In this document: piece by piece, positions 1-64,000 of the stretch | How positions within the stretch are numbered: the first letter of the stretch is position 1 | Layout: every line of letters begins with the position of its first letter | Assembly (NCBI GenBank): GCA_041551965.1 | Contig: JBFELU010000005.1 | Span: 188-64,187, forward strand | DNA length: 64,000 nt | Direction: 5' to 3' | DNA from: Acidimicrobiia bacterium | GTDB lineage: Bacteria; Actinomycetota; Acidimicrobiia; Spongiisociales; UBA11373 | The notes under the pieces: model-generated | What the model was told of the DNA's origin: nothing | What the model saw: the letters and a program-made list of their open reading frames with translations, nothing else | Databases searched by the model: none | Position numbers and translations under genes: made by a program

Positions 1-928
<928 letters not shown>

Positions 929-1099
929 AGATTTCGGCCCGAGGGCCGGAATCCTCAACTTTCGAGTTTGGTTGGCGGGTGATTGGCCATACCGTTCACC
1001 CGCTTCCGGCATCAGCGCGTTGCCGATGCTTCTTACTCGAGTACGGCCTTCCACCTGGGCTCGACGAATCGGCCCGGGTGAAGGCCCTCACTGGCTTTT

Positions 1100-1205
1100 G
1101 GCACACTGTTCAGTTGTCAAGGAGCCGAACTCGCCCTGGGCGGCGCGCGACGCCGCCCAAGCGGACCCGTGATGGTAGCGGGCTCTGGCACAACCGTCAA
1201 TCTCA
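1100..1205 (-). promoter_or_regulatory. candidate rRNA operon promoter(s) and leader, divergent from tyrS
   Basis: On the minus strand, TTGACG (plus 1195-1200), a 17-nt spacer and TACCAT (plus 1172-1177) make a good -35/-10 pair ~245 nt upstream of the mature 16S 5' end. A second perfect TTGACA (plus 1115-1120) has no clear -10 partner. Confidence 0.4.
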
Positions 1206-1253
1206 CCCACCGGGAGATTGGCGGGAATCGCCGACCCCGCTACCGTCCCCGCG

Positions 1254-2534
1254 ATGAGCGCACCCCTCGACGTCCTCGCCGGCCGCGGGTTCCTCAACGA
1301 CGTGAGCGATGCTCCCGGGCTGGCCCACCTCTTCGCCACCGAGCGAGTGACCTTCTACGTCGGGTTCGACCCCACCGCACCCTCGCTCCACATCGGCCAC
1401 CTCATGGGCATGATGGTGATGGCCTGGCTGCAACGGCTGGGGCACCGCCCCATCGCAGTGGCCGGCGGTGGGACCGGCCGGGTGGGGGATCCCACCGACC
1501 GGGACACCGAGCGAGAACTCCTCGACGCCGACCGGATCGCCCGCAACCTCGTTGGGATCCGGGAGCAGCTGGGCCGGGTCGTCGACCTCGGCTCCCCCGA
1601 GCGAGGGCTGCTCGTCGACAACCACGACTGGCTGGGGACCTTCGGGTTCATCGAGTTCATTCGCGACGTCGGCAAGCATTTCTCGGTCAATGCGATGATC
1701 GCCCGCGAGTCGGTCAAGCGGCGCCTCACGGCTCGGGACCAGGGGATCTCCTTCACCGAGTTCAGTTACCAGCTCCTCCAGGCCTACGACTTCGCCCACC
1801 TCTATGCCGCTGAGGGGTGCCGGCTCCAGGCCGGCGGCTCGGACCAGTGGGGCAACATCACGGCCGGAATCGATCTCACCCGGCGCCTCCACGGCGCCCA
1901 GGTCTTCGGGCTGGTGTGGCCCCTCGTCGAACGTTCGGACGGGCGCAAGTTCTCCAAGTCGACCGGCGAGGCGGTCTGGCTCGACGCCGACATGACCTCC
2001 CCTTACGCCTTCTACCAGTGGTTCCGCAACCTCCCCGACCCCGACGTCGCCGGGTTCCTGCGGTGGTACACCTTCCTCCCCGTCGAACAGATCGACGAGA
2101 TCACCGTCGAGCACCAGCGGGATCCGGCAACCAGGTTGGGCCAGCGCACCTTGGCCGAGGAGGTGACCCGGATCGTGCACGGCGAAGAGGGCCTGGCGGC
2201 AGCCGAACGGGCGACCGCAGTGCTCTTCGGCGACGAACCCTTCGTGGGCCTCGACGATCGGACTCTGGCCGATGCCTTCGAGACGGCCCCTTCCACCACG
2301 CTGGAGGCCCGGCGGCTCGGCGACGGCCTCGGGATCATCCCCTTGCTCGTCGAGATCGGGGCCGCCGGCTCCAACAGCGAGGCCCGCCGGCTGCTTTCCC
2401 AGGGCGGGGTGAGCGTGAACAACCGGCGCATCACCGATCTCGAGCACACCCTCGGACCGGACGACCTCGCCGGCACCACCACCCTGGTGGTCCGAATAGG
2501 CAAGAAGCGCCACTACCTGGCTCGTTTCGCCTGA
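1254..2534 (+). CDS. tyrS: tyrosyl-tRNA synthetase
   Basis: HIGH motif (HIGHLMGM) and KFSKS motif; C-terminal S4-like domain. Start taken at the in-frame ATG giving MSAPLDVLAGRG; an upstream TTG at 1218 is an alternative. Confidence 0.9.
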   Translation: MSAPLDVLAGRGFLNDVSDAPGLAHLFATERVTFYVGFDPTAPSLHIGHLMGMMVMAWLQRLGHRPIAVAGGGTGRVGDPTDRDTERELLDADRIARNLVGIREQLGRVVDLGSPERGLLVDNHDWLGTFGFIEFIRDVGKHFSVNAMIARESVKRRLTARDQGISFTEFSYQLLQAYDFAHLYAAEGCRLQAGGSDQWGNITAGIDLTRRLHGAQVFGLVWPLVERSDGRKFSKSTGEAVWLDADMTSPYAFYQWFRNLPDPDVAGFLRWYTFLPVEQIDEITVEHQRDPATRLGQRTLAEEVTRIVHGEEGLAAAERATAVLFGDEPFVGLDDRTLADAFETAPSTTLEARRLGDGLGIIPLLVEIGAAGSNSEARRLLSQGGVSVNNRRITDLEHTLGPDDLAGTTTLVVRIGKKRHYLARFA

Positions 2535-2554
2535 GCCCTCGCCTTCCCCCGCCC

Positions 2555-2585
2555 TTGTGGACAACTCCACCCGCCTGTGGACAAA
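2555..2585 (+). promoter_or_regulatory. two copies of near-palindromic 10-mer TTGTGGACAA spaced 20 bp, upstream of the PBP gene
   Basis: TTGTGGACAA at 2555-2564 and (C)TGTGGACAA at 2576-2584, lying between the tyrS stop (2532-2534) and an AAGGAG RBS plus ATG at 2642. Each copy is a TTGT-NN-ACAA inverted repeat. Confidence 0.35.
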
Positions 2586-2641
2586 TCCGCGGCGACGGCG
2601 GGCCGAGGCGCTAGCCTCGCCGCCAAGGAGACCACAACAGA

Positions 2642-5050
2642 ATGCCTCGCCTCGCGGCGGGCGCGTTGGTGATCGCGCTGGTTGCCACCGCCTGCTCCGT
2701 TGAGCCCATTGAGGATCCGGGGATTGGAGCGGGCAGCCTCACGAGCACGGTGTACGCCGCCGACGGCACGGCGCTCACCCAATGGCACGCGGGCGAAGAC
2801 CGGGTTCTGGCCTCCTACGAGGATCTCCCCCGCCACCTCCTCGACACCGTGGTCGCCATCGAGGATCAGCGATTCTGGATGCATACCGGCGTCGATTTCC
2901 AGGCGATCGCCCGCGCCGCCCAGGCCAACCTCGAGGCAGGCGAGATCGTGCAGGGTGGATCGACGATCACCCAGCAGTACGTGAAGAACGTCCTGCTGGA
3001 CCCCGAGCTCACCTTCGACCGCAAGCTCGAGGAAGCCGGGCTGGCGATGCGCATCGAGGAAACACTCACCAAGGAGGAGATCCTCGAGCGCTACCTCAAC
3101 ACCGTCTACTTCGGGCGGGGCGCCTACGGCATCGCCGCCGCCGCCGAGCGCTACTTCGCCAAGCAGACCTCCGATCTCACCCTCGCCGAGTCGGCGCTCC
3201 TGGCCGGGCTGATCGTGGCCCCGGCGCGACTCGATCCTTACCTCAACGCCAACGCCTCGCTGGCGCGCCGCCGCACCGTCCTCGAGAAGACCGCCGAGCT
3301 CGGCTGGATCACCACCGCGGAGGCCGAGGCCGCCGACGCCGAACCGCTCCAGTTGGCACCGCCGCCCGAGGTGGGCGAGCGATCCGCCGCACCCTATTTC
3401 ACCGAGGAGGTCAAGCGCCTGCTCCTCTCCGAGCCGGCCCTGGGTGAAGACCAGGCCGAGCGATTCGACACGATCTTCCGAGGTGGTCTCCGCATCTACA
3501 CCACCCTCGACCCCGCGGTCCAACAAGCCGCCGAGGCGGCGGTGGGCTCCGTCCTCCCCACCGATGGGCCCGCGGGGGCGCTCGTCGCCATCGACCCTCG
3601 CAACGGGCACGTGCTCGCCGTCGTGGGTGGGCGGGACTACTACGACCCCGACGACCCGATCGCCAAGTTCAACCTCGCCACCCAAGGCCGGCGCCAGCCC
3701 GGTTCCGCCTTCAAGCCCTTCACGCTCGCCGCCGGCTTGGAAGCGGGCCTCCGCCTCGACGACGTCTTCTCCGGGGGCCACGTCACCTGGGTGCCTACCC
3801 CCACCGGCACCTGGACCGTCACCAATATCGATGGATTCAACTTCCCCGAGCTCAGCCTCCGGGAGGCGACCGTGTTCTCGGTGAACACCGTGTACGCCGA
3901 GCTGATGAACGTCATCGGCCCCCGTCAGGTGACCCGGCTGATCGAGGACGCCGGCATCGAGGGTCTCGAGCCGGTGCACAGCCTGGCGCTCGGGACGGAG
4001 GAGGTCACGGTCATGGAGATGGCCTCGGCCTACGGCACTTTTGCCACCGGCGGGATCCACGTCGAACCGGTCCTCGTCACCCGGATCGAGGACGCCGACG
4101 GCCGCGTGCTCTACGAACAGGTGCCCTCGGTCACCAACGTCGTCGATGCGGCGATCGCCAACCTCGTGACGGAGACACTGACCGAAGCGGTGCGGCGCGG
4201 CACCGGCCAGCAGGCCAAGATCGGCCGACCGATCGCCGGGAAGACGGGCACCACCGAGGGAAACCACGACGCCTGGTTCGTCGGCTACACCCCGGAGCTG
4301 GTGGCCGCGGTGTGGGTCGGCTTCCCCGAGGGCAATCGGACCCTCCGGGCCCCCAACACCCCGTTCACCATCACCGGCGGGACCTGGCCGGCCCAGATCT
4401 GGGCTCGCTTCGCCGTGGGCGCTCTCTCCGGTGTGCCCTACGGTGGTCTGGCCACCACCGCCGCATCAAACGAGTCGGTCGTGGTGGAGGTGGATCTCGC
4501 CACCGGCTTTCTCGCCGGACCACTGTGCCCCCGGAGCCACGTCGCCGACCTCCACCTCGATCCCGAGGCGGTCCCAACCGTCGTGTGCCCGATTCACAAT
4601 CCCGGCGGGCTGGACACCCTTCGGGCGGGCATCGTTCCCGATGTCGCCGGGACGGCGTTTCAGGAGGCGGTGGCTCTGCTCGAGGCCGCCGGGTACGACG
4701 TGACGCTGTCGTGGGCCGCCTCGGCCGACACTCCGTCGGGTGTGGTGCTCCTCCAGGTTCCCTCCGGCGACTCGGAGGCGGCTCCGGGATCGATCGTCTC
4801 GCTCACGGTCTCGGGCCCGGAACCGGGGGCGGCGGTGCCGTCGATCCTCGGCCTGAGCGAGGCCGAGGCCCGCCTCGGCTTGGATCGCATCGGACTGGAT
4901 GCAGTCTTCATCATGGAGGCCGAGTCGGATCCCGAGGATGCCATCCGTCGGGCGGGCATCGTCTGGGCACAACTCCCGGCACCCGGGGCCGACATCGACG
5001 GTCCCGTGACGGCCTGGGTCAACCCGCCTCCCGACACCTTCACCCCCTAG
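2642..5050 (+). CDS. ponA: class A penicillin-binding protein (transglycosylase/transpeptidase) with two C-terminal PASTA domains
   Basis: GT51 motifs (EDQRFWMHTGVD, GGSTITQQYVKN), a transpeptidase domain, and two PASTA-like repeats at the C-terminus. AAGGAG RBS 8 nt upstream of the ATG. Confidence 0.85.
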   Translation: MPRLAAGALVIALVATACSVEPIEDPGIGAGSLTSTVYAADGTALTQWHAGEDRVLASYEDLPRHLLDTVVAIEDQRFWMHTGVDFQAIARAAQANLEAGEIVQGGSTITQQYVKNVLLDPELTFDRKLEEAGLAMRIEETLTKEEILERYLNTVYFGRGAYGIAAAAERYFAKQTSDLTLAESALLAGLIVAPARLDPYLNANASLARRRTVLEKTAELGWITTAEAEAADAEPLQLAPPPEVGERSAAPYFTEEVKRLLLSEPALGEDQAERFDTIFRGGLRIYTTLDPAVQQAAEAAVGSVLPTDGPAGALVAIDPRNGHVLAVVGGRDYYDPDDPIAKFNLATQGRRQPGSAFKPFTLAAGLEAGLRLDDVFSGGHVTWVPTPTGTWTVTNIDGFNFPELSLREATVFSVNTVYAELMNVIGPRQVTRLIEDAGIEGLEPVHSLALGTEEVTVMEMASAYGTFATGGIHVEPVLVTRIEDADGRVLYEQVPSVTNVVDAAIANLVTETLTEAVRRGTGQQAKIGRPIAGKTGTTEGNHDAWFVGYTPELVAAVWVGFPEGNRTLRAPNTPFTITGGTWPAQIWARFAVGALSGVPYGGLATTAASNESVVVEVDLATGFLAGPLCPRSHVADLHLDPEAVPTVVCPIHNPGGLDTLRAGIVPDVAGTAFQEAVALLEAAGYDVTLSWAASADTPSGVVLLQVPSGDSEAAPGSIVSLTVSGPEPGAAVPSILGLSEAEARLGLDRIGLDAVFIMEAESDPEDAIRRAGIVWAQLPAPGADIDGPVTAWVNPPPDTFTP

Positions 5051-5589
5051 CCGACGAGCACGAACCGCCAGGGCTGCTCCGTAGCCCGGCTGATCCCGAT
5101 CCGCGGCCCCACCTCGATGGCGATGACGGCCGGCGGCTCTCCGAGAATCCGAACCGGACCGTCGAAGACCGACGTCCCATCGTGGGCACCGGTGACACCC
5201 AGGGCCTGGGCGAGCTTGCCGGGACCATCGGCGAGGTGATCGGTCCTCCCCCGGCGGCCGGCCATCACCGACTCGCCGACGACCGGGCGGCCACCCCGCA
5301 CCAGGACGGCCGACGCCGAACCCGCCGGGCCGGTGACCACGTTCAAGCACCAGTGGATGCCGTAGGAGCGGTAGACGTAGAGGGTCCCCGGCGGACCGTA
5401 CATGGCGGTGTTGCGGGGAGAGGGCCCGCCGGCGGCATGGCTGGCCGGGTCGTCGTGTCCCCCATAGGCTTCGACCTCAGTGATGATCACCTCGGTCGGG
5501 TCTCCACCGATCTCGGTTCTGAGGCGCCGACCCAGGAGACCGCGGGCCGCCGCCTCCACCCGACCCTCGAGCAACCGCTCGAGGGTCAC
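5047..5589 (-). CDS. mpg: DNA-3-methyladenine glycosylase (Mpg/AAG family)
   Basis: TEVEAYGGHDDPASHA and GTLYVYRSYGIHWCLNVV signatures. Convergent 4-nt overlap with the PBP gene. Confidence 0.8.
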   Translation of the reverse strand: MTLERLLEGRVEAAARGLLGRRLRTEIGGDPTEVIITEVEAYGGHDDPASHAAGGPSPRNTAMYGPPGTLYVYRSYGIHWCLNVVTGPAGSASAVLVRGGRPVVGESVMAGRRGRTDHLADGPGKLAQALGVTGAHDGTSVFDGPVRILGEPPAVIAIEVGPRIGISRATEQPWRFVLVG

Positions 5590-6485
5590 GTCAGATGCAG
5601 CAGGAGCGCCTTGAAGGCGTGCATCCGGTTCTCGGCCTGATCGAAGACCCGGCTCCGCGCGTGATCTACCACCTCATCGGTGACTTCCTCCCCCCGATGG
5701 GCGGGCAGGCAGTGCAGGAAGACGGCGTCGTCGGCCGCCAGCCCGAACAGGCGCCCGTCGACCCGATACGGATCGAAGAGCCGGCGCCGCTCGGCAGCCT
5801 CCTCCTCCTGACCCATCGAGGCCCAAACATCGGTGTAGACGGCGTCGACGCCGCGCACGGCCTCCTCGACGTCGTCGGTGACGACGATCTCCACACCGTC
5901 GGCCGCCAGGTCGCGGGCCCGGGCCACCATCTCGGCCGCCGGTTCGTATCCGGGAGGCGACGCGACCCGCGCCGAGACCCCCATCATCGCGCCGGCGATC
6001 ATCAGGGAGTGACAGACGTTGTTGCCGTCCCCCACGTAGGTCACCACAGCACCGTCGAGCGGTCGATGCTCGGCCAGGGTCTGGAGATCGGCCAGTGCCT
6101 GGCACGGGTGCTCCCGATCCGAGAGCAGATTGATGACCGGGGCATCGGCGTGGTCGGCGACCGCCACCAGATTGGCGTGATCGAAGACCCGGAATGCCAG
6201 GACGTCCAGATAGCGGTCGAGGACTCGAGCCACGTCCTCGACGGCCTCACGCGTGCCGAGCCCCACCTCGTCCTGCTTCAACACCAGGGGCACCATCCCC
6301 AGATCGGCAGCGGCAACCTCGCAGGAGACCCTGGTCCGGGTCGATGGCTTCTCGAAGAAGAGGCCGACCCGGAGCCCGGAGCGGGATCCGGCCACCGCCT
6401 CACGCTCGCTCTTGACCCGGGCCGCCGACGCCAGCACCTCCGAGAGACCGTCGCGCCCCAGGTCGGCAACGTTCACGAAGTCCAT
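5586..6485 (-). CDS. argF: ornithine carbamoyltransferase
   Basis: STRTR carbamoyl-phosphate motif, HCLP motif, ~300 aa. Start set at MDFVNVADLGRDG (ATG 6483-6485); the longer track ORF N-terminus is not OTCase-like. Confidence 0.85.
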   Translation of the reverse strand: MDFVNVADLGRDGLSEVLASAARVKSEREAVAGSRSGLRVGLFFEKPSTRTRVSCEVAAADLGMVPLVLKQDEVGLGTREAVEDVARVLDRYLDVLAFRVFDHANLVAVADHADAPVINLLSDREHPCQALADLQTLAEHRPLDGAVVTYVGDGNNVCHSLMIAGAMMGVSARVASPPGYEPAAEMVARARDLAADGVEIVVTDDVEEAVRGVDAVYTDVWASMGQEEEAAERRRLFDPYRVDGRLFGLAADDAVFLHCLPAHRGEEVTDEVVDHARSRVFDQAENRMHAFKALLLHLT

Positions 6486-6486
6486 G

Positions 6487-8877
6487 TCATCCTCCTCGCA
6501 GACGGCCGCCGAGTCCCTCCCAGACGGCGGCGGCGATTGCCTCCCGGACCGGAGCCACATCGTCATCGGACAGGGTCCGCTCCGGATCCCGCACGGTGAG
6601 CCGCACGGCGAGGCTCTTCCGGCCTTCGGCGAGCGGTGGACCGACAAAGACGTCGAAGAGCACCACTCGTTCCAGCGCCGGTCCGCCGGCATTCTGCACG
6701 ACGCCGATCAGATCGGCGGCCGCCACCTCGTCGTCGACATCGAAGGCGAGATCGAAGACGACCGGCGGGAAGGAACTCGGCGCACGGAAGGTTCGGCGGC
6801 CGGCGGGCTCCACCAGACGCCCGAGATCGAGCTCCCCCGCCGCCACCCGGCCGATCACCTCGAAGCCGGCGGCCACCGCCGGGTGGATCTCCCCCACCAC
6901 TCCGATCACCTCGTCACCGACCGCGATCCGACCGGCCCGGCCGGTGTGGAATGCCGGCTCGACGCTCTGCAGGATGCGGTATGAGATGCCGAGAGCAGCG
7001 GCCAGCGTCTCCCACACACCCACGGCGTCGTGCGCATCGCGTTCCCGACGCCGGCCCTCCCAGACGGGCCCCGGGAGCGCGCCGACGGCCGCAAAGGCCA
7101 GCCGATCGGGCTGGTCGGGGATCGGGCCTTCCGAAGCCAGGAACACCTTGCCGATCTCGAAGAGCCCGACGTCCTCGTTGTTGCGACTCTGGTTGTGCCG
7201 GAGCGCCTTCAACAATCCCGGGAGCAACGACGTGCGGAGGACCCCCTCCTCCTCGTTGAGAGGATTACGGACGGCGACCGGGGACGATCTGCGGTCATCG
7301 GAGGGAAAACGCATCGCCTCGATGTCCCTCGAGCCGAGGAACGAGTAGCTCAGCATCTCGTGGTAGCCGGCGCCCACCATGGCGTTTCGCACCGCACGCC
7401 GGCCGAGTTCCTCGGGCGGCAGGCCACCACCGGGGCCGTGAGGGACTCGCACCGGGATGTTGTCGTAACCGAAGAGCCGGGCCACTTCTTCGACCAGGTC
7501 GGCGGGACGGGTGACGTCGGGCCGAAAAGTGGGCACGTCGACCACGAAGGGATCGTCACCCTCGACGGCGAACCCGAGCCTCCTCAGGATCGCCGCGATC
7601 TCGTCGGCCGGGATGTCGGTGCCCAGAAGCCGGCTCACCTCCCCTCCCGGGAGGGTCACCGTCCACGGCTCGATGGGCTCGGGATAGACATCGACGAACC
7701 CCCCGCACACCGTCCCGCCGGCGAGCTCGGCCATCAGCGCCGCAGCCCGATCGGATGCGCGCGGGGGAAGGGCCGGGTCGACGCCCCGCTCGAAGCGAGC
7801 GACCGCCTCGGTGCGCAGGCCGTGACGCTTGCCGGTCAGCAGGACACCCGAAGCCGAGAAGTGGGCGACCTCCAACAGGATCCGGGACGTGTCGTCGGCG
7901 ACCTCCGAGTCCTCCCCACCCATCACCCCGGCCAGGGCGAGACCCTCGGTGGGCCCGGCCACCAGCAGATCGTCGGGATCGAGGGCGCGATCGACCGAAT
8001 CCAGAGTCGTCAGCCGCTCCCCCGGCTCGGCCCGGCGGATCACCAGGGTCTCGTCGGGGATGCGGTCCAGATCGAAGGCGTGGAGGGGTTGCCCCAGCTC
8101 GAGCATGACGTAGTTGGTGATGTCCACCACGTTGCTGATCGGCCGCACCCCGGCATCCCGCAGGCGCAGCCGCATCCAGAGCGGCGAGGGCGCGGGCCGC
8201 ACGTCGCGGATCTCCCGGGCGGTGAAGCGCGGGCACAGGTCCGGATCCCGCACGGTGACCGTCGCCCCGGTGTCTGGTCCCGCCACCCGCAGCTCCACCT
8301 CGGGGGTCCGTAGCGGCAGGTCGAAGAAGGCGGCCAGATCGCGGGCAACCCCGAACACCGACATCGCATCGGGCCGGTTGGGGGTGATGGCCAGGTCGTA
8401 GATCACATCGGGGTAGGGCAAGGTGCCGCCGAACGGCGTCCCCAACGGGGCATGGTCGTCGGCCAGGACCAGGATGCCGCCGGCCTCCTCACCGATCCCC
8501 AGCTCGGCTTCCGAGCAGATCATCCCCGGGGAGGACACTCCCCTGATCTCCCGCTCCCCCACCTCGAGACCGCCGGCGAGAACCGTACCCGGCAGGGCCA
8601 GAGGCACGACGGCACCGGCCTCGAAGTTCCAGGCTCCGCAGACGACCTCGTGGGGGCCGCTGCCGGTGTCGAGGCGGGCCACCCGCAACTTGTCGGCATT
8701 GGGATGCCGGTCCACCTCGAGGACCCGGGCCACGATCACCCGGTCGTTGAAGGCCACGTCGACCTCATCGACGGACTCCACCTCGAGCCCGATCCCGGTC
8801 ATCACCCCGGCCAACTCGGCCGCGGTGAGCTCGGGGAGATCGACGAATTCCGAGAGCCAGCGCCGCGACACTCTCAT
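6487..8877 (-). CDS. pheT: phenylalanyl-tRNA synthetase beta subunit
   Basis: MRVSRRWLSEFVDLPELTAAELAG N-terminus and B3/4 and B5 domains. ATG at 8875-8877 overlaps the pheS stop (ATGA coupling). Confidence 0.9.
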   Translation of the reverse strand: MRVSRRWLSEFVDLPELTAAELAGVMTGIGLEVESVDEVDVAFNDRVIVARVLEVDRHPNADKLRVARLDTGSGPHEVVCGAWNFEAGAVVPLALPGTVLAGGLEVGEREIRGVSSPGMICSEAELGIGEEAGGILVLADDHAPLGTPFGGTLPYPDVIYDLAITPNRPDAMSVFGVARDLAAFFDLPLRTPEVELRVAGPDTGATVTVRDPDLCPRFTAREIRDVRPAPSPLWMRLRLRDAGVRPISNVVDITNYVMLELGQPLHAFDLDRIPDETLVIRRAEPGERLTTLDSVDRALDPDDLLVAGPTEGLALAGVMGGEDSEVADDTSRILLEVAHFSASGVLLTGKRHGLRTEAVARFERGVDPALPPRASDRAAALMAELAGGTVCGGFVDVYPEPIEPWTVTLPGGEVSRLLGTDIPADEIAAILRRLGFAVEGDDPFVVDVPTFRPDVTRPADLVEEVARLFGYDNIPVRVPHGPGGGLPPEELGRRAVRNAMVGAGYHEMLSYSFLGSRDIEAMRFPSDDRRSSPVAVRNPLNEEEGVLRTSLLPGLLKALRHNQSRNNEDVGLFEIGKVFLASEGPIPDQPDRLAFAAVGALPGPVWEGRRRERDAHDAVGVWETLAAALGISYRILQSVEPAFHTGRAGRIAVGDEVIGVVGEIHPAVAAGFEVIGRVAAGELDLGRLVEPAGRRTFRAPSSFPPVVFDLAFDVDDEVAAADLIGVVQNAGGPALERVVLFDVFVGPPLAEGRKSLAVRLTVRDPERTLSDDDVAPVREAIAAAVWEGLGGRLRGG

Positions 8878-9917
8878 CGGTACTGCTCCAGGACTCTGAG
8901 GTCCGGATCGAAGAAGTACCGCAGCTCGGGCACCCCGTAGCGGATCATCGCCAACCGGTCGATACCGACCCCGAACGCGAATCCGGTCACCTCGGTGGGG
9001 TCGTACCCGACGGCTTCGAACACGTTGGGATCGACCACCCCGCAGCCGAGCAGCTCGATCCATCCGGTCCGCGAGCACACCCGACATCCGGATCCCTCGC
9101 AGGCGAAGCAGTCGACCAGCATCTCGCCCGACGGCTCGGTGAACGGGAAGAAATGTGGCTGGAAGCGCACCGTGCGGTCTGCCCCGAAGAACTCCCTGGC
9201 GAAGTAGGCGAGCGTCCCCTTGAGATCGGCGAACGTGATGCCGTGATCGACCGTGAGACCCTCCATCTGGTGAAAGACGGGGGTGTGAGTGGCATCGGTG
9301 GTGTCGCGCCGGAACACCCGACCCGGCACCACGATGTAGACGGGCGGGTCGTGCTGCTCCATGTATCGAGCCTGAACCGGCGAGGTCTGGGTCCTCAGCA
9401 AGACGCCCTCGGGATCATCACCGTGAGCCACGTACAACGTGTCGCTCTCCAGGCGGGAGGGGTGGGTCTCGGGGGTGTTGAGCGCGTCGAAGTTGTAGAA
9501 GGCCGTCTCGGCTTCCGGTCCGGAGGCCACGGTGTAGCCGAGCGCCACGAAGATGTCGACGATCTCGTCACACACCTGCATGACGAGGTGAGAGGTGCCC
9601 CGGGCCGGAGCCCGGCCGGGCAGCGTGATGTCGAGCACCTCGGCGCGCAGCCGGGCCTCCTCGGCGGCAGCGCCCAAGTCGGCGCGGCGTGCCGCGATGG
9701 CCGCGCCCAACGAGGTCGCGATCTCGTTGATGACCCGCCCCAGCTCGCGGCGATCGTCCTCCGCCACCTCTCTGAGCCCGCGGCGAGCCTCGGCGATCGC
9801 CGACGAAGGGCCGAGGAACTCGGTCTCGAGTGCGTCGAGGGCCTCCAGGTCGGTGACGTCGGCCAGACGCACGGCGGCCTCCGCCTCGACGTCTCGGAGC
9901 CGCTCTCTCGTGCTCAT
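8874..9917 (-). CDS. pheS: phenylalanyl-tRNA synthetase alpha subunit
   Basis: Class II aaRS motifs; full length ~347 aa; operon with pheT. Confidence 0.9.
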   Translation of the reverse strand: MSTRERLRDVEAEAAVRLADVTDLEALDALETEFLGPSSAIAEARRGLREVAEDDRRELGRVINEIATSLGAAIAARRADLGAAAEEARLRAEVLDITLPGRAPARGTSHLVMQVCDEIVDIFVALGYTVASGPEAETAFYNFDALNTPETHPSRLESDTLYVAHGDDPEGVLLRTQTSPVQARYMEQHDPPVYIVVPGRVFRRDTTDATHTPVFHQMEGLTVDHGITFADLKGTLAYFAREFFGADRTVRFQPHFFPFTEPSGEMLVDCFACEGSGCRVCSRTGWIELLGCGVVDPNVFEAVGYDPTEVTGFAFGVGIDRLAMIRYGVPELRYFFDPDLRVLEQYR

Positions 9918-9928
9918 GGCGGGGCAGG

Positions 9929-10756
9929 TTAGTCCCGGGCCGGGAAGGGACCGTCGCCCCGCGAGCGACTCGCCATCGTCATCTCGTAGGCCACGATCGC
10001 TCCGGCAACCGAGGCATTGTGGCTCTCCGTTCCGCCGGGCATGGCGATCGTGACGCGCCGGTCGGCGGCCTCGACCAGCCAGCCGGGCAATCCCTCGGCC
10101 TCGGACCCCACCAGGAGCGCTGCATCGGCCGGGAAATCGACCTCGGATGGGTTGTCGCCCCCGGCGACGACGGTGGCCACCAGATGGCGCTCCAGCGCCC
10201 TCAGGTCATCGTGGGCCGCCACCCGCCCCACCGTGGTGTGGAAATGGGCGCCCGCCCCGGCCCGAAGCACCTTTGGCGACCATGGGTCGGCTGTCTCCGG
10301 TCCGGCGACGAATCCCATCCCGAAGGCGGCGGCGGTTCTGACCAAGGTGCCCACATTGCCCGGATCGGCGATACCCCAGGCCACGACGAGGTGACCCCGA
10401 TCCGGTACGCGGGGAGGGGGTATCGGGACCACCGCCACCGGACTCTGCGGCTGCGGGGTGGTGGCCAACCGATGCAGGATCTCCTCGGCAACGAGCACCG
10501 GCTCCAATTGGAGCGCAGCGGCGCGGTCTCGGGTCGCCCCGTCCCCCGAGAGGCAGAACACCCGCTCCAGGGGAGAGCCCGCCGCCACCGCTTCCTCGAA
10601 GAGGTGAGGACCCTCGATGAGCGTGAGCCCGGTGGCGAGGCGGTGCCGGGAGCGGTGCAGCCGGATCGCGTCCGCCACCCGTCGATTGCGGGTGCTGCGG
10701 ACGACGCCGCCCGGATCAGCCGTCGACCGCCTCCGAAGCCGTCTTGACGATCTCAC
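9929..10756 (-). CDS. TrmH/SpoU-family RNA 2'-O-methyltransferase
   Basis: SPOUT motifs ([22 protein letters not shown]; [10 protein letters not shown]). The start is uncertain because the ORF as listed overlaps the rplT 3' end by ~40 nt. Confidence 0.7.
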
Positions 10757-11075
10757 CGAACGCCTCGGGGTCTCTCACGGCGAGATCGGCCAGCATCTTT
10801 CGGTCGACGTCGACCTCGGCGGCCTTGAGCCCGGCCATCAGCCGGGAGTACGTCGTCCCGTGCTGACGGGCCGCCGCATTGATCCGGGTGATCCACAACC
10901 GCCGGAACTCGCCCTTGCGGGCCCGCCGGTCCCGGTAGGCGTCCTGCATCGCATGCATCACCTGCTCGTTGGCGGTGCGGTACCGGCGACCGCGGGCTCC
11001 CTTGTAGCCGGAGGCGCGCTCGAGGACCTTGCGGCGCTTCTTCTTGGCGTGCACCGAGCGTTTCACGCGAGCCAT
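10716..11075 (-). CDS. rplT: 50S ribosomal protein L20
   Basis: [18 protein letters not shown]... canonical L20 sequence, 119 aa. Confidence 0.95.
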
Positions 11076-11084
11076 GAGGTCCTC

Positions 11085-11279
11085 CTACTTCCCGAGCATC
11101 CGGCGGACTCGCTTGCGGTCTCCGCCCGACACCTCGGCGTCGCCGTCCAGCCGCCGGACCCGGCGGCTCGTCTTTCCTACCTTGAGATGAGCACGCCACG
11201 CCTGACGCCGCCGCACCCGTCCGGTTCCGGTCGTCTTGAACCGCTTCGCGACGGATCGTCTCGTCTTCATCTTCGGCAT
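11085..11279 (-). CDS. rpmI: 50S ribosomal protein L35
   Basis: MPKMKTRRSVAKRFKTTGTGRVRR... canonical L35, 64 aa. Confidence 0.95.
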   Translation of the reverse strand: MPKMKTRRSVAKRFKTTGTGRVRRRQAWRAHLKVGKTSRRVRRLDGDAEVSGGDRKRVRRMLGK

Positions 11280-11295
11280 GTCGTCTCTCTCTCAC

Positions 11296-11859
11296 TCACT
11301 CGTCTTCGTCACCCTCGACCGCAGCGTCGCTCTCGCCGGCTTCGACTTCCGCCGGCTTCCGCTTGCTGCGCGGCACCGGGGCCAAGAGCATCGTCATGTT
11401 GCGGCCCTCGAGCTTGGGGCCTTGCTCCACCGTCCCCATCTCGCCGACGTCTTCGGAGAGCCGGCTCAGGATGCGATGCCCGATCTCCGGGTGGGTCACC
11501 TCCCGGCCCCGAAACATCATCGTGACCTTGACCTTGTCGCCCTCCTCGAGGAACTCCGCGGCCCGCCTCATCTTGACCACGTAGTCGTGCTGGTCGATCT
11601 TGGGACGGAACTTCACCTCTTTGATCACCGTCCGGGTCTGGCGCTTGCGCGCCTCCCTCTCCTTGACCGACTGCTCGTACTTGTACTTGCCGTAGTCCAT
11701 GAGACGGCATACCGGCGGGCGGGCGTCCGGCGCAACCTCGACGAGGTCGAGGCCGAGCTGACTGGCCAGCCACCGTGCTTCATCGATCGTCTTGACCCCG
11801 ATCTGTGAACCATCGGGGGCGACGAGCCGGACCTCGCGGGCGCGGATCCGCTCGTTCAC
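11296..11859 (-). CDS. infC: translation initiation factor IF-3
   Basis: IRAREVRLVAPDGSQIGV N-domain and conserved C-domain. The start is a non-ATG codon (GTG at 11857-11859), consistent with IF-3 autoregulated atypical starts. Confidence 0.9.
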   Translation of the reverse strand: MNERIRAREVRLVAPDGSQIGVKTIDEARWLASQLGLDLVEVAPDARPPVCRLMDYGKYKYEQSVKEREARKRQTRTVIKEVKFRPKIDQHDYVVKMRRAAEFLEEGDKVKVTMMFRGREVTHPEIGHRILSRLSEDVGEMGTVEQGPKLEGRNMTMLLAPVPRSKRKPAEVEAGESDAAVEGDEDE

Positions 11860-11897
11860 ACGGAGTTCCTGTGCGATCTCACCCTCCTGTCGATAGC

Positions 11898-11926
11898 GAA
11901 AAGAAAGACGGCAGGGTGCTGCCGTC
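11898..11926 (-). terminator. intrinsic terminator-like hairpin between rnhB and infC
   Basis: On the minus strand, GACGGCAG-CACC-CUGCCGUC (8-bp GC-rich stem) is followed by UUUCUUUUC. It sits only ~40 nt upstream of the infC start, so it may be an attenuator for infC rather than a simple terminator for rnhB. Confidence 0.55.
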
Positions 11927-12029
11927 TTCTCGAAGAACCGCGACGCACCAGCAGTGGCCGGGTGGGAAGCAGCGCTCCCTCTTTCTCACTCGGTTGTGGG
12001 CCATCAGTATATGGAGGCCCGAGCCGCTG

Positions 12030-12743
12030 TCAACGCAACGTCCCGGCGTCGAACAGGGTTGCCTGGGCGCCGGGCCGAACCACACGGCACAACCCGTTCC
12101 AGGGAAGCCCGTCCATGAACGCCCACGAGCGGCGATGCAGGACACTGGGCCCCAGCCAGGCGAGGGCCGCTCGGTGGTCCGGGCTCGGATAGCCCTTGTT
12201 GGAGTCGAAGCCGTAGGCCGGATAGTGCTCGGATTCGGCGCGCATCAGACGATCCCGGGTGACCTTCGCCACCACCGAGGCCGCCGCGATCGACAGGCAG
12301 CTCGCATCGCCACCCACGATCCTCTCGGCGCCACCCACGAAGTCCCAGTTTCCATCGACCAGGACCCGGTCGATCTCCAGCCCGAGCCCATCGATGGCCC
12401 GGCGCGCCGCCAGGCGTTGTGCTTCGGACATCCCCATCTCGTCACACTCGTGTTGCGAGGCCATGCCCACCGATGCCGCCCGGCACCACGCCGAGATCCT
12501 CCCGAAGAGCGCCTCGCGCTCGTCCTCGGTGAGCATCTTCGAATCGCGGACTTTGTAGACGCGGCGGTCGGCGGGCAGCACGACCGCTCCCACCGCGATC
12601 GGACCGGCCCAGGCGCCCCGGCCCACCTCGTCGATCCCGACCACGACGTCGTATCCGGCCGCCCACAGCGCCCGTTCCCGGCTGAGGTCCGGAGCGCGAT
12701 CCTTGAGGGCCCGACGAAGCGGCGGCACGGTGGTCGCGGACAC
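12030..12743 (-). CDS. rnhB: ribonuclease HII
   Basis: DVVVGIDEVGRGAWAGPIAVGAVVL catalytic motif; ~237 aa. Confidence 0.9.
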   Translation of the reverse strand: MSATTVPPLRRALKDRAPDLSRERALWAAGYDVVVGIDEVGRGAWAGPIAVGAVVLPADRRVYKVRDSKMLTEDEREALFGRISAWCRAASVGMASQHECDEMGMSEAQRLAARRAIDGLGLEIDRVLVDGNWDFVGGAERIVGGDASCLSIAAASVVAKVTRDRLMRAESEHYPAYGFDSNKGYPSPDHRAALAWLGPSVLHRRSWAFMDGLPWNGLCRVVRPGAQATLFDAGTLR

Positions 12744-12786
12744 CCAACGACCCTACTACCGGGCTTCTTCCCGACCCCCGATTCGG

Positions 12787-13224
12787 CTAGAGCGTGCGCA
12801 GCAGGAGTGCGGTGCGGACGGCAGCCTCGGCCGCCTCGGCTCCTTTGTTGCCGGGACCCGGCAATGACCGTTCCCGGGCGTGGGCGAACTCCCGCGTGGT
12901 GAGCACCCCGAATCCGATCGGCACACCGGTCGCCGCCGCCACCTGCCGGAGACCCGCCGCCGCCTGGGTGGCGACGTGCTCGTAGTGATCCGTCTCTCCC
13001 TCGATCACCGCCCCGAGAGCGACCACACAATCACACCCTTTTTCGATCAGCGCCTTGGCCACGACCGGGAGCTCGAAGGCACCCGGCACCCGCACCACGG
13101 TCGGGTCCTCTACCCCGGCTTGCCGCAGCGCTTCCAGGGCGCCGTCGAGGAGCCCGGAGGTCACCACCTCGTTGAAGACGGAGACCGCCACCCCCACCTT
13201 GAGATCCGATGCCGAGGGCGTCAT
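12787..13224 (-). CDS. ribH: 6,7-dimethyl-8-ribityllumazine synthase
   Basis: [10 protein letters not shown]...[14 protein letters not shown] lumazine synthase signatures. Confidence 0.9.
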
Positions 13225-14435
13225 TCCTCTCTCTCCAGATCGAGCAGGTGGCCCATCTTGGCCACCTTGGTCGCCAAGTAGCTCCGATTCTCCGGCGTCT
13301 GCTTCGCCTGCAGCGGGACCCGCTCGACGATCGACAGCCCGTAGCCCTCGAGACCGGCTCGCTTAGCCGGGTTGTTGGTCATAAGCCGCATGCTGGTGAT
13401 CCCCAGCTCGGCCAGAATCTGGGCACCGACTCCGTAGTCACGGGCGTCGGCGGGGAACCCGAGGTCGACATTGGCTTCGACCGTGTCCCGACCCTGTTCC
13501 TGGAGGGCGTAAGCAGCAAGCTTGTGCATGATGCCGATCCCCCTCCCTTCGTGGCCGCGGAAGTAGAGGACGACGCCCCGACCCTCCTCGGCGATCTTCC
13601 CGAGCGCATCCCTCAGTTGGAAGCCGCAGTCGCATCGGCGGCTGCCGAAGACGTCACCTGTCAGGCATTCGGAGTGGACCCGAACGAGGACCGGCTCCCG
13701 GCCGGAGACCTCGCCCCTGACCAGCGCAACGTGGTGGGTGCCGTCGAGCAGCGACTCGAACCCGATCGCCCGGAACTCTCCGAAGTCGGTGGGGATCGTC
13801 GCTTCGGCCACCCGGCGCACCAGCTTCTCGCTCCGCCGCCGGTAGGCGATCAGGTCCGCGATGCTCACCAGAAGCACACCGTGTTCCTTGGCGAAGCGCT
13901 CCAGCTCGGGGAGCCGGGCCATCGTGCCGTCCTCGTTCACGATCTCACACAAGACCCCGGCCGGGTAGAGCCCCGCCATGCGGGCGAGGTCGACGGAGGC
14001 TTCGGTGTGTCCGGCCCGCTTCAGGACGCCTCCGGGCTGATATCGGAGGGGAAAGATGTGACCCGGCCGAGCAAGATCCTCGGGCCGGACCCCCGGGTCG
14101 ATGAGCGCAGCGATGGTGGCCGACCGATCTGCCGCCGAGATCCCGGTGGTCGTGCCGTGGACGTAGTCGACGGAGACCGTGAAGGCGGTGCGATGGGAGT
14201 CGGTGTTCTCCATGACCATCAGGGGGAGACGCAACTCGTCGAGCCGCTCCCCCAGCATGGGAACACAGATGAGGCCGCTGGTGTGATTGACCATGAACGC
14301 AATCGACTGGGGGGTCACCCGTTCCGCGGCGATGATCAGGTCGCCCTCGTTCTCTCGATCGGCATCGTCGACCACGATCACGAAATCGCCCCGACGAACG
14401 GCCTCGATCGCTTCGGGGATGGCCGCAAAGCTCAT
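13221..14435 (-). CDS. ribBA: bifunctional 3,4-dihydroxy-2-butanone-4-phosphate synthase / GTP cyclohydrolase II
   Basis: DHBP synthase N-domain (DRENEGDL) and GCH-II C-domain (CxCGxQ-like CDCGFQ). Start MSFAAIPEA at 14433-14435 overlaps the ribE stop. Confidence 0.9.
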
Positions 14436-15025
14436 GACCGCTCCTCCAGGAGCCGTTCCACGTACTTGGCCAGCACATCGACCTCCAGGTTCACCCGGTC
14501 GCCGACCCGGCGGGTACCGAACACCGTCACATCGAGGGTGTGGGGTATGAGGACGACCTCGAACCCGGTGGGGTCGACCCCCGAGACCGTCAGGCTCACT
14601 CCATCGACCGAGACCGAGCCCTTCTCCACGAGATAACGGCGCAATTCCGGCGGCGCCTCGAACCACAGCCGCCGCGACGCCCCCTCGGTCTCGATCGACC
14701 GCAGGGTCCCCATGCCGTCGACGTGCCCCTGGACGATGTGCCCGTCCAGCCGACCGCCTGCGGCCAGCGGTCGTTCCAGGTTGACGTGATCACCCGGCTT
14801 CAACTCCCCGAGATTGGAGCGCTCCAGGGTCTCGATGACCGCTTCGACTTCGAAGCCGCCGGACGCCACACCGACCGCGGTGAGACACACGCCGTTCACC
14901 GCGACCGAGTCGCCGATGTTCATGTCACCCACGATCTCCGGGGCTTCGACGACGAGCCGCCTTCTCCCACCGGCGTGTTCCACCGAGCCGATCGTTCCCA
15001 TTCTCTCGACGATGCCGGTGAACAT
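14432..15025 (-). CDS. ribE: riboflavin synthase alpha subunit
   Basis: MFTGIVE...GVCLTAV duplicated lumazine-binding repeats. Confidence 0.9.
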
Positions 15026-16113
15026 CAGGGACCTCTCGGTGTGAAGTCGACCCGCAGATCGGGCCCGATGGGAACCGCCGACTCGATGACGATCGGTGAG
15101 GCGTCGGCGAGCGTGGCGAAGGTTCCCGCCAATGGGCCCGACCCGGCACCGCCGGCGATCCGGGCCCCCAGGTAGAACACGCCGTGGCTCACCAGGCCCG
15201 CTCGCCAGAATGCCGAGGCGATCCTCGGGCCGCCCTCGACCAGAACGTCGACGATGCCCGCCGAGCCGAGATGCTCGAGGGCACCGAACAGATCCACGCC
15301 GTCGGAGCCGGGCAGCACCACCACCTCGGTGGGCAGATCGACCGGCGCCGGCGCAAAGACCGTCGGCTTCCGCGCCAGGATCGAGGCATCGGCCGGTAGC
15401 GGCCGGTTGCCGGCGATGACGACGGGGTGGGGCTGACGATCCGGCTCACCGACGCGCACGGTGAGACGGGGGTCGTCGACGACCACCGTGCCGGAGCCGA
15501 CCAGCACCGCGTCGGCCCGGCTTCGCAGCAGATGAGCGTCGGCCCGGGCCTCGGGTGAGGTGATCCACTGTGAGGAGCCGTCACGGGCGGCCACTTCGCC
15601 GTCGAGAGTGATGGCGGCCTTCAGGGTGACCCGAGGCCGGCCGGTGCGGCGGTGGTGGAAGTACCCGGGATCCATGCCCTCGACCGCCTCCGCCTCGATC
15701 CCTTCGTCGACCGTCACACCGGCCCGCCGGAGCACTTTGATGCCGCGACCCGCCACCCGAGGATCGGGGTCGACCGCTCCGACGACCACCCGAGCCACAC
15801 CGGAGCGGAGAATCAGATCGGTGCAGGGCGGGGTCCGTCCCTCGTGTGCGCACGGCTCGAGGGTCACCACCACGGTCCCGTTCCGAGCTCGTTCGCCCGC
15901 CTCGAGGAGGGCGATCACTTCCGCATGAGGATGCCCCGGACCACCGCGATGAGAGCCGCGGCCCACCACCGAGCCGGTGGGGTCCACCACGATCGCCCCG
16001 ACGCGAGGGTTGGGGTGGGGCATGGCATCGGCCGCCGCCACGATCGCCTCGGTCATCAGCCGCCGCACGTCCACGTCGTCCTCCCGGACCTTGGGCGCGC
16101 GGCGCGACGGCAC
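15025..16113 (-). CDS. ribD: bifunctional riboflavin biosynthesis deaminase/reductase RibD
   Basis: HAEVIAL...PCAHEGRTPPC deaminase zinc motif and a reductase domain. Start reassigned to the in-frame GTG at 16111-16113, whose SD (GAAGGAGGG) lies in the 3' strand of the upstream FMN riboswitch. The track's ATG at 16146 would lie inside the riboswitch. An alternative GTG at ~16074 is possible. Confidence 0.8.
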   Translation of the reverse strand: MPSRRAPKVREDDVDVRRLMTEAIVAAADAMPHPNPRVGAIVVDPTGSVVGRGSHRGGPGHPHAEVIALLEAGERARNGTVVVTLEPCAHEGRTPPCTDLILRSGVARVVVGAVDPDPRVAGRGIKVLRRAGVTVDEGIEAEAVEGMDPGYFHHRRTGRPRVTLKAAITLDGEVAARDGSSQWITSPEARADAHLLRSRADAVLVGSGTVVVDDPRLTVRVGEPDRQPHPVVIAGNRPLPADASILARKPTVFAPAPVDLPTEVVVLPGSDGVDLFGALEHLGSAGIVDVLVEGGPRIASAFWRAGLVSHGVFYLGARIAGGAGSGPLAGTFATLADASPIVIESAVPIGPDLRVDFTPRGP

Positions 16114-16117
16114 CGCG

Positions 16118-16240
16118 AGCCCTCCTTCTCCCATCCGGACTGTCACCGTCGGTCCCGGAATCGCACCGGGTCGGCCCCGTCAGGGGTTCGCGGACTCTCA
16201 CCGCCGGTCGGGAATTGCACCCTGCCCCGAAGAACGGGCT
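16118..16240 (-). ncRNA. FMN riboswitch (RFN element) in the rib operon leader
   Basis: Minus-strand sequence ...CGUUCUUCGGGGCAGGGUGCAAUUCCCGACCGGCGGUGAGAGUCCGCG...CCGACGGUGACAGUCCGGAUGGGAGAAGGAGGG matches the conserved RFN core (CUUCGGGGCAGGGUGAAAUUCCCGACCGGCGGU...GUCCGGAUGGGAGAAGGA). Confidence 0.9.
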
Positions 16241-16281
16241 CAGGGGCCAATAGTACCGGTGCCGGCGAGCCCGAGAGCCGA

Positions 16282-17211
16282 TCAGCGGCCGCGGCGGTCG
16301 ATCTTGTACGCAGAACCGGCGTCGGCCTTGGCGTGCTCCTTCATCTCGGAGGCAACGGCCGAAGCCTCCCAGGCGCTGGTGAAGCTCCGCCTGAGGTTGG
16401 TCGCCACACCCAGGGAAAGCGAGACGATGGGGAAAGCGTGGCGCTCCCCCCGCCGGTCGATCACCTCGACATAGCCGCGCAGTGCATCGTGCGGGTCGTA
16501 GTAATCCAGGATGCCGTCGTCGAAGAGCGAGATGACCGTCTTGCAGAACTGGTCGGCCACATCGGGGTCCATCACGGCCACGAAGTCGTCGCCACCGACG
16601 TGGCCCACGAAGCAGGTCGGATCCCCGGTGGCCACGGCCGCCTCGATCAGGGTGTTGGCGGTGAAACTGATCACGTTGTCACCGCGCATGAACCCATAGT
16701 GATCGTTGAAAGCCTTGAAGTTGTCGAGGTCGGCGTGGATGACCCCGAACGGGTCGGCGGCCAAGACACGCCGCTCCAGCTCTTCGGCGATCCGGAAGTT
16801 GCCGGGCAGCCCGGTGAGCGGAGAGAGATCACGCATCTCCTTGGATCGTCGCAGCACGGCCCCGATCCGAGCGACCAACTCCTCGATGGCAAACGGCTTG
16901 GTGATGTAGTCGTCTGCGCCGGCCATGAGGCCTTTCACCCGATCTTCGGTCACGGTCAACGCGGTGAGCAGGACGACGCCGGTGTTGGCCGTGGCGGGTG
17001 AGAGTTGCAGCCGCTCCATCACCGCGAGACCGTCGACCTCGGGCATCATGATGTCGAGCAGGACGAGATCAGGCGGGTCGGCGAGAGCCTTGTCGATGCC
17101 CTCCTGTCCCCCGGTGGCGACGTCGACCCGATACCCCTCGAGTTCCAGATTGACGCGGACGAACTGGACGATGTCCGGATCGTCATCGATCACGAGGATT
17201 CGTTCGCTCAT
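16282..17211 (-). CDS. response regulator with receiver domain and degenerate GGDEF domain (GGDDF)
   Basis: N-terminal REC domain (VIDDDPDIVQFV...DLVLLDIMMP) and C-terminal GGDEF fold (DNFKAFNDHYGFMRGDNVI...HVGGDDFVAVM), with no RxxD I-site. Start codon overlaps the rpe stop. Confidence 0.8.
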   Translation of the reverse strand: MSERILVIDDDPDIVQFVRVNLELEGYRVDVATGGQEGIDKALADPPDLVLLDIMMPEVDGLAVMERLQLSPATANTGVVLLTALTVTEDRVKGLMAGADDYITKPFAIEELVARIGAVLRRSKEMRDLSPLTGLPGNFRIAEELERRVLAADPFGVIHADLDNFKAFNDHYGFMRGDNVISFTANTLIEAAVATGDPTCFVGHVGGDDFVAVMDPDVADQFCKTVISLFDDGILDYYDPHDALRGYVEVIDRRGERHAFPIVSLSLGVATNLRRSFTSAWEASAVASEMKEHAKADAGSAYKIDRRGR

Positions 17212-17876
17212 CAGCTCCCGATCGCTGCTCTCAGTTCGGCGACGGCCGCCACCGGGTCGGGCGACCGGAAGATCGCCGTACCGGCAACGAAGACGTCTGC
17301 CCCGGCACGTCGAGCCGAGCCGGCCGTCTCCGGCGTGATTCCGCCGTCGATCTGGATATCGGCAGATAGTCCGTGGGAATCAACCCACTTTCTGGCCGCT
17401 TCAACCTTCGGCAGGACCTCGGGAATGAACGCCTGCCCGCCGAAGCCGGGATGCACCGACATCACCAGCAGCAGGTCACAGAGCTCCACGAAGGGAGCAA
17501 CGGCGTCGAACGGCGTGACGGGATCGACCACCAGCCCGAAGTCGAGGCCGGCGTTGCGTGCCGCAGTGGCGGCCGCGGTCGGGTCGGGTTGCACCTCGAT
17601 GTGCACCGTGACCAGATCGGCCCCGGCCGCCGCGAGCGGCTCGAAGAGCGAGACCGGGTTGGTGACCATCAGGTGGCAATCGAAGTAGAGCCCGGTGGTG
17701 GGGCGCAACGATTCGATCACCGGCATTCCGAACGAGAGATTCGGCACGAAATGCCCGTCCATCACGTCGACGTGCAGCAGATCCACGTGATTCTCCACCC
17801 GCGCCACCTCTTCGGCCAAGCGGGAGAAATCGGCGGCGAGCAGCGACGGGGCGACTCGGGGCGGCTTGGCGCTCAC
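17211..17876 (-). CDS. rpe: ribulose-phosphate 3-epimerase
   Basis: PSLLAADFSRL...HVDVMDGHFVPNLSFG signatures. Confidence 0.9.
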   Translation of the reverse strand: MSAKPPRVAPSLLAADFSRLAEEVARVENHVDLLHVDVMDGHFVPNLSFGMPVIESLRPTTGLYFDCHLMVTNPVSLFEPLAAAGADLVTVHIEVQPDPTAAATAARNAGLDFGLVVDPVTPFDAVAPFVELCDLLLVMSVHPGFGGQAFIPEVLPKVEAARKWVDSHGLSADIQIDGGITPETAGSARRAGADVFVAGTAIFRSPDPVAAVAELRAAIGS

Positions 17877-18039
17877 GATCGGCGAGTGTATCGCGGCCGG
17901 TGCCCCGGGACCTCACACTCCCCGGGGCAGGATCCCTCGAGGTACTCACTCCATCCCGGCGGACGACCTGAGCATGCGAAGAGGCCCCTTCCGGTCATCA
18001 CGGTCGAGACAGGCCGCGCGTCTCCGTAGGCTGGCCCTC

Positions 18040-18843
18040 ATGGAGTACTACCGGATCCCCGCCGACACGCCCGTTCACCTCGCCGATCGAGATCCCCGGG
18101 ACTCCCGCGCCTTCGGAGGCGACAAGGACGAGGGCAAGACCCACCTCAACGACCTGACCGACCGCCTCGAGGAACTCCAAGAGCTCCTCTACGCCGAGGG
18201 GAAGCACAAGGTGCTCATCGTGCTCCAGGCGATGGACACCGGGGGCAAGGACGGCACCATCCGCCATGTGTTCGAGGGCGTCAACCCGGCCGGGGTCAGG
18301 GTGGCCTCCTTCAAGAAACCGACGCCCCAGGAGCTCGCCCACGACTACCTGTGGAGGGTGCATGCCCAGACGCCGGGGAACGGTCAGATCACCATCTTCA
18401 ACCGGAGCCACTACGAGGACGTCCTCGTCGTGAGGGTCCACGGCTTGGTGGAGGAAGCGGTGTGGTCCCGCCGTTACGACCACATCAACGACTTCGAACG
18501 GCTCCTCGCCGACGAGGGGACCACCATTCGCAAGTTCTTCCTCCACATCTCCCGGGAGGAGCAGGCGGAGCGCCTCCGGGCCCGGCTCGACGACCCGTCC
18601 AAGCACTGGAAGTTCAGCCTCGGTGACCTGGCCGAACGGGAGCGCTGGGACGACTACACCGCCGCCTACGAGGAGGTGCTGTCGCGCACCAGCACCCCAT
18701 GGGCTCCCTGGTTCGTGGTCCCCGCCGATCGCAAGTGGTACCGCAACCTCATCGTGGCTTCGGTGCTCGTCGAGACGCTCGAGAGCCTCCAGATGGACTA
18801 TCCGCCGGCCGAGGACGACCTCGGCGGCGTCGTCATTCGCTGA
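18040..18843 (+). CDS. ppk2: polyphosphate kinase 2 family (polyphosphate:nucleotide phosphotransferase)
   Basis: Walker A-like QAMDTGGKDG and PPK2 lid motifs. Start chosen at MEYYRIPADTP (ATG 18040); the track ORF begins earlier at 17866. Confidence 0.8.
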   Translation: MEYYRIPADTPVHLADRDPRDSRAFGGDKDEGKTHLNDLTDRLEELQELLYAEGKHKVLIVLQAMDTGGKDGTIRHVFEGVNPAGVRVASFKKPTPQELAHDYLWRVHAQTPGNGQITIFNRSHYEDVLVVRVHGLVEEAVWSRRYDHINDFERLLADEGTTIRKFFLHISREEQAERLRARLDDPSKHWKFSLGDLAERERWDDYTAAYEEVLSRTSTPWAPWFVVPADRKWYRNLIVASVLVETLESLQMDYPPAEDDLGGVVIR

Positions 18844-19753
18844 AGCGGGCCGGTTCGTCCCGGCGGCCGAGCATCCAGTCGCGTGCCGACATCCGACCGC
18901 GGCCTTCTGGTTGCACCTCGATCAGTTCGACCACGCCGTCCCCCGCCCCGAGCAGGACGGCATCGCTCCTCACCACGGCCACCCCCGGCTCGACGTCGCC
19001 GATCGACACCTCCCGGGCGCGCCACAGCTTGAGGCGAGCTCCCCCGACCGTCGCCCAGGCACCGGGCCTCGGGTTGAACGCCCGCACCGCCAGCAGCACC
19101 GACCTCGCCCCGTGCCGCACGGGGTCGACGAAGGCTTCCTCAACTCTGACCTTGGCGGCAGCGGTGGCCCCCGAGTCATCCTGCGGGAGCGGTTCGAGGT
19201 CGCCCGCCAGGTAGCGGGGCAAGGTCTCGATCAGGAGCTGCGAGCCGAGCCCGGCGAGCCGGGCGGTCAGCTCGCCGGCCGTCTCGATCTCCCCGATCCG
19301 AGCCGCGCGATGCGCCAGGATCGGACCGGTGTCGAGGCCTTCGTCGACCTGCATGATCGTGACTCCGGTCTCTGCGTCCCCGGCCAGGATCGCCCGGACG
19401 ACCGGGCTGGCACCCCGCCACCGAGGCAGGGTCGAGAAGTGGACGTTGACGAAGCCGTGTCGGGGAACCTGCAGCAGCTCACCCGGCAGGAGTTGCCCGA
19501 ACGCCGCCACGACCGCGACGTCCGGGCTCGAAGACGCGGCCGCATCGACCGTCTCCAGCGCCCGCTCGGGCTGGAGAACCGGGAGCCCCCAGGCGCCGGC
19601 AGCGATCTTGACCGGGGGGGGCTGCAGCCGACCCGATCGGCCCCGGGCTCGATCGGGCTGGGTGACGACGAGCGGGACTTCGGCGATCGTGCGCAGGGCG
19701 GCGAGCACGGGAATCGATTCCGCAGCGGTGCCGTAGAAGACTGCGACCGTCAC
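18833..19753 (-). CDS. fmt: methionyl-tRNA formyltransferase
   Basis: Formyltransferase N-domain with SLLP-like motif; ~306 aa; convergent 11-nt overlap with ppk2. Confidence 0.9.
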   Translation of the reverse strand: MTVAVFYGTAAESIPVLAALRTIAEVPLVVTQPDRARGRSGRLQPPPVKIAAGAWGLPVLQPERALETVDAAASSSPDVAVVAAFGQLLPGELLQVPRHGFVNVHFSTLPRWRGASPVVRAILAGDAETGVTIMQVDEGLDTGPILAHRAARIGEIETAGELTARLAGLGSQLLIETLPRYLAGDLEPLPQDDSGATAAAKVRVEEAFVDPVRHGARSVLLAVRAFNPRPGAWATVGGARLKLWRAREVSIGDVEPGVAVVRSDAVLLGAGDGVVELIEVQPEGRGRMSARDWMLGRRDEPARFSE

Positions 19754-20253
19754 TGGGGACCCGCCAGGCCGAGCGCCTCCTCCCTGAGCTCCTTGAGCGC
19801 GAGCTTGCGGGCCCGTCGCGGGAGCCGCTCCAGCAGGAGGGTGCCCTCGATGTGATCGAGTTCGTGCTGCAACACCCGGCCCATCAGCTCATCGCCTTCG
19901 TAGGTGACGTCGCGGCCGTCCAGACTCAGCCCCCTCGCCCGGGCGAAGGCGGGACGTTCGATGGGCCAGTACCGTTCCGGAACCGACAGGCATCCCTCCT
20001 CGTAGGTCCAGGATCCCGACGTCTCCTCCATCACCGGGTTGATCAGATGGTGGGGGCCTTCACCGATGTCGAAGACCACCACCCGGAGGGGAATCCCGAT
20101 CTGAGGAGCCGCGAGCCCGACCCCCGGTGCGGCATACATCGTTTCGAGCATATCGTCGACGAGGCGGCGGGTATCGGCATCGATCCCAGAGACCTCGGCG
20201 GCCGGAGTACGCAAAACCGGATCACCAAACGTGCGAATGGGGAAGACGGCGAT
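19750..20253 (-). CDS. def: peptide deformylase
   Basis: GVGLAAPQIG, EGCLS and HELDH metal-binding motifs. The Def-like N-terminus (IAVFPIRTFGDPVL) begins at an ATC codon 6 nt after a perfect AAGGAGG; the track's GTG at 20364 would overlap priA by 55 nt. Confidence 0.7.
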   Translation of the reverse strand: MAVFPIRTFGDPVLRTPAAEVSGIDADTRRLVDDMLETMYAAPGVGLAAPQIGIPLRVVVFDIGEGPHHLINPVMEETSGSWTYEEGCLSVPERYWPIERPAFARARGLSLDGRDVTYEGDELMGRVLQHELDHIEGTLLLERLPRRARKLALKELREEALGLAGPQ

Positions 20254-20309
20254 CGGGGCCCTCCTTGCCGCGGATCCTTGCCGGTGGGAGATTACTCGGG
20301 GACGCCGGA

Positions 20310-22043
20310 TCAGAGGTCGATGGGGTCGGCGTCGACCCGGACCCGGGCACCGTGCTCGCGCCACTCATGGACGACGCCCCGCAGTGCCACCCGGGCCGCT
20401 CGCAGGTCGGTGCCGCGCACCAACCACCGAAGCCGGCCGCGATAGTCGGCCGGCCCGTGCAGTGAGGCTCGCTCCCCGAGGGTGGCTCGCAGGACGTCGT
20501 CGGCGTCGGGAGGTGCATCGGCCGCCTCGATCACCAGCAACTCCCCGCCCGGCGGGAGCCCGGCCGCCGCGCGCGACGATGCCTCGGCTTCCAGCACCGG
20601 CACCGGATCGCCCCGCCGCAGGGCTTCGAAGACCGGGTGGCCGGGATCGGAGGTCTGAATGATCGCCCTCCTCCCCCGACCCCTCCCGGCGGCCGCCACG
20701 GTGCGCGCCATCAGGCGAAGCCCGTCCTCGACCGCCCGGTAGTGGGGGGCCCGCAGCGGTCCATCCCCGTCGACGACGACCGCGAGGTCGACGGTGTCGA
20801 GAGCGGCCAGGTCCCGCTCGGTGCCGATCACGACCGGACGGCCGTCCCCGGCCTCGCCCACCGCATCCGATCCGAGGAACCCGCCCAATTCATGACGGAT
20901 GCGCCCCACCCCGGCCCCGAGCGGCTCGAAGCGGGCTCCCCCGCACTCGGAGCACCCGCCGAGGCCCGTCCCGCAGCGGGGGCACGCGGGTGAACGACCC
21001 GGATGAGAGCCGCAGGCCGGGCACAGCCGCAGGATCCGGCAGCGGACACACCGCTGAGCCGAGGACCTGCGGTCGGCCAGGACGAACGCCCGACCGCCCG
21101 GCCGCAGCACGGCATGCAGGGCCCGCCTGACGGTCGTCCCGATCACCCCGCCTCCCGGAGGGTCCTTCCTCCGATCGACGAGCTCCACCAATCCCCACAA
21201 CCGACCCGACTCGACCCGGGAGAGTTGGGGCGCCCGGGCCAGGGCATCGGTGGTGGGCACGAGCCCGCACAGGACCAGGGAGAAGCGCTCCACCGTCGAC
21301 CGGCGCCAGAGCACCTTGGCGGCGTCGACGGTGGGGGTGGCGCGATCCTTGAGGCCGCGCCTCCCCTCGCCGACCACCACCGCCGAGCCGAGACCCGCGA
21401 TCGACCACAGTGCCGCATCCCTGGTCGCCACCACGACCAACCCGGGGGCGGCGGCTGCCTCCGACCAGACCCTGGTCATCTCGGCGTTGCCGAGCCCGGT
21501 CGAGGCGACCCGCACCCGACCGGGGAACCGCCGTCCCAACTCCTCGGCCAGATGCCGGACCTCGGCCAGCGACGGCGCCACCACCAACGCCGACCGCCCG
21601 GCCGCGCCCTCTACGACATCACCGACCTTCGCCTCCCACGGCCCGGACCCGAGCCAGTACCGGGTGCGGTTCCTGGCCGGAGCATCTCCTTCGGGAGCCT
21701 GATGATTGCGGTCGAAGGGGGCACGAGGCAGGTTGGGTGGAGCGGCCTTGGCCAGCAGGGTGGCCAGGGGGGCCACGTAGTGCACGGCCGCCCAGCGAAG
21801 CACCTCGAGCAGATCTCGATCGAAGATGGGGAGGTCCCCCGAGACCGCCACCACCTCCTTGAGGCCCTCGGGCGAACCGTCGGAGACGGCGACGACGTAC
21901 CCCCGGACCCGTCGCCCCCCGAGAGGCACCCGGACCATGGAGCCGACGCCGACATCGAGTCCATCGGGCACCGCGTAGGCGAAGCCGTCGTCGACGGCGA
22001 ACGTGGCGAGATCGGGGACGACGCGGGCGATCCTGGTCAGGAG
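20310..22043 (-). CDS. priA: primosomal protein N' (PriA)
   Basis: Cys-rich zinc-binding region (CVRCRILRLCPACG...CPRCG) and helicase core. Walker A is degenerate, as in other actinobacterial PriA. Start uncertain; it probably overlaps the coaBC stop. Confidence 0.75.
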   Translation of the reverse strand, partial: LLTRIARVVPDLATFAVDDGFAYAVPDGLDVGVGSMVRVPLGGRRVRGYVVAVSDGSPEGLKEVVAVSGDLPIFDRDLLEVLRWAAVHYVAPLATLLAKAAPPNLPRAPFDRNHQAPEGDAPARNRTRYWLGSGPWEAKVGDVVEGAAGRSALVVAPSLAEVRHLAEELGRRFPGRVRVASTGLGNAEMTRVWSEAAAAPGLVVVATRDAALWSIAGLGSAVVVGEGRRGLKDRATPTVDAAKVLWRRSTVERFSLVLCGLVPTTDALARAPQLSRVESGRLWGLVELVDRRKDPPGGGVIGTTVRRALHAVLRPGGRAFVLADRRSSAQRCVRCRILRLCPACGSHPGRSPACPRCGTGLGGCSECGGARFEPLGAGVGRIRHELGGFLGSDAVGEAGDGRPVVIGTERDLAALDTVDLAVVVDGDGPLRAPHYRAVEDGLRLMARTVAAAGRGRGRRAIIQTSDPGHPVFEALRRGDPVPVLEAEASSRAAAGLPPGGELLVIEAADAPPDADDVLRATLGERASLHGPADYRGRLRWLVRGTDLRAARVALRGVVHEWREHGARVRVDADPIDL

Positions 22044-23227
22044 CCGCCGTCCTCCAGCATCCCCTGGATCACGTCCCACAGCCGGGCCGCCACCTCGACC
22101 TTGGGAAGGAGATCCCATGCTTCGATCGACCCGTCGGGCCGGACGAGCGATACCCGGTTGGTCTCGGTGCCGAACCCCGAATCGGATTCGGTGACGTCGT
22201 TGGCGACCAGGAGATCGACGCGCTGCTCCTTGCCCTTCTCCACGGCGTGCTCGGCCGGACCGGTTTCGGCGGCGAACCCGACCAAGAGCGGACGGGGGCT
22301 CATGTCGGCGACCCCGCGCAAGATGTCGGGAGTCGGCTCGAGCGGGATCTCCGGTGGGCCGTCGTTACGCCGGAGCTTCCCGGCCGCCGGTTCGGAGGGG
22401 CGGAAGTCGGCCACGGCAGCCGCCAACACGGCCACGTCGACCCCGGCAGCCCGGCTCCACACCGCCTCGGCCATCTGCTCGGCGGTCTCCACTCTCACCA
22501 CCTCGACCCCGGGGACGATGCCGAGGTCGACCGTCGATACCACGGTCACGCTCCCCCCGCGCCGAGCCGCCTCGGCGGCCACGGCGGCTCCCATCTTCCC
22601 CGAGGAGTGATTCCCGATGAAGCGGACGGGATCGATCGGTTCCCGGGTCCCCCCCGCCGTCACCAGCACGCGACGGCCGGAGAGGGGCCCGTCGGCAACC
22701 ACCCCAACAAGGGCCTCGACGATCTCCTCGGGTTCCACCATCCTCCCCGGACCCTCGTCGCCGCCGGCCAGTGCACCCACCGCCGGGCCGACCACGGTGT
22801 GGCCGTCGGCGCGAATCGTCTCCATGTTGCGACGGGTGGCCGGGTGCTCCCACATCTCGGTGTGCATGGCCGGCGCCACGATCAACGGTGCGGTCGAGGC
22901 GAGAATCGTGGCCACGAGGATGTCCTCACTGAGGCCGACGGCGATCCGGGCCAGCGTCGCCGCGGTGGCGGGGGCCACCACGATGACGTCGGCCCATCGC
23001 GCCAACTCGGTGTGCACACTGACCGTCTCGCCTCCGAACCAGCGAGTCACCGGGGGGTGGCCGGTGATGGCGGCCATGGTCTGAGGGCCGAGGAACTCGA
23101 GGGCGCTGCCGGTCATGATGCAGCGCACCTCCGCCCCGGCTTCGACGAGGCGACGAGCCAACGGGGCTGACTTGTAGGCGGCGACCCCCCCGGTGACTCC
23201 CAGCAGGACGCGACGGCCCGCCAGCAT
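22037..23227 (-). CDS. coaBC: bifunctional phosphopantothenoylcysteine decarboxylase / phosphopantothenate-cysteine ligase
   Basis: Flavoprotein N-domain (VLLGVTGGVAAYKS) and DFP C-domain. Start MLAGRRV at ATG 23225-23227. Confidence 0.9.
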   Translation of the reverse strand: MLAGRRVLLGVTGGVAAYKSAPLARRLVEAGAEVRCIMTGSALEFLGPQTMAAITGHPPVTRWFGGETVSVHTELARWADVIVVAPATAATLARIAVGLSEDILVATILASTAPLIVAPAMHTEMWEHPATRRNMETIRADGHTVVGPAVGALAGGDEGPGRMVEPEEIVEALVGVVADGPLSGRRVLVTAGGTREPIDPVRFIGNHSSGKMGAAVAAEAARRGGSVTVVSTVDLGIVPGVEVVRVETAEQMAEAVWSRAAGVDVAVLAAAVADFRPSEPAAGKLRRNDGPPEIPLEPTPDILRGVADMSPRPLLVGFAAETGPAEHAVEKGKEQRVDLLVANDVTESDSGFGTETNRVSLVRPDGSIEAWDLLPKVEVAARLWDVIQGMLEDGGS

Positions 23228-23231
23228 CTGC

Positions 23232-23462
23232 CTACTCGCCGGCGTCGACGACGAGCTTGTCGGCGGCGATCTCCTCGAAGGCCTGAGAGAGGGGCTGGCG
23301 CGAGAGTGAGTGCACCTGCGGAGGCACGAAGCTGCCGATGCCCTCTCCCAGCTGGTTGTAGTACGCGTTGATTTGCCGGGCACGGCGCGCCGAGAGGACG
23401 ACGAGCGTGAACCGGTTGTCGGTGCGTTCCAGCAAGGTCTCGATGGGTGGATCGATCATCAT
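23232..23462 (-). CDS. rpoZ: DNA-directed RNA polymerase subunit omega
   Basis: IETLLERTDNRFTLVVLSARRARQI canonical omega sequence. Confidence 0.9.
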   Translation of the reverse strand: MMIDPPIETLLERTDNRFTLVVLSARRARQINAYYNQLGEGIGSFVPPQVHSLSRQPLSQAFEEIAADKLVVDAGE

Positions 23463-24079
23463 GAGGAATCCAGGCGTCGGGAAGCCGACAGTATACCGGC
23501 CACCCGGTCGACAGCGGATACAAGGTCGTCGTTGATCACGAAGTGGTCGAACAACCCCCGCCCCTCGGCGATCTGGGCTTCGGCGACTGCGAGACGCTCG
23601 GCGATCTCCGCCTCCGTGGTGTCCCCCCGGCCCCGCAGCCTCTCCTCGAGCACGGCCGGGTCGGGGGGCTCGATGAAGATGAGCAGAGCCTCGGGGTAGA
23701 CCGACTTGATCTGGCGGGCCCCGTGCAACTCGATGTCGAGGAGCACATCCTCACCCCGGGCCAGATGGATCTCGAGACCGGCCTTGGGCGTCCCGTAGCG
23801 GTGGCCGCTGTACTCCGCCCACTCCGCCAGCTCGCCGGCGGCAACGGCCTTCGCAAACCGGGCGTCGTCGACGAACAGGTAGTCCACGCCCTCCTCTTCC
23901 CCGGGACGGGGCGCTCGCGTCGTCATCGACACCGAGAAGTGGAACGGCAACCGGTGAATCAGCCCCTCCACGACGCTGCTCTTGCCGACACCGGAAGGCC
24001 CGGTGATGACGATGAGCCGGCCGCGTCGGGGCTGGTCAGGAAAGAGCGTCGAGCAGTGCCTTCCTTTGGCGGGCTCCAA
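23459..24079 (-). CDS. gmk: guanylate kinase
   Basis: P-loop GPSGVGKSS and guanylate kinase fold. TTG start overlaps the mihF 3' end. Confidence 0.85.
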   Translation of the reverse strand: MEPAKGRHCSTLFPDQPRRGRLIVITGPSGVGKSSVVEGLIHRLPFHFSVSMTTRAPRPGEEEGVDYLFVDDARFAKAVAAGELAEWAEYSGHRYGTPKAGLEIHLARGEDVLLDIELHGARQIKSVYPEALLIFIEPPDPAVLEERLRGRGDTTEAEIAERLAVAEAQIAEGRGLFDHFVINDDLVSAVDRVAGILSASRRLDSS

Positions 24080-24347
24080 GACCCCTCACCCGCCGGTTCT
24101 CGGCGATCTCGAGGCTCTCCATGAGCCGGAAGGCCTTGACCTTGCCCAGGCCGGGCATGGCCGTCAGGACCGCCTTCACCTTCATCCCGGCCACCGTCTC
24201 ATCGTGCTCGGCCCGCTCGAGGACCTCGGGGAGCGTGACCGTCCCGTTCTTGATCAACTCCCTGAGCTCGGCGCGCTGACGCCGCGCAGCCGCCGCCTTC
24301 TCCAGCGCCTTCGCCCGCTGTTCCGGCGTCAGCTTTGGTGGTCCCAT
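24036..24347 (-). CDS. mihF: integration host factor MihF (actinobacterial IHF)
   Basis: MGPPKLTPEQRAKALEKAAAARRQRAEL... ~103 aa, typical actinobacterial mIHF located next to gmk. The track's longer upstream N-terminus is rejected. Confidence 0.85.
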   Translation of the reverse strand: MGPPKLTPEQRAKALEKAAAARRQRAELRELIKNGTVTLPEVLERAEHDETVAGMKVKAVLTAMPGLGKVKAFRLMESLEIAENRRVRGLGARQRKALLDALS

Positions 24348-24376
24348 GCGTCCTCCGTTCCGTTGCGCGCACTCTA

Positions 24377-25078
24377 TCAATGGGCGCGGATCCCGAGACG
24401 GATTGCCAGATCGGCGGCCGCCTTCTCCGGATCGGCCGCTGCGGTGATCGGGCGACCCACGACCAGGTAGTCGGCACCGCGCTCCACCGCCTCCTCGGGG
24501 GTGGCAACGCGCCGCTGATCGTCCCCGGTGGACCCGTCGGGCCGAATGCCCGGCGTCACCCTCACCAATCCCGGAGCAACCTGTGCCACATCGCCCAGCT
24601 CCCGTGCCGAGCACACGATCCCTTCCACACCGGCCGCCGCAGCAGCCTTGGCGAGACGGGCCACCAAACGGCCCGGTCGGTTCCCGAGGCCGAGTGTGGC
24701 CAGCGAGGGCGCATCGAGACTCGTGAGCACGGTCACCGCCAGGATCCCGGCGGTCTCCGACCTCGCCCCCAGGCCGCTCCGAGCGGCGTCCATCATCTCG
24801 ACACCCCCGGAGGCGTGGACCGTGACCCACCGCGCCCCGTACTCACCGAGCCGCCGCGCCGCCGCTTCGACCTGCGTCGGGATGTCGTGCAGCTTTGCGT
24901 CCGCAAACACCGGTCCGAGCTGCGCCAGGGCCCCCACGACCCCCGGGCCGGGGCCGTGGAGTAACCCCAAACCCACCTTGAACCCGCCGACGTGCGGCGC
25001 CAGACGCTGCGCCAGGCGCACCGCCTCCTCCGCGGACGGAACGTCCAACGCCACGATGATCGGATTCGCCCTGCTCAT
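24377..25078 (-). CDS. pyrF: orotidine 5'-phosphate decarboxylase
   Basis: IIVALDVPS...FKVG OMP decarboxylase motifs. Confidence 0.9.
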   Translation of the reverse strand: MSRANPIIVALDVPSAEEAVRLAQRLAPHVGGFKVGLGLLHGPGPGVVGALAQLGPVFADAKLHDIPTQVEAAARRLGEYGARWVTVHASGGVEMMDAARSGLGARSETAGILAVTVLTSLDAPSLATLGLGNRPGRLVARLAKAAAAAGVEGIVCSARELGDVAQVAPGLVRVTPGIRPDGSTGDDQRRVATPEEAVERGADYLVVGRPITAAADPEKAAADLAIRLGIRAH

Positions 25079-25093
25079 CTCACCCCGCTCATG

Positions 25094-26080
25094 TCACCCT
25101 GCCTCCATTCCCCCGATGAGTTCGGCGACCGAGGCCACACCGTGGCGGCGGCCGAAGCGGCGCATCTCCCGCAGGATCCGCCGGCCCGCCCTCGGCTCGG
25201 CGAAGTGAGCGGTGCCGACGGCCACCGCCGCCGCTCCCGCAAGCAGGTACTCGACGACGTCTGCGCCGGACCGCACTCCCCCGCATCCGACGATCGGCAC
25301 CTCGGGGAGCGCCCGATGCACCTCGAGCACACAGCGCAGGGCGATCGGCTTCAGCGGGGGCCCGGACAGGCCGCCGATGACCCCCGACAGGCGCGGCCGC
25401 CGGGTCACCGGATCGATGGCGGCGCCCCAGACCGTGTTGGTCAAGACGAGGAAGTCGGCGCCCGAATCGACGACGCCCGCGGCCACGGCCACGATATCGG
25501 CGGCATTCGGGGACAGTTTGGCGCCGACCGGAAGCGAAACGGCGGCCCGCACCGCGGCGACGACCTCGGCCGAAGCCCCCGGATCGAGTGCGAACATGCC
25601 TTCCCCATCCAGGTTGGGGCACGAGAGGTTGACCTCGACCGCCGTCACCCCCGATTCGGCCAAGGCGGCGGCGACTCGGGCGAATTCTGCGGGCGTCTTG
25701 CCCACCGCCGAGCCCCATACCGGGACGCCCACGTCCTCCAGTCCCGGCCCGACCTCTCGGACCCAGGCATCGATGCCCGGGTTCTGGATGCCGATCCCGT
25801 TCAACATGCCGGCTCCCACGGGCGCCAGCCGCGGAGCAGGGCGGCCGGACCACGGCTCGCCGCTCACCGATTTGGCGACCGCCGCCCCGTAGTGCTCCAG
25901 AGCGCCGACGCGAACGAAGTCGACCACCGACCCGACCGTTCCCGCAGCGGCAACGATTGGGCTTCGCAGATCCAGGCTCCCGAGTCGAGTGGTCAGGTCC
26001 ACCGGACGCCCCCGATCACCCGAGGACCTTGCCGTCGCGCACCGTGATCCGCCCCTCGAAGATCGTGTGGCGGACCGCAC
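25094..26080 (-). CDS. pyrD: dihydroorotate dehydrogenase (class 1)
   Basis: NLSCPN active-site motif and TIM-barrel FMN-binding signatures. The listed start overlaps the pyrC 3' end by 64 nt, so the real start may be an internal GTG/ATG. Confidence 0.8.
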   Translation of the reverse strand: MRSATRSSRGGSRCATARSSGDRGRPVDLTTRLGSLDLRSPIVAAAGTVGSVVDFVRVGALEHYGAAVAKSVSGEPWSGRPAPRLAPVGAGMLNGIGIQNPGIDAWVREVGPGLEDVGVPVWGSAVGKTPAEFARVAAALAESGVTAVEVNLSCPNLDGEGMFALDPGASAEVVAAVRAAVSLPVGAKLSPNAADIVAVAAGVVDSGADFLVLTNTVWGAAIDPVTRRPRLSGVIGGLSGPPLKPIALRCVLEVHRALPEVPIVGCGGVRSGADVVEYLLAGAAAVAVGTAHFAEPRAGRRILREMRRFGRRHGVASVAELIGGMEAG

Positions 26081-27288
26081 CCTTGAGCGTCCTCCCCCGG
26101 AAGGGGCTGTTTCGCGATTTGGAGACGAAGCCCTCCACGACGTGGGAAGCCTCCGGATCGATGACCACCACCGACGCCGGAGACCCCGCTCCGATCGGCC
26201 GCCCCTGGTCCTCGAGTCCCGCCAGCAGGGCCGGCGCCATTGACATCCTTGCGAACAGCGCCTCGGGTCCGAGACCGGTGGCGGTGAGCACGGCCCCCAC
26301 GGCCGTCTCCAAGCCGATCACCCCGCGCGGGGCCTCCTCGAAAGGCACGTCCTTCTCGTGGGAGGCGTGCGGAGCGTGATCGGTCCCGATCATGTCGATC
26401 GTGCCGTCGGACAATGCCTCCCGCACCGCCGCCACGTCCTCCGACCGGCGCAGCGGCGGATACATCTTGTAGGCCGAGTCGGTGGACAGCGCTGCTGTGT
26501 GGTCGAAGAACAGGTGGTGCGGCGTCACCTCCGCGGTCACCGGGAGACCGTCGGCCTTGGCCTCGCGCACGAGCGCCACCGTGCCGGCCGTCGACACGTG
26601 CTGCACGTGGTACGAGGCTCCGGTGAGACGGACCAGTGAGAGATCCCGGGCCACGACGGTCTCCTCCGCCTCCGCCGGGATCCCGGCCAATCCGAGCTCG
26701 GCGGAGACCACTCCCTCGTGGACGTGGCCGCCCCGGGTCAGCCCGGCATCCTCGGCGTGCTGTGCCACCACACCTCCCAGTTCGGCGAGGTATTCCATCG
26801 CCCGCCGCAGCAGGCCGGCGTCGGCCACCGAATCACCGTCGTCGGTGAAGATGCGGACACCGGCCTTCCACAGTTCGTCGAGATGGGCGAGATGCTCACC
26901 GGAGCGCCCGGCGCTGATGCAGCCGGCGGACACAACCCGGACCAACCCGGTCCTGCGGCCCTGCTCGGCCACGAATCGTGCCAGATGCCCTGCGTCGATC
27001 GGCGGATCGGTGTTGGGCATGGCCACGACAGCGGTGAACCCGCCGACCGCCGCGGCCCGGGACCCGGACGCAACGTCTTCCTTCCACTCCCAGCCCGGCT
27101 CACGCAGGTGGGTGTGTGGATCGACGAGCCCCGGACCGACCCAGCATCCCACGCAGTCGAGCGCTTCCCCCGACACGTCGAGGCCCGGTCCCACCTCGAC
27201 GACGACGCCGTTGCGAATGTGGACGTCGGCCTCTGTCATGCCCCCGGGAGTCAGCACTCGGCCCCCCCTCAGGGTCAGGTCGTGTCCC

Positions 27289-27296
<8 letters not shown>
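26016..27296 (-). CDS. pyrC: dihydroorotase
   Basis: DPHTHLREPG metal-binding motif. Start MSEGHDLTL at 27294-27296 overlaps the pyrB stop. Confidence 0.9.
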
Positions 27297-28844
<1,548 letters not shown>

Positions 28845-29423
28845 TCACTCCAGACGCCGCGCCAGTTCCCCGAGGACGCCGTTGACGAACCGGCCGCTCT
28901 CCTGAGTCGAGTAGGCCTTGGCCAGCCGCACCGCTTCGGACACGACCACCGCCGGGGGCGTCGACGGGCGCCGGAGCAACTCGAAGAGAGCGAGACGGAG
29001 AATCGACCGATCGACCGGTGGCATCCGGGCCACCGTCCAGCCGACGGCCGCTCCACCGATCGCCCGGTCGAGCTCGGCCCGCTCCTCCCACGTCCCCAGC
29101 GCCAGCCCGGCCGCCTCCTCGCCGAGGTCCTCGACGTTCGGTGGCCCGTCTCGCTGCTCGGCCGCATAGAGAGCAGCGAGGGCGTCGTCGCGTCGCAGCA
29201 GACGGCGCAGACGAGCCAGGCCCTCGGTGCCGACGCTGAGTGCCTCGAGGGCCGCGTCCCCGTGCCGGGCGGCGAAGCCGACCGGGTCGGCGGCGGCGTC
29301 CTCGATCAGCTCGGCGGCCTCCCACAGCGGCAGCGGCTCCGGCCCACCGAAGACCGTGGCCGGATCGGCCTCCCCCCGGGCGACCGCCGCCAGTTCCCCG
29401 GCGACGGATTCGACGTCCTTCAC
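28845..29423 (-). CDS. nusB: transcription antitermination factor NusB
   Basis: C-terminal NusB signature (AVRLAKAYSTQESGRFVNGVLG). The N-terminus is longer than typical. Confidence 0.8.
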   Translation of the reverse strand: MKDVESVAGELAAVARGEADPATVFGGPEPLPLWEAAELIEDAAADPVGFAARHGDAALEALSVGTEGLARLRRLLRRDDALAALYAAEQRDGPPNVEDLGEEAAGLALGTWEERAELDRAIGGAAVGWTVARMPPVDRSILRLALFELLRRPSTPPAVVVSEAVRLAKAYSTQESGRFVNGVLGELARRLE

Positions 29424-29980
29424 GAGACCCGGGTGATGTAGTCCCCGGTTCGGGTGTCGACCTTGATCCGATCACCCTCTTCCACGAAGAGCGGGGTCTG
29501 GACCACCAGACCCGTCTCCGTCGTCACCGGTTTGGTCGCCCCCGAGACCCGGTCGCCCTTGACGCCGGGCTCGGCCGCGACGACCTCTAGCTCCACCGAG
29601 GCGGCCAGGTCGATCGTGATCGGGCGCTCCTGATAGATGCCCAACAGAACGGTGGCGCCCTCCACCAGATAATCGGCCGCCTGACCCACCTGATCCGCCG
29701 GGAGGGTCATCTGGGCGTAGGTCTCCCCGTCCATGAAGTGGAATCCGAGATCGTCCTGATACAAGAACTGGTGATCGCGCCGGTCGATCACGGCTTGCTG
29801 GACCGGCTCGTCGGCGCGGAACGTTCGGTCCACCACGGCGCCGGTCTGAAGGTTCTTGAGCTTCGTTCGCACGAAGGCCTTCCCCTTCCCCGGCTTCACG
29901 TGCTGGTACTCGACGATCTGGAACACCCCGTCGTCCAGGTCGAGTGCCATCCCCGGCTTCACATCGTTGGTCGAAATCAT
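29420..29980 (-). CDS. efp: elongation factor P
   Basis: MISTNDVKPGMALDLDDGVFQIVEYQHVKPGKGKAFVRTKLKNL canonical EF-P with KPGKG loop, 186 aa. ATG at 29978-29980 overlaps the upstream peptidase stop. Confidence 0.95.
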   Translation of the reverse strand: MISTNDVKPGMALDLDDGVFQIVEYQHVKPGKGKAFVRTKLKNLQTGAVVDRTFRADEPVQQAVIDRRDHQFLYQDDLGFHFMDGETYAQMTLPADQVGQAADYLVEGATVLLGIYQERPITIDLAASVELEVVAAEPGVKGDRVSGATKPVTTETGLVVQTPLFVEEGDRIKVDTRTGDYITRVS

Positions 29981-31056
29981 GTCGGCATCATCTCCCGTGG
30001 CGACTCCGTCAGGACCTCCGGCCCGTCGGACGTGACCAGCACCATGTCCTCGATGCGAACACCGCCCTTCCCCGGCAGGTAGACACCGGGCTCGATCGTG
30101 ATCACATTGCCGGCCTCGAGGCGATCCTCGTTGCCGCGGCGCACCCATGGTTCCTCGTGGATCTCGAGGCCGACCCCGTGACCGGTGCTGTGCAGGAAGT
30201 AATCCTCGTACCCGTAGGAGGCGAGCACGGCGCGGGCCGCCGCATCGACGTCGCCGCAGGACACTCCGGGGGCGACCGCCTCGATGGCGGCTTGCTGTGA
30301 CTCGGACACGGCCCGATGGACGTCCACCAGGTCGGCATCCGGAACTCCACCCCGCCACACGGTACGGCTCATGTCGGAGTGGTAGCCGTCGACCACACAG
30401 CCGTAATCGAGGAGCAGCAGGCCAGGCTCCAGTCGGGCCGCACCGGTCCGGTGGTGCGGCACCGAAGCTCCCGAACCGACGGCGACGATCGGATCCCAAC
30501 CCGCCGGATCGCCGCCGTGGCGGCGCATCGACGACACCAGGGCCCAGGCCAACTCGCGCTCCGAATCGGCGTCGGCCGTCAGGGCCTCCAATTCGGCGAA
30601 AGCGACATCGGTGGCTGCGGCCGCAGCCCGCAGTGCCGCCACCTCGGCCTCATCCTTGGTTCGGCGCAGGCGCTCCACCGAACCGGTGGTCGGCATCGGG
30701 CGGGTCGAGGTCTTGGCCTCGAGCGAACGAACAAAGCCCCACGTCACGGCGTCGGCTTCCACCGCTACCGTCTCCATGCCCCGGAGCACACCGTCGAGCG
30801 CGCCCATCACCTCGCCGGTGTACACCTCGAGGCGGGACTCGCTCAAGGCGTCGACGAGTGGCTCGGCTGCTTCCCCGTAGCGGCCGTCCGTCACGAACAC
30901 CGATCCCCCGTCGGGATGCACGAGGAGGTAGCCGTTGCTCCCGGCGAACCCCCGCAGGTAGCGGAGGTGGGCCGGCCGGGTCACCAGCAGCGGGTCGCCG
31001 ATGGACTCGGCGAGCGCGTCGACCCGTCCCTTGTGTTCCATGTGGCTCCTATGCAT
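29977..31056 (-). CDS. pepQ: Xaa-Pro aminopeptidase/dipeptidase (M24B family)
   Basis: M24 metal ligand motifs (HGVGLEIHEEP; GNVITIEPGVY) and an N-terminal creatinase-like domain. Confidence 0.85.
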   Translation of the reverse strand: MHRSHMEHKGRVDALAESIGDPLLVTRPAHLRYLRGFAGSNGYLLVHPDGGSVFVTDGRYGEAAEPLVDALSESRLEVYTGEVMGALDGVLRGMETVAVEADAVTWGFVRSLEAKTSTRPMPTTGSVERLRRTKDEAEVAALRAAAAATDVAFAELEALTADADSERELAWALVSSMRRHGGDPAGWDPIVAVGSGASVPHHRTGAARLEPGLLLLDYGCVVDGYHSDMSRTVWRGGVPDADLVDVHRAVSESQQAAIEAVAPGVSCGDVDAAARAVLASYGYEDYFLHSTGHGVGLEIHEEPWVRRGNEDRLEAGNVITIEPGVYLPGKGGVRIEDMVLVTSDGPEVLTESPREMMPT

Positions 31057-32086
31057 CGATTCCGACCGCCGCGAGGGCGGCCTCTACGGTAGCGGGCGCC
31101 ACGTGCTCCACCTTGGGGACGCCGATGGCGTCGAGGAGCACCATCCGCAGTCCCGTGGCATCACGCTTCTTGTCGAATCCGAGGAGGTCCCTCACCCGGC
31201 GGGGATCGGCGTCGGGCGCTGCGAGCGGCAACCCCAGGCGGGCGATCGCCTCGTTCTGACGCGCTTCATCGGCAAAACCGCACCGAATCGCCGATACTCG
31301 GCCCGCCGCCACCATCCCCACCGCCACGGCCTCGCCGTGGGAGAGATCCAGCGCCACCTCGAGTGCGTGGCCGACGGTGTGGCCGTAGTTGAGGAAGGCC
31401 CGTTCGCCTCGCTCGGTGAAATCGCGCCCCACCACGTCCGCCTTCACCGCCACCGCCCGGACGACCACCTCCTCCAGATCCGCATCGAGGCCCTCCGTCT
31501 CGAGCAGGGCCACGAGCCGCTCGTCTCCGATCATTCCCGCCTTGAGCGCCTCGGCCGCGCCTTGCCGCTTGAGGTCGGGGGGCAGGAGTTCGAGGACGTC
31601 GACGTCGATCACCACCCTGGTGGGATGAGCGAAGGCGCCGACCAGGTTCTTGGCTCCCAGATTGACCCCGGTCTTCCCACCGACCGAGGCGTCCACCGCG
31701 CCGAGCAGTGTGGTCGGAACGTTCACGAACTCGATACCGCGCAGATAGGTCGCCGCGGCGAACCCGGCAGCATCGGTCAACGCTCCCCCGCCGACCCCGA
31801 CGAGGACGTCGGATCGATGCATGCCGAGATCGGCGAGCCATTGATACAACTCGGCGATGACCGGGAGTTCCTTGGCCGCCTCCCCATCGGGGAGGACTCT
31901 CACCTCGGAGCGTGCCCCGGCTTCCCGCAATGCCCCGGCGAGGCCCTCGGCCACGGCGACGACGGTCGGCTGGCAGGCCACCGCGACCGTCACCGATCTC
32001 CGGTCCGATCCCAGCACCGTGCCGGCATCCAGGAACGAGCGGCCCACGTGGATCTCGCTGGCGCCGGGGACCTCGATCACCGCCAC
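31049..32086 (-). CDS. aroB: 3-dehydroquinate synthase
   Basis: GGGALTDAAGFAAATYLRGI...VPTTLLGAVDASVGGKTGVN NAD and substrate motifs. Confidence 0.9.
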   Translation of the reverse strand: MAVIEVPGASEIHVGRSFLDAGTVLGSDRRSVTVAVACQPTVVAVAEGLAGALREAGARSEVRVLPDGEAAKELPVIAELYQWLADLGMHRSDVLVGVGGGALTDAAGFAAATYLRGIEFVNVPTTLLGAVDASVGGKTGVNLGAKNLVGAFAHPTRVVIDVDVLELLPPDLKRQGAAEALKAGMIGDERLVALLETEGLDADLEEVVVRAVAVKADVVGRDFTERGERAFLNYGHTVGHALEVALDLSHGEAVAVGMVAAGRVSAIRCGFADEARQNEAIARLGLPLAAPDADPRRVRDLLGFDKKRDATGLRMVLLDAIGVPKVEHVAPATVEAALAAVGIDA

Positions 32087-32577
32087 AACGCGAGGACCTC
32101 CTCGGCCACTTCAACCGGAGTCCGTTCGTCCGTGGCGACCGTGAAGTGAGCGGCCGCCCGGTAGGCCTCCAGCCGTTCCGCCTCCAGGACGGCGAGAGAG
32201 CCCACCCGATCGGGCCCCGCCAGCAGCGGCCGATCGGCGGCCCCCTCGAGCCTGCCGGCCAGCGTCTCGGGAAGAGCCCGCAGCCACACCACCACCCCGT
32301 GCTCCCGCATCACCGCGCGGTTCCCCGGTCGAAGCACGGCACCGCCCCCACAGGCCACCACGGCATCGCGACCCGCAACCGTCCTCACCGCCACACTCTC
32401 GAGGTCGCGGAACGCCTCCTCACCGTCGTCGGCGAAGATCCGGCGCACCGATCGCCCCGCTGCGCCCTCCACGGTGTCGTCGAGGTCGACGAAGGGGCGG
32501 TCGGTCAGAGCGGCCACCAATCGGCCGATGGTCGTCTTGCCGGCACCCATCATGCCGGTCAACCAAAGCGTGATCAT
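32077..32577 (-). CDS. aroK: shikimate kinase
   Basis: P-loop GMMGAGKTT; ~166 aa. Confidence 0.9.
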   Translation of the reverse strand: MITLWLTGMMGAGKTTIGRLVAALTDRPFVDLDDTVEGAAGRSVRRIFADDGEEAFRDLESVAVRTVAGRDAVVACGGGAVLRPGNRAVMREHGVVVWLRALPETLAGRLEGAADRPLLAGPDRVGSLAVLEAERLEAYRAAAHFTVATDERTPVEVAEEVLALWR

Positions 32578-33722
32578 GGGAAGCGCTCGAGGCGCCGCCG
32601 GTAATGCGCGACCGCGGCCGACAGATCTCCGACGGTGTCGCCGCCGAACTTACGCACGAGTTCGTCGGCGAAGACCCAGCAGACCATGTGCTCGGCCACC
32701 ACCCCGGCTGCCGGAACGGCGCACACATCGCTGCGCTCCCGGATGGCCTTCTCCGGCTCACCGGTGGCGACGTCCACGGTCTGCAAGGCCCGCATGAGCG
32801 TGGAGAGCGGCTTCATGGCGGCCCGCACCCTCACCGGATCGCCCGTCGTCATCCCCCCTTCGATACCGCCGGCGCGATTGGAGACCCGGCGGGCCTCGCC
32901 CTCGACGAGCACGATCTCATCGTGCGCCTCCGAGCCGCGGCGTGCCGCCGAAGCCAGCCCGTCACCGACCTCCACCGCCTTGATGGCGTGAATCGACATC
33001 AACGCCTCCGCCAAACGCGCATCGATGCGCCGGTCCCAGTGAACGTGGCTCCCCAGCCCCGGGATCACTCCGAAGGCCACGACCTCGACCACCCCGCCGA
33101 GCGTGTCGCGATCCTCCTTGGCCCGGTCGATCTCGGCCACCATCGCCTGCTCGACGTCGGCGTCGAGGGTTCGTACCGGTGAGGCGTCGATCCGGTCGGC
33201 GTCGTCGGGCCCGGGCACGAGGTCGGCGGCCACGCTCCCAATGCGCACCACGTGGCTGAGCACCGACGTCCCCACGGTCTCGAGCAGAGCCCTCGCCAGA
33301 TACCCGGCCACGGCCCGGGCTGCGGTCTCGCGGGCGGAGGCTCGCTCCAGGATGTCCCGGGCGTCGTGGGAGTCGTACTTCTGCATGCCGGCCAGATCCG
33401 CATGCCCGGGGCGGGGCGCCGTCAACGGGCGCCGGGCCTCGCCGGGGCCAACGGCCATTTCTTCGACCCACTTGGGCCACTCGGTGTTTCGCACGACGAC
33501 CGCCACCGGCCCGCCCAGAGTCCGTCCGAACCGCACACCCCCCAGGATCTCGAGCTCGTCCTCTTCGAGCGCCATGCGCCGCCCACGGCCGTAGCCGTGA
33601 CGCCGACGAGCCAGTTCGGCCGCCAACCCATCGGACGACACCTCGAGACCGGCCGGGAGGCCCTCGACGATGGTCACGAGGCCCGGCCCGTGAGATTCAC
33701 CCGCAGTCAGAAAACGCAGCAT
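32574..33722 (-). CDS. aroC: chorismate synthase
   Basis: MLRFLTAGESHGPGLVTIVEGLPAGL signature N-terminus; 382 aa. Confidence 0.9.
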   Translation of the reverse strand: MLRFLTAGESHGPGLVTIVEGLPAGLEVSSDGLAAELARRRHGYGRGRRMALEEDELEILGGVRFGRTLGGPVAVVVRNTEWPKWVEEMAVGPGEARRPLTAPRPGHADLAGMQKYDSHDARDILERASARETAARAVAGYLARALLETVGTSVLSHVVRIGSVAADLVPGPDDADRIDASPVRTLDADVEQAMVAEIDRAKEDRDTLGGVVEVVAFGVIPGLGSHVHWDRRIDARLAEALMSIHAIKAVEVGDGLASAARRGSEAHDEIVLVEGEARRVSNRAGGIEGGMTTGDPVRVRAAMKPLSTLMRALQTVDVATGEPEKAIRERSDVCAVPAAGVVAEHMVCWVFADELVRKFGGDTVGDLSAAVAHYRRRLERFP

Positions 33723-33754
33723 GGACGCGGGGATGGTACTCCCCCGAGCCGGGG

Positions 33755-34336
33755 TTACTTCAGGATCGCCTGGCCCACCGCCAGAGTGAAGGCGCTGTCC
33801 CCGAAGAGGAACACGCCGTTGTTTTCGGAGAGGCTGACCACCTTGAAGTTCTCCGCAAAGGTCTCGCCGACCGCCACGATGTAGGTCTCGCCGTCGACCG
33901 TCACCACGGCCTTTCTGGTGCCGTCCTCGTCGCGGATCTCGAGCAACACCACCCTGCGGGTCTCCGGCTCGAAGCCCTCGGTGGTCGTTGTCGCGCCGTC
34001 ACCGGCGGTGGTCGTGGTCGTGCCATCACCGGTCGTGGTCGTGGTGCCCCCGGTGGTCGTCGTGATCACACCGGTGGTCGTCGTCGTGCCTTCGATGAGC
34101 GGCTGGAACGGATCGCGAGGCGGGGCCACCTGGAATGCCGAGGTCAGCCCGAGCCCATCGTCCGCGGCCGCGAGCGGAGCGATCGTCCCCGGCGCGGCCG
34201 GGAGAGGCCCATCCAATCCCGGGCCGGCGGCCGCAAACACTCCGCTGGTGGCGATCAGCCAGACCGAGACGACGGCAGTGGCCACCAGGAGGATCGCCAC
34301 GACCGAGGCAGTCAGGCTGCGCGTTGCGCTTCTCAC
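33755..34336 (-). CDS. PilP-like type IV pilus inner-membrane assembly protein (membrane-anchored, Thr/Gly-rich linker)
   Basis: N-terminal TM anchor, PRDPFQPL motif (compare RSPFQPP in PilP), a long T/G-rich linker, and a C-terminal beta-rich domain (VVTVDGETYIVAVGETF...). Start overlaps the pilO stop; last gene of the pilMNO(P) unit. Confidence 0.55.
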   Translation of the reverse strand: MRSATRSLTASVVAILLVATAVVSVWLIATSGVFAAAGPGLDGPLPAAPGTIAPLAAADDGLGLTSAFQVAPPRDPFQPLIEGTTTTTGVITTTTGGTTTTTGDGTTTTTAGDGATTTTEGFEPETRRVVLLEIRDEDGTRKAVVTVDGETYIVAVGETFAENFKVVSLSENNGVFLFGDSAFTLAVGQAILK

Positions 34337-35133
34337 GGCAAGCCCCCGGACGCTTCACCGATGGTGGGGGGCGGGCCCTCCACCGGCTCGAACTCGATCC
34401 CCTGCCCGGGTTCGGCGGCATCGCCCTCGAGGTTGTCACCCTCCTGCTGCGCCCCACCTTCACCCTCGACCTCTTCCGCGGTGAGGATCGGCAGCAGCGG
34501 TGATCTCGTGTAGAGCTTGATGCTCAGGGCGATCGACAACGAATCCTCTTCGATCCACGGGACGGTGGTGGTCGTCGTGCTGGTCGACGTCGTGCTCGTG
34601 GTGTCCCCACCGGCGACCGTCGTCGTGGTCGTCGTCTCCTCCACCTCCCCGGCACCGGCGGAAGTGGCGGTGATGGCCACGCTGTCGACCACCACGATTC
34701 GCTCCATGTCGTCGAGCCCGAACAGGAACCCGAGGAGCTCGAAATACTCTCCGGTCATGGCGAGCGAGACGCCGATCTCATAGGCGTCGAGACCTTGCAC
34801 CGGAGCGGGCTCCGCCGGCGAGATCGCCTCGAGATTCACCCCCACCTCTTCGGCCAGCGCCGTCACCTCCTCGATGAAGACCGCCAGCTCGGCACGCTTG
34901 GGGATACCCGCCTCCAGCTTGCCGATGGCGGCGAGGTAGGCGACGTCGTTCTCCTGGACCGCCTGCAGCTGGGCGATGGCGGCCCGCAGCCGGTCGGCCT
35001 CGGCAACCGCGGCGTCACGATCATCCCTCAGCTCGGCGATCCGGGCGTTGCGGGGAGAAATGAGGAAGAACCACCAGGCCGCGGTGACCGCCAGGATGAC
35101 GAAGAGGACGAGGGCGGTGACCCGGCGGCTCAT
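34333..35133 (-). CDS. pilO: type IV pilus assembly protein PilO
   Basis: Single N-terminal TM helix, coiled-coil (AELRDDRDAAVAEADRLRAAIAQLQ) and PilO-like periplasmic domain, with a Thr-rich plus acidic C-terminal extension. ATGA coupling with pilN. Confidence 0.7.
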   Translation of the reverse strand: MSRRVTALVLFVILAVTAAWWFFLISPRNARIAELRDDRDAAVAEADRLRAAIAQLQAVQENDVAYLAAIGKLEAGIPKRAELAVFIEEVTALAEEVGVNLEAISPAEPAPVQGLDAYEIGVSLAMTGEYFELLGFLFGLDDMERIVVVDSVAITATSAGAGEVEETTTTTTVAGGDTTSTTSTSTTTTTVPWIEEDSLSIALSIKLYTRSPLLPILTAEEVEGEGGAQQEGDNLEGDAAEPGQGIEFEPVEGPPPTIGEASGGLP

Positions 35134-35753
35134 CCGGGAACCACCACCGGGATCCGCTCCTCGAGCCGGCTGGACACGGCCGCCTCGGTGAGCCCCGTCG
35201 ATGAATCGAAGTTGATCAACGTCTCACCGGTCACGGCCGAACCCGACTCGGAGGCATTCGTCACCCAGGTACCTGCGATGCCGGGGAATTGCTCTTCGTC
35301 GAGCGACCGAAGCCACGCCGACACGTCTCGGAAGTCGAAGCCTCTCCCCGCAACCGCCACCCTTCCCACGAGCCCGGGAGTGCCCGGCAACGACGTCCCC
35401 ACGAAGGAGTCCAGCCAGACGCGCTCGGGAATGAGGCGTCCGAAGTCGTTCAGCAGGCGACCCCACGCGACATCCTGGGCGAGCACCACCGAAGTGAGGA
35501 GCACCTGCTCGGCATACTGAGCCGCCAGGTCGTCGGCGGCGACGAGGGCATTGACCTCGGCGTCGAGTTCGGCGTTGATCGCTTGCTGTTCCTCGAGGGC
35601 TTCCTGGGTCGCGTCGACCCGGGTGTTCCACCACATCACACCCATCACGAGCGCGGCCACGTAGAGGAGTCCGAGCGCCACCCAGAAGCCCACCTTGCGG
35701 CGAGCCGCCAGCCTGCGAACGGCTTCGGGCGGAAGCAGGTTGATCGGTCTCAT
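35130..35753 (-). CDS. pilN: type IV pilus assembly protein PilN
   Basis: Signature N-terminus MRPINLLPPE (INLLP motif that binds PilM), a TM helix and coiled-coil. Confidence 0.8.
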   Translation of the reverse strand: MRPINLLPPEAVRRLAARRKVGFWVALGLLYVAALVMGVMWWNTRVDATQEALEEQQAINAELDAEVNALVAADDLAAQYAEQVLLTSVVLAQDVAWGRLLNDFGRLIPERVWLDSFVGTSLPGTPGLVGRVAVAGRGFDFRDVSAWLRSLDEEQFPGIAGTWVTNASESGSAVTGETLINFDSSTGLTEAAVSSRLEERIPVVVPG

Positions 35754-35759
35754 GGCAGA

Positions 35760-36863
35760 TCAGGCGACATGGGCGAATCGGGCGGTCGGGGGGACGACGA
35801 ACTTGCCCCACATGGCGAGCCCGACCGAGGCCGGGAGCACCGGCTGCAGGTCGAGCAATTGGCTCTCGGTCATCTGAAGGCGCCCCACTCCGACGTGATC
35901 GAGCACCCGCACCGGCTCGACCCGGGTTCCCAGGGCCCGAGCGATCCGGTTGGCGAGATGCGGCAGGCGGGCGCCGTTGCCGGAGACGACGAGGCGGCCG
36001 AGCGAGTGCTCGCCCGCCTGGGTCAGGTAGTAGTTGATGGATCCACGGATCTCTTCGATCAGCGAATCGGCCGTCCGGGTGAGGAGGCGACGCGCCACCG
36101 CCTGGTCGCCTTCGCCCTCCGGCATGCCGTCGGGAGCCACGCCGACGACGCGTTTCAACTCCTCAGCGTCCTCGTAGCCGAGTGACAGCCCGGCTCTGAG
36201 GTCCTCGGTGAACTGGTCCCCGCCGACGGGGAGGATGCGGACGAACCGGGTGATCCCGCCCCGCACGATGGCGATCTGCGACATGGAGATGCCGATGTCG
36301 AGAAGGGCCTGAGGGCCGTCGCCACCCAACATCAGATCTGCCCCGAAGGCGGCTCGCACCAGGCCGAACGCCTGGAGGTCGATCGACAGCACGTCCAGGC
36401 TGGCCGAGGAGGCGACGCCGAGCAACTCGTCGATCATCTCCCGCTGGGCGGCGACCACCAGGATGGAGAGCATCAGCTCCCCGTCGGGGGTGTTGAACTC
36501 CTCGAGCGGCACGTAGTCGAGGACGGCCTCTTCGACGGGAATCGGGATGGCGTCCTCCACCTGGAATGGGAGAGCCTCGACCATCTCGGCTTCCTCGAGG
36601 TGGGGCACATCGACTTGCCGGACTATCACCCGCTGGCTGGCGATGCCGATGACGACACGCTTGCGCGGCAGCTTGTTTCGCTTCCACAACGCCCCGACCG
36701 CCTCGGCGACGGCGCCGGGGTCGACGATCTCGCCGGCGACCACGGCTCCGGGCGGGAGCGGCATGTCGGCGAAGCGCCGCAGCAGCGGCGATGCCTTGGC
36801 GGTGTCGACGACCGCAGCGCGCACCGCGCTCGAACCGATGTCGAGACCAACCGCAACAGCCAT
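35760..36863 (-). CDS. pilM: type IV pilus assembly ATPase-like protein PilM (actin fold)
   Basis: MAVAVGLDIGSSAVRAAVV ASKHA/actin-like phosphate-1 motif; 367 aa; immediately upstream of pilN. Confidence 0.85.
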   Translation of the reverse strand: MAVAVGLDIGSSAVRAAVVDTAKASPLLRRFADMPLPPGAVVAGEIVDPGAVAEAVGALWKRNKLPRKRVVIGIASQRVIVRQVDVPHLEEAEMVEALPFQVEDAIPIPVEEAVLDYVPLEEFNTPDGELMLSILVVAAQREMIDELLGVASSASLDVLSIDLQAFGLVRAAFGADLMLGGDGPQALLDIGISMSQIAIVRGGITRFVRILPVGGDQFTEDLRAGLSLGYEDAEELKRVVGVAPDGMPEGEGDQAVARRLLTRTADSLIEEIRGSINYYLTQAGEHSLGRLVVSGNGARLPHLANRIARALGTRVEPVRVLDHVGVGRLQMTESQLLDLQPVLPASVGLAMWGKFVVPPTARFAHVA

Positions 36864-37038
36864 AGCACCTCCGCGGGGTCGGGCCCGCCTGTCAGTCTCC
36901 GTAGTTACAACTCTGTGATCTGGAGGCTAGCCCTGTGGATAACGAGGACAAAGCATTTCGGGGCGGTGCCATCGGACACCCTCGGTTACCGAAATGAGGC
37001 GTGGTGCGCGCGAAGCGCGGTCTCGAAGCGTGGTCTCC

Positions 37039-37803
37039 TCAGCCGAGATACCACTCGGCGATCCGCTCCCCCCAGGCCAGCCCGACGGCGGCCCCCGCCA
37101 CCATGGAGGGACCGAAGGCAATGGCATCCTTGCGACCCGCCCGCCGCAACGCCAAGAGGGCCAGGGCCACCAATCCCCCGATCGCAAAGGCCGCAAACCC
37201 GCCCACCAGGAGGGCCTCCCAAGACCGGTAGGCGAGGAAGGATCCCAGCAGGAAGGCCAGCTTGACATCCCCGAATCCGAAACCGCCGCGGGCGGCCAGA
37301 GCGACGAGGAAGAGGAGACCGAAATAACCGGCGCCCCCGCCGAGAGCTCGCAGCAACGCAGATGCATCGCCATCGAGCACGGCACCGCCGCTCAACAGCA
37401 CCCAGCCCACCATCGTCCCCGGCACCAGGATCCGGTTGGGGATCCGCTGCAGGTCAAGATCGGTGAGGGTCAAGGTCACGGCGACGCCGGTCGCCCACCA
37501 GTAGGCGGGCAAGACCCAGGCGGCGCCGATGAGCAGGCCCAAGAGCGCAAAGATGGCTCCGGTTCCGGCCTCGACGAGCGGATAGCGAATCGAGATGCCG
37601 GAGCCGCAATCCCGGCATCGTCCTCGCAGCAGCAGCCATCCCACCACCGGCACGTTGTCCCGGGGGCGGATTCGGTGACCGCAGGCCGGGCAAGCCGACG
37701 GCGGCCGCACCACCGAAAGGCCCTGCGGCACCCGATAGGCGACGACGTTGACGAAAGACCCCACCACGAGCCCGACGACGGCGCCGGCGAGAGGGATCAC
37801 CAC
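37039..37803 (-). CDS. pilD: prepilin peptidase (A24 family)
   Basis: N-terminal zinc-binding CxxC..CxxC (CPACGHRI...CRDCGSGI), polytopic membrane protein, catalytic Asp-containing motifs; 254 aa. Confidence 0.85.
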   Translation of the reverse strand: MVIPLAGAVVGLVVGSFVNVVAYRVPQGLSVVRPPSACPACGHRIRPRDNVPVVGWLLLRGRCRDCGSGISIRYPLVEAGTGAIFALLGLLIGAAWVLPAYWWATGVAVTLTLTDLDLQRIPNRILVPGTMVGWVLLSGGAVLDGDASALLRALGGGAGYFGLLFLVALAARGGFGFGDVKLAFLLGSFLAYRSWEALLVGGFAAFAIGGLVALALLALRRAGRKDAIAFGPSMVAGAAVGLAWGERIAEWYLG

Positions 37804-38246
37804 GCGACCCCGGCGCAGTTCTCCATCGCGATATCGAAACGGGAAGACCCGGCGCAGGTCGGACGTCCGGCGTCGTCGCCGTGGAGCACGAGGCGGAGGC
37901 CGAACCAGGTTCCCGTCACCGACCGAGCGTACAACAGCACCCGGCCCCGGTCACCGGTATCGACGTCGGCCACTTCGACGTAGACCCGGGAGTCGCTATC
38001 ACCGTCGAACTCCAACTCCGGCATCACCGACTTCAAGGCGGCGGCGGCGCCGACGAAGCCGCCCGCCTCCGGCTCCAGCGCCGCCTCGGCCTTGGCGGCG
38101 ATGGTGAGGGCGACCTTGACCCGCATGTCGTGGGCCTGCCGCCGGTTGGCCAGCAGGCTGGGAATCGCCATCGACACCAGCACCGCCAGGGCCACCAGCG
38201 TCACCAGCAGCTCCAGCACCGCAAAGCCCGTCTCTCGTTGCCGCAT
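37797..38246 (-). CDS. type IV pilin-like protein (second pilin)
   Basis: Class III signal peptide MRQRETG|FAVLELLV with Glu at +5; 149 aa; C-terminal Cys pair. Confidence 0.75.
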   Translation of the reverse strand: MRQRETGFAVLELLVTLVALAVLVSMAIPSLLANRRQAHDMRVKVALTIAAKAEAALEPEAGGFVGAAAALKSVMPELEFDGDSDSRVYVEVADVDTGDRGRVLLYARSVTGTWFGLRLVLHGDDAGRPTCAGSSRFDIAMENCAGVAW

Positions 38247-38262
38247 GAATGGTCCCCCACGT

Positions 38263-38295
38263 CAGTGGGGGCGAGTCCTGGACTCGCCCCCACTG
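38263..38295 (-). promoter_or_regulatory. long perfect hairpin between pilA stop and the downstream pilin gene
   Basis: CAGTGGGGGCGAGTCC / GGACTCGCCCCCACTG perfect inverted repeat (~14-bp GC-rich stem) with no following U-tract. Confidence 0.5.
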
Positions 38296-38315
38296 GGTTA
38301 CATAGCGCTCGGGTC

Positions 38316-38783
38316 TTACCAGCCGGTCTGCACGAAGCCGGGGGGCGGGTTGTCGGTGGCGGGGCAGTCGCCGGCGAAGGCGCCGGTGCCGTAGTACGTG
38401 CCGTTGGCGGCGGACTCCCACACCGCGAAGGTGTTGCCCGAATCGGCGGTCCGGGCGATACACACCACGTCGGAGTCGGCGACGTTCAGGTCGATGTACA
38501 CGCCCAGCGCCGGATCGGCGTTGATCACGGCATTCGGCTCGAGCTCCAGGATCTCGAGGCCGTCCTCTGTGTAGTCGCCCTCTTCCAGCCAGTACGCCTT
38601 CTCGGAGAGGAGCACATTGCGCACCTCGCTCTGGGCGGCGCGGTCTTGAGCGGACTTCCTGAAGCCGAGGAACGAAGGAATGGCAATGGCGATGAGAACT
38701 GCAATGATCATCACCACGACCATCAACTCGATGAGCGTGAAGCCCTCGTCCTTGGCCAAGCCCTTGCGGATGGCCTTCATCAT
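38316..38783 (-). CDS. pilA: major type IVa pilin
   Basis: MMKAIRKGLAKDEG|FTLIELMVVVMIIAVLIAIAIP canonical T4a prepilin leader and alpha-1 helix; C-terminal Cys pair (C...C); ~155 aa. Strong GGAGG RBS 7 nt upstream of the ATG; TAA stop. Confidence 0.9.
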   Translation of the reverse strand: MMKAIRKGLAKDEGFTLIELMVVVMIIAVLIAIAIPSFLGFRKSAQDRAAQSEVRNVLLSEKAYWLEEGDYTEDGLEILELEPNAVINADPALGVYIDLNVADSDVVCIARTADSGNTFAVWESAANGTYYGTGAFAGDCPATDNPPPGFVQTGW

Positions 38784-38875
38784 TACTGCGAACCTCCTCA
38801 GGTGTCGCTGAAGGATCGAATCTCGACCCACGAGGGGTTATCGGCGCCGCAGGTCGCGAAATTGAGCCTGATTTC

Positions 38876-40105
38876 TCAGCCGTTCTGGATGAGGTTGGCG
38901 ATGTTGAACATCGGCAGGTACAGGCAGATGAGGATGCCGCCGACCACCACGCCCATCACGATGATGAGGATCGGCTCGATGAGGCTGGTGAGCGCGCTGA
39001 TCGTGTCGTCGACCTCGCGGTCGTAGTAATCGGCGACCTTGCTCAACATGGTGTCCAGCGCCCCCGTTTCCTCGCCGACGGCCATCATCTGCGTCACCAT
39101 CGGCGGGAAGATCTCGTGGCGATGGAGCGGCTCGGCCAGGGACTCGCCCTTCTTCACCGAGGACTGGACGTCTCCGATGGCGTCGGCCAGGGTGGCGTTT
39201 CCCGCCGTCTCGGCGACGATGTCGAGGGCTTGGAGCACGGGCACGCCGGTGCGGCTCAGCACCGAGAAGGTCCGGGCGAAACGACTGATCGCCACCTTCT
39301 GCACCACCTTGCCGAAGATCGGGAATCGCAGCTTCAGTGCGTCCCATTGCCGGCTGCCGTTGGGCGTCTTCTTCCATTTGGTGAAGGCGAAGATCGAGCC
39401 ACCGAGCCCGCCCAGCCACAGCCACCACAGGCCGGTCACCAGGCCGGAGAAGTTGATGAGCGTCTGGGTCGGCAAGGGAAGCGCGCCGCCCAGATCGGAA
39501 TACATCTTCTCGAAGATCGGCACGACGAACACGAGCATGGCCATGACGATGAACACGATCAGATTGAGAACGACCACCGGGTAGGCCATTGCCGATTTGA
39601 TCTTCGAACGCAGCCGGGCCGCTGCCTCGAGGGTGTCGGCCAGCCGGGCCAGCGTCTCATCGAGCGCGCCGCCGACCTCGCCGGCCCGGACCATCGAGAC
39701 GTAGAGCTGCCCGAAGACCTTGGGGTGATCCTCGAGCGCGCCGGAGAGGCTGGTGCCCTGTTCGACCTTGAGCCGCACCTGCCCGAGCACGTCACGCAGA
39801 TAGGGGTTCTCGGCCTGATCCTCGAGAATGACCAGGGTCCGGATGAGGGAGAGGCCGGAGTTGACCATGGTGGCCATCTGGCGGCTCATCAGCGCCAGTT
39901 CCTTCGACTTCACCTTCTTGCCGAGCTTGGGGAGGGTGAGCTCCTTCTCGAAGGCCGAGACGCGCTTCTCAGAGACGTTGAGGGGTACCATCCCGCGTTC
40001 GCGCAGGCTGCGGGCCACGGCCGCCGAGGAGTCGGCCTCCAACTCGCCGCTGTGCACCCGCCCCGATTTGTCCTTGGCCCGATAGGCGAAGACCGCGGTG
40101 CTCAT
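38876..40105 (-). CDS. pilC: type IV pilus platform protein PilC (GspF family)
   Basis: Two GspF-type repeats and three TM segments; 409 aa; ATGA-coupled to pilT. Confidence 0.85.
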   Translation of the reverse strand: MSTAVFAYRAKDKSGRVHSGELEADSSAAVARSLRERGMVPLNVSEKRVSAFEKELTLPKLGKKVKSKELALMSRQMATMVNSGLSLIRTLVILEDQAENPYLRDVLGQVRLKVEQGTSLSGALEDHPKVFGQLYVSMVRAGEVGGALDETLARLADTLEAAARLRSKIKSAMAYPVVVLNLIVFIVMAMLVFVVPIFEKMYSDLGGALPLPTQTLINFSGLVTGLWWLWLGGLGGSIFAFTKWKKTPNGSRQWDALKLRFPIFGKVVQKVAISRFARTFSVLSRTGVPVLQALDIVAETAGNATLADAIGDVQSSVKKGESLAEPLHRHEIFPPMVTQMMAVGEETGALDTMLSKVADYYDREVDDTISALTSLIEPILIIVMGVVVGGILICLYLPMFNIANLIQNG

Positions 40106-41667
40106 GTCCGACCTCCGGTCAGGTTGAGGAACTCCTGCACGTCCTGGGCCCGTTCGACCGCTTCGGCGACCGTCACCCGTCCCGCCTTGACCAGGCCGGC
40201 GAGCGCCTGGTCCATCGTCTCCATCCCGTGCTTGCCGCCCGCCTGCATGAGCGAGTGGATCTGGTGGAGCTTCGACTCCCTGATGAGATTGCGGATCGCC
40301 GGCGTGGTCACCATCACCTCGACGGCGGCCACCCGGCCGGCCCCATCGGCGGTGGGCAGCAGTTGTTGGGCAACGACTCCCTGCAGCGACTCGGCCATCT
40401 GCACCCGGACCTGCTGCTGCTGCCCGGAGGGGAAGACGTCGATCACCCGCTCCACCGACTGGGCCGCGCTCTGGGTGTGGAGGGTGGCGAAGACCACGTG
40501 GCCGGTCTCGGCGGCGGTGAGCGCGGTCTCCATCGTCTCGAGATCACGGAGCTCACCGACGAGGATCACGTCGGGGTCTTGACGAAGCGCCTGCCGCAGA
40601 GCCCTGGCGAACGATTGGGTGTCCGCCCCCACTTCCCGCTGATTGATTATCGCCTTGTTGTGGCGGTGCATGAACTCGATGGGATCCTCGACCGTCATCA
40701 CATGAACGGCCCGGGTCTGGTTGATGAGGTTGATCAGCGACGCCAGCGTCGTCGATTTCCCGCTGCCGGTGGCGCCGGTCACCAAGATGAGACCACGCGT
40801 CAAGTTGGCGAACTCACGAACCGCCGGCGGCATCCCCAGTTCCTCGAGCGTCGGCACGTGGTCGGGGATGGACCGCATCACGGCCCCGATCGACCCCCGC
40901 TGGAAGAACACGTTGACACGGAAGCGTCCCCGCCCGGCGACGCTGTGGGAGAAGTCGAGCTCCTGCTCGTTCTCCAGCGCCTCCCGCTGATCGCCGGTGA
41001 GCATGGCGTACACCATCGAACGCAACGGCACCGGCTTCAGCTTCTCGTAGTTCTCCACCACGCGAAGGTCTCCGTGCACCCTGATCTGCGGCGGCGTTCC
41101 CACCGCCAGATGCAGGTCGGAGCCCCCGGCATCGACCAGCACGTCGAGGAGCTCGTTCACGTGAAACTCTGGCTCCTCGATTCCGATTCTCTCCGTCGAG
41201 GTGACCCTTGGGTCGGGGGAGGGACGCGCCCGCTCCCGGTAGGCGGTGTCGATCGCACCCACGAGGGCATCACGGTGGCCCAGCAGCGGCCGCACCCTGA
41301 ATCCCGTGGTCTTGTGGATCCGGGCCACCTTCTCCCGGTCGAACGGATCGGCCATCGCCACGGTGAGTTCGTCCTTGTGGAGACCGAGCGGGAGCGCCAC
41401 GAGATGAGCGGCGAGCTCACGATCGACCGCGTTGACGGCGGCGGAGTCGGGAGCGCCGTCGGTGGCGGGATCGTGGTAGCCCATCCCGAGCCGCTCGGCG
41501 GCAACGCGAAGGATCTCCTCCCGTTTCACCCGGCCCCGTTCCACCATCAGCTTGGCGAGAGGAGCGCCGGCGCGCTCCGAGGCGGCCAGATCGGCCTCGA
41601 GTTCCGCTTCGCTGATGAGGCCCCGATCGAGCAGGATCTGACCGAGCTGGCGCGAGACATCGTTCAT
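40102..41667 (-). CDS. pilT: PilT-type retraction ATPase with N-terminal MshEN/GspII domain
   Basis: PilT/PilU core (Walker A GATGSGKST, Asp box, His box, AIRNLIRE) preceded by a ~150-aa T2SSE_N-like domain (RQLGQILLDRGLISEAELEADL; MADPFD). Start chosen at MNDVSRQL (ATG 41665-41667), giving a 4-nt overlap with the pilB stop. Confidence 0.8.
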   Translation of the reverse strand: MNDVSRQLGQILLDRGLISEAELEADLAASERAGAPLAKLMVERGRVKREEILRVAAERLGMGYHDPATDGAPDSAAVNAVDRELAAHLVALPLGLHKDELTVAMADPFDREKVARIHKTTGFRVRPLLGHRDALVGAIDTAYRERARPSPDPRVTSTERIGIEEPEFHVNELLDVLVDAGGSDLHLAVGTPPQIRVHGDLRVVENYEKLKPVPLRSMVYAMLTGDQREALENEQELDFSHSVAGRGRFRVNVFFQRGSIGAVMRSIPDHVPTLEELGMPPAVREFANLTRGLILVTGATGSGKSTTLASLINLINQTRAVHVMTVEDPIEFMHRHNKAIINQREVGADTQSFARALRQALRQDPDVILVGELRDLETMETALTAAETGHVVFATLHTQSAAQSVERVIDVFPSGQQQQVRVQMAESLQGVVAQQLLPTADGAGRVAAVEVMVTTPAIRNLIRESKLHQIHSLMQAGGKHGMETMDQALAGLVKAGRVTVAEAVERAQDVQEFLNLTGGRT

Positions 41668-43337
41668 ACGACCACCCTCAACACTTCCTTGAACGTGGTG
41701 AGTCCGAGACGCACCTTCTCCATGCCGTCCTGACGCAGGGTCCTCATGCCCTGTTCGACGGCAACCGCCTTGATTTCGTCCGAGGGCCGGCGTTCGACAG
41801 CCAAACGCTGGATCTCCTCGGAGACCAGAAGCACTTCGTTGATGCTGAGCCGCCCCCGGTAGCCGGTTTCGGAGCAGGCCTTGCATCCGACCGCGTCGAA
41901 GACGGTGATCCGTTCATCCTCGGGAAGCCCCATCTCGTGGAGCATCTCTGGGGTGGCGTCCCGTTGCTGACGGCAGCGATCGCAGATACGTCGAGCCAGC
42001 CGTTGGGCCACGATCGAGTCGAGCGCCGATGACACCAGGTACGGTTCGACGCCCATGTCGATGAGCCGCCCCACGCTCGACGCGGCGTCATTGGTGTGCA
42101 ACGTCGACAGCACCAGGTGACCGGTGAGGGCCGCCTCCACGGCGATCTTGGCGGTCTCGGTGTCCCGGACCTCACCGATGAGCACGATGTCGGGATCGGA
42201 TCGAAGGATCGACTTGAGGGCGGTGGAGAACAACAGCCCCGCCTTGCGATGGACCTGCACCTGGATGACGCCGGGGAGCCGGTACTCCACGGGATCCTCG
42301 ACGGTGATGATGTTCCTGTCGGGCTGGTTGAGGACGTTCAGGGTCGAGTAGAGGGTGGTGGTCTTGCCCGACCCGGTCGGCCCGGTGACCAAGATGGCGC
42401 CGTAGGGCTTCGAGTAGGACGACTCGAAGCGCTCCAGCGACTGCGGCAGGAATCCGAGATCGGACAACTTGAGGATCGCGTCGTCCTTGTCGAGGATCCG
42501 GATCACGACCTTCTCGCCGTAGATGGTCGGCAACGTGGCGACGCGCAGATCGATTTGGCGACCCCCGACCCGGAGACTCACCCGACCGTCCTGAGGGACC
42601 CGTCGTTCGGCGATATTGAGCTCGGCCATGATCTTGAGGCGGCTCACCACCGCACCCGACACTGACCGCGGCGTCGTCATCACCTCTTTGAGGACGCCGT
42701 CGATCCGGAATCGCACCCTCAGATCGCGCTCGCCCGGCTCGACGTGGATATCGCTCGCCCGCTCATTCACGGCTCGGGTGACCAGCGTGTTGACGAGCCT
42801 GACGATTGGGGCTTCCTCGACCGCAGCTTCCAGGCCCTCGAGCGGGTCCTCCTCGGCATCCTCGGTGACCAGGTCGGCGAGATCGGCGACGGAGTTGTCG
42901 AGCGCGCCGACCCGCCTGATTGCATCCTCGATGTCCGACCGACTCGCCATCTTGGGCACCACCGTCTGTCCGGTGATGGCCCTGATGTCATCGACGATGA
43001 GGACGTTGCGGGGGTCGGCCATCGCCACGATCAGACGTTCGTCTTCGAAACCGACCGGGATGACCATGTAGCGCCTCGCGAGCGTTTCGGGGATCAACGC
43101 GGCGGCAGAGGGGTCGAGGGTCATCTCCGAGAGGTTCACGAATTCGATCCCCACGTGCCTGGCCAACACACGGGTGACGTCGTCCTCGGGGATGATCTCT
43201 TCCTCGATGAGGATCCGGGAGAGGGTTTCGCCGGTCTGAGCCTGCACCGCCTGGGCGCGCTCGAGATCGGCCTGGGTCACCAGACCCTCGTCGAGCAACA
43301 TCGTCCCGAACACGTCACCGCTTGGGGGCACGGACAC
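41664..43337 (-). CDS. pilB: type IV pilus assembly ATPase PilB (GspE family)
   Basis: N-terminal GspII/MshEN domain (FGTMLLDEGLVTQADLERAQAV; MADPRNV), Walker A GPTGSGKTT, tetracysteine zinc motif CDRC...CKAC. GTG start preceded by GAAGGAG. Confidence 0.9.
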   Translation of the reverse strand: MSVPPSGDVFGTMLLDEGLVTQADLERAQAVQAQTGETLSRILIEEEIIPEDDVTRVLARHVGIEFVNLSEMTLDPSAAALIPETLARRYMVIPVGFEDERLIVAMADPRNVLIVDDIRAITGQTVVPKMASRSDIEDAIRRVGALDNSVADLADLVTEDAEEDPLEGLEAAVEEAPIVRLVNTLVTRAVNERASDIHVEPGERDLRVRFRIDGVLKEVMTTPRSVSGAVVSRLKIMAELNIAERRVPQDGRVSLRVGGRQIDLRVATLPTIYGEKVVIRILDKDDAILKLSDLGFLPQSLERFESSYSKPYGAILVTGPTGSGKTTTLYSTLNVLNQPDRNIITVEDPVEYRLPGVIQVQVHRKAGLLFSTALKSILRSDPDIVLIGEVRDTETAKIAVEAALTGHLVLSTLHTNDAASSVGRLIDMGVEPYLVSSALDSIVAQRLARRICDRCRQQRDATPEMLHEMGLPEDERITVFDAVGCKACSETGYRGRLSINEVLLVSEEIQRLAVERRPSDEIKAVAVEQGMRTLRQDGMEKVRLGLTTFKEVLRVVV

Positions 43338-43395
43338 TCCTTCGAACCTTCCGCTTCTCTGTCGGCAGCAGGGGGAAGGAGCTTGAGAAGGTGCG

Positions 43396-44172
43396 TCAAG
43401 CCGTGCGAACGGCTCCGATCATGACGTCGATCGGTGCGGCACGACCGATCCAGATCACAAAGGAATCGGCCGCCTGCGCAACGAGGTGATCCAGCCCATC
43501 GACTGAGGGAAGACCGAGACGCCGGGCGGTGCCCATGGCCGGAGTGGGGCGGTCGCCGTAGGCGAGATCGAAGAGCCCTTGCGCCTCCTCCACGAGCCCG
43601 TCCGGGAGCTCTTCGCCGTGCATGCCGAGCGGGGTGGCGTTGACGATCACCGCACCGGTGACGGGCCTCCCCCAGGCGACCACGGATCCGGCGGTTCCGG
43701 TTCGCTCCAACACGGCTTCGGCGACGCCGGGACGACGGGCCGACACGAACCGCTCTCGATCGTCGCCGACGGCCACCAGCGCCGCCGCCGCCGCCCCGCC
43801 GGCACCAAGAATCAGAACCGGAGCGTCTCCGGGCAGTTCTCGCTCCGCCCAGAGCGCCCGGATGCCGGTGACGTCGGTGTTGTGGGCGACGACCGCCGAC
43901 CCTTCGGCCACCAGGGTGTTGGCGGCCCCGCACCTCCCCACCTCCGGCGTGACCCGATCCGCCAGCGACGCCGCCAGGTCCTTGTGGGGCATCGTCACGT
44001 TGGCGCCGTCGAGGAGGCCGCTCCGGATCTCGGCAACGGCCTCGGCCATCCCGGCCGTATCGACGCGGCGCGGCCGGTAGCTACCGGAGATCCCGACGGC
44101 TTCGAGCGCCGCTTGCCACATGACCGGCGAGCGTGAGTGTGCCACCGGATCACCGAGGAGCACCAGCCTCAC
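43396..44172 (-). CDS. aroE: shikimate dehydrogenase
   Basis: Shikimate-binding SRSP motif, NTD motif and GAGGAA NADP motif. GTG start at 44170-44172 (VRLVLLGDPVAHSRSP) overlaps the mltG stop. Confidence 0.85.
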   Translation of the reverse strand: MRLVLLGDPVAHSRSPVMWQAALEAVGISGSYRPRRVDTAGMAEAVAEIRSGLLDGANVTMPHKDLAASLADRVTPEVGRCGAANTLVAEGSAVVAHNTDVTGIRALWAERELPGDAPVLILGAGGAAAAALVAVGDDRERFVSARRPGVAEAVLERTGTAGSVVAWGRPVTGAVIVNATPLGMHGEELPDGLVEEAQGLFDLAYGDRPTPAMGTARRLGLPSVDGLDHLVAQAADSFVIWIGRAAPIDVMIGAVRTA

Positions 44173-45278
44173 GGGATGATCCCGTCCTCCCGCGCCTGTT
44201 CCTGGAGCTCGAGGAACTCGTCGAAGTCCGCGGTGAACGCATGATGGCCCTCGGCATCGGCCAGCACGTAGTAGAGAAAGTCGGTCTCGGCGGGTCCGGC
44301 GGCCGCTCGCAACGAGGCGAGCCGGGGGCCGGCAATCGGCGTGGGCGGAAGACCGGGGTTGAGGTAGGTGTTGTAGGGGGACTCGACCTCGAGGTCGTCG
44401 AGGGTGAGTATCCGGGAGCCGCCGCCGAGGGCGTAGACGACGGTGGCGTCGATCTGGAGCAGCATATCCCGGTCGAGCCGGTTGAAGATCACGCTGGCGA
44501 TGATCGGGCGCTCGTCGTCGATGGCAGCCTCCCGTTCGATCATCGAGGCGATGATCACCCCCTCGTAGATCGTGATCCCCCGGGCCTCGAGATCGGACCA
44601 GTCGACCGAGGCGACCCTCTCCTCCGCCGTGGCGGCCAGCGTCTCGAGGACCTCGAAGGCCTTGACGTTCGAGGCGAATTCGTAGGTGTCGGGGAACAGC
44701 AGCCCCTCCCAGTCGGCCAGCTCGGTGGGCCGACGCGGCAGCAGAGAGGACGTGACCGATCCATCGAGGAGCGTGCCGGAGAGCTCGGCGTAGGTGAACT
44801 CCGTCTGACGGGCGATCGAATCGAGCATCTGGTTGACGGTGAGGCCTTCGATCACTGTGATGCGAAACACATCGCCTTCGGCGGGTCCTTCGGTGAGGGC
44901 CGCCGCCGCCCCTTCCACCCCCATACCTGTCGTGAGGTCGTACCGACCGGCGATGAGCCGGTTGCTGATCCCGGTGTTCCTCACGTGTCGCTCGAACTCG
45001 ATCGCGGAATCCACCACGCCGGCATCGGCAAGCAGGCGAGCGATCTCGGCGGCCGAGGCTCCCGAGGGAATCTCGACCTCCACGGCGATCCCCGGCTCGA
45101 CGGCCGGACCCTCGTCTCCCCCGATGGCATCGCTGACCGCGCCGGCCAGCCACCGCATCCCCAGGACCCCGATCACCAGTGTGGCGATCACCAGGCCGGC
45201 GACCGCCACCCACTTCAACCACTCGAGGTTCCAGCGGGGCCCCTGCCGGTACGTCTCGTACTGCTCCCGCTCAGTCAC
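44169..45278 (-). CDS. mltG: endolytic murein transglycosylase MltG (YceG family)
   Basis: N-terminal TM segment and YceG-like domain (...LLFPDTYEF...). Confidence 0.8.
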   Translation of the reverse strand: MTEREQYETYRQGPRWNLEWLKWVAVAGLVIATLVIGVLGMRWLAGAVSDAIGGDEGPAVEPGIAVEVEIPSGASAAEIARLLADAGVVDSAIEFERHVRNTGISNRLIAGRYDLTTGMGVEGAAAALTEGPAEGDVFRITVIEGLTVNQMLDSIARQTEFTYAELSGTLLDGSVTSSLLPRRPTELADWEGLLFPDTYEFASNVKAFEVLETLAATAEERVASVDWSDLEARGITIYEGVIIASMIEREAAIDDERPIIASVIFNRLDRDMLLQIDATVVYALGGGSRILTLDDLEVESPYNTYLNPGLPPTPIAGPRLASLRAAAGPAETDFLYYVLADAEGHHAFTADFDEFLELQEQAREDGIIP

Positions 45279-45694
45279 GGCCGGCCCCCCTTCGCGTCCA
45301 GGTAGGCCTGGAGGAACACGGCCGCCGCCACGCGGTCCCTGGTCTCCCGGCGCCGGCGACGGCGCATCCCGGCTTCGAGGAGCACCCGTTCCGCGGTCGT
45401 CGTGCTGAACCGCTCGTCGTGGAGATCGACCGGGAGGCCGGTGGCCTCGGACACCCGCGCCGCAAAGGCACGCGCCGCTTCGGCCGCCGCACCCTCCCGA
45501 CCGTCGAGACCGATGGGCAGCCCGATCACGATCCGCTCGACCTCGAGTTCAGCCACCATGTCCTTGAGCCGGACCTCGAGATCGTCGGCGGTCGCATCGA
45601 GGGCTCCATGGGGCTGAGCGGTGAGGTGGAGCGGGTCGCTCACGGCCACTCCCACCCGCTTGGTGCCGGGATCGAGGGCCAGGATGCGCCCCAT
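45275..45694 (-). CDS. ruvX: Holliday junction resolvase-like protein RuvX/YqgF
   Basis: MGRILALDPGTKRVGVAVSD RNase H-like motif; 139 aa. Start overlaps alaS. Confidence 0.85.
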   Translation of the reverse strand: MGRILALDPGTKRVGVAVSDPLHLTAQPHGALDATADDLEVRLKDMVAELEVERIVIGLPIGLDGREGAAAEAARAFAARVSEATGLPVDLHDERFSTTTAERVLLEAGMRRRRRRETRDRVAAAVFLQAYLDAKGGRP

Positions 45695-48342
45695 CAGCGC
45701 TCCCGCAGCGCCGCCACCACGAGGCGGCGTGCCTCCTCGAGTGCGTCCTGGAGTCGGTCGCCCTGGGGTCCGCCGGCCTGCGCCAGTTCGGGGTCCTTGC
45801 TGCCGCCGCCTCCGACGATCGAGGCCGGCCCCCGAATCAGCTCCCCGGCCGACAGGCCGGCCCCGACCAGGTCGGCCGTCACCACCGCCACGAGGCCGGC
45901 CTTGCCGTCCCGTTCGGCGCCCAGCACTGCGATCCCCGAACCGAGCCGGTCGCGAACCTGCATCGCCAGCGTCCGCAGCTCGTCGGGCGGAACGCCGGGC
46001 CGGCTCGCCACCACCACGTGCGCCCCGTCGACGTCCTCGGCGCCCTCCAGCAACTCGGCGGCGACCCCCGACCGGCTCTGCGCCTCGAAGGCCGCGATTC
46101 GCTCCTCCTGCATCCGGGCCTTCTCCGCCAGCGCCGCCGCCGCTTCGGCGACGTGGTCCGGCTGCGTTCGCAGGGCGTCGGCCGTCGCCCTGAGCAGGGT
46201 CCGCAGCTCCGAGACGTAGCCGTAGGCCTGGGACCCGGTGTACGCCTCGATGCGTCGGAGGTTCGATCCGATCGACGACTCCCCCACGACCACGAGTGGG
46301 CCGACCTGACCGGTGGTGGGAACGTGCGTCCCCCCGCACAGCTCCCGCGAGTAGGTGCCGGCTTCGACCACACGAACGCGGTCCCCGTATTTGTCGCCGA
46401 AGAAAGCCAGCGCCCCCATCTCCTCCGCCTCGTGACGCTCGATCTCGAACGCACGAACCCGAGCGTTCTCGATCACCCGCTCATTGGCGGTTCGCTCGAC
46501 CTCCGCCAGCGCGTCGGCATCGACTCCGGCGTAGTGGCTGAAGTCGAAACGAAGCCGTCCGTCGGTCACCAGCGACCCCGCCTGCTGGACGTGAGAGCCG
46601 AGCACCTCCCGGAGCGCCCAATGCAGCAGATGGGTGCCGGTGTGCGACTTGCGGATCCGTTCCCGCCGCCCGGAATCCACCGAGAGCGTGGCGTCCTGGC
46701 CGGTCTTGACCGTTCCCCCTGTGACGGTCGCCCGATGGCCGTGCATGGTCTGCACCGGGAACTGGGTGTCGGTGACCCGCAGCGATCCGGTTTCGGTGGC
46801 CACCACCCCGGTGTCGCCCACCTGCCCGCCGGATTCGGCGTAGAAAGGCGTTCGATCGAAGTAGACCTCGATCTCCTCACCCTCGGAGGCCTCGCCGACC
46901 ATCTCGCCCTCGCGCAGCAAGCTGAGGATCCGGCCGCTGCTCTCCACATGGTCGTACCCGACGAACTCGGTCGGGCCCACGTCGTCGAACAATCGGCGGT
47001 AGGTGGGCGCAGTCTCGGCGTCGACGGTCGTCTTGCGGGCCGCCCGGGCCCGTTCCCGCTGCTCCGCCATCGACCGATCGAAGCCGGCCCGATCCACCCC
47101 GACATCCCGCTCCGCGGCGATCTCGGTGGTCAGTTCGATCGGGAACCCGTAGGTGTCGTGGAGTCGGAATGCCACCTCTCCCGACAGGGCGCCGCCGGCG
47201 CCGACCACGTCCAATTCGGTATCGATGATCCGGTAGCCGGCGTCGAGGGTTCGACGGAACCGCTCCTCCTCCCGGGAGGCCATCTCGATGATGCCGTCCC
47301 GCCCGTCGACGATGGCGGGATAGGCGTCGCCCATCACGTCGATCGTGGCCTCGATGACCCGAGGGGTGGCCAGCTCGCGGGACCCCAGGCTCCAGGCGTG
47401 GCGTACCGCCCGCCGAATCAGGCGGCGCAGCACGTAGCCGCGCCCCTCGTTGGAAGGGACCACCCCGTCGCTGATCAGGAAGGTCATCGCCCGGCCGTGG
47501 TCGGCGAGGATTCGCAGCGCGACGTCGCTGCGCTCGCTCTCCCGGTACCGGGCACCGGTGACCGCCTCGCCGGCGGCCAGGACGGGGCGGATCAGATCGC
47601 AGTCGAAGACCGTCGCGGCGTCCTGGAGGATCATCGCCACTCGCTCGAGCCCCATCCCCGTGTCGATGCTGGGGGCCGGGAGATCACCGATCACGTGGTA
47701 CGGCTCATCCTGGATGTTCTGCATGAGCACCAGATTCCAGATCTCCACGAACCGATGCTCGCCCGCCTCCCCCGTTGCGATCGGACCCCCGTCGGGCCCG
47801 TAGTCGGGACCGCGATCGACGAAGATCTCCGACGAGGGGCCGCACGGTCCGGGGACCCCCATCTGCCAGAAGGTGCCGTCCTCGATGCCTCCCCGCTGGA
47901 CTCGGTCGGCCGGCACGCCGACCCCGTCGATCCAGATCTCGGCCGATTCGTCGTCGTCCTCGTAGATCGTGTACCAGAGCACCTCGGGGTCGAGACCGAG
48001 GTGCTCGGTGACGAACTCGTAGGACAACGGGATCGCCCGCTCCTTGAAGTAGTCACCGAATGAGAAGTTGCCCAGCATCTCGAAGAAGGTGAGGTGCCGC
48101 GACGTGGTCCCGACGATGTCGATGTCGATCGTTCGGACGCACTTCTGGGACGTGACGGCCCGGGGGTAGGGCGGGGGCTCCTCGCCGAGGAAATAGGGTT
48201 TGAACGGCACCATCCCGGCGTTGGTGAGCAACAGGGTCGGGTCGACCGGGATGAGGGAGGCGCTCGGCACCAGGGTGTGGCCGCGCTCCTTGAAGAAGGC
48301 GAGGAAGGCGCGCCGGATCTCGGAGCCGGTGAGGCCCTTCAT
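45694..48342 (-). CDS. alaS: alanyl-tRNA synthetase
   Basis: MKGLTGSEIRRAFLAFFKERGHT N-terminus and class II motifs; 882 aa. Confidence 0.95.
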   Translation of the reverse strand: MKGLTGSEIRRAFLAFFKERGHTLVPSASLIPVDPTLLLTNAGMVPFKPYFLGEEPPPYPRAVTSQKCVRTIDIDIVGTTSRHLTFFEMLGNFSFGDYFKERAIPLSYEFVTEHLGLDPEVLWYTIYEDDDESAEIWIDGVGVPADRVQRGGIEDGTFWQMGVPGPCGPSSEIFVDRGPDYGPDGGPIATGEAGEHRFVEIWNLVLMQNIQDEPYHVIGDLPAPSIDTGMGLERVAMILQDAATVFDCDLIRPVLAAGEAVTGARYRESERSDVALRILADHGRAMTFLISDGVVPSNEGRGYVLRRLIRRAVRHAWSLGSRELATPRVIEATIDVMGDAYPAIVDGRDGIIEMASREEERFRRTLDAGYRIIDTELDVVGAGGALSGEVAFRLHDTYGFPIELTTEIAAERDVGVDRAGFDRSMAEQRERARAARKTTVDAETAPTYRRLFDDVGPTEFVGYDHVESSGRILSLLREGEMVGEASEGEEIEVYFDRTPFYAESGGQVGDTGVVATETGSLRVTDTQFPVQTMHGHRATVTGGTVKTGQDATLSVDSGRRERIRKSHTGTHLLHWALREVLGSHVQQAGSLVTDGRLRFDFSHYAGVDADALAEVERTANERVIENARVRAFEIERHEAEEMGALAFFGDKYGDRVRVVEAGTYSRELCGGTHVPTTGQVGPLVVVGESSIGSNLRRIEAYTGSQAYGYVSELRTLLRATADALRTQPDHVAEAAAALAEKARMQEERIAAFEAQSRSGVAAELLEGAEDVDGAHVVVASRPGVPPDELRTLAMQVRDRLGSGIAVLGAERDGKAGLVAVVTADLVGAGLSAGELIRGPASIVGGGGSKDPELAQAGGPQGDRLQDALEEARRLVVAALRER

Positions 48343-48385
48343 CGCGCCTCCACATCGATGGGCTGCAGCACGGGCGACAGGGTAC

Positions 48386-49729
48386 TCACTCCCCTCGCGG
48401 GGGTCGCCCCAGCCGCCGGTCGATCTCGATCAGTCTTTTTGCCATTTCGGCCTCGTCGCCCTCCGCGCCGGGCCGGTAGAGGATGCGGCCGGCCGCAGCG
48501 TCGGGGAGATACTGCTGTGACACCAGGCCGCCCGGGTGGTCGTGGGGATACCGGTAGCCCTCCCCGTGACCCAGGGCCGCCGCTCCCGGGTAGCCGCCGG
48601 AGCGGAGATGGGGCGGCACCACGGCCTCCGGAGTCTCCTCGAGGGCGCGACGAGCAGCACCGATCGTTTGCAGCACCGAGTTCGATTTCGGCGCGGCCGC
48701 CAGGTAGAGGGCGGCATGGTGGAGTGCATAGGACGCCTCGGGGAGGCCCACGTAGGCCAGCGCCCGTGCCGCATCGACGGCCACCGACAGGGCCCCCGAG
48801 TCGGCGAGACCGATGTCCTCCGAAGCCAGGATGACCATGCGGCGGGCGATGAACTCGGGATCCTCCCCGGCGTCGATCATCAGCTGCAACCAGTAGGCGG
48901 CCGCATCGGGATCCGAGCCCCGGATGCTCTTGATGAACGCCGAGATCACGTCGTAGTGCTGGTCGCCCTTCTTGTCGTAGCGGATGATGCGACGCTGCAG
49001 GGCCTCCTCCACGGTGGGCGGGTCGATCGTGTCGTCGCCCCGGCCCTCGGTGATGAGGGCGGCCAGTTCCAGGGCGTTGTAGGCGAGACGGGCGTCCCCA
49101 CCGGTGCGGGTGGCCAGCACCGCCGCGGCCTCGGGATCCAACCGGAGCCCTGAACCGCCCAGGCCCCGATCGGCGTCGGTCATGGCACGGTCGATGAGCA
49201 CCGCCACCGCCTCGGGCGAGAGTGCTTCGAGACGGAAGAGGCTGCTGCGGCTGATGAGCGGCGAGTTGACCTCGAAGAAGGGGTTCTCGGTGGTGGCCCC
49301 CACCAGGATCACGATCCCCGTCTCCACCCCGGGAAGCAGGGCATCTTGCTGGGCCTTGGTGAAACGGTGGATCTCGTCGAGGAAGAGCACCGTTCGCCGT
49401 TCGTCCTCCTCGAGCCGGCGGGTCGCCGCCGCCAACACCTCGCGCACGTCCTTCACCCCGGCAGAGGTGGCCGACAGCGCCTCGAAGGCCGCCTCGGTCT
49501 CGCTGGCGACCAACCGGGCGAGGGTGGTCTTCCCGGTGCCCGGCGGGCCCCACAGGATCATCGAGACCGGCCTGCCTGCGGCCACCATCGAGGCGAAGGC
49601 CGAGCCGGGCGCAACGAGATGCGGCTGCCCGACTACCTCCGACAACGAGGCGGGTCGCATGCGGGCGGCCAGCGGCTCGGCCGACTTCCGGCGGGCGGCG
49701 CGATCCGCGGCGAAGAGATCGTCCATCAT
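48386..49729 (-). CDS. rarA: replication-associated recombination protein A (AAA+ ATPase RarA/MgsA)
   Basis: Walker A GPPGTGKTT, Walker B LFLDEIHRF, and MgsA C-terminal domains. Start at MMDDLF (ATG 49727-49729) overlaps the aspS stop; the longer track N-terminus is rejected. Confidence 0.85.
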   Translation of the reverse strand: MMDDLFAADRAARRKSAEPLAARMRPASLSEVVGQPHLVAPGSAFASMVAAGRPVSMILWGPPGTGKTTLARLVASETEAAFEALSATSAGVKDVREVLAAATRRLEEDERRTVLFLDEIHRFTKAQQDALLPGVETGIVILVGATTENPFFEVNSPLISRSSLFRLEALSPEAVAVLIDRAMTDADRGLGGSGLRLDPEAAAVLATRTGGDARLAYNALELAALITEGRGDDTIDPPTVEEALQRRIIRYDKKGDQHYDVISAFIKSIRGSDPDAAAYWLQLMIDAGEDPEFIARRMVILASEDIGLADSGALSVAVDAARALAYVGLPEASYALHHAALYLAAAPKSNSVLQTIGAARRALEETPEAVVPPHLRSGGYPGAAALGHGEGYRYPHDHPGGLVSQQYLPDAAAGRILYRPGAEGDEAEMAKRLIEIDRRLGRPPRGE

Positions 49730-51519
49730 TCCCGAGAGCCGCGATCCTCCTCGAGCGCGGCGCGCACCTCGGGACGCAGATCGAGACCCAGCTCCCGCAG
49801 TTGGTCGTCGCCGACCGGGGTCGGGGATTCGGTGAGCGGATCGGTGCCGGTCTGCGTCTTGGGAAATGGGATCACCTCCCGGATGTTGGGCTCGTCCTGG
49901 AGGATCGAGACGAGCCGATCGATCCCGACCGCAAAGCCGGCGTGTGGGGGCGTCCCGTACCGAAGTGCTCGAAGGAACCATCCGAATCGCTGCTCCGCCT
50001 CCTCGTCGCTGATACCGAGCACGGTGAAGACCCGGCGCTGGGTGTCGGAGTCGTGGATCCGGACGCTCCCGGAGCCGAGTTCGGCGCCGTTGAGGACCAG
50101 GTCGTAGGCCTTCGAGATGGCGGTCTCGGGGCTCTCCTCCATCTCGGTGATGTCGACCGGTGCGGTGAAGGGGTGGTGGGCCGGGGCCAGGCGCCCGTCG
50201 GGCATCTTCTCGAACACGGGAAAGTCGGTCACCCACAGGAATCGCAGCTCGTCGTGGCCCCCCGGTTGGCCCAGGTGGCGCCGCAGATCGTCGAGGACTC
50301 CGCCGGCGACCCGCGCTCGATCAGCCACGATCACCAGCAGGTCGCCGGGCGCAGCGTCGAGGGTCGATCGGATCCCGGCGATCTCGGCGTCGGAGAGGAA
50401 CTTGGCGACCGGGGATCGCAAGGAGCCGTCGTCCTCGGCCACCGCCCAGACCAGGCCCTTGGCCCCCGATCCTCGAGCGCGCTCGACGAGCCCATCGAGC
50501 CCCGCCCGCGACAAGCCTTGATCACCCGCATTGAATCCGCGCACGACGCCCCCGTCGGCCAGCACGCCGGCGAAGGCCTGGAACCCCGTTTCGGCGAGGA
50601 CCTCGCCGAGGTCGGCGAACGCCATGCCGAATCGAACATCGGGCTTGTCGGTGCCGTAGGAGGCCATGGCCTCGGCGTAGGTGAGCCGGGGGAACGGTGT
50701 CGGGATCTCGACGCCCTTCAGTTCCCGAACTACCTCGGCCATGACGCCCTCGAGCGCCTCGAAGACGTCGTCCTGGCCCCAGAAGGCCCCCTCGAGGTCC
50801 AACTGGGTGAACTCGACCTGCCGATCCGCTCGGAAGTCCTCATCCCGGTAGCAGCGGGCGATCTGGTAGTAACGCTCCACCCCGGCGACCATCAACAGCT
50901 GTTTGAAGAGCTGGGGCGACTGGGGCAGGGCGTAGAACGATCCCTGGCGGAGGCGGCTCGGTACCAGGAAGTCTCGGGCTCCTTCCGGCGTCGATTTGAT
51001 GAGCGTGGGCGTCTCGATCTCCAGGAAGCCCTGGGATTCCATGGACCGCCGCATGGCGGTGACGGCCCGGGATCGGGCCCGAAGGTTCGTGGCCATCCGG
51101 GGACGCCTCAGATCCAGGTAGCGGTAGGCGAGCCGGCGCACCTCGTCGACCTCGGCGCGGTCGTCGATCTGGAAGGGGAGCGCGACAGCCGCGCTCAGGA
51201 GCTTCATGTCGGAAGCCACCACTTCGACCCCCCCGGTGGCCATCTCGGGGTTGACGTTGTCGGGATCCCGCTCGCGCACCGTGCCGGTCACCGCGATGCA
51301 GTACTCGTCGCGCAGCCGGTGGGCCAGGTCGTCGAGACCCGGAGCCTCATCCGGCCGGACCACCACCTGCACGATGCCGCTCGCATCGCGAAGATCGACG
51401 AACACCACCCCGCCGTGGTCACGCCGTGTGTTGACCCAGCCGGCAACCCGAACCGAACGCCCGACGTCGGCGGTCCGCAGCGCGCCGGCCGCATCGGTCC
51501 TCAGGGGCTCGTCGCCCAT
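49726..51519 (-). CDS. aspS: aspartyl-tRNA synthetase
   Basis: OB-fold anticodon-binding domain (VRVAGWVNTRRDHGG), class II catalytic core and GAD insertion; 597 aa. Confidence 0.9.
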   Translation of the reverse strand: MGDEPLRTDAAGALRTADVGRSVRVAGWVNTRRDHGGVVFVDLRDASGIVQVVVRPDEAPGLDDLAHRLRDEYCIAVTGTVRERDPDNVNPEMATGGVEVVASDMKLLSAAVALPFQIDDRAEVDEVRRLAYRYLDLRRPRMATNLRARSRAVTAMRRSMESQGFLEIETPTLIKSTPEGARDFLVPSRLRQGSFYALPQSPQLFKQLLMVAGVERYYQIARCYRDEDFRADRQVEFTQLDLEGAFWGQDDVFEALEGVMAEVVRELKGVEIPTPFPRLTYAEAMASYGTDKPDVRFGMAFADLGEVLAETGFQAFAGVLADGGVVRGFNAGDQGLSRAGLDGLVERARGSGAKGLVWAVAEDDGSLRSPVAKFLSDAEIAGIRSTLDAAPGDLLVIVADRARVAGGVLDDLRRHLGQPGGHDELRFLWVTDFPVFEKMPDGRLAPAHHPFTAPVDITEMEESPETAISKAYDLVLNGAELGSGSVRIHDSDTQRRVFTVLGISDEEAEQRFGWFLRALRYGTPPHAGFAVGIDRLVSILQDEPNIREVIPFPKTQTGTDPLTESPTPVGDDQLRELGLDLRPEVRAALEEDRGSRE

Positions 51520-52727
51520 GCCGCCACCTCCTCGATGGGGATCTGCTCGTCATCGCCGCCCGCCAAGCGGCGAACCGTCACCATGCCTTCGTTCCACTCC
51601 TCCCCGACCACGGCCACCCCCCGCGCTCCCCGCCGATCGGCGGCCTTGAACTGGGCTCGCAGCGACCGCTCTCCGAGGTCGAGGTCGGCCCGCACGCCGG
51701 CGGCCCGCAACGAGGAAACCAGGTTCAGCGCCTCGGCCCGGAGTCCCTCGACGGCGACCGTCACGAACAGGTCGAGATCGTCTCCCCCGACCTCGGGCAT
51801 CGCCGCCGTGATCCGGTCGACACCCATGGCGAGACCGACCGCCGGAACGGCCTTGCCGCCGATGATCTCGGCGAGCGGGTCGTAACGCCCCCCTCCCCCG
51901 AGGGAATCCTGGGCGGCGTCGTAGGTCGCCGCCACGTACTCGAACACCGTCCGGTTGTAGTAGTCGAGTCCTCGCACCAGACGGGGTGCGATCTCGTAGG
52001 CGATGCCGCGCCGTTCCAGCCCGGCCCGAACCGCGATGAAGTGCGCCGCGGCCGCTTCGCCGAGATGATCGATCGGGGCCGGGGCATCGGCGACCACCTC
52101 GGCATCGGCCTTGCTGTCGAGGACCCGCAGGGGATTGGTGCCCACCCGGCGGCGGGCATCGGGCGACAGCCGGTCGATGCGCTCGGTCAAGAACGCCGCC
52201 AGCAGGTCGCGGTAGGCGGTCCGGTCGGCCGGATCCCCGATCGAGTTGAGCAGCACGGTCACGTCCGTGATGCCCACCCTGTCGAGGAGCCGATACCCGA
52301 AGTCGATCACCTCGACGTCGGCGTCGGGCGACGGCTCGGCCAGGTACTCCACGCCGACCTGGAAGAACTGGCGGCGCCGACCGGCCTGCGGCTGTTCGTA
52401 CCGGAACATCGGGCCGGCATACGCCCCCTTGAAGACCCCTTGGCCCCCCTCCTGGAGGTAGGCCCGCACCACCGAGGCGGTCGCCTCGGGGCGCAGGGTG
52501 AGGGAGCGGTCGCCCTTGTCGGTGAAGGTGTACATCTGCTTCTCGACGACCTCGGTTTCCTCCCCGACGCCCCTGGCGAACAGTTCGGTGGCCTCGAAGA
52601 CGGGGGTCAGGGTGAGCCCGTAGCCCCACTGCTCGGCCATCTCGTCGAACACGCGCAGCAGCGCCCGCCACCGTCTCGAGGCGGGAGGGAGGATGTCGTC
52701 GGTGCCCTTGGGGGCGCGAGGGATCAT
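51501..52727 (-). CDS. hisS: histidyl-tRNA synthetase
   Basis: Class IIa motifs and anticodon-binding domain; 408 aa. Confidence 0.9.
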   Translation of the reverse strand: MIPRAPKGTDDILPPASRRWRALLRVFDEMAEQWGYGLTLTPVFEATELFARGVGEETEVVEKQMYTFTDKGDRSLTLRPEATASVVRAYLQEGGQGVFKGAYAGPMFRYEQPQAGRRRQFFQVGVEYLAEPSPDADVEVIDFGYRLLDRVGITDVTVLLNSIGDPADRTAYRDLLAAFLTERIDRLSPDARRRVGTNPLRVLDSKADAEVVADAPAPIDHLGEAAAAHFIAVRAGLERRGIAYEIAPRLVRGLDYYNRTVFEYVAATYDAAQDSLGGGGRYDPLAEIIGGKAVPAVGLAMGVDRITAAMPEVGGDDLDLFVTVAVEGLRAEALNLVSSLRAAGVRADLDLGERSLRAQFKAADRRGARGVAVVGEEWNEGMVTVRRLAGGDDEQIPIEEVAAWATSP

Positions 52728-53374
52728 GATCGGAATACCTGGAGGAAGGGGTTGGCCGCCAGCTCCCGGGCGATGGTAGTGGCCGGCCCGTGGCCGGGAA
52801 AGACGTCGGCTTCGGGGGGGAGCCCGATGATGTGCCGCTCCATCGAGTGCATCAAGGTCTCGAAGTCACCGCCCGGCAGGTCGGTGCGCCCGATCGATCC
52901 GGCGAACAGCTGATCTCCGCTGAACAGGACACCCTCGGAGGGCACCCAGAAGCAGCAGTGGCCCGGGGTGTGACCCGGAGTGTGGAGCACTTCGATGTCC
53001 AACCCGGCCGACTCCAACCGCTGCCCGTCGGCGAGCGCCTCGTAGCGGTCCGGCGGGGCGTAGTCGCCGGGGAAGGCCATCCCGAAGAGCATCCGCATCT
53101 GTCCCTCCGGGTCCATGGCGAGGTAGTCGTCGTCCGGATGGAGGTAGGCGCTGATGGCATAGCGGGCGACCACCGCCCCGGCCCCGCCGACGTGGTCGAT
53201 GTGGCCGTGAGTGGCCAGCAGCGCAACCGGGGTGACACCGGACCGGCGCACCAGGTCGGCGACGGCTCCGGGATCCGGCGGAGCGTCGACGATGATCGCC
53301 TCACCACCCGGCTCGGTGGCGACGACGTAGGTGTTGGTGGCGGCCGCCCACAGGGCGGCGGCGAACATCTGCAC
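52724..53374 (-). CDS. MBL-fold metallo-hydrolase (glyoxalase II-like)
   Basis: HGHIDHVGG and HTPGHTPGH zinc-binding motifs; 216 aa. Confidence 0.8.
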   Translation of the reverse strand: MQMFAAALWAAATNTYVVATEPGGEAIIVDAPPDPGAVADLVRRSGVTPVALLATHGHIDHVGGAGAVVARYAISAYLHPDDDYLAMDPEGQMRMLFGMAFPGDYAPPDRYEALADGQRLESAGLDIEVLHTPGHTPGHCCFWVPSEGVLFSGDQLFAGSIGRTDLPGGDFETLMHSMERHIIGLPPEADVFPGHGPATTIARELAANPFLQVFRS

Positions 53375-53398
53375 CGGCGTCAGACTAGGGCTCGGTCG

Positions 53399-54793
53399 CT
53401 AGAGCTCGGCCCAGTCCACGACGATCGGGACGTCCTGAGTGGCTCGAAACGGGCTGGGCACCGGGCCACTGTTGTCCACGGTCGGGTTGCCGCTCCAGTC
53501 GGACTCGTGGACGTAGTCCTCGGCGCTGTCGCAGGAATCCCCGATGATGAAGGCTCCTTCGACGATGCTGCTGGCGCCGTTGATCTTGAGTTGCTCCTGC
53601 ACGGCCATGATGCCGGAGAGATCCGGGTTCCCCGAGATCTCGAGATCCCGGTCGACGCCCAGGAGCAAGTTGCGGGTGTTGGGATAGGGCACCATGGTCG
53701 GATTGCCGCTGATGCTCAGGTCGCCCCCGACCTTGTCCGGACAGGTACCCGACCCGGCGACCAACAAGGTGACCTGCCAAGGAGCACCCACCGATCCCGG
53801 GGAGGCCCCGATCGTCACCGATCCCTCGTGGAAGTAATAGACGCCGTCGAAGGGAATGTCGTTGTCGTAGACCCACTTCGCGCCAAGCCTCGAATCGCAG
53901 CATCCGTTGTACTTCCAGCTGCGGAACGGCGAGGTCTGCGTATCGGTGTCGAGGGTGGCTCCCGAACATGGCACGCTGGTCACCGTGCCGCCCATCGTCG
54001 GGTGAGCCGGGCCGGCACGCACCCGGCCATCGGGACACATGTCGTACTCACTGAGCGACCACAGCGATCGAATGTCGATGATCGGAAGCAGAACCGTCGC
54101 CTGCCCACCGGGCATTGCGCACCCGGGCGCCTGCGAGTAGGAACCGGAAACCGACACTGCGCCCGAGGCGCTGATGCAACTTTGGATGAAGCTGCTGCCT
54201 CCAATGGAGAGGTCGCCGTTTGCATGGATGCCGACCGAAGAGCCGCTGGCCACGGTGGGGTTTCCCTTGAAGGCGAGATTCCCGCCCGAAAGCACGGCGT
54301 AGGCGGCGTTCCACCCGCCCACCTCCGACGACAGCCCGATCCGCCCCCTCACCGCCCTGACCCGGCGGTCCGGCGCCGACCGGGTGGGGACGTAGCCGAC
54401 CGAGTACACGACCTCACTGTTGAACGGCCGGATGACCATGAACTCGCCGCCCGGCACCTGCCCCAGGTCGGAGGGCGAGCGAGCATCCGCGGCCGCCACC
54501 ACCCATTTCCGCTCGGTGTCCGAATCCGGGAAGGGGTGAGGCGCCGTCTCGCCCGTCGTGTACGACTCGTCGGCGTTGGCGAGATCCAGGCCGACGTCCA
54601 GGCCTGCTTCGGCAACCGCCAGGGTGAGCTCCCACTCCGAATCGACGTGGACACTCTGTGACTGGACCAGGGACCGAAACGCCACCACCGACGTGAGGAG
54701 AATGAGAGAGAAGCCGAGCAGCAGCACCGTGGCGACGGCGATCCCTCGCTCGTCCCGAATGACCCGCCGAATGGCCTTCCCCGAGGGTTTCAT
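53399..54793 (-). CDS. large Cys-rich membrane-anchored extracellular protein with TadG-like N-terminus (module B, gene 3)
   Basis: N-terminal RDERG plus hydrophobic anchor (IAVATVLLLGFSLILL) with no Glu at +5. Repeated SGNPT motifs and 10 Cys. Paralog of 56775-58151 (shared VGYVPTR, DxRSxWxxSEYDxCPxGRVxAGPxHPT, C-terminal VPxVxxWxEL). ATGA-coupled to the upstream gene. Confidence 0.6.
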   Translation of the reverse strand: MKPSGKAIRRVIRDERGIAVATVLLLGFSLILLTSVVAFRSLVQSQSVHVDSEWELTLAVAEAGLDVGLDLANADESYTTGETAPHPFPDSDTERKWVVAAADARSPSDLGQVPGGEFMVIRPFNSEVVYSVGYVPTRSAPDRRVRAVRGRIGLSSEVGGWNAAYAVLSGGNLAFKGNPTVASGSSVGIHANGDLSIGGSSFIQSCISASGAVSVSGSYSQAPGCAMPGGQATVLLPIIDIRSLWSLSEYDMCPDGRVRAGPAHPTMGGTVTSVPCSGATLDTDTQTSPFRSWKYNGCCDSRLGAKWVYDNDIPFDGVYYFHEGSVTIGASPGSVGAPWQVTLLVAGSGTCPDKVGGDLSISGNPTMVPYPNTRNLLLGVDRDLEISGNPDLSGIMAVQEQLKINGASSIVEGAFIIGDSCDSAEDYVHESDWSGNPTVDNSGPVPSPFRATQDVPIVVDWAEL

Positions 54794-55326
54794 GGCATGT
54801 TCCTGAGCGAGACGTCGAATTCCATGGATCGATCACCACCCCCGTCCACCGCCACGGGAGATTCCAGGCGGATGGTTGCCGTCCGAATGTCCTGAGGCGA
54901 CGACGAGCTGTACGTGAAACCCGAGGCCGCCGGATCGAGACCGCCGACCACCGTCACGCTGCCGCCGTTGTCGGTCAGGCGGGCCAGCGAGCCGTCATCG
55001 AGGAGCGCCCAGGACACTCGTTCACCGGTGTCCTGGATCCCATCCCAATCTGCGTCGAGCCACACGGTCATGGTGAGCGGCGACGCCACCACGAAACCCC
55101 GGGCCTCGCGAACATCCCGGGTGATCCTCTGCCTCACCTGCCGCAGCGTGACCAGCGCCGCGTCATCGGCTTCATGGAGGCGATCCACTCGGGTCACCCC
55201 GACGAAGAAGGTAGTGAGCATGGTGGCGATCACCGCCAGCCCGGCCAACGAGATCCCGAGCTCCACGAGGGTCATGCCGCCGTCTCCCGACGGCGCCAGC
55301 CTCCTCAGCGCGGCGATGCGCCTCAT
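54790..55326 (-). CDS. TadE-like pseudopilin / prepilin-type protein (module B, gene 2)
   Basis: Leader ...SGDGG|MTLVELGISLAGLAVIA with Glu at +5. Paralog of 58148-58705 (shared DVREARxF and terminal DVSLRNxP). ATG at 55324-55326 overlaps the upstream stop. Confidence 0.6.
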   Translation of the reverse strand: MRRIAALRRLAPSGDGGMTLVELGISLAGLAVIATMLTTFFVGVTRVDRLHEADDAALVTLRQVRQRITRDVREARGFVVASPLTMTVWLDADWDGIQDTGERVSWALLDDGSLARLTDNGGSVTVVGGLDPAASGFTYSSSSPQDIRTATIRLESPVAVDGGGDRSMEFDVSLRNMP

Positions 55327-56723
55327 GAGCACACCGACCCCACCGCTTCCGGCTGGAGACCTTGGAGGATCTGCGAGGCCGGCAGCAGGTTGGCCGGGTA
55401 TTCCACCCAGGAACCGCCGCTGAACTCGACTGTGCCGAGATTTCCCTCACCACCCGCGATGATCGCCCCATGCCAGGCCGCGCCCCCCGAGAGGAGGACT
55501 CCCCCGTATGGTGCGTAGGCCACCCCCTGGGCGTACCCCACGCTGCTCCCCGTCAATTTGAGCGCCGTGTCGGTGACACCGAACGAGATAGCTCCACCGG
55601 AGGTGGGGGACTCGGACCCGTAGTCGGTCACGATGTACTCGGTGCCGCCACTGAACTCGATCAGCACATCGGAGACGAAGAATGCGGCGTCGGTCGTGAC
55701 GGTCGGACCCCCCTGGAGCTTGAGTGAACCGGTGGCGTAGATTGGTCCGGAGCCGTTGATGGTGACGTTCCCTTCCACCACGAGGGAGCCTTCGATGTAG
55801 ATGGGGGCCGTGACGGTGGTGTCCTTGAACCGCTGATTGCCGTAGAGGATGGTTCCCGCCCTCGCCTGGTCCCGAAGATCGGCCCGCCAAACCTCGATCT
55901 CCTCAGTGGTGGGCAGGTCCACCGGTGTGCCGGCGTTCTGCTCCAAGATCCCGTGCACGTTGTCGGAATTGACGCTTGCGGTACCCCCGACGATCAGATT
56001 GCCGTCGACGGTGGCATCGTTGTTTCCGAAATTCCCGTTGGCGAGCACGTCGGCGGCATGGGTCCCCGAGGGCGTGCTGATGGTGTAGCCGGGATGCAGA
56101 TCGATATCTCCCGCCGCCATGATCGCAGCATCCGGGAAAGCCGATCCGGCAGTGGCGGAGGCGGTTCCGGCCGAGATGGTGGAGATCAAGGTTCCGGTGT
56201 GATAGGTGCGCGTTCCGACTTCCCCGTTCCACTCGACGAGGACGTACACCCTCCTCAGGGTCGCCGAAGGCTGAGTCACGTAGGTCCACGTCGTGAACTG
56301 GATGTCCTGGATGGTGGCGTCGACTCGGGGCGCAAGCACCCCACTCTCACAGGTGCGCAGGCTCTCATCGGCGGGAAGGCCGGTGGGTTCCGCCAATAGG
56401 ACCTCGCGGTCTGAATCGATGAGCGGCGCATCCGGGTCGATCTCGCTCAACGCCAGCCCCTCCCAACCGAGGCTTCGGGCGAGTTCGAGTCGTTCCAGAC
56501 CGAGACCGGTCGCTTCCTGGCGGAACCGGTTCTCCCTCGACCCACTCAGCGCACCACGGAGCGTGCCCGAGAAGGCGAGCACCAACATCATGGCCAGCAG
56601 CACCGCCACCGAAAGCTCCACGAGGCCGAACCCGGCCTCGGCGGTCGGCGGGACGGGGTGTCTTCGCACCCCCAACCGACGGCCGACGCCTGCTTCGTTG
56701 GGGACGCCATTGGGTCCGCTCAT
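55323..56723 (-). CDS. large prepilin-like protein with Gly/Val/Thr-rich repetitive C-terminal region (module B, gene 1)
   Basis: Prepilin motif AEAG|FGLVELSVAVLLAMMLV (Glu at +5), then a ~400-aa region of repeats (GSLVVEGNVTINGSGPIYATGSLKLQGG...). Paralog of 58702-60024. Start ambiguous among in-frame ATGs at 56771, 56741 and 56723; 56723 is preferred because GGTGGAAG lies upstream. Confidence 0.55.
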   Translation of the reverse strand: MSGPNGVPNEAGVGRRLGVRRHPVPPTAEAGFGLVELSVAVLLAMMLVLAFSGTLRGALSGSRENRFRQEATGLGLERLELARSLGWEGLALSEIDPDAPLIDSDREVLLAEPTGLPADESLRTCESGVLAPRVDATIQDIQFTTWTYVTQPSATLRRVYVLVEWNGEVGTRTYHTGTLISTISAGTASATAGSAFPDAAIMAAGDIDLHPGYTISTPSGTHAADVLANGNFGNNDATVDGNLIVGGTASVNSDNVHGILEQNAGTPVDLPTTEEIEVWRADLRDQARAGTILYGNQRFKDTTVTAPIYIEGSLVVEGNVTINGSGPIYATGSLKLQGGPTVTTDAAFFVSDVLIEFSGGTEYIVTDYGSESPTSGGAISFGVTDTALKLTGSSVGYAQGVAYAPYGGVLLSGGAAWHGAIIAGGEGNLGTVEFSGGSWVEYPANLLPASQILQGLQPEAVGSVCS

Positions 56724-56774
56724 GCTTCCACCGTCGACCATTATCTGTAGTGACTTGACTACTTTCCGCATTCT

Positions 56775-58151
56775 CTACAGTTCCCCCCAGGCCATCACCA
56801 CCGGGACCGTGTTGGACCCGGCGAACGGTGAGGCGATCGGCCCGCTGTTGCTGATGGTGGCGTTCCCCGAGATGTCGGTGACGTCGACCCAGTCGTTGGA
56901 GGAGTCGCAGGCCCCCTCCGCCAGCCAGGCGGTCTCCACCCCCTCCGGATGGCCGATGTTGCGAATCTGCTCGTGGACGGCGACGATCCCGGTGAGGTTG
57001 GGGCCGCCGGAGATCTCGAGATCCCGTCCGACGGCGATCAAGAGATTCTGGGCGTCGGGATCGGGCGCCATCGACGGGCTGCCGCTGATCTCCACGTCTC
57101 CACCGACGATCTCGGGGCAGGCGCCGATCCCCTCGGTGACGATCGTCACCTCCCAGGGATCGGCCGGCGACCCCGGGCTCGACGCCAGGTCGACCGACCC
57201 CTGATAGACGTAGTAGACGCCGTCGTAGGCGGCCTGACTCACGTAGCGCCAGTCGGCGCCCAGCTTGGCGTCGTAGCCGTCCCAGATCCATCCGTGGTAG
57301 GGGGTGAGGGCGGCGTCGACCTCCAGGGTCGACCCGGTGCACGGTGTGTTGCCCACGGTGTGACCGTGGGTGGGATGGGATGGCCCCGCCTTGACCCGCC
57401 CTCCGGGGCACAGGTCGTACTCACTGCGCACCCAGAACGAGCGCACGTCGACGACGGGGACCTCGACCGGAGCCTGGATGCCGGGGGCGCCACAGCCGGG
57501 GTCCTGGGCGATGGAACCGGTCACGTTGGCCCCGTCGGAGGCGCTGAGACACCCGTCCACGAACAAGTTGCCCCGTACGTCGAGGAACCCGTTGGCGTGC
57601 ACGCCGACGGTGGCCCCGCTGATGATGGTGGGGTTGCCGCCCATCTCCAGCTGGTCACCTGCGAGCAGCGCATAGCGGGCCAGCCAACTCCCGTTGATGG
57701 TGGCGTCGCCGATGCGGGCTCCCACCACCCGGACCCGGCGAGTCTCGGCGGCCCGGGTGGGCACGTACCCGACGGCGAAAACCATCTCGGTGTTGCTGGG
57801 CCGCACGACCACGTACTCCCCCAGCGGCGTCGTCCGCAGGTCGATCGACCCGCGAGCATCGGCGGCCGCCACCATCCAGACCCGGGCATCCTCGTTGCCG
57901 GCGAACGAGTCGGGAAGGACCTCGCCGGTCGTGAAAGCATCGTCCTCGGCGACCGCCACCAGGCCCTCGTCGAGGCCAGACTCGGCCACTTGGAGCGCCT
58001 GTTCCCACCCGGCGTCGGACAACGTGGTGTTCGACTGGCGCAGCGACCGCACCACCACCACCGACGAGAGCATCACGATCGACAAACCGAGGATGAGCAC
58101 CGCCGCCACCGCCAACCCCCGTTCGCCGCGCAGCAGGTGCCGCAGTCTCAT
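56775..58151 (-). CDS. large Cys-rich membrane-anchored extracellular protein with TadG-like N-terminus (module A, gene 3)
   Basis: Start MRLRHLLRGERGLAVAAVLILGLSIVML at ATG 58149-58151, overlapping the upstream stop. Paralog of 53399-54793; the track's longer N-terminal extension is rejected. Confidence 0.6.
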   Translation of the reverse strand: MRLRHLLRGERGLAVAAVLILGLSIVMLSSVVVVRSLRQSNTTLSDAGWEQALQVAESGLDEGLVAVAEDDAFTTGEVLPDSFAGNEDARVWMVAAADARGSIDLRTTPLGEYVVVRPSNTEMVFAVGYVPTRAAETRRVRVVGARIGDATINGSWLARYALLAGDQLEMGGNPTIISGATVGVHANGFLDVRGNLFVDGCLSASDGANVTGSIAQDPGCGAPGIQAPVEVPVVDVRSFWVRSEYDLCPGGRVKAGPSHPTHGHTVGNTPCTGSTLEVDAALTPYHGWIWDGYDAKLGADWRYVSQAAYDGVYYVYQGSVDLASSPGSPADPWEVTIVTEGIGACPEIVGGDVEISGSPSMAPDPDAQNLLIAVGRDLEISGGPNLTGIVAVHEQIRNIGHPEGVETAWLAEGACDSSNDWVDVTDISGNATISNSGPIASPFAGSNTVPVVMAWGEL

Positions 58152-58705
58152 GGGACGTTCCTCAGAGAGACCTCGGTATCGAGGGTTCGGGTCCCACCCA
58201 CCCCGGCGGCATCGTCGACCGCCGCCACCAGGTGGACGTCGATCATGGTGGCGTAATCGGGGTGGGTGCTGTCGTAGGAGAAGGCAGACAGGTCGACCAG
58301 CAACCCCTGGGCCTCGAGGCGGTTGGCACCGTCGGTCGACCGGAAGAGGGCGCCGTCGGTGTTGATCCCCCACGTGACCAACTCGCCGACATCGATCACG
58401 TCGTCCCATTGCTCGTCGATCCACACCGTGAATCCGAACCGACCGATGGCGGTGAAGCGGCGGGCCTCCCGCACATCCCGGCTCAATCGCGCTCTTGCGT
58501 CGCGAATCTGCTCGAGGGCCGTGTCGTCGGCCTTGTGGAGATCCTCGACGGCGGTGGCGCTCACGAAGAAGGACATCATGGTCATCGAGATGATCCCCAG
58601 TCCGACCATGGCGATGCCCAGCTCCACCACCGTCGCCCCGGTCTCGTCACGACGCCACCGGGCGCAGCACCGCCTCGCCGCCCGGAGAAGGACCCGCCCG
58701 ATCAT
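58148..58705 (-). CDS. TadE-like pseudopilin (module A, gene 2)
   Basis: Leader MIGRVLLRAARRCCARWRRDETG|ATVVELGIAMV matches the TadE/TadF RRDERG-AxxVEF-type N-terminus with Glu at +5. ATG at 58703-58705 overlaps the upstream stop. Confidence 0.6.
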   Translation of the reverse strand: MIGRVLLRAARRCCARWRRDETGATVVELGIAMVGLGIISMTMMSFFVSATAVEDLHKADDTALEQIRDARARLSRDVREARRFTAIGRFGFTVWIDEQWDDVIDVGELVTWGINTDGALFRSTDGANRLEAQGLLVDLSAFSYDSTHPDYATMIDVHLVAAVDDAAGVGGTRTLDTEVSLRNVP

Positions 58706-60024
58706 CCGCAGGGGCTCTCCGAAACGGTGGGCCGCAGCCCGTTGAACAGCGTGGTGGTGGGGACGAGGTTGGCCGGGTAGTCGACCCAGGCACCGCCCCC
58801 CATGTCGACGTCGCCGCTTCCGTCCCCCATGGCGACGAGGGCCCCGTGCCACGGCAGGGTGCCGGTGAGTTGGATGCCGCCGTAGGGGGCGAAGGCGACG
58901 CCCTGCGCGGTGGCCGGCGCTCCTCCCACGAGCTTGATGGCGATGTTGGACGAGCTCAACGAGATCACCCCGGCAGACCCGAGCTCACCGACGTGGAGTT
59001 GGCTCCCCGACCGGAAGTCGACCTGTCCTTCGGCGACCAGGCGGGCCGCCGCCGACGTCACCGAGGCTCCGGTCTCGAGCACGATCGAACCGGTGGCGTA
59101 GAGGGGACCGGACCCCGCGATCGTGACGTTCCCGGCAAAGGCCACGCTCCCGTCGACGTAGAGCGGGGCGGTGACGGTCGTCTCGGTGAAGACCTGATTC
59201 CCGATCAGCGAAGCGCCGGCCTGAGCGTCGGCGACCATCCCCGCCTCCCAGGCGCTCAGGGTCGCCTGATCCGGGACGTTGACCGGTGACCCGGCGTTCT
59301 GCTCGATGTTTCCATGGACGTTGGCGGGGTTGACCGTCACCGTCCCCCCGGCCACGATGCTCCCGTCGACCACCGCATCGAGGTTGGAGAAGCTGGCGTT
59401 GAGCCAGATCGAGGCGCTGTGGGCCGTGGTCGGGTTGCTCGAGGTATAACCCGGGTACAAAGCCACGTTGCCGGTGGCCAGGATCGCCCCTTCGGGGAAT
59501 ATCGGCTGTTCGATCGCTTCGGCGCCGCGAGCCGAGACGATCGAGACCAGGGAATCGGACCGGTAGTGATAGGAGCTCCCCTCGATCTCCCACGCCACCA
59601 GCACGTAGACCCGGCGAAGGGAGTCGCTCACGTGGGTGACGTAGGTCCTCGTGGTGAAGGGAACCTGCCCGACCGTCTCCGTGGTGACCGGGGCCAGGAT
59701 CCCCGTCGGGCACTCGAGCACCGCCTCGTCCTCGTCCAGGCCGCTCACCGAAGCCGGGAGCACCCCGTCGGTGATCCACGGGTCCTGCGGATCGATGCCC
59801 GCCATCGCCAGTTGATCCCACTCCAGGCTCCGCGCATGCTCGAACGTCGCCATGGCAACCGCAGTCGCCTCTTGACGGAATCGATTCATGCGAGAGCCGG
59901 TGAGGGCGCTCCGGAGTGAGCTGCTGGCGGCGACCATGATGATCACCGCGATCACCATGGCCACGCTCAGCTCGACCAGCGTGAAGCCCTCTTCACCCGA
60001 CCGGCGGGTTGCCGCGTTGAACAC
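58702..60024 (-). CDS. large prepilin-like protein with Gly/Val/Thr-rich repetitive C-terminal region (module A, gene 1)
   Basis: MFNAATRRSGEEG|FTLVELSVAMVIAVIIMV canonical prepilin cleavage/methylation motif; repeats (GSVAFAGNVTIAGSGPLYATGSIVLETG...); 440 aa. GTG start preceded by AGGGGG. Confidence 0.65.
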   Translation of the reverse strand: MFNAATRRSGEEGFTLVELSVAMVIAVIIMVAASSSLRSALTGSRMNRFRQEATAVAMATFEHARSLEWDQLAMAGIDPQDPWITDGVLPASVSGLDEDEAVLECPTGILAPVTTETVGQVPFTTRTYVTHVSDSLRRVYVLVAWEIEGSSYHYRSDSLVSIVSARGAEAIEQPIFPEGAILATGNVALYPGYTSSNPTTAHSASIWLNASFSNLDAVVDGSIVAGGTVTVNPANVHGNIEQNAGSPVNVPDQATLSAWEAGMVADAQAGASLIGNQVFTETTVTAPLYVDGSVAFAGNVTIAGSGPLYATGSIVLETGASVTSAAARLVAEGQVDFRSGSQLHVGELGSAGVISLSSSNIAIKLVGGAPATAQGVAFAPYGGIQLTGTLPWHGALVAMGDGSGDVDMGGGAWVDYPANLVPTTTLFNGLRPTVSESPCG

Positions 60025-60105
60025 CAGCCCCCTAGGGGTCGACCCCAGGAGTATCGACCACTCTTCGTAGTCTCTTGAGCCACCTGTAGTGGCGATCGAG
60101 ACGGA

Positions 60106-62286
60106 TCAGGGGGCGGCCAACCGGTAGGCGTCGTAGACGCCCTCCACGGCCTGCAACTCCGAGATCGCCCGCTCCAACTGGTCGGTGTCGGAGAGTTCCA
60201 TTTCGAATCGGAGTATGGCGATGCGATCCCGGCCGGTTGCCGACGACGACGCCACGATGTTGACGCCGAGGTCGCCGAGGACATCGGTGATGTCGCGCAG
60301 CAATCGAGGCCGATCCAATGCCTCCAGTTGCAGCCAAGTGGCGAACACCGCCCGCCGGTCGGTTCCCCACGACACGTCGATCATTCGCTCGCGTCGCTCC
60401 TCCAATGCCCCCACGTTGGTGCAGTCGGCGCGGTGGACCGACACCCCGTGACCCAGCGTCACGAAGCCGACGATCGGATCGCCGGGCACCGGGGCGCAGC
60501 ATCTGGCGATCCGGGTGGTGATGTCGTCGAAGCCCTCCACCACGACACCCCGTGACGGAGCGGCGGCCCGCACCCGGGGCGGGGCCAGCAGGTCCTCGTC
60601 GTCTGCTTCTTCGATGTCGGGAGGACGGACCAACCGGATCAGCCGCCCCACCACCGTCTGCGGCTGCGCGTTGCCGTCGCCGACCGCCACGTACAGCGAG
60701 TCCACGTCCTGGTATCCGAACGATTCGGCGACCTGGGTGAGCGCCCGATCCCGCTTGGAGGCGGTCAGCCCCAGCCCTTCCCGGCGCAGCAGCTTGGCCA
60801 CCTGGTCGCGTCCCTCCGTGAGGGCATTGTCGCGACGCTCCCTGCTGAACCACTGGCGGATCTTCGAGGAGGCCCGGCTGGTCCGCACGAATCCGAGCCA
60901 ATCGCGGCTCGGGCCGGCCGACTCCGCCCGCGACGTCAGCACCTCGACGATGTCGCCCGACTCGAGAGTCGTGTCGAGGGGCTTGAGGCGGCCGTTCACC
61001 TTGGCCCCGACACAACGGTGGCCCACCTCGGTGTGCACCGAGTAGGCGAAATCGATGGGCGTCGCCCCCCGGGGCAGGGTCTTGACGTCGCCGGCCGGGG
61101 TGAGGACGAAGACCTCGTTCTGATAGAGATCGAGCTTCAATCCGGCCAGGAAGTCCTCGGGACGGTCGTACTCCTCGGGCAGCCCGGCGATCTGGCGAAC
61201 CCCTTCGACCTCCGGCGGACCGCCCCCCTCCTTGTAACGCCAGTGCGCGGCGATGCCCCGCTCCGCCCGCTCGTGCATCTCGGCGGTCCTGATCTGCACC
61301 TCGAGGGGCCGCCCATCGGGGCCGAGCACCGTGGTGTGCAGGCTCTGGTACAGGTTGAACTTGGGCATCGCGATGAAGTCCTTGAAGCGCCCCTGGACCG
61401 GGGGCCACCGAGTGTGGATCACCCCCAGCGCCGCGTAGCAGGCGGCGACGGCCCCGGTGATGATGCGGATGCCGAGGAGATCGTGGATATCGGAGAACGG
61501 ACGACCGGCATCGACCATCTTGCGGTAGATCGAGTACGGGTGCTTGGGCCGGCCGCTCACGAGGGCCTTGATGTCGTGGTCGGTCAGCAGGCCCTCGACC
61601 TCGGCGATGACCTTCTCCAGGTAGGCGTCGCGGGCCGGTGCCCGGACCTGGACCAGTTCCTCGATCTCGGCGTATCGACGCTGGTGGAGGATCGCAAAGC
61701 AGCGATCCTCCATCTCGTGCTTGATCTCCTGGACCCCGAGCCGGTGAGCCAGGGGCGCATAGACCTCGATGGTCTCCCGGGCAATCCGCTCCTGCTTCTC
61801 CGGAGCCAGAGCCGAGAGCGTTCTGACGTTGTGCAACCGGTCGACCAATTTGATGAGCAGCACCCGCACGTCCTTGGCCATGGCCACGACCATCTTCCGA
61901 ATCGTGGCCGCCTGGGCCTCCTCTCGATTGCCGAACTTGACCCGGTCCAGCTTGGTGACCCCGTCGATCAGAGCCGCGACCTCGTCGCCGAACTCGCTCC
62001 TCACGTCGTCCAGCGTGAGATCGGTGTCCTCGACCGTATCGTGGAGCAGCGCAGCCGCCACCGTCGAGCCGTCGAGTCCGTAGCCGGCGAGGATGTGGGC
62101 CACCGCCAGGGGGTGGGTGATGTAGGGATGGCCACTCTTGCGGAACTGGCCGGAGTGGCGGGCGGCGGCGATCTCATAGGCCCTGTGGATCAGTCGATCC
62201 GAGGCATCGCTGTGATGATCGCGATAGGCGGCGAGAACGGGACCCAACTCGGCGATCACCGCATCGTCGGGTCGCACGGTGGTCAC
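60106..62286 (-). CDS. rel: bifunctional (p)ppGpp synthetase/hydrolase
   Basis: HD hydrolase domain (HSGQFRKSGHPYITHPLAVA...LHDTVEDT), synthetase, TGS and ACT domains; 726 aa. Confidence 0.95.
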   Translation of the reverse strand: MTTVRPDDAVIAELGPVLAAYRDHHSDASDRLIHRAYEIAAARHSGQFRKSGHPYITHPLAVAHILAGYGLDGSTVAAALLHDTVEDTDLTLDDVRSEFGDEVAALIDGVTKLDRVKFGNREEAQAATIRKMVVAMAKDVRVLLIKLVDRLHNVRTLSALAPEKQERIARETIEVYAPLAHRLGVQEIKHEMEDRCFAILHQRRYAEIEELVQVRAPARDAYLEKVIAEVEGLLTDHDIKALVSGRPKHPYSIYRKMVDAGRPFSDIHDLLGIRIITGAVAACYAALGVIHTRWPPVQGRFKDFIAMPKFNLYQSLHTTVLGPDGRPLEVQIRTAEMHERAERGIAAHWRYKEGGGPPEVEGVRQIAGLPEEYDRPEDFLAGLKLDLYQNEVFVLTPAGDVKTLPRGATPIDFAYSVHTEVGHRCVGAKVNGRLKPLDTTLESGDIVEVLTSRAESAGPSRDWLGFVRTSRASSKIRQWFSRERRDNALTEGRDQVAKLLRREGLGLTASKRDRALTQVAESFGYQDVDSLYVAVGDGNAQPQTVVGRLIRLVRPPDIEEADDEDLLAPPRVRAAAPSRGVVVEGFDDITTRIARCCAPVPGDPIVGFVTLGHGVSVHRADCTNVGALEERRERMIDVSWGTDRRAVFATWLQLEALDRPRLLRDITDVLGDLGVNIVASSSATGRDRIAILRFEMELSDTDQLERAISELQAVEGVYDAYRLAAP

Positions 62287-62337
62287 GGCGGCGCCTCTCC
62301 GGCGCCGCGAAGGGCCTTCATCCCCCGATTGTAGGGC

Positions 62338-63399
62338 TCAGCGCCTCCGGCGACGCTTCTTGGGGGCCCGGGCCACCGCGCCGATCGCACCGACCCCGTC
62401 GGGCTCATCGGCCGGCTCCCCGACGCCCCGGGCGGCGTATTCCTCTTCGCCGCCCTTGCGGAGCACCCGGCGCCGCATCCGCTGCCAGTGCTCCTCCCGT
62501 TCCTTCCAGGCCGCCAGCAGCGGGGCCGCCAGGAACACCGAGGAGTAGGTCCCCACCGCGACGCCGATGAACAGCGCCAGGGCGAACTCACGCAGGGTCG
62601 TGGCACCCAGCAGCAGCGAGCCGACGAAGAGCAGACTCCCGATGGGGAGCAGTGACGTCAACGACGTGTTGATGGACCGCATCAGCACCTGGTTCATCGA
62701 CATGTTCACCAGGGCCGCAAACGTGTACCGCTCACCACGCTCCTCGACGTTCTCGGTGATCTTGTCGAACACGACGACGGTGTCGTAGAGCGAGTAGCCC
62801 AGGATCGTGAGGATGGCGATCACCGTGGCCGGCGTGACCTCGAAGCCGATCAGCGAGTAGATCCCCGCGGTGAAGAGCAAATCGTGAACCAGCGCCACCA
62901 GCGCAGCGATGGCCATCTTCCATTCGAGACGCCACGAGATGTAGAACGCCACCACGATGAGGAAGATCACCAGGGCCCTGATTGCCGATTCGGCCACCCG
63001 AGAGCCGAACGTGGGGCCGACCGACTTGAGGCTCACGTCGCCGATCTCGACACCGGTGACCTCCGCCAGGATGGCTATCAGCTCGTCCTCCTGGTCGAGA
63101 GCGAGTTCGCCCGTCTGAACCCGCATCCCGGAGCCGCTGTTGACGGCCTGCACCTTGGCGCCTTCCAACCCGATGCCCTCGACGGCATCCCGGACCTCGG
63201 TCACGGTGGCTTGCGCCGGATTCTCCACCACTTCGACCAGGGCGCCGCCCTCGAACTCGATTCCGAAATTGAAGCCGCGCAACAGCATCGCCAGGATCGA
63301 GACGGCGATGATCGCCGCCGAGAAGGTGAACCACCGGCGTCGCAGCCCGACGAAGTCGATGCGGATCTCACCCCGGTAGGCACGCTGGAAGACGTTCAT
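62338..63399 (-). CDS. secF: protein translocase subunit SecF
   Basis: SecD/SecF TM and P1-domain signatures. C-terminal basic tail (KKRRRRR). Confidence 0.9.
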   Translation of the reverse strand: MNVFQRAYRGEIRIDFVGLRRRWFTFSAAIIAVSILAMLLRGFNFGIEFEGGALVEVVENPAQATVTEVRDAVEGIGLEGAKVQAVNSGSGMRVQTGELALDQEDELIAILAEVTGVEIGDVSLKSVGPTFGSRVAESAIRALVIFLIVVAFYISWRLEWKMAIAALVALVHDLLFTAGIYSLIGFEVTPATVIAILTILGYSLYDTVVVFDKITENVEERGERYTFAALVNMSMNQVLMRSINTSLTSLLPIGSLLFVGSLLLGATTLREFALALFIGVAVGTYSSVFLAAPLLAAWKEREEHWQRMRRRVLRKGGEEEYAARGVGEPADEPDGVGAIGAVARAPKKRRRRR

Positions 63400-64000
63400 G
63401 CGGGTGCCTCCTCCGACGGGAGCCCTGTGGCGCCGCGAATGCTCATCGTTCCCCCCTCGCCGAACCGGCTCCTCGCCACCAGTGCCACGGCCGGTCGTGT
63501 GTAGAAGTACGCCACCAAGACGTCCAGCACCGTGGCCACCCCGAGCGCCAGGGCGAATCCCTTCACCGAGCCGACCGCCAGGAGGAACAGGAGGATGGCG
63601 GCAGAGAAAGACACGGTGTCGGCCGTGAGAATGGTGCGGAACGAGCGGGCGAATGCGTGGTCGATGGCCGACCGCAACGACCGGCCCTTGTGCACCTCCT
63701 CCTTGATCCGCTCGAAGTAGACGATGTAGGAGTCGGAGGTGATCCCGATCGACACGATCACACCGGCCACCCCGGCAAGGGTCAACGTGACGCCCTGAGT
63801 GGCGCCCAGCACCCCGTAGACCACGAACACCAGCGAGCCGAACACGGCCAACCCGATCACGTTCACGAGGCCGAGCGCCCGGTAGTAGGCGATCATCGCC
63901 GCCGCCACCAGGATGAGACCGCCGATGCCGGCGATGAGCCCCGCCCGCAGCGAATCCGAACCGAGGGTTGCCGACACCGACTGCTCCGTCGATCGCTCGA
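63396..64000 (-). CDS. secD: protein translocase subunit SecD, C-terminal part; the gene continues beyond the window end
   Basis: C-terminal SecD TM bundle (GVTLTLAGVAGVIVSIGITSDSYIVYFERIKEE). The ORF is open to the window edge. Confidence 0.85.
   Translation of the reverse strand, partial: ERSTEQSVSATLGSDSLRAGLIAGIGGLILVAAAMIAYYRALGLVNVIGLAVFGSLVFVVYGVLGATQGVTLTLAGVAGVIVSIGITSDSYIVYFERIKEEVHKGRSLRSAIDHAFARSFRTILTADTVSFSAAILLFLLAVGSVKGFALALGVATVLDVLVAYFYTRPAVALVARSRFGEGGTMSIRGATGLPSEEAPA

Follow-up and report, generated by a model that had tools for sequence, protein, structure and literature searches.

The last gene of a pilus locus in the 64-kb stretch of DNA analyzed here (the window), from an uncultured member of the class Acidimicrobiia, encodes a 193-aa protein that, with a probability of about 65%, is the actinobacterial PilP. 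As such, it would be the fourth component, besides PilM, PilN, and PilO, of the alignment subcomplex (PilMNOP) that serves a type IVa pilus (T4aP) in a cell that has neither an outer membrane nor a secretin. Its PilP-like family, which has gone unannotated, numbers more than 1,000 clusters at 50% identity, and the family genes occupy the pilMNO-P position in actinobacterial pilus loci that have no secretin. To our knowledge, there is no experimental study of T4aP in Actinobacteria, and a literature search returned no paper on the type IVa machines of Acidimicrobiia or Actinomycetota, nor on PilP in monoderms.

Gene content of the pilus locus

The sequence-only reading had described pilB-pilT-pilC, pilA, a second pilin gene, pilD, and a pilM-pilN-pilO unit followed by a PilP-like gene, and all of these were recovered on the minus strand (33755-43337) where, or close to where, it had placed them. 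Nine of the ten pilus genes are named by Pfam and NCBIfam models, the exception being the 193-aa ORF. The extension ATPase PilB (41664-43337; 545-557 aa, start uncertain) matches T2SSE with 469 bits and TIGR02538 with 632 bits (NCBIfam; cut-off 676), and carries an MshEN domain, which is a c-di-GMP-binding domain and scored 46 bits with the c-di-GMP motif model (cut-off 38). The PilT-family retraction ATPase (40102-41673; 523 aa; TIGR01420, 487 bits, cut-off 319) has an additional, MshEN-like domain at its N-terminus (PF05157, E 2e-12, residues 74-149), which reached 36 bits with the same motif model and hence remained under the cut-off of 38. This N-terminal extension is retained in related loci. 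The pilus is probably under c-di-GMP control via the MshEN domains on both ATPases. The platform protein PilC (38876-40105; 409 aa) was identified by T2SSF (230 bits, E 5e-69) and by the PilC and GspF models (414-440 bits).

The major pilin gene, pilA, extends from 38316 to 38783 (155 aa from the ATG; the ORF reaches 38831) and is preceded by a GAGGAGG Shine-Dalgarno motif. PilA matches N_methyl (E 1.5e-7), passes TIGR02532 with 30.9 bits (cut-off 16.3), and has the cleavage site G|FTLIE. Directly 3' of the pilA stop codon lies a perfect 15-bp hairpin (38263-38295, minus strand) that was spotted by eye and then folded, with a dG of -40.9 kcal/mol and a z of -4.3; none of 200 shuffled sequences folded equally well. 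This hairpin is a probable terminator or attenuator. A scan of the pilus locus for sigma-70 promoters gave nothing, and terminator-like matches were at chance level. The second pilin (37797-38246; 149 aa) has the cleavage site G|FAVLE, a weak N_methyl match (E 0.019), and similarity to PilA (BLASTP E 2.7e-10). Its gene, which overlaps the start of pilD by 7 nt, is present in some of the related loci and missing in others.

The remaining genes encode the prepilin peptidase PilD (37039-37803; 254 aa; A24_N_bact E 5e-34, Peptidase_A24 E 7e-12), PilM (35760-36863; 367 aa; TIGR01175, 204 bits, cut-off 133; PF11104 E 5e-41), PilN (35130-35753; 207 aa; PF05137, 25.2 bits, cut-off 22.8), PilO (34333-35133; 266 aa; PF04350, 44 bits, E 4e-11, above the cut-off), which contains a Thr-rich insertion and ends in an acidic tail, and, 3' of pilO, the 193-aa ORF (33755-34336), which was assigned by its position and by its AF2/Foldseek fold. 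Overlaps of 4 nt connect pilN with pilO, pilO with the 193-aa ORF, and pilT with pilC, and pilB overlaps pilT by 10 nt. The first two of these overlaps bear out the translational coupling that had been proposed for the pilM-pilN-pilO-PilP-like unit. The locus is flanked, also on the minus strand, by aroE (shikimate dehydrogenase; 43396-44121) upstream and aroC (chorismate synthase; 32574-33722) downstream, which were recognized by Shikimate_dh_N on the identical gene in two related loci (L002 and L030) and by PF01264 on the identical gene in two others (L001 and L003), respectively.

Altogether, the T4aP core set is present, namely, the extension and PilT ATPases, the platform protein, the prepilin peptidase, PilM, PilN, and PilO, and a class III major pilin. 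A type II secretion system (T2SS) or a Com system was ruled out because PilT and PilMNO are encoded. The pilus is most likely a retractile T4aP (PilB plus PilT) whose major pilin is strongly expressed and that also has a second pilin and two trios of minor pilins.

These trios qualify the description of the locus as complete, since six further prepilin-like genes are encoded outside of it, at 53399-60024 and 10 kb away from the main locus. They form two tandem paralogous sets on the minus strand, A1 (58702-60024), B1 (58148-58705), and C1 (56775-58151), followed by A2 (55323-56741), B2 (54790-55326), and C2 (53399-54793), with 43-51% identity between the paralogs of each pair. A1 is the sole gene of the six to pass TIGR02532; the class III signal-peptide-like N-termini of the others were recognized by eye, and the manually read sites are G|FTLVE, G|ATVVE, G|FGLVE, and G|MTLVE. 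The A1 product matches (E 1.6e-11) a 620-aa N_methyl protein that is encoded inside the pilus locus L032 from another actinomycetote, and equivalent trios are located within the pilus loci of L032, L033, and L035, all from other Actinomycetota. Via these in-locus trios, the two sets in the window can be linked to the pilus, of which they are probably the minor pilins or a tip module.

Conserved position of the locus and identity of the host

The pilus genes had been described as inserted between aroC and aroE, a claim that did not hold when related genomes were considered. A genome scan with an alignment of 12 closer family sequences yielded 25 related loci, each from a distinct genome. The order aroE-pilBTC-pilA-pilD-pilMNO-PilP-like-aroC is kept in about 20 of the 25 Acidimicrobiia loci, and distant family members from other Actinomycetota are likewise encoded between aroE and aroC. 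The divergence of the pilus genes parallels that of the flanking housekeeping genes, and the GC content of the locus (0.65-0.69) is near that of the flanks. A recent insertion is ruled out by the conserved synteny together with the GC content, and the gene order and the parallel divergence show this synteny to be old and vertically inherited. In several actinobacterial lineages, T4aP genes are thus a long-standing, vertically transmitted component of the housekeeping block aro-efp-nusB-pyr. The PilP-like gene always comes directly 3' of pilO, both in about 20 loci from Acidimicrobiia and in four distant ones from other Actinomycetota (L032-L035).

The assignment to an actinobacterial host proved correct, as all 25 related loci come from MAGs of Acidimicrobiia or Actinomycetota. 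In addition, a class A PBP with a PASTA domain, a protein typical of Gram-positives, is encoded in the window, and those members of this group that have been cultured are Gram-positive.

Architecture and fold of the 193-aa protein and its family

The 193-aa protein starts with a predicted transmembrane (TM) helix anchor (residues 3-30), followed by a region of low pLDDT (residues 31-125) that is predicted to form a long disordered arm with a Thr-rich spacer. Within this arm lies the PRDPFxPL peptide (residues 73-80), here PPRDPFQP. The C-terminus, from about residue 126 to residue 193, is modeled as an HR-type beta sandwich of about 70 aa that ends in Lys. Both the peptide and the beta-rich C-terminal domain had been noted before and are indeed present. 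The AF2 pLDDT of the C-terminal domain was 94-98 in the full-length model and 86 in a domain-only model.

When the domain-only model was compared with the PDB using Foldseek, ranks 1 to 12 were occupied exclusively by PilP (Pseudomonas aeruginosa 2lc4, 2y4y, and 2y4x; Neisseria meningitidis 2ivw and 4av2_M; Myxococcus xanthus 3jc8_Pa), GspC-HR (3oss_C), and GspB (4wfw). For these 12, the TMq was 0.48-0.66 and the probability 0.95-1.0, and the next matches did not exceed 0.35; the E-values were only 0.008-0.3, the domain being a small beta sandwich. The full-length model produced the same pattern, with PilP, GspC-HR, and GspB only. According to the models, therefore, the protein has the HR-type C-terminal fold of the PilP/GspC family, preceded by a predicted membrane attachment and a long disordered arm. 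Thus, the proposal that the last gene is PilP-like is supported at the level of the fold, and the gene position and the architecture fit PilP.

The family comprises 1,060 clusters at 50% identity (E 1e-3 or better), and its source-named members are all labeled hypothetical; when named or cultured hosts were sought, only MAG entries for a 'hypothetical protein' turned up. The members share the motif (R/K)(D/N)PFxP(L/V), about 45 residues past the anchor (median position, residue 74), in which P76 and F77 are invariant in the family alignments. The sequence-only reading had regarded such a motif, R(D/S)PFQP, as typical of PilP, which makes it a putative PilP hallmark. The spacer between the motif and the domain is variable and of low complexity, with a median length of 41 residues. 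In every case, the HR domain closes the protein, and 295 of 301 members have Lys as their final residue. A pair of cysteines, present in 161 of 293 members, fits an extracytoplasmic location. A lipobox, as in classical PilP, was found in only two of 293 members, in place of the single N-terminal, GspC-like TM helix.

Possible roles of the PilP-like protein

If the 193-aa protein is a PilP, the conserved peptide and the proximal arm would take the part that Neisseria PilP plays independently of the secretin, binding and stabilizing the extracytoplasmic PilN-PilO dimers, an assumption indirectly supported by the invariant PRDPFxPL peptide and by the translational coupling with pilO. In N. meningitidis, PilN and PilO are unstable without PilP (PMC10191384, PMC4471445), and N. 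meningitidis PilP is among the eight proteins that are necessary and sufficient for secretin-less filament assembly (PMC10191384). The HR domains would be held on extended, possibly O-glycosylated stalks and may encircle the growing fiber as a ring or collar on the inner side of the cell wall, or, alternatively, may fasten the machine to the wall. In either version, they would stand in for the ring formed by PilP and the PilQ N0 domain in diderms.

A related explanation casts the C-terminal domain as an anchor in the cell wall, and not as a part of the assembly subcomplex; through binding to peptidoglycan or a wall polymer, it would do no more than tether or position the machine, as GspB/OutB-type scaffolds do in some T2SS. 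GspB is among the top structural matches, the T2SSB model of Pfam gave marginal matches in five of 36 family members (E 0.15 or worse), the long spacer could span to the wall, and the C-terminal Lys suggests a specific docking interaction. However, Pfam detected no peptidoglycan-binding domain (LysM, AMIN, OmpA-like, or SPOR) in the window protein or in 36 family members, and the invariant peptide argues for a conserved protein partner. We consider wall anchoring unlikely as the explanation, and it is compatible with, rather than exclusive of, the identification as PilP.

The sequence models leave some room for a non-homologous protein, that is, a lineage-specific small beta-barrel that has converged on this shape and has another accessory role, for example, in pilin chaperoning or regulation. 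None of the curated PilP and GspC models of Pfam and NCBIfam was passed by the 193-aa protein, and Pfam PilP (PF04351) matched neither this protein nor 36 homologs. Searches of the PDB sequences with full-length and C-domain profiles did not recover PilP, no solved PilP or GspC was matched significantly by sequence, and the Foldseek E-values are above 0.001. Matches of these profiles to FliL (E 1.7) and SHP2 (E 0.8) were dismissed as chance, and those of Pfam New_glue and Mucin to the Thr-rich spacer as compositional, due to low complexity. Nevertheless, TIGR03021 (pilP_fam) matched the 193-aa protein with 18.1 bits (E 0.0044), below the cut-off of 34.65, and likewise gave sub-threshold matches in 19 of 46 diverse family members (41%; best E 2.2e-5). 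It was the NCBIfam model matched most often among these 46, GspC_delta being matched in two. Moreover, the top 12 fold matches belong to one family and are followed by a sharp drop in probability, the gene position and the order of anchor, disordered arm, and C-terminal beta domain are those of PilP/GspC, and some members of the family have a lipobox. Convergence is therefore quite improbable.

The sequence-only reading had reported that the window contains no secretin gene, and Pfam analysis of all called genes of the window likewise revealed no secretin domain. Secretin, Secretin_N, and STN/N0 domains were also missing from the related loci, which were inspected together with as much as 10 kb of flanking sequence on either side. 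This absence is expected for monoderm T4aP, from which secretins are reported to have been lost repeatedly, including in Actinobacteria (Denise et al., 2019; PMC6668835). A conventional PilP, whose HR domain docks to a PilQ-type secretin or another outer-layer channel with an N0 domain encoded elsewhere, would agree with the binding of secretin N0 by the HR fold in every characterized case (PMC4471445) and with an inspection that covered 64 kb and the above flanks, but is made very improbable by the lack of such domains, the exclusively actinobacterial related genomes, the PASTA-domain PBP, and the recurrent loss of secretins.

Returning to the identification of the 193-aa protein as PilP, its significance lies in a debate, namely, whether PilP has a role that is independent of the secretin. 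Reviews state that PilP, like PilQ, is missing from Gram-positive piliated species and conclude from this that the sole task of PilP is to link the machine with the secretin (PMC4471445, PMC6916266); Neisseria genetics and a minimal synthetic machinery show that PilP is required for assembly itself (PMC10191384). We tentatively propose, as a possibility somewhat short of even odds, that PilP is part of the ancestral core of the T4aP alignment complex, has its own function, and was kept by Actinomycetota after the loss of the outer membrane and the secretin, the HR domain either forming a collar that stands free in the zone of the cell wall or docking to a partner other than a secretin. Candidates for such a partner are peptidoglycan, the fiber, and the large minor-pilin module. 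If correct, this proposal would overturn the argument that PilP is a mere connector to the secretin because monoderms lack it. The family provides a natural system for a direct test of a secretin-independent role.

Comparison with known systems

GspB/OutB of the Dickeya and Klebsiella T2SS (4wfw) is bitopic and carries an HR-like domain on a long linker, as does the 193-aa protein. However, GspB serves T2SS as an accessory protein associated with the secretin, and the PilP-like family matches T2SSB only marginally. GspC (T2SS; 3oss_C, 6hcg_e, 7oio) shares with the 193-aa protein the bitopic, TM-anchored topology and the HR fold (3oss_C: TMt 0.77, rmsd 2.1 Å over 61 columns). In GspC, which binds the N0 domain of GspD, an additional PDZ or coiled-coil domain follows HR, whereas the 193-aa protein ends with the HR domain; furthermore, the combination of PilT with PilMNO in the window denotes a pilus and not a T2SS.

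The T4aP of monoderm Firmicutes (Streptococcus sanguinis, Clostridium perfringens, C. difficile) share with the window clustered genes for PilB, PilT, PilC, PilD, PilM, PilN, and PilO and several pilins, no secretin, and the MshEN c-di-GMP domain of PilB (PMC6916266, PMC11656802). In contrast to the locus described here, they lack PilP according to reviews (PMC6916266, PMC4471445). In the window, PilT also has an MshEN domain, and the trio that makes up the minor-pilin module contains proteins of 440-620 aa.

The diderm PilP proteins (P. aeruginosa PA5041, N. meningitidis, M. xanthus) are the best structural matches (TMq 0.48-0.63) and the subject of the sub-threshold TIGR03021 matches. As with the 193-aa gene, their genes directly follow pilO in pilMNOP, and they share the N-terminal membrane attachment, the long disordered arm, and the C-terminal HR beta sandwich. 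The new family differs from them in that it fails the Pfam and NCBIfam PilP models and is found here without a secretin partner in the window. Finally, whereas the diderm PilP is lipid-anchored, the 193-aa protein is anchored by a TM helix, and its family is distinguished by a C-terminal Lys and often a Cys pair, to which the protein described here adds a Thr-rich spacer.

Gene content of the pilus locus

The window has a G+C content of ~69%, and nearly all of its genes are located on the − strand. Between aroC (32574-33722) and aroE (43396-44121), there are ten genes, all on the − strand, nine of which were identified by Pfam and NCBIfam models. These encode PilB (41664-43337; T2SSE, 469 bits; MshEN; c-di-GMP motif model, 46 bits, cut-off 38), PilT (40102-41673; TIGR01420, 487 bits, cut-off 319), PilC (38876-40105; T2SSF), PilA (38316-38783; cleavage site G|FTLIE), a second pilin (37797-38246; cleavage site G|FAVLE), PilD (37039-37803; A24_N_bact and Peptidase_A24), PilM (35760-36863; TIGR01175, 204 bits, cut-off 133), PilN (35130-35753; PF05137) and PilO (34333-35133; PF04350). 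The tenth gene (33755-34336) encodes the PilP-like protein of 193 aa. Stop and start codons overlap at pilB/pilT, pilT/pilC, second pilin/pilD, pilN/pilO and pilO/193-aa ORF; pilA is uncoupled from its neighbors and has the ribosome-binding site GAGGAGG. Therefore, the gene identities, the codon overlaps and the pilA signals confirm the pilus gene set, including the 193-aa ORF, that a sequence-only reading had recognized at 33755-43337. A GC-rich hairpin with 15 perfectly matched base pairs and no T tract (38263-38295, −; dG −40.9 kcal/mol, z −4.3) follows the pilA stop codon on its 3' side and is likely to be a terminator or attenuator that parts pilA from the second pilin gene and pilD.

The PilT-family ATPase has a length of 523 aa owing to an N-terminal MshEN-like domain of the c-di-GMP receptor type, for which the c-di-GMP motif model scores 36 bits (cut-off 38); the extension is kept in all related loci. 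MshEN domains have been described for extension ATPases, and no description of MshEN on PilT was found in the literature. The same housekeeping block contains a response regulator with a GGDEF (diguanylate cyclase) domain (16282-17211, −), which could make the c-di-GMP detected by the PilB and PilT MshEN domains.

Evolutionary history of the locus

Scanning one genome per species recovered 25 related loci, all from Acidimicrobiia or Actinomycetota MAGs. Three contigs are labelled as other phyla; because they share the same aro-pil synteny, they are probably mis-binned. The loci L012 and L020 and the PilP-like family member P0004, which carry Acidobacteria, Kiloniellaceae and Gemmatimonadales labels, match by the aro-pil gene order of Actinobacteria or by 72% protein identity, and contamination of their MAG bins is probable.

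When the window proteins were mapped on the loci, the order aroE-pilB-pilT-pilC-pilA-(second pilin)-pilD-pilM-pilN-pilO-PilP-like-aroC-aroK-aroB-pepQ was invariant wherever the contigs reach, and the identities of the pilus proteins paralleled those of the housekeeping flanks (PilM 72-96%, aroC 65-90%). Distant PilP-like members, with a C-domain identity of only 30-45%, are found in the context pilD-(HTH_17)-pilM/N-pilO-PilP-like, followed by aroC-aroK-aroB-aroQ-pepQ-efp-nusB-pyrR; in L032 and L033, two of the loci with such distant members, the PilP-like gene and aroC are separated by a few other genes. From the conserved order and the context of the distant members, we infer that the pilus locus has long been part of the aro block and has been passed on vertically within it in several lineages of Actinobacteria. 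The earlier description of the pilus genes as inserted is refuted by the invariant aroE-pil-aroC order and by identities that track the flanks.

In other Actinomycetota, a small gene for an HTH_17 (excisionase-type DNA-binding) protein is located between pilD and pilM, namely in L032 (3317-3532), L033 (7426-7635), L034 (7208-7450) and L035 (7458-7700); in the window, this interval is only a 175-bp gap (36864-37038). L032 and L034 encode a PilM-PilN fusion protein of 567-589 aa, like GspL.

Two trios of prepilin-like genes

The locus at 33755-43337 had also been considered complete, which does not hold, given two prepilin-like trios outside it. Six translationally coupled genes (53399-60024, −) between relA and hisS form two tandem paralogous trios, A1 (58702-60024), B1 (58148-58705) and C1 (56775-58151), and A2 (55323-56741), B2 (54790-55326) and C2 (53399-54793). 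None of the six was assigned to a Pfam family. The products (A, 440 and 472 aa; B, 185 and 178 aa; C, 458 and 464 aa) are 43-51% identical between paralogs. The N-termini of A and B resemble class III signal peptides (G|FTLVE, G|ATVVE, G|FGLVE and G|MTLVE), and that of C is PilX/GspK-like, without Glu5. Trio gene A1 passes TIGR02532 and matches a 620-aa N_methyl protein within the L032 pilus locus (E 1.6e-11). Equivalent trios reside inside the pilus loci of L032 and L033, and L035 has two. Because trios of the same type occur inside pilus loci of other Actinomycetota, those in the window most likely represent a minor-pilin or tip module of its pilus. The large A proteins also show a weak DUF7305 match.

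Architecture and fold of the PilP-like family

At E 1e-3 or better, 140 homologues of the 193-aa protein were found, and all those with a source name are called 'hypothetical'. A C-domain profile retrieved 1,060 clusters from 1.84 billion representative proteins at the same threshold, of which 343 reach E ≤1e-10. In alignment A1 of the family, a hydrophobic helix at the N-terminus precedes the invariant peptide QPRDPFxPL, which is followed by a Thr-rich spacer whose length varies and then by a well conserved C-terminal domain of 70 residues that ends with GQxILK. Among 325 fetched members, from which the family features were counted, the C-domain is always at the extreme C-terminus, and the last residue, directly past the last strand, is Lys in 295 of 301 (alignments A1, A4 and A5). 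The (R/K)(D/N)PF motif has its median position at residue 74, and the spacer that separates it from the C-domain is 5-132 residues long (median 41). At least two Cys are present in the C-domain of 161 of 293 members, as a conserved pair; this suggests a probable disulfide and fits an extracytoplasmic location. Six proteins (P0121, P0130, P0133, P0146, P0232 and P0236) contain two to three tandem C-domain copies, and two members have a lipobox, as in classical PilP. In PilO (266 aa), a Thr-rich insertion interrupts the core domain, and the last ~60 residues form an acidic tail; the Thr-rich composition common to PilO and the PilP-like spacer hints at O-glycosylated wall-spanning linkers.

AlphaFold2 with alignment A1 predicted a TM helix (residues 3-30), disorder (31-125) and a C-terminal beta domain with pLDDT 94-98. 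In a Foldseek comparison of this model against the PDB, the HR domain (a beta-sandwich) of GspC ranked first (3oss_C; TMt 0.77, rmsd 2.1 A, 61 columns), followed by P. aeruginosa PilP, GspB, LspC and N. meningitidis PilP. A domain-only model from a broader alignment (pLDDT 86) gave a cleaner outcome: ranks 1-12 were exclusively PilP, GspC-HR or GspB (TMq 0.48-0.66, probability 0.95-1.0), including PilP of P. aeruginosa (2lc4, 2y4y, 2y4x), N. meningitidis (2ivw, 4av2_M) and M. xanthus (3jc8_Pa), 3oss_C and GspB (4wfw), and past rank 12 the probability was at most 0.35. Thus, the PilP-like nature proposed for the last gene was upheld at the fold level.

Possible function of the PilP-like protein

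The PilP-like protein is co-made with PilMNO. Its membrane anchor is followed by the conserved peptide, then by the spacer and the HR-fold domain, and no gene for a secretin lies in the vicinity. In diderm PilP, the HR domain binds secretin N0, and the N-terminal arm joins PilN/PilO (PMC10191384, PMC4471445). When PilQ is absent, eight proteins that include PilP are both required and enough for filament assembly in N. meningitidis (PMC10191384), and loss of PilP makes PilN and PilO unstable (PMC10191384, PMC4471445). In the most likely reading, to which we assign a probability of about 0.65, the PilP-like protein would retain a secretin-independent job, that is, stabilization of PilN-PilO via the PRDPFxPL arm, and its HR domains, on extended stalks, would form a collar or contact the wall, guiding the fibre through the cell wall. 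GspB is among the top structural matches, together with several PilP structures, and a role purely in wall anchoring, as for GspB, which overlaps with this main model, is an unlikely alternative.

The fold similarity could also be that of a non-homologous look-alike. The Foldseek E-values of the top 12 were modest (about 0.01-0.3), as expected of a 70-residue beta domain at 15-24% identity; Pfam PilP had no match in 36 family members, profile searches of PDB sequences with the family found nothing, and TIGR03021 (pilP_fam) gave the 193-aa protein 18 bits, below its cut-off of 34.65. By curated sequence models, the protein falls formally outside the PilP/GspC-HR family; even so, sub-threshold TIGR03021 matches recur and are the commonest among NCBIfam models (19 of 46 diverse members, best E 2.2e-5; GspC_delta, 2 of 46). 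Because four lines of evidence agree (the fold, the sub-threshold sequence signal that recurs in the family, the order of domains and the position of the gene), we conclude that the 193-aa protein is a divergent PilP/GspC-HR homologue, and a look-alike is improbable.

No secretin, Secretin_N or STN domain was detected in the whole 64 kb, by Pfam scans and in Pfam-annotated identical metagenome contigs, in line with the initial claim. The window encodes a class A PBP with PASTA domains, the actinobacterial block aroC-aroK-aroB-pepQ-efp-nusB-pyrR-pyrB, then mihF-gmk-rpoZ, an FMN riboswitch (16119-16238, −) ahead of the rib operon and a bacterial 16S rRNA gene (1-927, −) of which the 5' 926 nt are present before it runs off the window start. 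The host is taken as monoderm from its taxonomy and because the 64 kb contain no outer-membrane genes. A secretin encoded elsewhere in the genome is very improbable.

Comparison with known pilus systems

Experimental work in Actinobacteria has addressed only Tad-type pili (PMC6916266), and T4aP have been recorded there by genomic surveys, not dissected (PMC6668835). In reviews, PilP and PilQ are regarded as absent from Gram-positive piliated species, an absence called 'logical' (PMC6916266, PMC4471445). No paper describing a PilP-like component of a monoderm pilus was found in the literature; the PilP-like family is TM-anchored and secretin-less, and current Pfam and NCBIfam models miss it.

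Follow-up and report, generated by a model that had tools for sequence, protein, structure and literature searches.

A PilT-family ATPase with an N-terminal MshEN-fold domain and an apparently eroded c-di-GMP pocket in an Acidimicrobiia type IV pilus operon

Background

Can an ATPase of the PilT family carry the N-terminal domain by which extension motors respond to c-di-GMP, and would that domain still bind the nucleotide? The question is raised by a gene in a 64,000-nucleotide stretch of contig JBFELU010000005.1 from an Acidimicrobiia bacterium (assembly GCA_041551965.1), referred to here in its full length as the window. The N1D/MshEN domain is viewed as a trait of extension and secretion ATPases, and PilT and PilU, being without an N1D, have been argued not to be regulable by c-di-GMP (PMC4624772). 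In the literature searched we found no description of an MshEN domain on PilT, and the 'MshEN-T2SSE' examples in Supplementary Table 4 of Wang 2016 are solely PilB, MshE and XpsE.

The consensus for c-di-GMP binding consists of two 24-residue motifs, (R/K/L)LGxx(LVI)(LVI)xxG(LVI)(LVI)xxxxLxxxLxxQ, with 5 residues between them (Wang 2016; extended in PMC11731258), and even the relaxed pattern of Wang demands Gly at position 3. In MshE the backbone amide of Gly3 reads the O6/N7 Hoogsteen edge of guanine, residues of both motifs are needed for each guanine pocket, the G11I exchange abolishes c-di-GMP binding, and mutants in the hydrophobic clusters lose at least 10-fold in affinity (PMC5013675). 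These Leu clusters are triangular: in each, one motif supplies L2 and its partner motif L17 and L21. Gln24 of both motifs hydrogen-bonds ribose and phosphate (Wang 2016; PMC11731258). Within PilF of T. thermophilus, GSPII-B and GSPII-C bind c-di-GMP though their first motif residue is not Arg, and GSPII-A is a proven non-binder (PMC11731258).

Results

The fusion gene lies in a pilus cluster with the following features:

41664..43337, minus strand: pilB, extension ATPase of 557 aa with its own MshEN domain (TIGR02538 632 bits, MshEN 80 bits, NF053729 46.2 bits)
40102..41667, minus strand: pilT, MshEN-PilT fusion of 521 aa, stop codon 40102-40104 (TIGR01420 486.8 bits, PF05157 47.3 bits)
38876..40105, minus strand: pilC, platform protein of 409 aa, its start overlapping the pilT stop as ATGA, with GGAGG upstream
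38316-38831, minus strand: prepilin-like gene
37797-38246, minus strand: second prepilin-like gene
37039-37803, minus strand: pilD
35760-36863, minus strand: pilM
35130-35753, minus strand: pilN
34333-35133, minus strand: pilO
33755-34336, minus strand: gene without assigned identity at the end of the cluster, whose part beyond pilC spans 33755..38831

The gene order is pilB-pilT-pilC-pilin-pilin-pilD-pilM-pilN-pilO with ATGA overlaps at pilB/pilT and pilT/pilC, and pilB-pilT-pilC is one translationally coupled operon inside a complete type IV pilus cluster. The arrangement is kept in three further loci (L002, L001 and L006), and synteny is the same in the locus of a 54%-identical orthologue (L002) and in an Actinomycetes MAG. 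That the adjacent PilB bears the same domain, as had been noted beforehand, is borne out by its MshEN score of 80 bits; its motifs are imperfect too (strict consensus: 8/11 and 6/11), yet with 46.2 bits it clears NF053729. The N-domain of the fusion is no recent duplicate of that of the neighbouring PilB, since the two are only 30% identical and no closer than the fusion is to PilB N-domains from other phyla. In the vicinity of the pil operon we identified no PilZ gene.

The true start of pilT is the ATG at 41667, as originally proposed. The longest mechanical ORF (40102..41886, 594 aa) extends 73 codons beyond this ATG, but these added codons lie inside pilB, and a start at 41886 can be discarded. 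The start at 41667 is sound because it overlaps the pilB stop as ATGA, is preceded 7 nt upstream by an SD-like GAGGG, matches in position the starts of the orthologues and opens an N-domain with a dN/dS of 0.15. The latter value, from comparison with an 84%-identical orthologue, applies to residues 1-150; the core gave 0.07, and the N-domain segments gave 0.08 (residues 1-65) and 0.22 (residues 66-150), indicating purifying selection. It is hardly conceivable that translation begins downstream or spares the N-terminal region so that there is no fusion at all: spurious long ORF extensions are common in high-GC genomes, and the mechanical ORF does overshoot here by 73 codons, but the dN/dS across residues 1-150, the retention of the N-domain in dozens of orthologues with an identical start, the SD sequence and ATGA coupling at this start and the confident AF2 prediction of the N-domain fold all speak against it. 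Purifying selection, conserved architecture, synteny and the ATGA couplings are evidence for an N-domain that is probably functional.

The 521-aa product (coding span 40105..41667, minus strand) falls into three parts, residues 1-146, 147-169 and 170-521:

41488..41667, minus strand: residues 1-60, four-helix bundle of the N-domain (MshEN_N subdomain), bearing both 24-residue motifs (AF2, NF053729)
41578..41649, minus strand: residues 7-30, motif I, QLGQILLDRGLISEAELEADLAAS, 9/11 key positions
41491..41562, minus strand: residues 36-59, motif II, PLAKLMVERGRVKREEILRVAAER, degenerate, 4/11 key positions
41230..41487, minus strand: residues 61-146, alpha/beta subdomain of the N-domain, including MADPFD (Pfam MshEN residues 72-147, AF2, Foldseek)
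41161..41229, minus strand: residues 147-169, low-confidence flexible linker (pLDDT <50 over residues 147-166)
40105..41160, minus strand: residues 170-521, PilT-type ATPase core (TIGR01420, motifs, 6OJX alignment)

By its family models the product is a PilT/PilU-family type IVa pilus ATPase. TIGR01420 matches residues 170-511 with 486.8 bits (cut-off 319.1), whereas the PilB equivalog and GspE models reach 182.8 of 675.65 and 156 of 630 bits. Residues 170-521 align end to end with the PilT ATPases 6OJX of G. metallireducens (the best solved match, 400 bits), 2EWV/2GSZ of A. aeolicus (394 bits) and 3JVU of P. aeruginosa (363 bits), and PilU scores 308 bits. Shared with these ATPases are Walker A (GATGSGKST), the catalytic Glu (MTVEDPIEF), the Walker B/Asp box (DVILVGELRD), the His box (TGHVVFATLHT) and the PilT-specific AIRNLIRE motif, present as AIRNLIRESKLHQI, all of which align to 6OJX, as well as the place in the operon beside pilB and pilC. 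The earlier statement that PilT consists only of a core of ~345 aa holds for the characterised PilTs, which have ~345-385 aa and no N1D, but not for metagenomic diversity. With 521 aa, 169 of them added at the N-terminus, the fusion departs from the canonical PilT plan (N2D and CTD, without N1D) in its architecture but not in its catalytic family.

A PilT core fused to an N-terminal MshEN/GspII domain was the central claim of the original prediction, and this observation is confirmed. Pfam MshEN (PF05157) matches residues 72-147 with 47.3 bits (gathering threshold 23.1), and phmmer searches of the PDB with the N-terminal 165 aa return PilF GSPII-B (E=2e-11) and MshE 5HTL (E=2.6e-9). The AF2 model of residues 1-165 (pLDDT 90) has four helices (residues 2-14, 20-33, 37-43 and 49-59) followed by a beta-alpha unit, that is, the N-terminal four-helix bundle and C-terminal alpha/beta subdomain of the MshEN fold. 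Foldseek places the model among GSPII/MshEN folds (E 8e-10 to 4e-7); its best 20 matches are all GSPII/MshEN domains, with the non-binder PilF GSPII-A (9g1w) on top and a further non-binder, X. citri PilB-N in its PilZ complex (7lkm), also matched. The alpha/beta subdomain (residues 61-146) is homologous to the partner-binding N1E/MshEN_C, and the linker is the least conserved segment (65% identical to the orthologue). The motif strings quoted at the outset, RQLGQILLDRGLISEAELEADL, KLMVERGRVKREEILRVAAERLG, MADPFD and AIRNLIRE, are all present. The core is complete and, to judge from its motifs, catalytically intact, and it is tethered via a flexible linker of ~20 residues to a domain of the N1D/GSPII/MshEN fold.

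The N-domain preserves the 24+5+24 register of the motifs but does not match the consensus itself. Both motifs fail the relaxed pattern of Wang, motif I by one mismatch and motif II by two (relaxed scores 10/11 and 9/11). Position 1 is Gln in motif I and Pro in motif II instead of Arg/Lys/Leu, and motif II carries the further substitutions Gly3 to Ala, Leu17 to Ile, Leu21 to Ala and Gln24 to Arg. Position 3 is thus Gly9 in motif I and Ala38 in motif II, with Gly in 47/51 and 0/51 family members, respectively, and position 24 is Ser30 and Arg59, with Gln in 0/51 and 2/51. Leu cluster 1 (L23, L27, L37) is intact and cluster 2 consists of L8, I52 and A56. Across the family, L6 and L21 of motif I are found in 50/51 and 20/51 sequences, and L2, L17 and L21 of motif II in 27/51, 3/51 and 0/51. 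The 84%-identical orthologue has Gly10 of motif I altered too. The NCBIfam model NF053729 (c-di-GMP_motif) scores residues 7-58 with 36.0 bits, below its curated cut-off of 38, and the equivalent E-value (E<=1e-9) is reached by only 1/51 relatives.

The residues of the c-di-GMP pocket are largely eroded, and we infer that the canonical two-site pocket has been lost while the fold was kept. The conserved Arg/Leu/Gly/Gln residues, absence of which on alignment had been named in advance as counting against binding, are largely missing (position 1, Gly3, Leu17/Leu21 and Gln24). A c-di-GMP-binding N-domain on PilT is thus the part of the original prediction that fared badly, given a motif II at 4/11, an NF053729 score below 38 and substitutions like those of GSPII-A.

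The fusion shares its N-domain fold with extension ATPases whose MshEN domain binds c-di-GMP, such as V. cholerae MshE (5HTL) and T. thermophilus PilF GSPII-B (8PDK), and like MshE, PilB and PilF it carries this domain N-terminal to a PilT/VirB11-like ATPase, with the 24+5+24 register and a largely conserved motif I. It differs from them in its PilT-type core, in a motif II without Gly3, Leu17, Leu21 and Gln24, and in scoring below the NF053729 cut-off. PilF GSPII-A (9G1W) has an almost complete motif I, and its motif II shows Gly3 to Ala, Leu17 to Ile, Leu21 to Ile/Ala and Gln24 to Arg, the pattern also found in the fusion (PMC11731258). GSPII-A, however, belongs to a tandem array of three domains in an extension ATPase, whereas the fusion has a single domain on a PilT core. 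The fold is also common to the N-domains of GspE/XpsE (2D27/2D28, 2BH1) and X. citri PilB (7LKM), likewise without a canonical c-di-GMP site, with Foldseek E-values of 4.5e-8 to 4e-5 for 7lkm, 2d27 and 2d28 and a weak match to 2BH1 (E 0.74); for these N-domains the partners, GspL and PilZ, are established.

The MshEN-PilT architecture is conserved in Acidimicrobiia and other Actinomycetota MAGs, and more than 75 clusters, 54-84% identical, retain it. A contig scan, whose patterns were drawn from the ATPase core and which is unfit as a taxonomic survey, lists at least 4 fusions among 75 PilT-type ORFs; 75 of the 77 N-domain matches it lists are PilB N-domains beside plain pilT genes. A crude NJ tree of PilT cores, too rough to decide on a single origin, implies at least 8 gains or losses of the fusion.

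A separate, uncharacterised MshEN-PilT family occurs in Desulfobacterota ('Deltaproteobacteria', Deferrimicrobiaceae, Syntrophorhabdaceae; P0121-P0240, L073, L080). It matches the window fusion in architecture and length (~521 aa) and passes TIGR01420 (394 bits), but its core is just 48% identical to the window core, with RVRNAIREGK in place of AIRNLIRE, and in the one locus examined the gene is an orphan outside any pil operon. Its motifs are near-perfect, with Gly3, Leu17 and Leu21 in 118/118 and Gln24 in 117-118/118 sequences, and 38/38 pass NF053729. Fusion to PilT hence need not erode the motifs, because this family keeps them.

One further gene of the window had been put forward as context:

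16282..17211, minus strand: REC-GGDEF response regulator of 309 aa, GGDDF at the A-site, aligning to GGEEF of PleD

The gene, its GGDDF site and its distance of 23 kb are as described; it lies 3' of the pil operon. Its Pfam GGDEF match is limited to profile positions 5-89 of 161, resemblance to a GGDEF domain is confined to its N-terminal half, its gene neighbourhood is unrelated, and we found no linkage of the gene to the pil operon. We have set it aside as supporting context for its distance, neighbourhood, GGDDF site and half-domain resemblance; its presence does not count as evidence for a functional link.

Discussion

What would an MshEN-fold domain do on a PilT core if it does not bind c-di-GMP? 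We lean, if only slightly, towards a domain that retains its fold and works as an N1D for protein docking or regulation, not as a canonical c-di-GMP receptor, on a retracting PilT core. This role is the likelier one because the c-di-GMP-binding residues are largely eroded and because the fold is shared with the N-domains of GspE/XpsE and X. citri PilB, all of which are without a canonical site. Precedents for docking among non-binding homologues are the N1 domain of GspE/XpsE with GspL and X. citri PilB-N with PilZ. By homology, the N-domain would bring the hexamer to the base of the machine on its cytoplasmic side (PilM/PilN/PilC) or position it there, and the core, as a member of its family, would power pilus retraction as characterised PilTs do. 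The two motors would share a docking site, since PilB of the same operon bears a homologous domain, and extension and retraction motors would then compete for it.

Three points weigh against this proposal. Its basis is homology to GspE-N1/GspL and PilB-N/PilZ. The RQLGQxLV stretch of motif I is strongly conserved (Gly3 47/51, Leu6 50/51) and may be a nucleotide half-site and not just serve helix packing. Finally, the motifs predict binding incompletely, as PilF GSPII-B and GSPII-C bind with non-Arg first residues (PMC11731258).

Alternatively, the N-domain could be a working c-di-GMP receptor that gates retraction directly, with extension gated likewise via PilB, as originally predicted. We consider this unlikely. 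The fold and register are kept, motif I has 9/11 positions, among them Leu2, Gly3, Leu17 and Leu21, the cluster on the Gua1 side (L23/L27/L37) is retained, the best PDB sequence match is the 6 nM binder GSPII-B, the NF053729 score is merely 2 bits below the cut-off, proven binders do without the first-position Arg (PMC11731258), and a GGDEF protein is encoded within the window. However, with Gly3, Leu17, Leu21 and Gln24 gone from motif II the Gua2 cluster would be L8/I52/A56, motif II of the non-binder GSPII-A comes closer to the consensus (6/11), and the binding positions are unconserved among the 51 relatives (Gly3 and Leu21 of motif II 0/51); even the 84%-identical orthologue alters Gly10 of motif I. 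Moreover, the HMM threshold is reached by 1/51 relatives as compared to 38/38 in the canonical fusion family.

Could motif I alone bind a ligand? As a half-site it might accommodate another or smaller ligand, such as a guanine mononucleotide, (p)ppGpp or another cyclic dinucleotide, or c-di-GMP across two N-domains of the hexamer. RQLGQxLV is far better conserved than the remaining bundle, and the Gly3 that reads guanine in MshE (PMC5013675) is kept in 47/51. Still, this reading is wholly inferential, the guanine pockets of MshE each draw on both motifs, and Leu21 of motif I and Leu2 of motif II are conserved in just 20/51 and 27/51 members of the family. We also know of no MshEN domain that has any such ligand, and regard a half-site as quite unlikely.

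Improbable, too, is that the protein is no dedicated retraction motor but serves as an additional extension motor or works in both directions. The N1D, an extension-motor hallmark, otherwise belongs typically to PilB, MshE and GspE (PMC4624772), and PilT is reported to be able to promote MSHA extension in V. cholerae (PMC9815625). Yet the core is clearly of the PilT type (TIGR01420 486.8 bits as against 182.8/675 for PilB, AIRNLIRE, 6OJX 400 bits), and the gene directly upstream already encodes a genuine PilB.

Conclusions

The MshEN-PilT fusion is genuine, a variant form of a known motor of which the literature searched has no description. That it represents an unrecognised class of nucleotide-gated PilT, and that the window protein senses c-di-GMP or another guanine nucleotide via a motif-I half-site, is doubtful; if true, extension and retraction would both be under ligand control from one operon, and retraction motors would be direct second-messenger receptors. 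A Pfam 'MshEN' match alone is no evidence for c-di-GMP binding, and in annotation the two should not be equated.

A conserved PilT lineage bearing MshEN means that the generalisation of PilT as lacking N1D is incomplete. It also raises the question of motor exchange at the pilus base, where, if the adaptor domain is shared, extension and retraction would compete for docking. The eroded Actinomycetota fusions and the canonical Desulfobacterota ones offer a comparison set that separates docking from c-di-GMP sensing by N1D, and the fusion families point to lineages in which c-di-GMP-gated retraction may be sought.

Domain architecture and reading frame of pilT

The two motor genes of the pilus operon are located as follows:

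40102-41667, minus strand: pilT, 521 aa, with an MshEN-type N-domain (residues 1-146), a linker and a PilT-type core (residues 170-521)
41667-43337, minus strand: pilB, 557 aa

The original prediction that a PilT core is here fused to an MshEN N-domain is borne out for both parts of the protein. Residues 170-511 score 486.8 bits against the PilT/PilU family model TIGR01420 (curated cut-off 319.1) and far under the cut-offs of the PilB and GspE equivalogs. They can be aligned end to end with the solved PilT proteins of G. metallireducens (6OJX, 400 bits), A. aeolicus (394 bits) and P. aeruginosa (363 bits), match PilU with 308 bits and contain the Walker A sequence GATGSGKST, TVEDPIEF, DVILVGELRD, a His box and AIRNLIRESKLHQI. 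The N-terminal region matches Pfam MshEN over residues 72-147 (47.3 bits vs 23.1), and residues 1-165 match the solved domains PilF GSPII-B (E=2e-11) and MshE (5HTL, 2.6e-9). In an AlphaFold2 model built from a 51-sequence alignment the N-domain (pLDDT about 78-92, and 90 in a domain-only model) is predicted to form helices 2-14, 20-33, 37-43 and 49-59 followed by an alpha/beta subdomain, and it is separated from the core by a linker, residues 147-166, with pLDDT below 50. All 20 best Foldseek matches of the N-domain model in the PDB are GSPII/MshEN domains, among them PilF GSPII-A (9g1w, the top match), X. citri PilB-N with PilZ (7lkm), MshE (5htl), XpsE and c-di-GMP-bound GSPII-B (8pdk).

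The mechanical open reading frame of pilT extends over 40102..41886 on the minus strand (594 aa), with its first 73 codons inside the preceding pilB. The predicted start at the ATG at 41667 is upheld: this codon overlaps the pilB stop codon (41664-41666) as ATGA, GAGGG lies 7 nt upstream, and every full-length orthologue has the equivalent start, with the N-terminus M-(N/S)-(D/E)-x-(S/A)-(R/E)-QLG. Relative to the metagenomic orthologue L001, which is 84% identical, dN/dS calculated by the Nei-Gojobori method amounts to 0.08 over residues 1-65, 0.22 over residues 66-150 and 0.07 over the ATPase core. Together, these sequence features show that residues 1-150 are translated and that purifying selection acts on them. 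The MshEN-PilT fusion is real, and a mere start-codon artefact is effectively excluded.

Conservation of the c-di-GMP motifs

The c-di-GMP site of MshEN domains consists of two 24-residue motifs, 5 residues apart, with the consensus (R/K/L)LGxx(LVI)(LVI)xxG(LVI)(LVI)xxxxLxxxLxxQ (PMC5013675; extended in PMC11731258). Each guanine is stacked on a Leu triangle contributed by both motifs and is recognized via the main-chain amides of Gly3 and of the residue after it; the G11I exchange abolishes binding, Leu mutants bind 10- to 36-fold more weakly, and changes of Arg9 and Gln32 lower the affinity at most about 5-fold (PMC5013675). The corresponding regions of the PilT N-domain are:

Residues 7-30: motif I, QLGQILLDRGLISEAELEADLAAS, 9 of 11 key positions kept; deviations Gln1 and Ser24
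Residues 36-59: motif II, PLAKLMVERGRVKREEILRVAAER, 4 of 11 key positions kept; deviations Pro1, Ala3, Met6, Arg11, Ile17, Ala21 and Arg24

Among 51 members of the family, motif I retains Leu2 in 41, Gly3 in 47 and Leu6 in 50, Leu21 in only 20 and Gln24 in none. In motif II Gly3 is never kept (Ala in 25, Pro in 9, Val in 9, Leu in 5) and neither is Leu21, while Leu2 is found in 27 (Pro in 13), Leu17 in 3 and Gln24 in 2. NCBIfam's dedicated c-di-GMP motif model, NF053729, gives 36.0 bits with the PilT product, under its cut-off of 38, and only one of the 51 relatives reaches the E-value corresponding to that cut-off. The best experimental analogue of the N-domain is PilF GSPII-A, whose motif I keeps 10 of 11 key positions and whose motif II (SLAEVLVDMGLLSERRIAQTIEDR) keeps 6 of 11, more than motif II of PilT. 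Both second motifs carry Ala for Gly3, Ile for Leu17 and Arg for Gln24, and differ at Leu21, which is Ile in GSPII-A and Ala in PilT. GSPII-A does not bind c-di-GMP; GSPII-B and GSPII-C do (PMC11731258).

By the refuting condition that came with the original prediction, loss of the conserved Arg/Leu/Gly/Gln binding residues from the alignment, the c-di-GMP reading fails for this PilT, and regulation of retraction by c-di-GMP finds no support in it or its Actinomycetota relatives. One Leu cluster (L23/L27/L37) is preserved, as is motif I, and the sequence rules of the MshEN domain have been revised before; nevertheless, with an eroded motif II, a model score below cut-off and a non-binding analogue, canonical c-di-GMP sensing seems unlikely. 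That the conserved motif-I half-site accommodates a different ligand is, in our estimation, rather improbable.

The adjacent PilB does possess the same domain, as predicted: it matches MshEN with 80 bits, and its residues 10-62 pass NF053729 (46.2 vs 38 bits). Its motifs are imperfect, motif I (VFG..., with Gln21 in place of Leu) keeping 8 and motif II (TLS...E10...H24, with Ser and Glu for Gly3 and Gly10) keeping 6 of 11 key positions, and the protein fails the relaxed pattern of Wang, so that HMM threshold and residue-level criteria are in conflict. The orthologous PilB of L002, a 439-kb contig, is nearer to the consensus, yet has Thr at Gly3 of motif II. The N-domains of PilB and PilT are only 30% identical, a similarity no higher than that of PilB N-domains of other phyla to the PilT domain, which rules out that the fusion is a recent copy of the neighbouring domain.

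A further gene had been invoked in favour of second-messenger control:

16282-17211, minus strand: REC-GGDEF gene

It exists, and its GGDDF A-site aligns with GGEEF of PleD; the GGDEF likeness is limited to the N-terminal half of the domain (profile positions 5-89 of 161), and the last approximately 90 residues match nothing. It lies 23 kb from the pil operon, on its 3' side, among unrelated housekeeping genes, and says nothing about regulation of the PilT motor.

Operon context and proposed role

The start of pilC overlaps the pilT stop as a second ATGA, with GGAGG upstream; since such overlaps occur at both the pilB/pilT and pilT/pilC junctions, pilB, pilT and pilC are translationally coupled. 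They open a complete type IV pilus cluster in the order pilB, pilT, pilC, two prepilin-like genes, pilD, pilM, pilN, pilO and one unknown gene:

29977-45278, minus strand: shikimate-pathway string enclosing the pilus cluster (aroE / pilB...pilO and the unknown gene / aroC-aroK-aroB-pepP)
33755-34336, minus strand: gene directly 3' of pilO, 193-aa product without significant family match
53399-60024, minus strand: four large ORFs in a row (464, 482, 549 and 440 aa), adjoining rel (60106-62286)

The same cluster order, together with the same flanking genes alaS-ruvX-mltG-aroE and aroC-aroK-aroB, is found in L002 (L002:7462-20883; orthologue 54% identical), and the pilB-pilT(MshEN)-pilC arrangement recurs in L001 and in L006, an Actinomycetes MAG. 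In L002, too, pilO is followed by a gene, of 202 aa and with no Pfam match on record; the 193-aa product may be a pilus assembly component specific to the lineage. Of the four ORFs near rel, the last has a motif for prepilin N-methylation (GFTLVE) and weakly matches DUF7305, and Pfam gave no match for the other three; as a cluster they may encode minor pilins or tip proteins of the same pilus.

What the analysis shows is a motor of PilT type that bears a conserved N1D-fold domain on a flexible tether and is co-expressed with PilB and PilC. In related systems, the N1 domain of GspE/XpsE docks with GspL, a PilM-like protein, and X. citri PilB-N docks with PilZ. The PilT core would power pilus retraction. 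By analogy with the docking systems, the N-domain, presumably devoid of the two-guanine pocket, would act as a protein-interaction module like its non-binding homologues and place the hexamer at the PilM/PilN/PilC base. As PilB has a homologous domain, the two motors may compete for one site. On balance, we regard this reading as a whole as probable. That a motor with such a PilT/PilU-family core serves a purpose other than retraction strikes us as very unlikely.

Distribution of MshEN-PilT proteins

Of the best 120 matches in a word-indexed search of 5.8 billion proteins, 78 were clusters of 500-560 aa, nearly all with PF05157 and PF00437; those named are 'PilT/PilU family type 4a pilus ATPase' from Acidimicrobiia/Actinomycetota MAGs. 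When 1.84 billion representatives at 50% identity were scanned in full by HMM, 58 of the best 149 PilT-type clusters were plain cores and 11 were tandem cores; 16 (plus P0080) had an MshEN-like N-domain, and 57 had an N-extension of another kind, longer than 100 aa. The 57 do not match the MshEN-like profile (examples P0255, P0261, P0262, P0270, P0279, P0281 and P0294), and no Pfam domain was found in such extensions of six proteins tested; in high-GC genomes a start codon called too far upstream may account for some of them, and others may be uncharacterized accessory domains. Many proteins of about 715-770 aa with two PilT-type cores in tandem are annotated just as PilT (P0019, P0022, P0023, P0033, P0047, P0096, P0241-P0248; from Pseudomonadota, Bradymonadia and Lentisphaerota MAGs). 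Among the genome loci listed, which cover many phyla, 4 of 75 PilT-type ORFs have the MshEN domain, namely those of an Actinomycetes MAG, Egicoccus, an Acidimicrobiaceae MAG and a Deferrimicrobiaceae MAG. From these counts, MshEN-PilT appears as a minority but recurrent architecture concentrated in Actinomycetota. No published mention of MshEN on PilT was found in the searchable literature, and 'MshEN-T2SSE' is given in Wang et al. 2016 only with PilB, MshE and XpsE examples; PilT and PilU have been argued to escape control by c-di-GMP because the domain is missing from them (PMC4624772); as far as that literature shows, this real and conserved fusion is undescribed.

A second large family, of MshEN-PilT proteins about 521 aa long (P0121-P0240), was reached from the Deferrimicrobiaceae locus L073; its members come from Desulfobacterota, 'Deltaproteobacteria' and Syntrophorhabdaceae, with genes for example at:

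L073:182-1846, plus strand: second-family gene
L080:8001-9563: second-family gene

In contrast to the eroded motifs of the Actinomycetota lineage studied here, those of the Desulfobacterota proteins are canonical and near-invariant (KIGxxLVxxG(L/V)IxxxxLxxxLxxQ - 5 aa - TLGxxL(I/V)xxGFLxxxxLxxxLxxQ). Gly3, Leu17 and Leu21 are present in both motifs of 118/118 proteins (Leu17 of motif I in 117) and Gln24 in 117-118, and all 38 proteins tested pass NF053729 (P0121 with 56.6 bits). A few further clusters are likewise canonical, such as P0295 (10/10). On the single long contig inspected, the MshEN-PilT gene is an orphan, flanked by DUF2400 and DeoC/DHQS genes and outside a pil cluster. There are therefore PilT-type cores fused to c-di-GMP modules that look competent, and the lineage studied here is not among them. 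The Desulfobacterota family makes a better candidate than the present gene for a PilT-type ATPase gated by c-di-GMP, and for that family c-di-GMP-regulated retraction is a concrete, testable hypothesis.

Follow-up and report, generated by a model that had tools for sequence, protein, structure and literature searches.

The competence-associated tip pilins ComZ and PilA2 of Thermus thermophilus (PDB 6qvi) form a close known system, in which ComZ, a pilin related to GspK, carries a solenoid insert resembling an ice-binding protein and is proposed to lie at the pilus tip (PMC6561018). In cyanobacteria two core minor-pilin sets with a beta-solenoid PilX prime two distinct pili (10.64898/2026.02.12.705559). 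In the monoderm Streptococcus sanguinis three-pilin sets replace HIJK, and the capping subunit of pilus tip complexes lacks Glu5 (PMC10191384). An earlier sequence-only reading of the DNA stretch analysed here (the window, 64,000 nucleotides) could not assign its duplicated pilin-like module to a described system; this has to be corrected, since tip pilins of the PilX/ComZ kind with a beta-solenoid are already described, as are duplicated sets of core minor pilins (PMC6561018; bioRxiv 10.64898/2026.02.12.705559).

The module consists of two tandem three-gene units (cassettes A and B) on the minus strand, flanked by rel and an MBL hydrolase gene. The host is an uncultured Acidimicrobiia MAG. 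Gene 1 refers to A1/B1, gene 2 to A2/B2 and gene 3 to A3/B3:

A1, 58702-60024, minus strand: 440 aa, bimodular prepilin
A2, 58148-58705, minus strand: ~185 aa, small prepilin with Glu5, in the J position
A3, 56775-58151, minus strand: 458 aa, ComZ/PilX/GspK-type minor pilin without Glu5
B1, 55323-56723 or 56771, minus strand: 466 aa (ATG at 56723) or 482 aa (from 56771), A1 paralog
B2, 54790-55326 or 55332, minus strand: ~178 aa, A2 paralog
B3, 53399-54793, minus strand: 464 aa, without Glu5, A3 paralog

All six reading frames were confirmed on the minus strand, thus the duplicated three-gene module beside rel proposed earlier is real. From the size range given for gene 3 (464-549 aa) the lower value holds for B3, while 549 aa corresponds to the ORF in its longest form and the A3 protein likely has 458 aa. 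The B1 ortholog in a related locus (L012) has 466 aa, and a database protein of 178 aa is 99% identical to B2 (P0087). The identity was 47% for A1 and B1 over the full length (E 2e-137), 43% for A2 and B2 (E 1e-40) and 51% for A3 and B3 (E 2e-162), where 40-50% had first been estimated by eye, and the similarity of all three gene pairs is far beyond chance. Since the gene 3 copies are only ~64% identical at the DNA level, the duplication is old, as had been supposed. ATGA start/stop overlaps were seen at all four within-cassette junctions (A1/A2, A2/A3, B1/B2 and B2/B3), which bears out the operon-like coupling.

Gene 1 encodes a prepilin. The leaders are MFNAATRRSGEEG/FTLVEL in A1 and ...PTAEAG/FGLVEL in B1, where the slash follows the conserved Gly. 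A1 scored above the cut-offs of N_methyl (PF07963, 25.2 bits vs 21.2) and TIGR02532 (22.1 bits vs 16.3), and B1 gave sub-threshold matches only with the same models. A1 is made up of a GspI/PilV-like pilin domain (~14-165) and a C-terminal beta-solenoid (~180-420) with the ice-binding-protein / DUF7305 fold; a weak DUF7305 match was obtained for B1 in Pfam. In the AF2 model of A1 a pilin fold is observed (helix 16-66, strands 113-161), and the N-terminal domain of gene 1 has the small pilin fold of the I type (GspI/PilV type). The beta-solenoid guessed for this gene was thus found. Neither membership in the sequence family of the ice-binding proteins (DUF3494 / IBP-1 fold) nor an ice-binding function was found.

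The leaders of gene 2 are ...RRDETG/ATVVEL in A2 and ...SGDGG/MTLVEL in B2. In all four Glu5-bearing proteins (A1, A2, B1, B2) the G/xxxxE motif is followed by a hydrophobic helix, and together with the N_methyl and TIGR02532 scores of A1 this upholds the assignment of genes 1 and 2 as prepilins. A2 contains an EF-hand-like loop; the loop of B2 reads D93-A-D-W-D-G-I-Q-D-T-G-E104. The gene 2 family comprised 490 clusters at E<=0.001, of which 104 members were scanned. N_methyl was matched in 57 of the 104; A2 and B2 themselves had no N_methyl match. TIGR01711 gspJ was matched by 18 of the relatives (best E 1.5e-6), weakly and mostly N-terminally, and the models of HpsC (38/104) and of Verru_Chthon protein C (28/104) were also matched weakly, far under the cut-offs. 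A PDB search with the gene 2 profile gave matches confined to pilin N-termini, and A2 and B2 matched none of the GspJ/PilW-type families of Pfam and NCBIfam. The gene lies between the I-like and the K-like genes, and this order, together with the weak, mostly N-terminal HMM matches, suggests that gene 2 is probably GspJ-like.

In gene 3 the N-termini are MRLRHLLRGERG/LAVAAV (A3) and ...RDERG/IAVATV (B3). The Gly and the hydrophobic helix are kept and Glu5 is missing, as in all gene 3 homologs inspected in the loci of relatives; all N-terminal motifs of the six proteins were as first described. The ERG plus hydrophobic N-terminus without Glu5, which had been regarded as peculiar, is the signature of capping minor pilins of the PilX/GspK/ComZ type (PMC10191384). 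A3, B3 and also B2 had no Pfam or NCBIfam match of their own, and their links are at the profile or structure level. Among 66 gene 3 relatives PilX_N (PF14341) was matched in 16 and DUF7305 in 9 (Pfam), and the family aligned with PilX_N/DUF7305 proteins over the full length (hhalign probability 100%, E 4e-62, 406 columns). Gene 3 is thus homologous to PilX_N/ComZ-type proteins. The AF2 model of B3 has a pilin fold with helix 15-74 and strands 111-163 plus 445-463, and in A3 a beta-solenoid is inserted within the pilin fold, i.e. a large additional domain splits the pilin fold of gene 3. The beta-solenoid of ComZ is set between the penultimate and the last strands of the pilin fold. Gene 3 folds like ComZ, its best structural match, with an identity of 13-14% in the structural alignments. 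Between 6 and 8 Cys occur in the protein, and six positions are conserved; the label Cys-rich was mildly overstated.

As had been noted, a T4aP locus at ~34.3-43.3 kb contains the sole prepilin peptidase of the window and its sole PilB and PilT ATPases:

41664-43337, minus strand: pilB, extension ATPase, presumed assembly motor (T2SSE E 1e-140; TIGR02538 632 bits, cut-off 675.65, E 9e-190)
40102-41661 (start approximate), minus strand: pilT-family retraction ATPase with an MshEN-like N-terminal extension (TIGR01420 486.8 bits, cut-off 319; Pfam MshEN)
38876-40105, minus strand: pilC platform protein (T2SSF E 5e-69, two domains)
38316-38783, minus strand: major pilin (...KDEG/FTLIELMVVV)
37797-38246, minus strand: second pilin, 149 aa (RETG/FAVLELLV; weak GspG N-terminal match only)
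37039-37803, minus strand: pilD prepilin peptidase (A24_N_bact E 5e-34, Peptidase_A24), presumed processing enzyme of all six trio proteins
34333-36863, minus strand: pilM-pilN-pilO alignment subcomplex (PilM_2, PilN and PilO Pfam matches)

Apart from the major pilin, this locus encodes a single further pilin and no minor-pilin set; the trios lie ~15 kb away, adjoining rel. The second pilin is possibly auxiliary or of the H type; unless it is the latter, no GspH/FimT-type fourth subunit was identified. Further minor-pilin sets may be present elsewhere in the genome. In more distant Actinomycetota MAGs the trio lies within the T4aP operon. The order in one of these loci (L009) is pilC, pilA, gene 1, gene 2, gene 3, pilD, pilM, pilN, pilO, and in another (L007) pilB, a pilT-like ATPase gene, pilC, three pilA, gene 1, gene 2, two gene 3, pilM, pilN. 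In the Acidimicrobiia the trio is relocated to the slot between rel and the MBL hydrolase gene, where one or two cassettes are found. The duplication is conserved, as L012 likewise has two cassettes (68-80% aa identity), and in an NJ tree the two sets are the product of a within-lineage duplication.

Taken together, each trio most likely encodes the core minor pilins, of the GspI-GspJ-GspK / PilV-PilW-PilX type, for the T4aP of the window (34-43 kb). Since gene 1 is GspI/PilV-like and gene 2 is a small prepilin with neither TadE nor Tad among the Pfam matches of its family, the genes are read in the order I, probably J, and K. The proposal that they supply minor pilins or tip adhesins to the T4P 15 kb away is supported by the same trio in the T4aP operons of relatives, and most likely the two cassettes encode two alternative tip or priming complexes which serve one retractile T4aP machine.

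In another reading the trios had been a surface-fibre or adhesin system in its own right, Tad-related or hybrid and independent of the T4aP. They are indeed unlinked to the pil genes in this genome, and the ERG plus hydrophobic N-terminus superficially resembles that of TadG or TadE. However, the six proteins matched neither TadE (PF07811) nor Tad (PF13400) even at E<=1, both are absent from the six Pfam families matched by the 104 gene 2 relatives and from the seven matched by the 66 gene 3 relatives, and just one of the 104 gene 2 relatives gave a TadE-like NCBIfam match, a marginal one. The assignments to TadE/TadF and TadG, and with them the notion that T4a and Tad parts are combined in one module, had to be abandoned, and the neighbours of the trio in relatives are pilB, pilC, pilD and pilMNO. 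Neither trio brings its own ATPase, platform protein or peptidase, and PilD of the window is of the PilD/GspO type with an A24 N-terminal domain. The independent fibre is unsupported because the trio lies inside T4aP operons elsewhere in the Actinomycetota (L007 and L009), and this whole explanation, already largely refuted, is hardly tenable.

A T2SS-like or Hps-like pseudopilus driving polysaccharide or protein secretion with no extended pilus is very unlikely as well. The I-J-K architecture is common to the T2SS, and relatives of genes 1 and 2 weakly match HpsB, HpsC, GspH, GspI and GspJ (NCBIfam), but these matches cover mostly the shared N-terminal helix and are far under the family cut-offs. 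The window is without the T2SS-specific GspC, GspL and GspM or a secretin and its own locus contains the PilT-family ATPase above threshold, while in relatives the trio is embedded in a pilB, pilC, pilA, pilMNO operon and L007 has a second PilB-like ATPase gene adjoining pilB. It is less improbable, yet still unlikely, that the main role is natural transformation, and not adhesion or motility, with a DNA receptor of the ComZ/PilA2 kind formed by one trio or by both on a short competence pilus or pseudopilus. The best structural match of gene 3 is a DNA-binding competence pilin (PMC6561018), and one of the two cyanobacterial minor-pilin sets is competence-specific (10.64898/2026.02.12.705559); the identity to ComZ is, however, just 13-14%, none of comEA, comEC and dprA was noticed beside the trios, and a solenoid fold like that of ice-binding proteins is common to adhesins at large. 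Moreover, this is a sub-case of the alternative-tip explanation and no true alternative to it.

According to the alternative-tip explanation PilD would cleave the leaders after the conserved Gly, and gene 3, Glu5-less and ComZ/GspK-like, would cap the filament. Gene 2 in the J position and the I-like gene 1 would dock under gene 3 via their N-terminal helices, giving a priming complex onto which the major pilin would polymerise. In such a capped complex both beta-solenoids, the inserted one of gene 3 and the appended one of gene 1, would consequently be displayed at the pilus tip, where they could act as a plug, an adhesin or a receptor for a surface, polysaccharide or DNA. From the two diverged cassettes a single machine would obtain alternative tips, and therefore pili differing in binding specificity or function.

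The trios share with GspI-GspJ-GspK of the T2SS and PilV-PilW-PilX of the T4aP the order I-like, small pilin, K-like, and with GspK/PilX a K-type subunit without Glu5, which is the largest because of its inserted domain. In contrast to GspK, whose domain is alpha-helical, the insert here is a beta-solenoid; the H subunit of these complexes is absent and gene 2 is the putative J. Compared to Thermus ComZ/PilA2, the host is actinomycetotal and presumably monoderm with no secretin gene seen, the I-type partner bears a solenoid of its own and the set is tandemly duplicated. As with the cyanobacterial FimT-PilW-PilV-PilX sets (Com and EPS types), there are two paralogous sets for one T4aP machine, without PilY1, and a tip plug or adhesin and the priming of distinct filaments are proposed. 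However, the cassettes have three genes each, none of the FimT/GspH type, the two sets are adjacent and go back to a within-lineage duplication and not to a deep split into subfamilies, and the PilV-like subunit is itself bimodular. In PilA-PilB-PilC of S. sanguinis vWA and lectin modules are grafted in place of the ice-binding-protein-like solenoids found here (PMC10191384, PMC8179133), and no sequence homology with the trio was detected. The Verru_Chthon cassette proteins A-D (TIGR02596-TIGR02600) and the Hps pseudopilins are likewise pilin-like genes in multi-copy cassettes, but the Verru_Chthon cassettes have four genes and belong to other phyla, and the model matches are weak and far under the cut-offs.

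The trio pair is thus a described type of system in a little-studied group of Actinomycetota, neither a new Tad/T4a hybrid nor a new machine. To our knowledge the type IVa pili of the Actinomycetota have hardly been studied, and the annotation of their minor pilins reads hypothetical; recognising the trio as an I-J-K-type set capped by a ComZ-like subunit provides a rule for annotating this family across Actinomycetota MAGs. A third phylum, after those of Thermus and the cyanobacteria, is added to the range of the beta-solenoid PilX/ComZ tip architecture, and the rel-MBL region appears as a variable chromosomal slot for duplicating and swapping tip cassettes. Tentatively, and with less confidence than the core-set assignment, the Acidimicrobiia might possess a two-headed tip, in which solenoids on the I-type and K-type pilins are joined by a calcium-binding J-type subunit and tandem, fast-diversifying rel-MBL cassettes yield functionally distinct pili (e.g. 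DNA uptake vs adhesion) from one retractile T4aP machine, possibly coupled to the stringent response by read-through from rel. If so, the Com/EPS pilus dichotomy of cyanobacteria would have a counterpart in a monoderm, built with a new subunit architecture. The tip cassettes are natural candidates for the determinants of adhesion specificity or DNA uptake in the abundant uncultured Acidimicrobiia.

All six open reading frames of the sequence-only reading were found on the minus strand, where they form two tandem three-gene cassettes (trios), copy A and copy B.

The genes of the two trios
58702-60024, minus strand: A1, gene 1 of copy A (GspI/PilV-like), 440 aa
58148-58705, minus strand: A2, gene 2 of copy A (J position)
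56775-58151, minus strand: A3, gene 3 of copy A (ComZ/PilX/GspK-like), 458 aa from the ATG at 58151
55323-56723 or 56771, minus strand: B1, gene 1 of copy B
54790-55326, minus strand: B2, gene 2 of copy B
53399-54793, minus strand: B3, gene 3 of copy B, 464 aa

The length of 549 aa proposed earlier for A3 corresponds to the maximal open reading frame; the start that agrees with B3 and with all homologs is the ATG listed. Within the units the genes are coupled by four ATGA stop/start overlaps. The paralogs share 47% identity for gene 1 (E 2e-137), 43% for gene 2 (E 1e-40) and 51% for gene 3 (E 2e-162), and at the DNA level a good alignment between the two copies is left only in gene 3, with about 64% identity. 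Thus the duplication is real and old, and this DNA identity rules out a recent duplication or gene conversion of the cassettes. Copy B could not be regarded as a pseudogenised duplicate, since its three reading frames are intact, overlap-coupled and keep 68-80% amino acid identity in L012, a two-cassette relative. The third-position GC content of copy B (53399-56771) was 0.80-0.85, lower than the 0.86-0.90 of copy A (56775-60024) and the flanking housekeeping genes. The stop codon of rel, the (p)ppGpp synthetase gene, lies only about 80 nt from the start of A1 (60025-60105). The promoter and terminator scan gave no sites on the minus strand; read-through from rel might transcribe the cassettes.

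In a motif scan of every open reading frame in the window, N-terminal class III signal sequences turned up in two places only, the six trio proteins and the pilin pair of the T4aP locus. A1 scored above the curated cut-offs of Pfam N_methyl and TIGR02532, and its DUF7305 match was weak. In its AF2 model (pLDDT 84.9) a pilin domain, made up of a helix (16-66) and a four-stranded sheet reaching residue 161, is followed after a short low-confidence linker by a C-terminal beta-solenoid (about 180-420). The beta-solenoid suspected previously in the Gly/Val/Thr-rich repetitive C-terminus of gene 1 was thereby borne out. In three related loci (L007, L009, L010) gene 1 carries unrelated sequence in place of this module; swapped C-terminal modules are typical of modular pilins. 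Gene 1 has exactly two cysteines, and 19 homologs keep both of them without exception. In A1 these are C105, within the pilin domain, and C439, two residues before the C-terminal end; a disulfide could tether the end of the solenoid to the pilin domain.

Nothing significant was obtained for A2 and B2 in the Pfam and NCBIfam scans, and no meaningful relatives emerged when PDB sequences were searched with the profiles of the three gene families. An exhaustive profile search expanded the gene-2 family to 490 clusters, mostly of 170-190-aa proteins. N_methyl was matched by 57 of the 104 members scanned, and TadE and Tad were absent from the six Pfam families that these 104 matched. Their NCBIfam matches were to HpsC (38 members), Verru_Chthon protein C (28), ComGE (20) and GspJ (18), while a TadE-like model was matched by one member only, marginally. 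From the PDB, a deeper gene-2 profile recovered nothing but type IV pilin N-termini. Judged from these matches, gene 2 is a T4a/T2SS-type minor pilin with Glu5 and not the TadE/TadF pseudopilin it had been taken for. Both B2 (residues 91-104) and A2 contain an EF-hand-like 12-residue loop, W-x-D-x-D-x-D-G-x-x-D-x-G-E, in which W91, D93 and E104 are, together with W108, nearly invariant among the 104 members. The family profile also cross-matches SdrD_B, a Ca2+-binding repeat found in giant surface proteins, and the motif suggests a putative calcium site in this J-position minor pilin.

Neither A3 nor B3 had a significant match when scanned directly against Pfam and NCBIfam. Among remote homologs, PilX_N was present in 16/66 and DUF7305 in 9/66, one homolog being named 'PilX N-terminal domain-containing pilus assembly protein', and profile-profile comparison of the actinomycetotal gene-3 family with PilX_N proteins gave a probability of 100% (E 4e-62, 406 columns). 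In the confident B3 model (pLDDT 93.5, pTM 0.77) an N-terminal helix of 60 residues is followed by a beta-sheet and a long solenoid, and a long strand (445-463) comes last. The sole significant Foldseek match of this model was ComZ (E 6.8e-9). ComZ was missed by PilFind and has been proposed as a pilus cap (PMC6561018). Since gene 3 shares this fold and the PilX_N homology, its ERG plus hydrophobic N-terminus, earlier assigned to TadG, is instead the Glu5-less feature expected of a K-type cap. Six cysteines are conserved in gene 3 (53399-54793 and 56775-58151). Bactofilin and YdcK-solenoid Pfam matches were treated as generic beta-helix cross-matches, and an ice-binding function was rejected as mere fold resemblance.

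The T4aP locus of the window comprises PilB (TIGR02538, 632 bits), a PilT-family ATPase (TIGR01420, 486.8 bits, above cut-off), PilC, the major pilin, a second pilin, PilD with the A24 N-terminal domain, PilM, PilN and PilO. Family and motif scans found no minor-pilin set inside this locus; obvious candidates for providing one are the two trios. The gene for the second pilin (37797-38246, minus strand, RETG|FAVLELLV, 149 aa) is located between those for the major pilin and PilD. This pilin has a weak GspG N-terminal match only and could serve as an auxiliary pilin or as the H/FimT-type subunit that is otherwise missing. In the PilT-family ATPase (40102-41661, minus strand) the TIGR01420 match spans residues 168-509, and the N-terminal extension of about 165 aa contains an MshEN-like motif for c-di-GMP binding (Pfam MshEN; NF053729 at 36 bits, cut-off 38), which is also found on PilB. 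An MshEN domain on PilT seems unusual.

When a single genome of each species was scanned with the alignment of gene 3, 11 loci were obtained, all from Actinomycetota or Acidimicrobiia MAGs and all with the three-gene architecture. The order in L009 is pilC, pilA, genes 1, 2 and 3, pilD, pilM, pilN, pilO; in L007 pilB, a pilT-like ATPase and pilC are followed by pilA in three copies, then by genes 1 and 2, gene 3 in duplicate, pilM and pilN. Thus the trio is an integral part of T4aP operons, at the usual minor-pilin position. In L007, an Actinomycetes MAG, the three tandem major-pilin genes upstream of the trio (4542-6205) are nearly identical and the two cap genes are tandem paralogs, an arrangement that diversifies tip or filament by another route.

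In L001-L006 and L012, the Acidimicrobiia nearest to the window, the trio is located instead between rel and MBL-hisS-aspS, in variable copy number. A single cassette is present in L002 and L006, and two are present in L001, L004, L005, L012 and the window, the second being deeply divergent in L001 and L004 and rearranged in L005. Often a second trio, different in origin, occupies this rel-MBL slot.

Second cassettes in the rel-MBL slot of related MAGs
L004, 6340-10281: second trio; 568-aa prepilin with Thr-rich linker, 237-aa prepilin, 529-aa E5-less protein
L001, 3490-5827: second trio of different origin
L005, 11176-14712: rearranged set; one ORF of about 725-820 aa is a hybrid of gene-3-like N-terminus and gene-1-like DUF7305 solenoid

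In an NJ tree without bootstrap, B3 and its L012 ortholog fall inside the A-type clade, a placement that fits tandem duplication within the lineage. A Methylomirabilota contig has a three-gene set of two N_methyl pilins and a PilX_N/DUF7305 protein; no pil genes were among those called in this 17-kb locus.

The folds and homologies of the trio proteins and their linkage to pil genes come from the results themselves, and the trios are best explained as core minor-pilin sets with a ComZ-type cap, a sort of system already known. Each unit runs I-like, small pilin, K-like, the arrangement that is canonical for gspI-J-K / pilV-W-X. A Tad or hybrid independent system, as the mixed N-termini had suggested in the sequence-only reading, was supported by none of the tests run, and the Tad hypothesis was rejected on the Pfam and NCBIfam results for the six proteins and for the gene-2 and gene-3 families. 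A T2SS/Hps-like secretion pseudopilus is unlikely, since the trio of the relatives stands among pilB, pilC, pilA and pilMNO and the window's own locus encodes a PilT-family ATPase. A specifically competence-related role is possible, as a sub-case of the minor-pilin explanation.

For the minor-pilin sets we infer complex formation, a tip location, a ligand and specialisation of the copies. PilD would process the six proteins, genes 2 and 1 would assemble below gene 3 into a priming complex, and the major pilin would polymerise from below it, leaving the filament capped by gene 3. At the tip the solenoids of genes 1 and 3 would be exposed, serving as a plug, an adhesin or a receptor, and the two cassettes would provide alternative tips. 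An analogue is found in cyanobacteria, where the priming of a competence pilus and of a motility/adhesion pilus falls to two sets with beta-solenoid PilX (10.64898/2026.02.12.705559); the cassettes can also be likened to S. sanguinis, in which HIJK is replaced by three pilins (PMC10191384).

The trio cassettes would be no surprise to a pilus specialist. The local peculiarities are the solenoid carried by the I-type subunit itself, the EF-hand-like loop of gene 2, the relocation of the trio beside rel and the variable two-cassette slot. The findings serve as an annotation aid for the T4aP of Actinomycetota and as a source of testable hypotheses.

Follow-up and report, generated by a model that had tools for sequence, protein, structure and literature searches.

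Beta-solenoid-bearing prepilins as candidate tip subunits of a type IV pilus in an uncultured actinobacterium

The pilin-like protein ComZ of Thermus thermophilus HB27 (PDB 6QVI) carries a large beta-solenoid, triangular and of the type found in ice-binding proteins; its gene lies beside those of small minor pilins, it has PilA2 (6QVF) as its partner pilin, and it is proposed to act as a receptor at the pilus tip (PMC6561018). Similarly, the core minor-pilin sets of the cyanobacterial PilX family (PilX-Com and PilX-EPS/HpsA) contain one subunit with an ice-binding-like beta-solenoid, a domain reported in all cyanobacterial PilX homologues and proposed to plug the tip as a substitute for PilY1; genomes carry several such sets as alternatives, and each primes a filament of its own (bioRxiv 10.64898/2026.02.12.705559). 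Modular pilins are widespread and tip-exposed, and those of Streptococcus sanguinis, PilB (vWA) and PilC (lectin), have a small pilin module at the N-terminus and, after a short linker, a bulky functional module at the C-terminus, with tip exposure and adhesion proposed (PMC8179133). In the GspI-GspJ-GspK pseudopilus tip of type II secretion, three pilin-like proteins are co-encoded and the largest, which lacks Glu+5 and carries an alpha-helical insertion, caps the filament; a missing Glu+5 is a hallmark of GspK/PilX/ComZ-type caps (PMC6561018).

We analysed a window of 64,000 nt from an actinobacterium of the class Acidimicrobiia that is uncultured and known solely through metagenomes (genome G+C, 68%). 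It contains two large prepilin genes, A1 and A2, each the first gene of a three-gene cassette, A-B-C (Table 1). We consider it fairly probable that A1 and A2 serve a type IV pilus as modular minor pilins, and that the cassettes encode alternative pilus-tip complexes with priming and adhesin functions.

Two paralogous cassettes and a type IV pilus machine

The two large prepilin ORFs first recognized in a sequence-only reading of this DNA encode proteins of 440 and 466 aa that are 47% identical over their full length. Both genes are real: GC3 is 0.79-0.87, independent metagenome gene calls yield the same series of products (440/185/458/472/178/464 aa), and orthologues occur in seven genome species. 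The 466 aa of A2 count from the start given in the sequence-only reading; the JGI call has 472 aa, and translation could also begin further upstream, at an ATG at 56741 or 56771, a choice that affects the leader alone. The proteins had been described as GFTLVEL-type and 3-4 times as long as ordinary pilins; the motif is exact in A1 and reads GFGLVEL in A2, and the length is about 3 times that of the two ordinary pilins in the window (155 and 149 aa). In both proteins the prepilin cleavage motif is perfect (Gly-1, Phe+1, Glu+5), and these residues are present in 18/18 sequences of the A family. A1 scores 25.2 bits against Pfam N_methyl (cut-off 21.2), and A2, with 10.6 bits, falls under the threshold. 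Behind a leader with its predicted cut after Gly13, A1 consists of an alpha1 helix (16-66), a pilin head (~67-165), a linker, a beta-solenoid domain and a tail whose last residues include Cys439. A1 has exactly two cysteines, 105 and 439, both invariant in a shallow alignment of 19 sequences, and A2 has two at the equivalent positions.

The paired cassettes, the ComZ-like solenoid pilin encoded by their third gene and the complete type IV pilus machinery of the window had been missed by the earlier reading. All four intra-cassette junctions (A1/B1, B1/C1, A2/B2, with its ATG at 55326, and B2/C2) are ATGA overlaps. B1 and B2 are 43% identical and C1 and C2 51% identical over their full length. 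Gly-1 and Glu+5 are invariant in the B family (11/11 members), and beyond its N-terminal motif B1 matched no Pfam family. In the C family, Gly-1 is found in 33/33 sequences and Glu at position +5 in 0/38. In the AlphaFold2 model of C1 (pLDDT 90.4), a large beta-solenoid follows the pilin head and precedes a long last strand (439-457), and the Foldseek match of the model is ComZ (6qvi_A; E 6.2e-9, prob 1.00), followed by many DUF3494 ice-binding proteins. The A-B-C order is kept in 7/7 related genome species found, with relA immediately before the genes and MBL-hisS-aspS downstream of them. Loci have cassettes of two or three kinds, and the related genomes were obtained from mud, saline and groundwater samples.

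Table 1. Features of the window (all positions are those of the window; a slash marks the predicted prepilin cleavage point)
Feature	Position	Strand	Description and basis
A1	58702..60024	-	440-aa prepilin; ORF, Pfam N_methyl, AlphaFold2 (AF2) model
A1 beta-solenoid domain	58765..59499	-	residues 176-420, one helix at 253-268; AF2 and fold matches
B1	58148..58705	-	185-aa small prepilin, ETG/ATVVE
C1	56775..58151	-	458-aa ComZ/GspK/PilX-like pilin without Glu+5, ERG/LAVAA
A2	55323..56723	-	A1 paralogue, 466 aa; identity, AGFGLVEL motif, Cys pair
A2 beta-solenoid domain	55386..56138	-	residues ~196-446; aligned to A1 176-420
B2	54790..55326	-	178-aa small prepilin, DGG/MTLVE
C2	53399..54793	-	464-aa C1 paralogue without Glu+5, ERG/IAVAT
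PilB-type assembly ATPase	41664..43337	-	Pfam T2SSE E 1e-140 and MshEN
Second T2SSE-family ATPase	40102..41886	-	Pfam T2SSE E 4e-47 and MshEN
PilC platform protein	38876..40105	-	Pfam T2SSF E 5e-69
Ordinary pilin, 155 aa	38316..38783	-	DEG/FTLIEL; Pfam N_methyl, sequence read directly
Second ordinary pilin, 149 aa	37797..38246	-	ETG/FAVLEL; motif scan, translation
PilD prepilin peptidase	37039..37803	-	Pfam A24_N_bact E 5e-34, Peptidase_A24 E 7e-12
PilM, alignment subcomplex	35760..36863	-	Pfam PilM_2 E 5e-41
PilN, alignment subcomplex	35130..35753	-	Pfam PilN E 2e-5
PilO, alignment subcomplex	34333..35133	-	Pfam PilO E 4e-11
PilM-PilN-PilO together	34333..36863	-	

The ORF of the second ATPase as listed overlaps pilB, and its true start is probably further downstream; the 155-aa protein is the likely major pilin. 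No PilY1 was found among the scanned ORFs of the window. The cassettes lie among housekeeping genes, 13-20 kb from the pilus machinery genes, and the one link that suggests that they belong with this machine is the prepilin motif.

Fold and relatives of the solenoid domain

In its AlphaFold2 model (pLDDT 85 overall), A1 combines the long alpha1 helix and a normal pilin head of ~100 residues, with strands at 100-161, with a beta-rich domain of ~245 residues. Residues 178-420 are predicted with pLDDT >90 and form ~25 short strands; confidence is low in the linker (166-172) and in the final 10 residues (pLDDT 58). The top Foldseek match of the domain is a fungal antifreeze beta-helix (3vn3; E 8.7e-3, prob 0.98), and in a second fold library a viral DUF3494 protein ranks best (E 4.5e-3). 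Although these matches are weak (E about 5e-3 to 9e-3, TM 0.28-0.40), the two libraries agree in giving DUF3494 ice-binding-type beta-helices as the best fold matches, and together with the confident model they support a predicted beta-solenoid-type domain in A1, as the sequence-only reading had supposed for its prepilin-type subunits. The A2 solenoid shares ~51% identity with A1 176-420. The pilin part of A1 weakly resembles PilA2, the ComZ partner (6qvf; E 0.2, prob 0.77), and ComZ itself is absent from the top 50 fold matches of A1.

Several other expectations did not hold. Degenerate repeats of 20-25 residues had been suggested, but a BLASTP self-comparison finds none, the profile autocorrelation peaks at z 2.6 over 52 offsets, as expected by chance, and hhalign between domain segments gives probabilities of at most 12%. 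The two peptide strings cited as repeats are indeed present; they are the same aligned segment of the two paralogues (A1 292-319, A2 312-339) rather than repeats within one protein. What had been taken for a ~400-aa C-terminal domain is a beta domain of ~245 residues, preceded by the helix, the head and the linker. Residues 171-440 of A1 contain 14% Ala, 14% Gly, 10% Val, 9% Ser and 8% Thr, a bias too mild, given the G+C content of the genome, for the label Gly/Val/Thr-rich. Nor is the region of low complexity. Bactofilin was ruled out (PF04519, 14.3 bits; cut-off 27.9); pectate-lyase-type families gave no Pfam match and Foldseek matches at E >1 only, and a search for sortase motifs found none, with no LPXTG.

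By sequence, A1 and A2 have C-terminal domains homologous to Pfam DUF7305 (PF23981), a family that none of the papers searched mentions. A1 (21.7 bits) and A2 (16.5 bits) both score below the 27-bit gathering threshold; however, a search with the A profile gave 49 relatives, of which 40 match DUF7305 (best E 9e-19), some A1 orthologues have precomputed PF23981 matches, and a sequence profile of the DUF7305 relatives matches ComZ (E 7.6e-5). Among the best 150 representatives, the solenoid sits on a PilX-like N-terminus without Glu+5 in 54, the A architecture occurs in only 4, and the A pilin module stands alone in 58, each of ~170 aa. In the second cassette of locus L001, a C-like protein carries A-like solenoids and A is short. 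From this placement and the architecture counts it would follow that the solenoid moves between subunits of one complex.

Compared with the known systems, C1 and C2 match ComZ directly, whereas A1 and A2 differ from it in retaining Glu+5, which most DUF7305 relatives also lack, and in carrying a shorter solenoid (~245 against ~380 aa) after a complete pilin head, where that of ComZ is inserted before the last strand. Each cassette has two solenoid-bearing subunits instead of one, in a single-membrane host. The cassettes resemble the cyanobacterial PilX sets, but consist of three genes, and in them a subunit with Glu+5 likewise bears a solenoid, as its C-terminal module. A1 and A2 share the modular layout and the single-membrane host with S. 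sanguinis PilB and PilC; unlike these, the grafted module is a DUF7305 beta-solenoid of putative function. The cassettes have three co-encoded pilin-like proteins in common with GspI-GspJ-GspK, but not the helical insertion of GspK or sequence-level membership, and neither secretin nor outer membrane is expected in the host.

A putative pilus-tip complex and its alternatives

In the model that we favour, A, B and C would all be made as prepilins, with PilD cutting after the conserved Gly. Each cassette would be translationally coupled, and its products would associate in the membrane through their alpha1 helices. On this A-B-C priming complex, the PilB/PilC/PilMNO machine would polymerise the ordinary 155-aa pilin, so that the complex would end up at the pilus tip. 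C would form the cap, because it lacks Glu+5 and has a ComZ/GspK-like fold, with A and B, both bearing Glu+5, beneath it. Two rigid beta-solenoids like those of ice-binding proteins would thus be displayed at the tip, one as an insertion in C and the other added to the end of A, whose C-terminus is probably held against its pilin head by a disulfide between Cys105 and Cys439, as suggested by the invariance of the only two cysteines in A1. The solenoids would be the ligand-contacting and plugging part, in the role that PilY1 has elsewhere, with surfaces, polysaccharides and DNA as possible ligands. The tip or adhesin role proposed in the earlier reading is, in our analysis, the most plausible one for A1 and A2.

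As a special case of this model with a defined ligand, the A-B-C complex could be a DNA receptor for natural transformation that caps a short competence pilus and binds extracellular DNA through its solenoids, as likewise proposed for Thermus thermophilus ComZ/PilA2. The structural homology of C1 to ComZ points this way, as does the A1 pilin head, with PilA2 as its best match; DNA is bound by ComZ and by ComZ/PilA2 (PMC6561018), and cyanobacteria have a competence-specific PilX/PilV set (bioRxiv 10.64898/2026.02.12.705559). However, because C1 is just 11-12% identical to ComZ, the DNA-binding lysines of the latter cannot be mapped; the scanned window ORFs include no comEA or comEC, and the several cassette kinds per locus are easier to reconcile with diverse ligands than with one DNA receptor, which makes a dedicated DNA receptor unlikely. 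We find it rather improbable that the cassettes encode pseudopilins of a secretion-type or polysaccharide-export filament, after the T2SS GspI/J/K or the cyanobacterial Hps system, in which a short piston instead of a surface pilus would let the solenoids engage an exported polymer. Three genes with a cap lacking Glu+5 do mirror GspI-GspJ-GspK, the pilin domain of ComZ comes closest to GspK (PMC6561018), and expanded solenoids occur on the PilX-EPS subfamily and HpsA (bioRxiv 10.64898/2026.02.12.705559). The weak NCBIfam matches to HpsC, HpsB, GspI and GspH, though, span the generic N-terminal motif alone and are far under the cut-offs (16 bits versus 200), and the machinery seen is of the T4aP type only, with PilM, PilN, PilO and two ordinary pilins. 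Since a single membrane surrounds the cells of Actinobacteria, secretion would have no outer membrane to cross.

The fold matches to ice-binding or antifreeze beta-helices also raise a solenoid that works as an ice-binding, antifreeze or ice-adhesion module, or as a polysaccharide lyase or hydrolase like many right-handed beta-helices. The invariant polar motifs of A1 (EQNAG-PV-P at 241-251 and APYGG at 379-383), its invariant W392 and the adjacent H393 (kept in 17/19 sequences) would fit such an activity, and peptidase modules are known on modular pilins (PMC8179133). Yet the domain has no Pfam match (E <=1) to DUF3494, pectate lyase or any enzyme family, lyases appear in Foldseek at E >0.3, the related genomes come from the habitats given above, and ComZ has the same fold without an ice-related role (PMC6561018), leaving little probability for either function. 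Least probable of all is that A1 and A2 are membrane-anchored surface proteins that stay in the membrane, with an N-terminal hydrophobic helix that is prepilin-like by chance: the distance to the pilus genes and the N_methyl score of A2 would allow it, but the family-wide cleavage motif, the full pilin head fold in the A1 model, the homologues that consist of the pilin module alone, the pilin-like partners B and C and the presence of PilD all argue against it.

Under the tip-complex model, the two cassettes, 43-51% identical, would yield two alternative tips. Their architecture, at first called unusual, is less so in the light of ComZ (PMC6561018), PilX (bioRxiv 10.64898/2026.02.12.705559), modular pilins (PMC8179133) and Pfam DUF7305: the solenoid-on-pilin design was already known from Thermus and cyanobacteria, and in A1 and A2 it would be placed on a different subunit.

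Prepilins with a predicted solenoid domain

The two large proteins A1 and A2, which head the two three-gene cassettes (A-B-C) of the window, had been taken for prepilins in the sequence-only reading, and the data agree. Type IV prepilins are recognized by a charged, short leader whose last residue is Gly-1, with a hydrophobic residue at +1 and Glu+5 after it (positions relative to the cleavage site), by an alpha1 helix of ~50 residues that leads into an antiparallel beta-sheet head, and by a cognate peptidase with its machinery. Gly-1, Phe+1 and Glu+5 were present in all 18 A-family sequences, the helix and head were recovered in the predicted fold of A1, and PilD and pilus machinery are encoded in the window. 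A1 exceeded the cut-offs of both Pfam N_methyl (PF07963; 25.2 vs 21.2 bits) and TIGR02532 (22.1 vs 16.3 bits), and A2 carries the motif with a PF07963 score of just 10.6 bits. Both are also far longer than ordinary pilins, as had been stated: the two found in the window (155 and 149 aa) are roughly a third as long.

A family alignment of 19 sequences yielded an AlphaFold2 model of A1 (mean pLDDT 85.1, pTM 0.63) that contains an alpha1 helix (residues 16-66), a four-stranded pilin head (strands 113-118, 121-131, 136-147 and 150-161), a low-confidence linker (166-172), a beta-rich domain (178-420; pLDDT mostly >90, ~25 short strands and one helix at 253-268) and a tail with a short helix (420-423) that ends at Cys439. 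The extra domain is thus ~245 residues long and preceded by a complete pilin head, rather than the ~400-aa C-terminal domain described earlier; judged from the order of secondary-structure elements only, no strand follows the solenoid. A1 and A2 have exactly two cysteines each (105 and 439 in A1), both invariant in the family, and a predicted Cys105-Cys439 disulfide may tie the C-terminus of A1 back to its pilin head.

Fold comparisons of A1 gave weak matches that agreed across two libraries, with a DUF3494-type protein on top in both: the fungal antifreeze beta-helix 3vn3 in the PDB (Foldseek; E = 8.7e-3, probability 0.98, TM 0.40) and a DUF3494 protein in a viral library (E = 4.5e-3, TM 0.28). 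The next match among pilins, also weak, linked the pilin part of A1 to the Thermus competence pilin TT_C0855 (PilA2, 6qvf; E = 0.2, probability 0.77), and ComZ, the solenoid-bearing tip pilin of Thermus thermophilus, was absent from the top 50 PDB fold matches. On this modelling, the extra domain of A1 is best regarded as a beta-solenoid of the ice-binding-protein type that is irregular and free of sequence repeats. The degenerate 20-25-residue repeats reported previously were not recovered: BLASTP self-comparison found no internal match in the A protein, autocorrelation of the family profile reached a maximum z of 2.6 over 52 offsets, which is chance level, and hhalign among four segments of the beta domain gave probabilities of at most 12%. 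The two strings quoted as repeats align with each other between the paralogues (A1 292-319, A2 312-339), and the alleged Gly/Val/Thr richness amounts to a mild bias in the C-terminal 270 residues of A1 (171-440; Ala 14%, Gly 14%, Val 10%, Ser 9%, Thr 8%).

Family membership and architectures

The domain was compared with Pfam DUF7305 (PF23981), for which A1 scored 21.7 bits (E = 2e-4) and A2 16.5 bits (E = 8e-3), both below the gathering threshold of 27 bits. The Pfam model was matched by 40 of 49 sampled solenoid relatives (best E = 9e-19), and precomputed PF23981 matches exist on the orthologues P0003, P0007, P0011 and P0012, so that transitive and profile searches show homology of the A1/A2 domain with bona fide DUF7305 members. 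Literature searches for DUF7305 or PF23981 returned no papers.

Other assignments failed. A resemblance to bactofilins had been suggested, but the PF04519 score was only 14.3 bits (E = 0.051; cut-off 27.9 bits), no single stretch passed alone, and bactofilins were absent from the fold matches of A1. The proposed pectate-lyase-like beta-helix affinity fared no better, with no lyase or DUF3494 Pfam family at E <=1; the likeness of A1 to DUF3494 ice-binding proteins appears, from the model, to be structural only. Sortase anchoring was rejected as well, the LP.[TSA]G motif occurring in 0 of the 6 cassette proteins. A PDB sequence search with the A-family profile gave chance-level matches only, NCBIfam yielded only sub-threshold N-terminal matches, and comparison of the A pilin head, and likewise of B, with PilV, PilW, FimU and GspH/I/J returned only the generic N-terminal helix motif.

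A word-indexed search retrieved no more than 18 relatives, each of them from a metagenome or from uncultured Actinomycetota, and an exhaustive A-family profile search retrieved 1333 proteins of modular architecture. Among the best 150 representatives, the pilin module stood alone in 58 (mostly ~165-190 aa), was joined to another C-terminal domain in 27 and carried the solenoid, as in A, in 4. In 54 more, the solenoid was attached to a different, PilX/GspK-like N-terminus without Glu+5; C1 and C2 have an N-terminal part homologous to it (e.g., to that of the relative P0027).

A duplicated cassette and its partners

The cassettes lie between relA and hisS (see table). A1 and A2 are, by sequence, paralogues (47% identity over their full length), and with B1/B2 at 43% and C1/C2 at 51% identity we conclude that the three-gene cassette has been tandemly duplicated. 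Compared module by module, A1 and A2 were ~45-57% identical throughout, with no module-specific divergence and no indication of faster evolution in the solenoid than in the pilin module. The genes are real: their third-position G+C is 0.79-0.87, independent gene calls on two metagenome contigs gave an identical length series, and orthologues were found in seven genome species. Start and stop codons overlap as ATGA at all four intra-cassette junctions, a usual sign of translational coupling. A promoter and terminator scan of the region was uninformative.

Coordinates of cassette, flanking and pilus-related genes in the window and of cassette inserts in related genome loci
Feature	Locus	Position	Strand	Remark
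relA/spoT	window	60106-62286	-	ahead of A1 in gene order
A1	window	58702-60024	-	440 aa
B1	window	58148-58705	-	185 aa
C1	window	56775-58151	-	458 aa; 6 cysteines
A2	window	55323-56723	-	466 aa from the start in the sequence-only reading; ATGs exist further upstream
B2	window	54790-55326	-	178 aa
C2	window	53399-54793	-	464 aa; 8 cysteines
metallo-beta-lactamase-fold protein	window	52724-53374	-
putative hisS	window	51501-52727	-	name from reading the translation; ORF conserved beside the lactamase-fold gene in all related loci
putative aspS	window	49726-51519	-	name from reading the translation
PilB	window		-	pilus set
second PilB-like (T2SSE) ATPase	window	40102-41886	-	pilus set; MshEN + T2SSE, directly after pilB
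PilC	window		-	pilus set
two ordinary pilins	window		-	pilus set
PilD prepilin peptidase	window		-	pilus set
PilM, PilN, PilO	window		-	pilus set
193-aa protein	window	33755-34336	-	downstream of pilO
receiver-GGDEF protein	window	16282-17211	-	among housekeeping genes
shuffled set	L001	13358-16561
third-kind cassette	L002	6340-10281
third-kind cassette	L005	6190-9978

In the small prepilin B, both Gly-1 and Glu+5 are invariant. The C family has Gly-1 and, across 38 sequences, never Glu at +5. The AlphaFold2 model of C1 (pLDDT 90.4) matched ComZ (6qvi) at E = 6.2e-9 with probability 1.00, followed by a series of DUF3494 ice-binding proteins (TM up to 0.48), a clearer result than for A1. As in ComZ, a long terminal strand (439-457) follows the solenoid of C1, and a sequence profile of the DUF7305 relatives also matched ComZ (E = 7.6e-5). 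Profile-profile comparison of the A and C families produced a weak match at the head/solenoid junction only (55% probability, E = 1.2e-4), and a common origin of the two solenoids is possible. Separately, residues C248, C271 and C415 (C1 numbering) are invariant across the 38 C-family members, which suggests several disulfides in this ComZ-like solenoid protein.

A complete set of type IVa-like pilus genes is also present in the window, on the cassette strand and 13-20 kb from the cassettes; no PilT-type retraction ATPase was recognized among the window ORFs scanned. The second PilB-like ATPase overlaps pilB by ~220 nt as its ORF is listed, its start being uncertain. The 193-aa protein carries a hydrophobic segment at its N-terminus and contains long Thr/Gly runs (TTTTTGVITTTTGGTTTTTGDGTTTTT). 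The sole Pfam match is a weak, low-complexity one to 'New_glue', and the protein may be PilP-like or a glycosylated linker. Elsewhere, a response-regulator receiver fused to a GGDEF domain (diguanylate cyclase) could be relevant to surface behaviour.

Cassette variants and a candidate pilus tip

An A-B-C cassette follows relA directly, and precedes the lactamase-fold gene, hisS and aspS, in each of the seven related species, which are represented by Acidimicrobiia or Actinomycetota MAGs of mud, saline and groundwater origin; the remainder of the interval varies between loci. One related locus (L007) has a single cassette, the window has a second copy of the same kind, and another locus (L006) has a set with a short A followed by B and C. 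In the closest relative (L001, 80-92% protein identity), a shuffled set takes the place of the second cassette: a C-like N-terminus with two A-like solenoid domains, then a short pilin-only A (~160 aa), then B. Loci that are otherwise syntenic thus bear the solenoid on different subunits. We also observed a third kind of three-gene pilin cassette, placed before A-B-C in L005 and after it in L002, and L003 has an insert of similar size. The third-kind cassette of L002 and L005 encodes a Glu+5 prepilin of 520-570 aa with an A-like pilin module and other beta domains (with a Thr-rich linker after the module in L002), a ~220-240-aa prepilin and a ~530-aa PilX-like protein; the large proteins have Cys-Pro C-termini.

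Each cassette most likely encodes a pilus-tip (priming) complex. PilD would cleave the leaders of the cassette prepilins, C would cap the complex because it lacks Glu+5, B and A would be stacked beneath it, and an ordinary pilin would polymerise below. Such a tip would display two rigid solenoids as a contact or plug module, and the two cassettes would provide two alternative tips. The analysis shows the motifs, folds, homology, coupling, synteny and machinery genes, whereas leader processing, assembly of the complex, its place at the tip, the disulfide and the ligand are inferred. The sequence-only observation is borne out in part, and so is its interpretation: a pilin-anchored beta-solenoid-like domain is supported, with a tip role most likely, but the architecture is less unusual than had been supposed, as ComZ, PilX and HpsA precede it.

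The GspK-like pilin ComZ carries an ice-binding-like solenoid, which is inserted ahead of its last strand; ComZ binds its partner pilin PilA2 and DNA, and has been argued to sit at the pilus tip (PMC6561018). A contact or plug role in place of PilY1 has been proposed for ComZ and for the solenoid of cyanobacterial PilX (PMC6561018; bioRxiv 10.64898/2026.02.12.705559). We rank lower the reading of the cassette products as a dedicated DNA receptor, and likewise that of a pseudopilus serving secretion or EPS. The same holds for an enzyme or an ice-binding module and for a membrane protein unconnected with pili, in a family that carries the prepilin motif throughout.

Within the presumed tip complex, C1 and C2, which lack Glu+5, conform to the ComZ/PilX type. 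A1 and A2 would work like that type but depart from two of its defining traits, in that Glu+5 is kept and the solenoid is appended after a complete head, not inserted. Solenoid-bearing pilins as such were already known from ComZ (2019), cyanobacterial PilX and HpsA (2026 preprint), modular pilins (PMC8179133) and the Pfam model for the domain. What is new is a solenoid on a second, Glu+5-bearing subunit, giving two per presumed tip, the single-membrane host, and cassettes apparently exchangeable at one conserved chromosomal site. A more far-reaching scenario, which we regard as rather unlikely, is that the relA-hisS interval is a conserved exchange site for interchangeable tip cassettes (at least three kinds were observed), that the DUF7305 solenoid moved from the cap onto the Glu+5 subunit beneath, and that two solenoids side by side form a two-jawed clamp for a polymeric ligand (e.g., DNA or polysaccharide), replacing PilY1 altogether in a single-membrane bacterium.

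Two active questions are how new binding functions arise in type IV pili and how priming and capping proceed in bacteria without PilY1. With uncultured organisms and a function that is predicted only, the practical importance is limited. The cassettes extend the solenoid-tip idea of ComZ and PilX to Actinomycetota, and the same solenoid domain is found on one or the other of two subunits that probably belong to a single complex. At one chromosomal site, single, duplicated and domain-shuffled versions make up a naturally occurring series of swappable tip sets, which could help in modelling the structure of tip complexes and in looking for their ligands.
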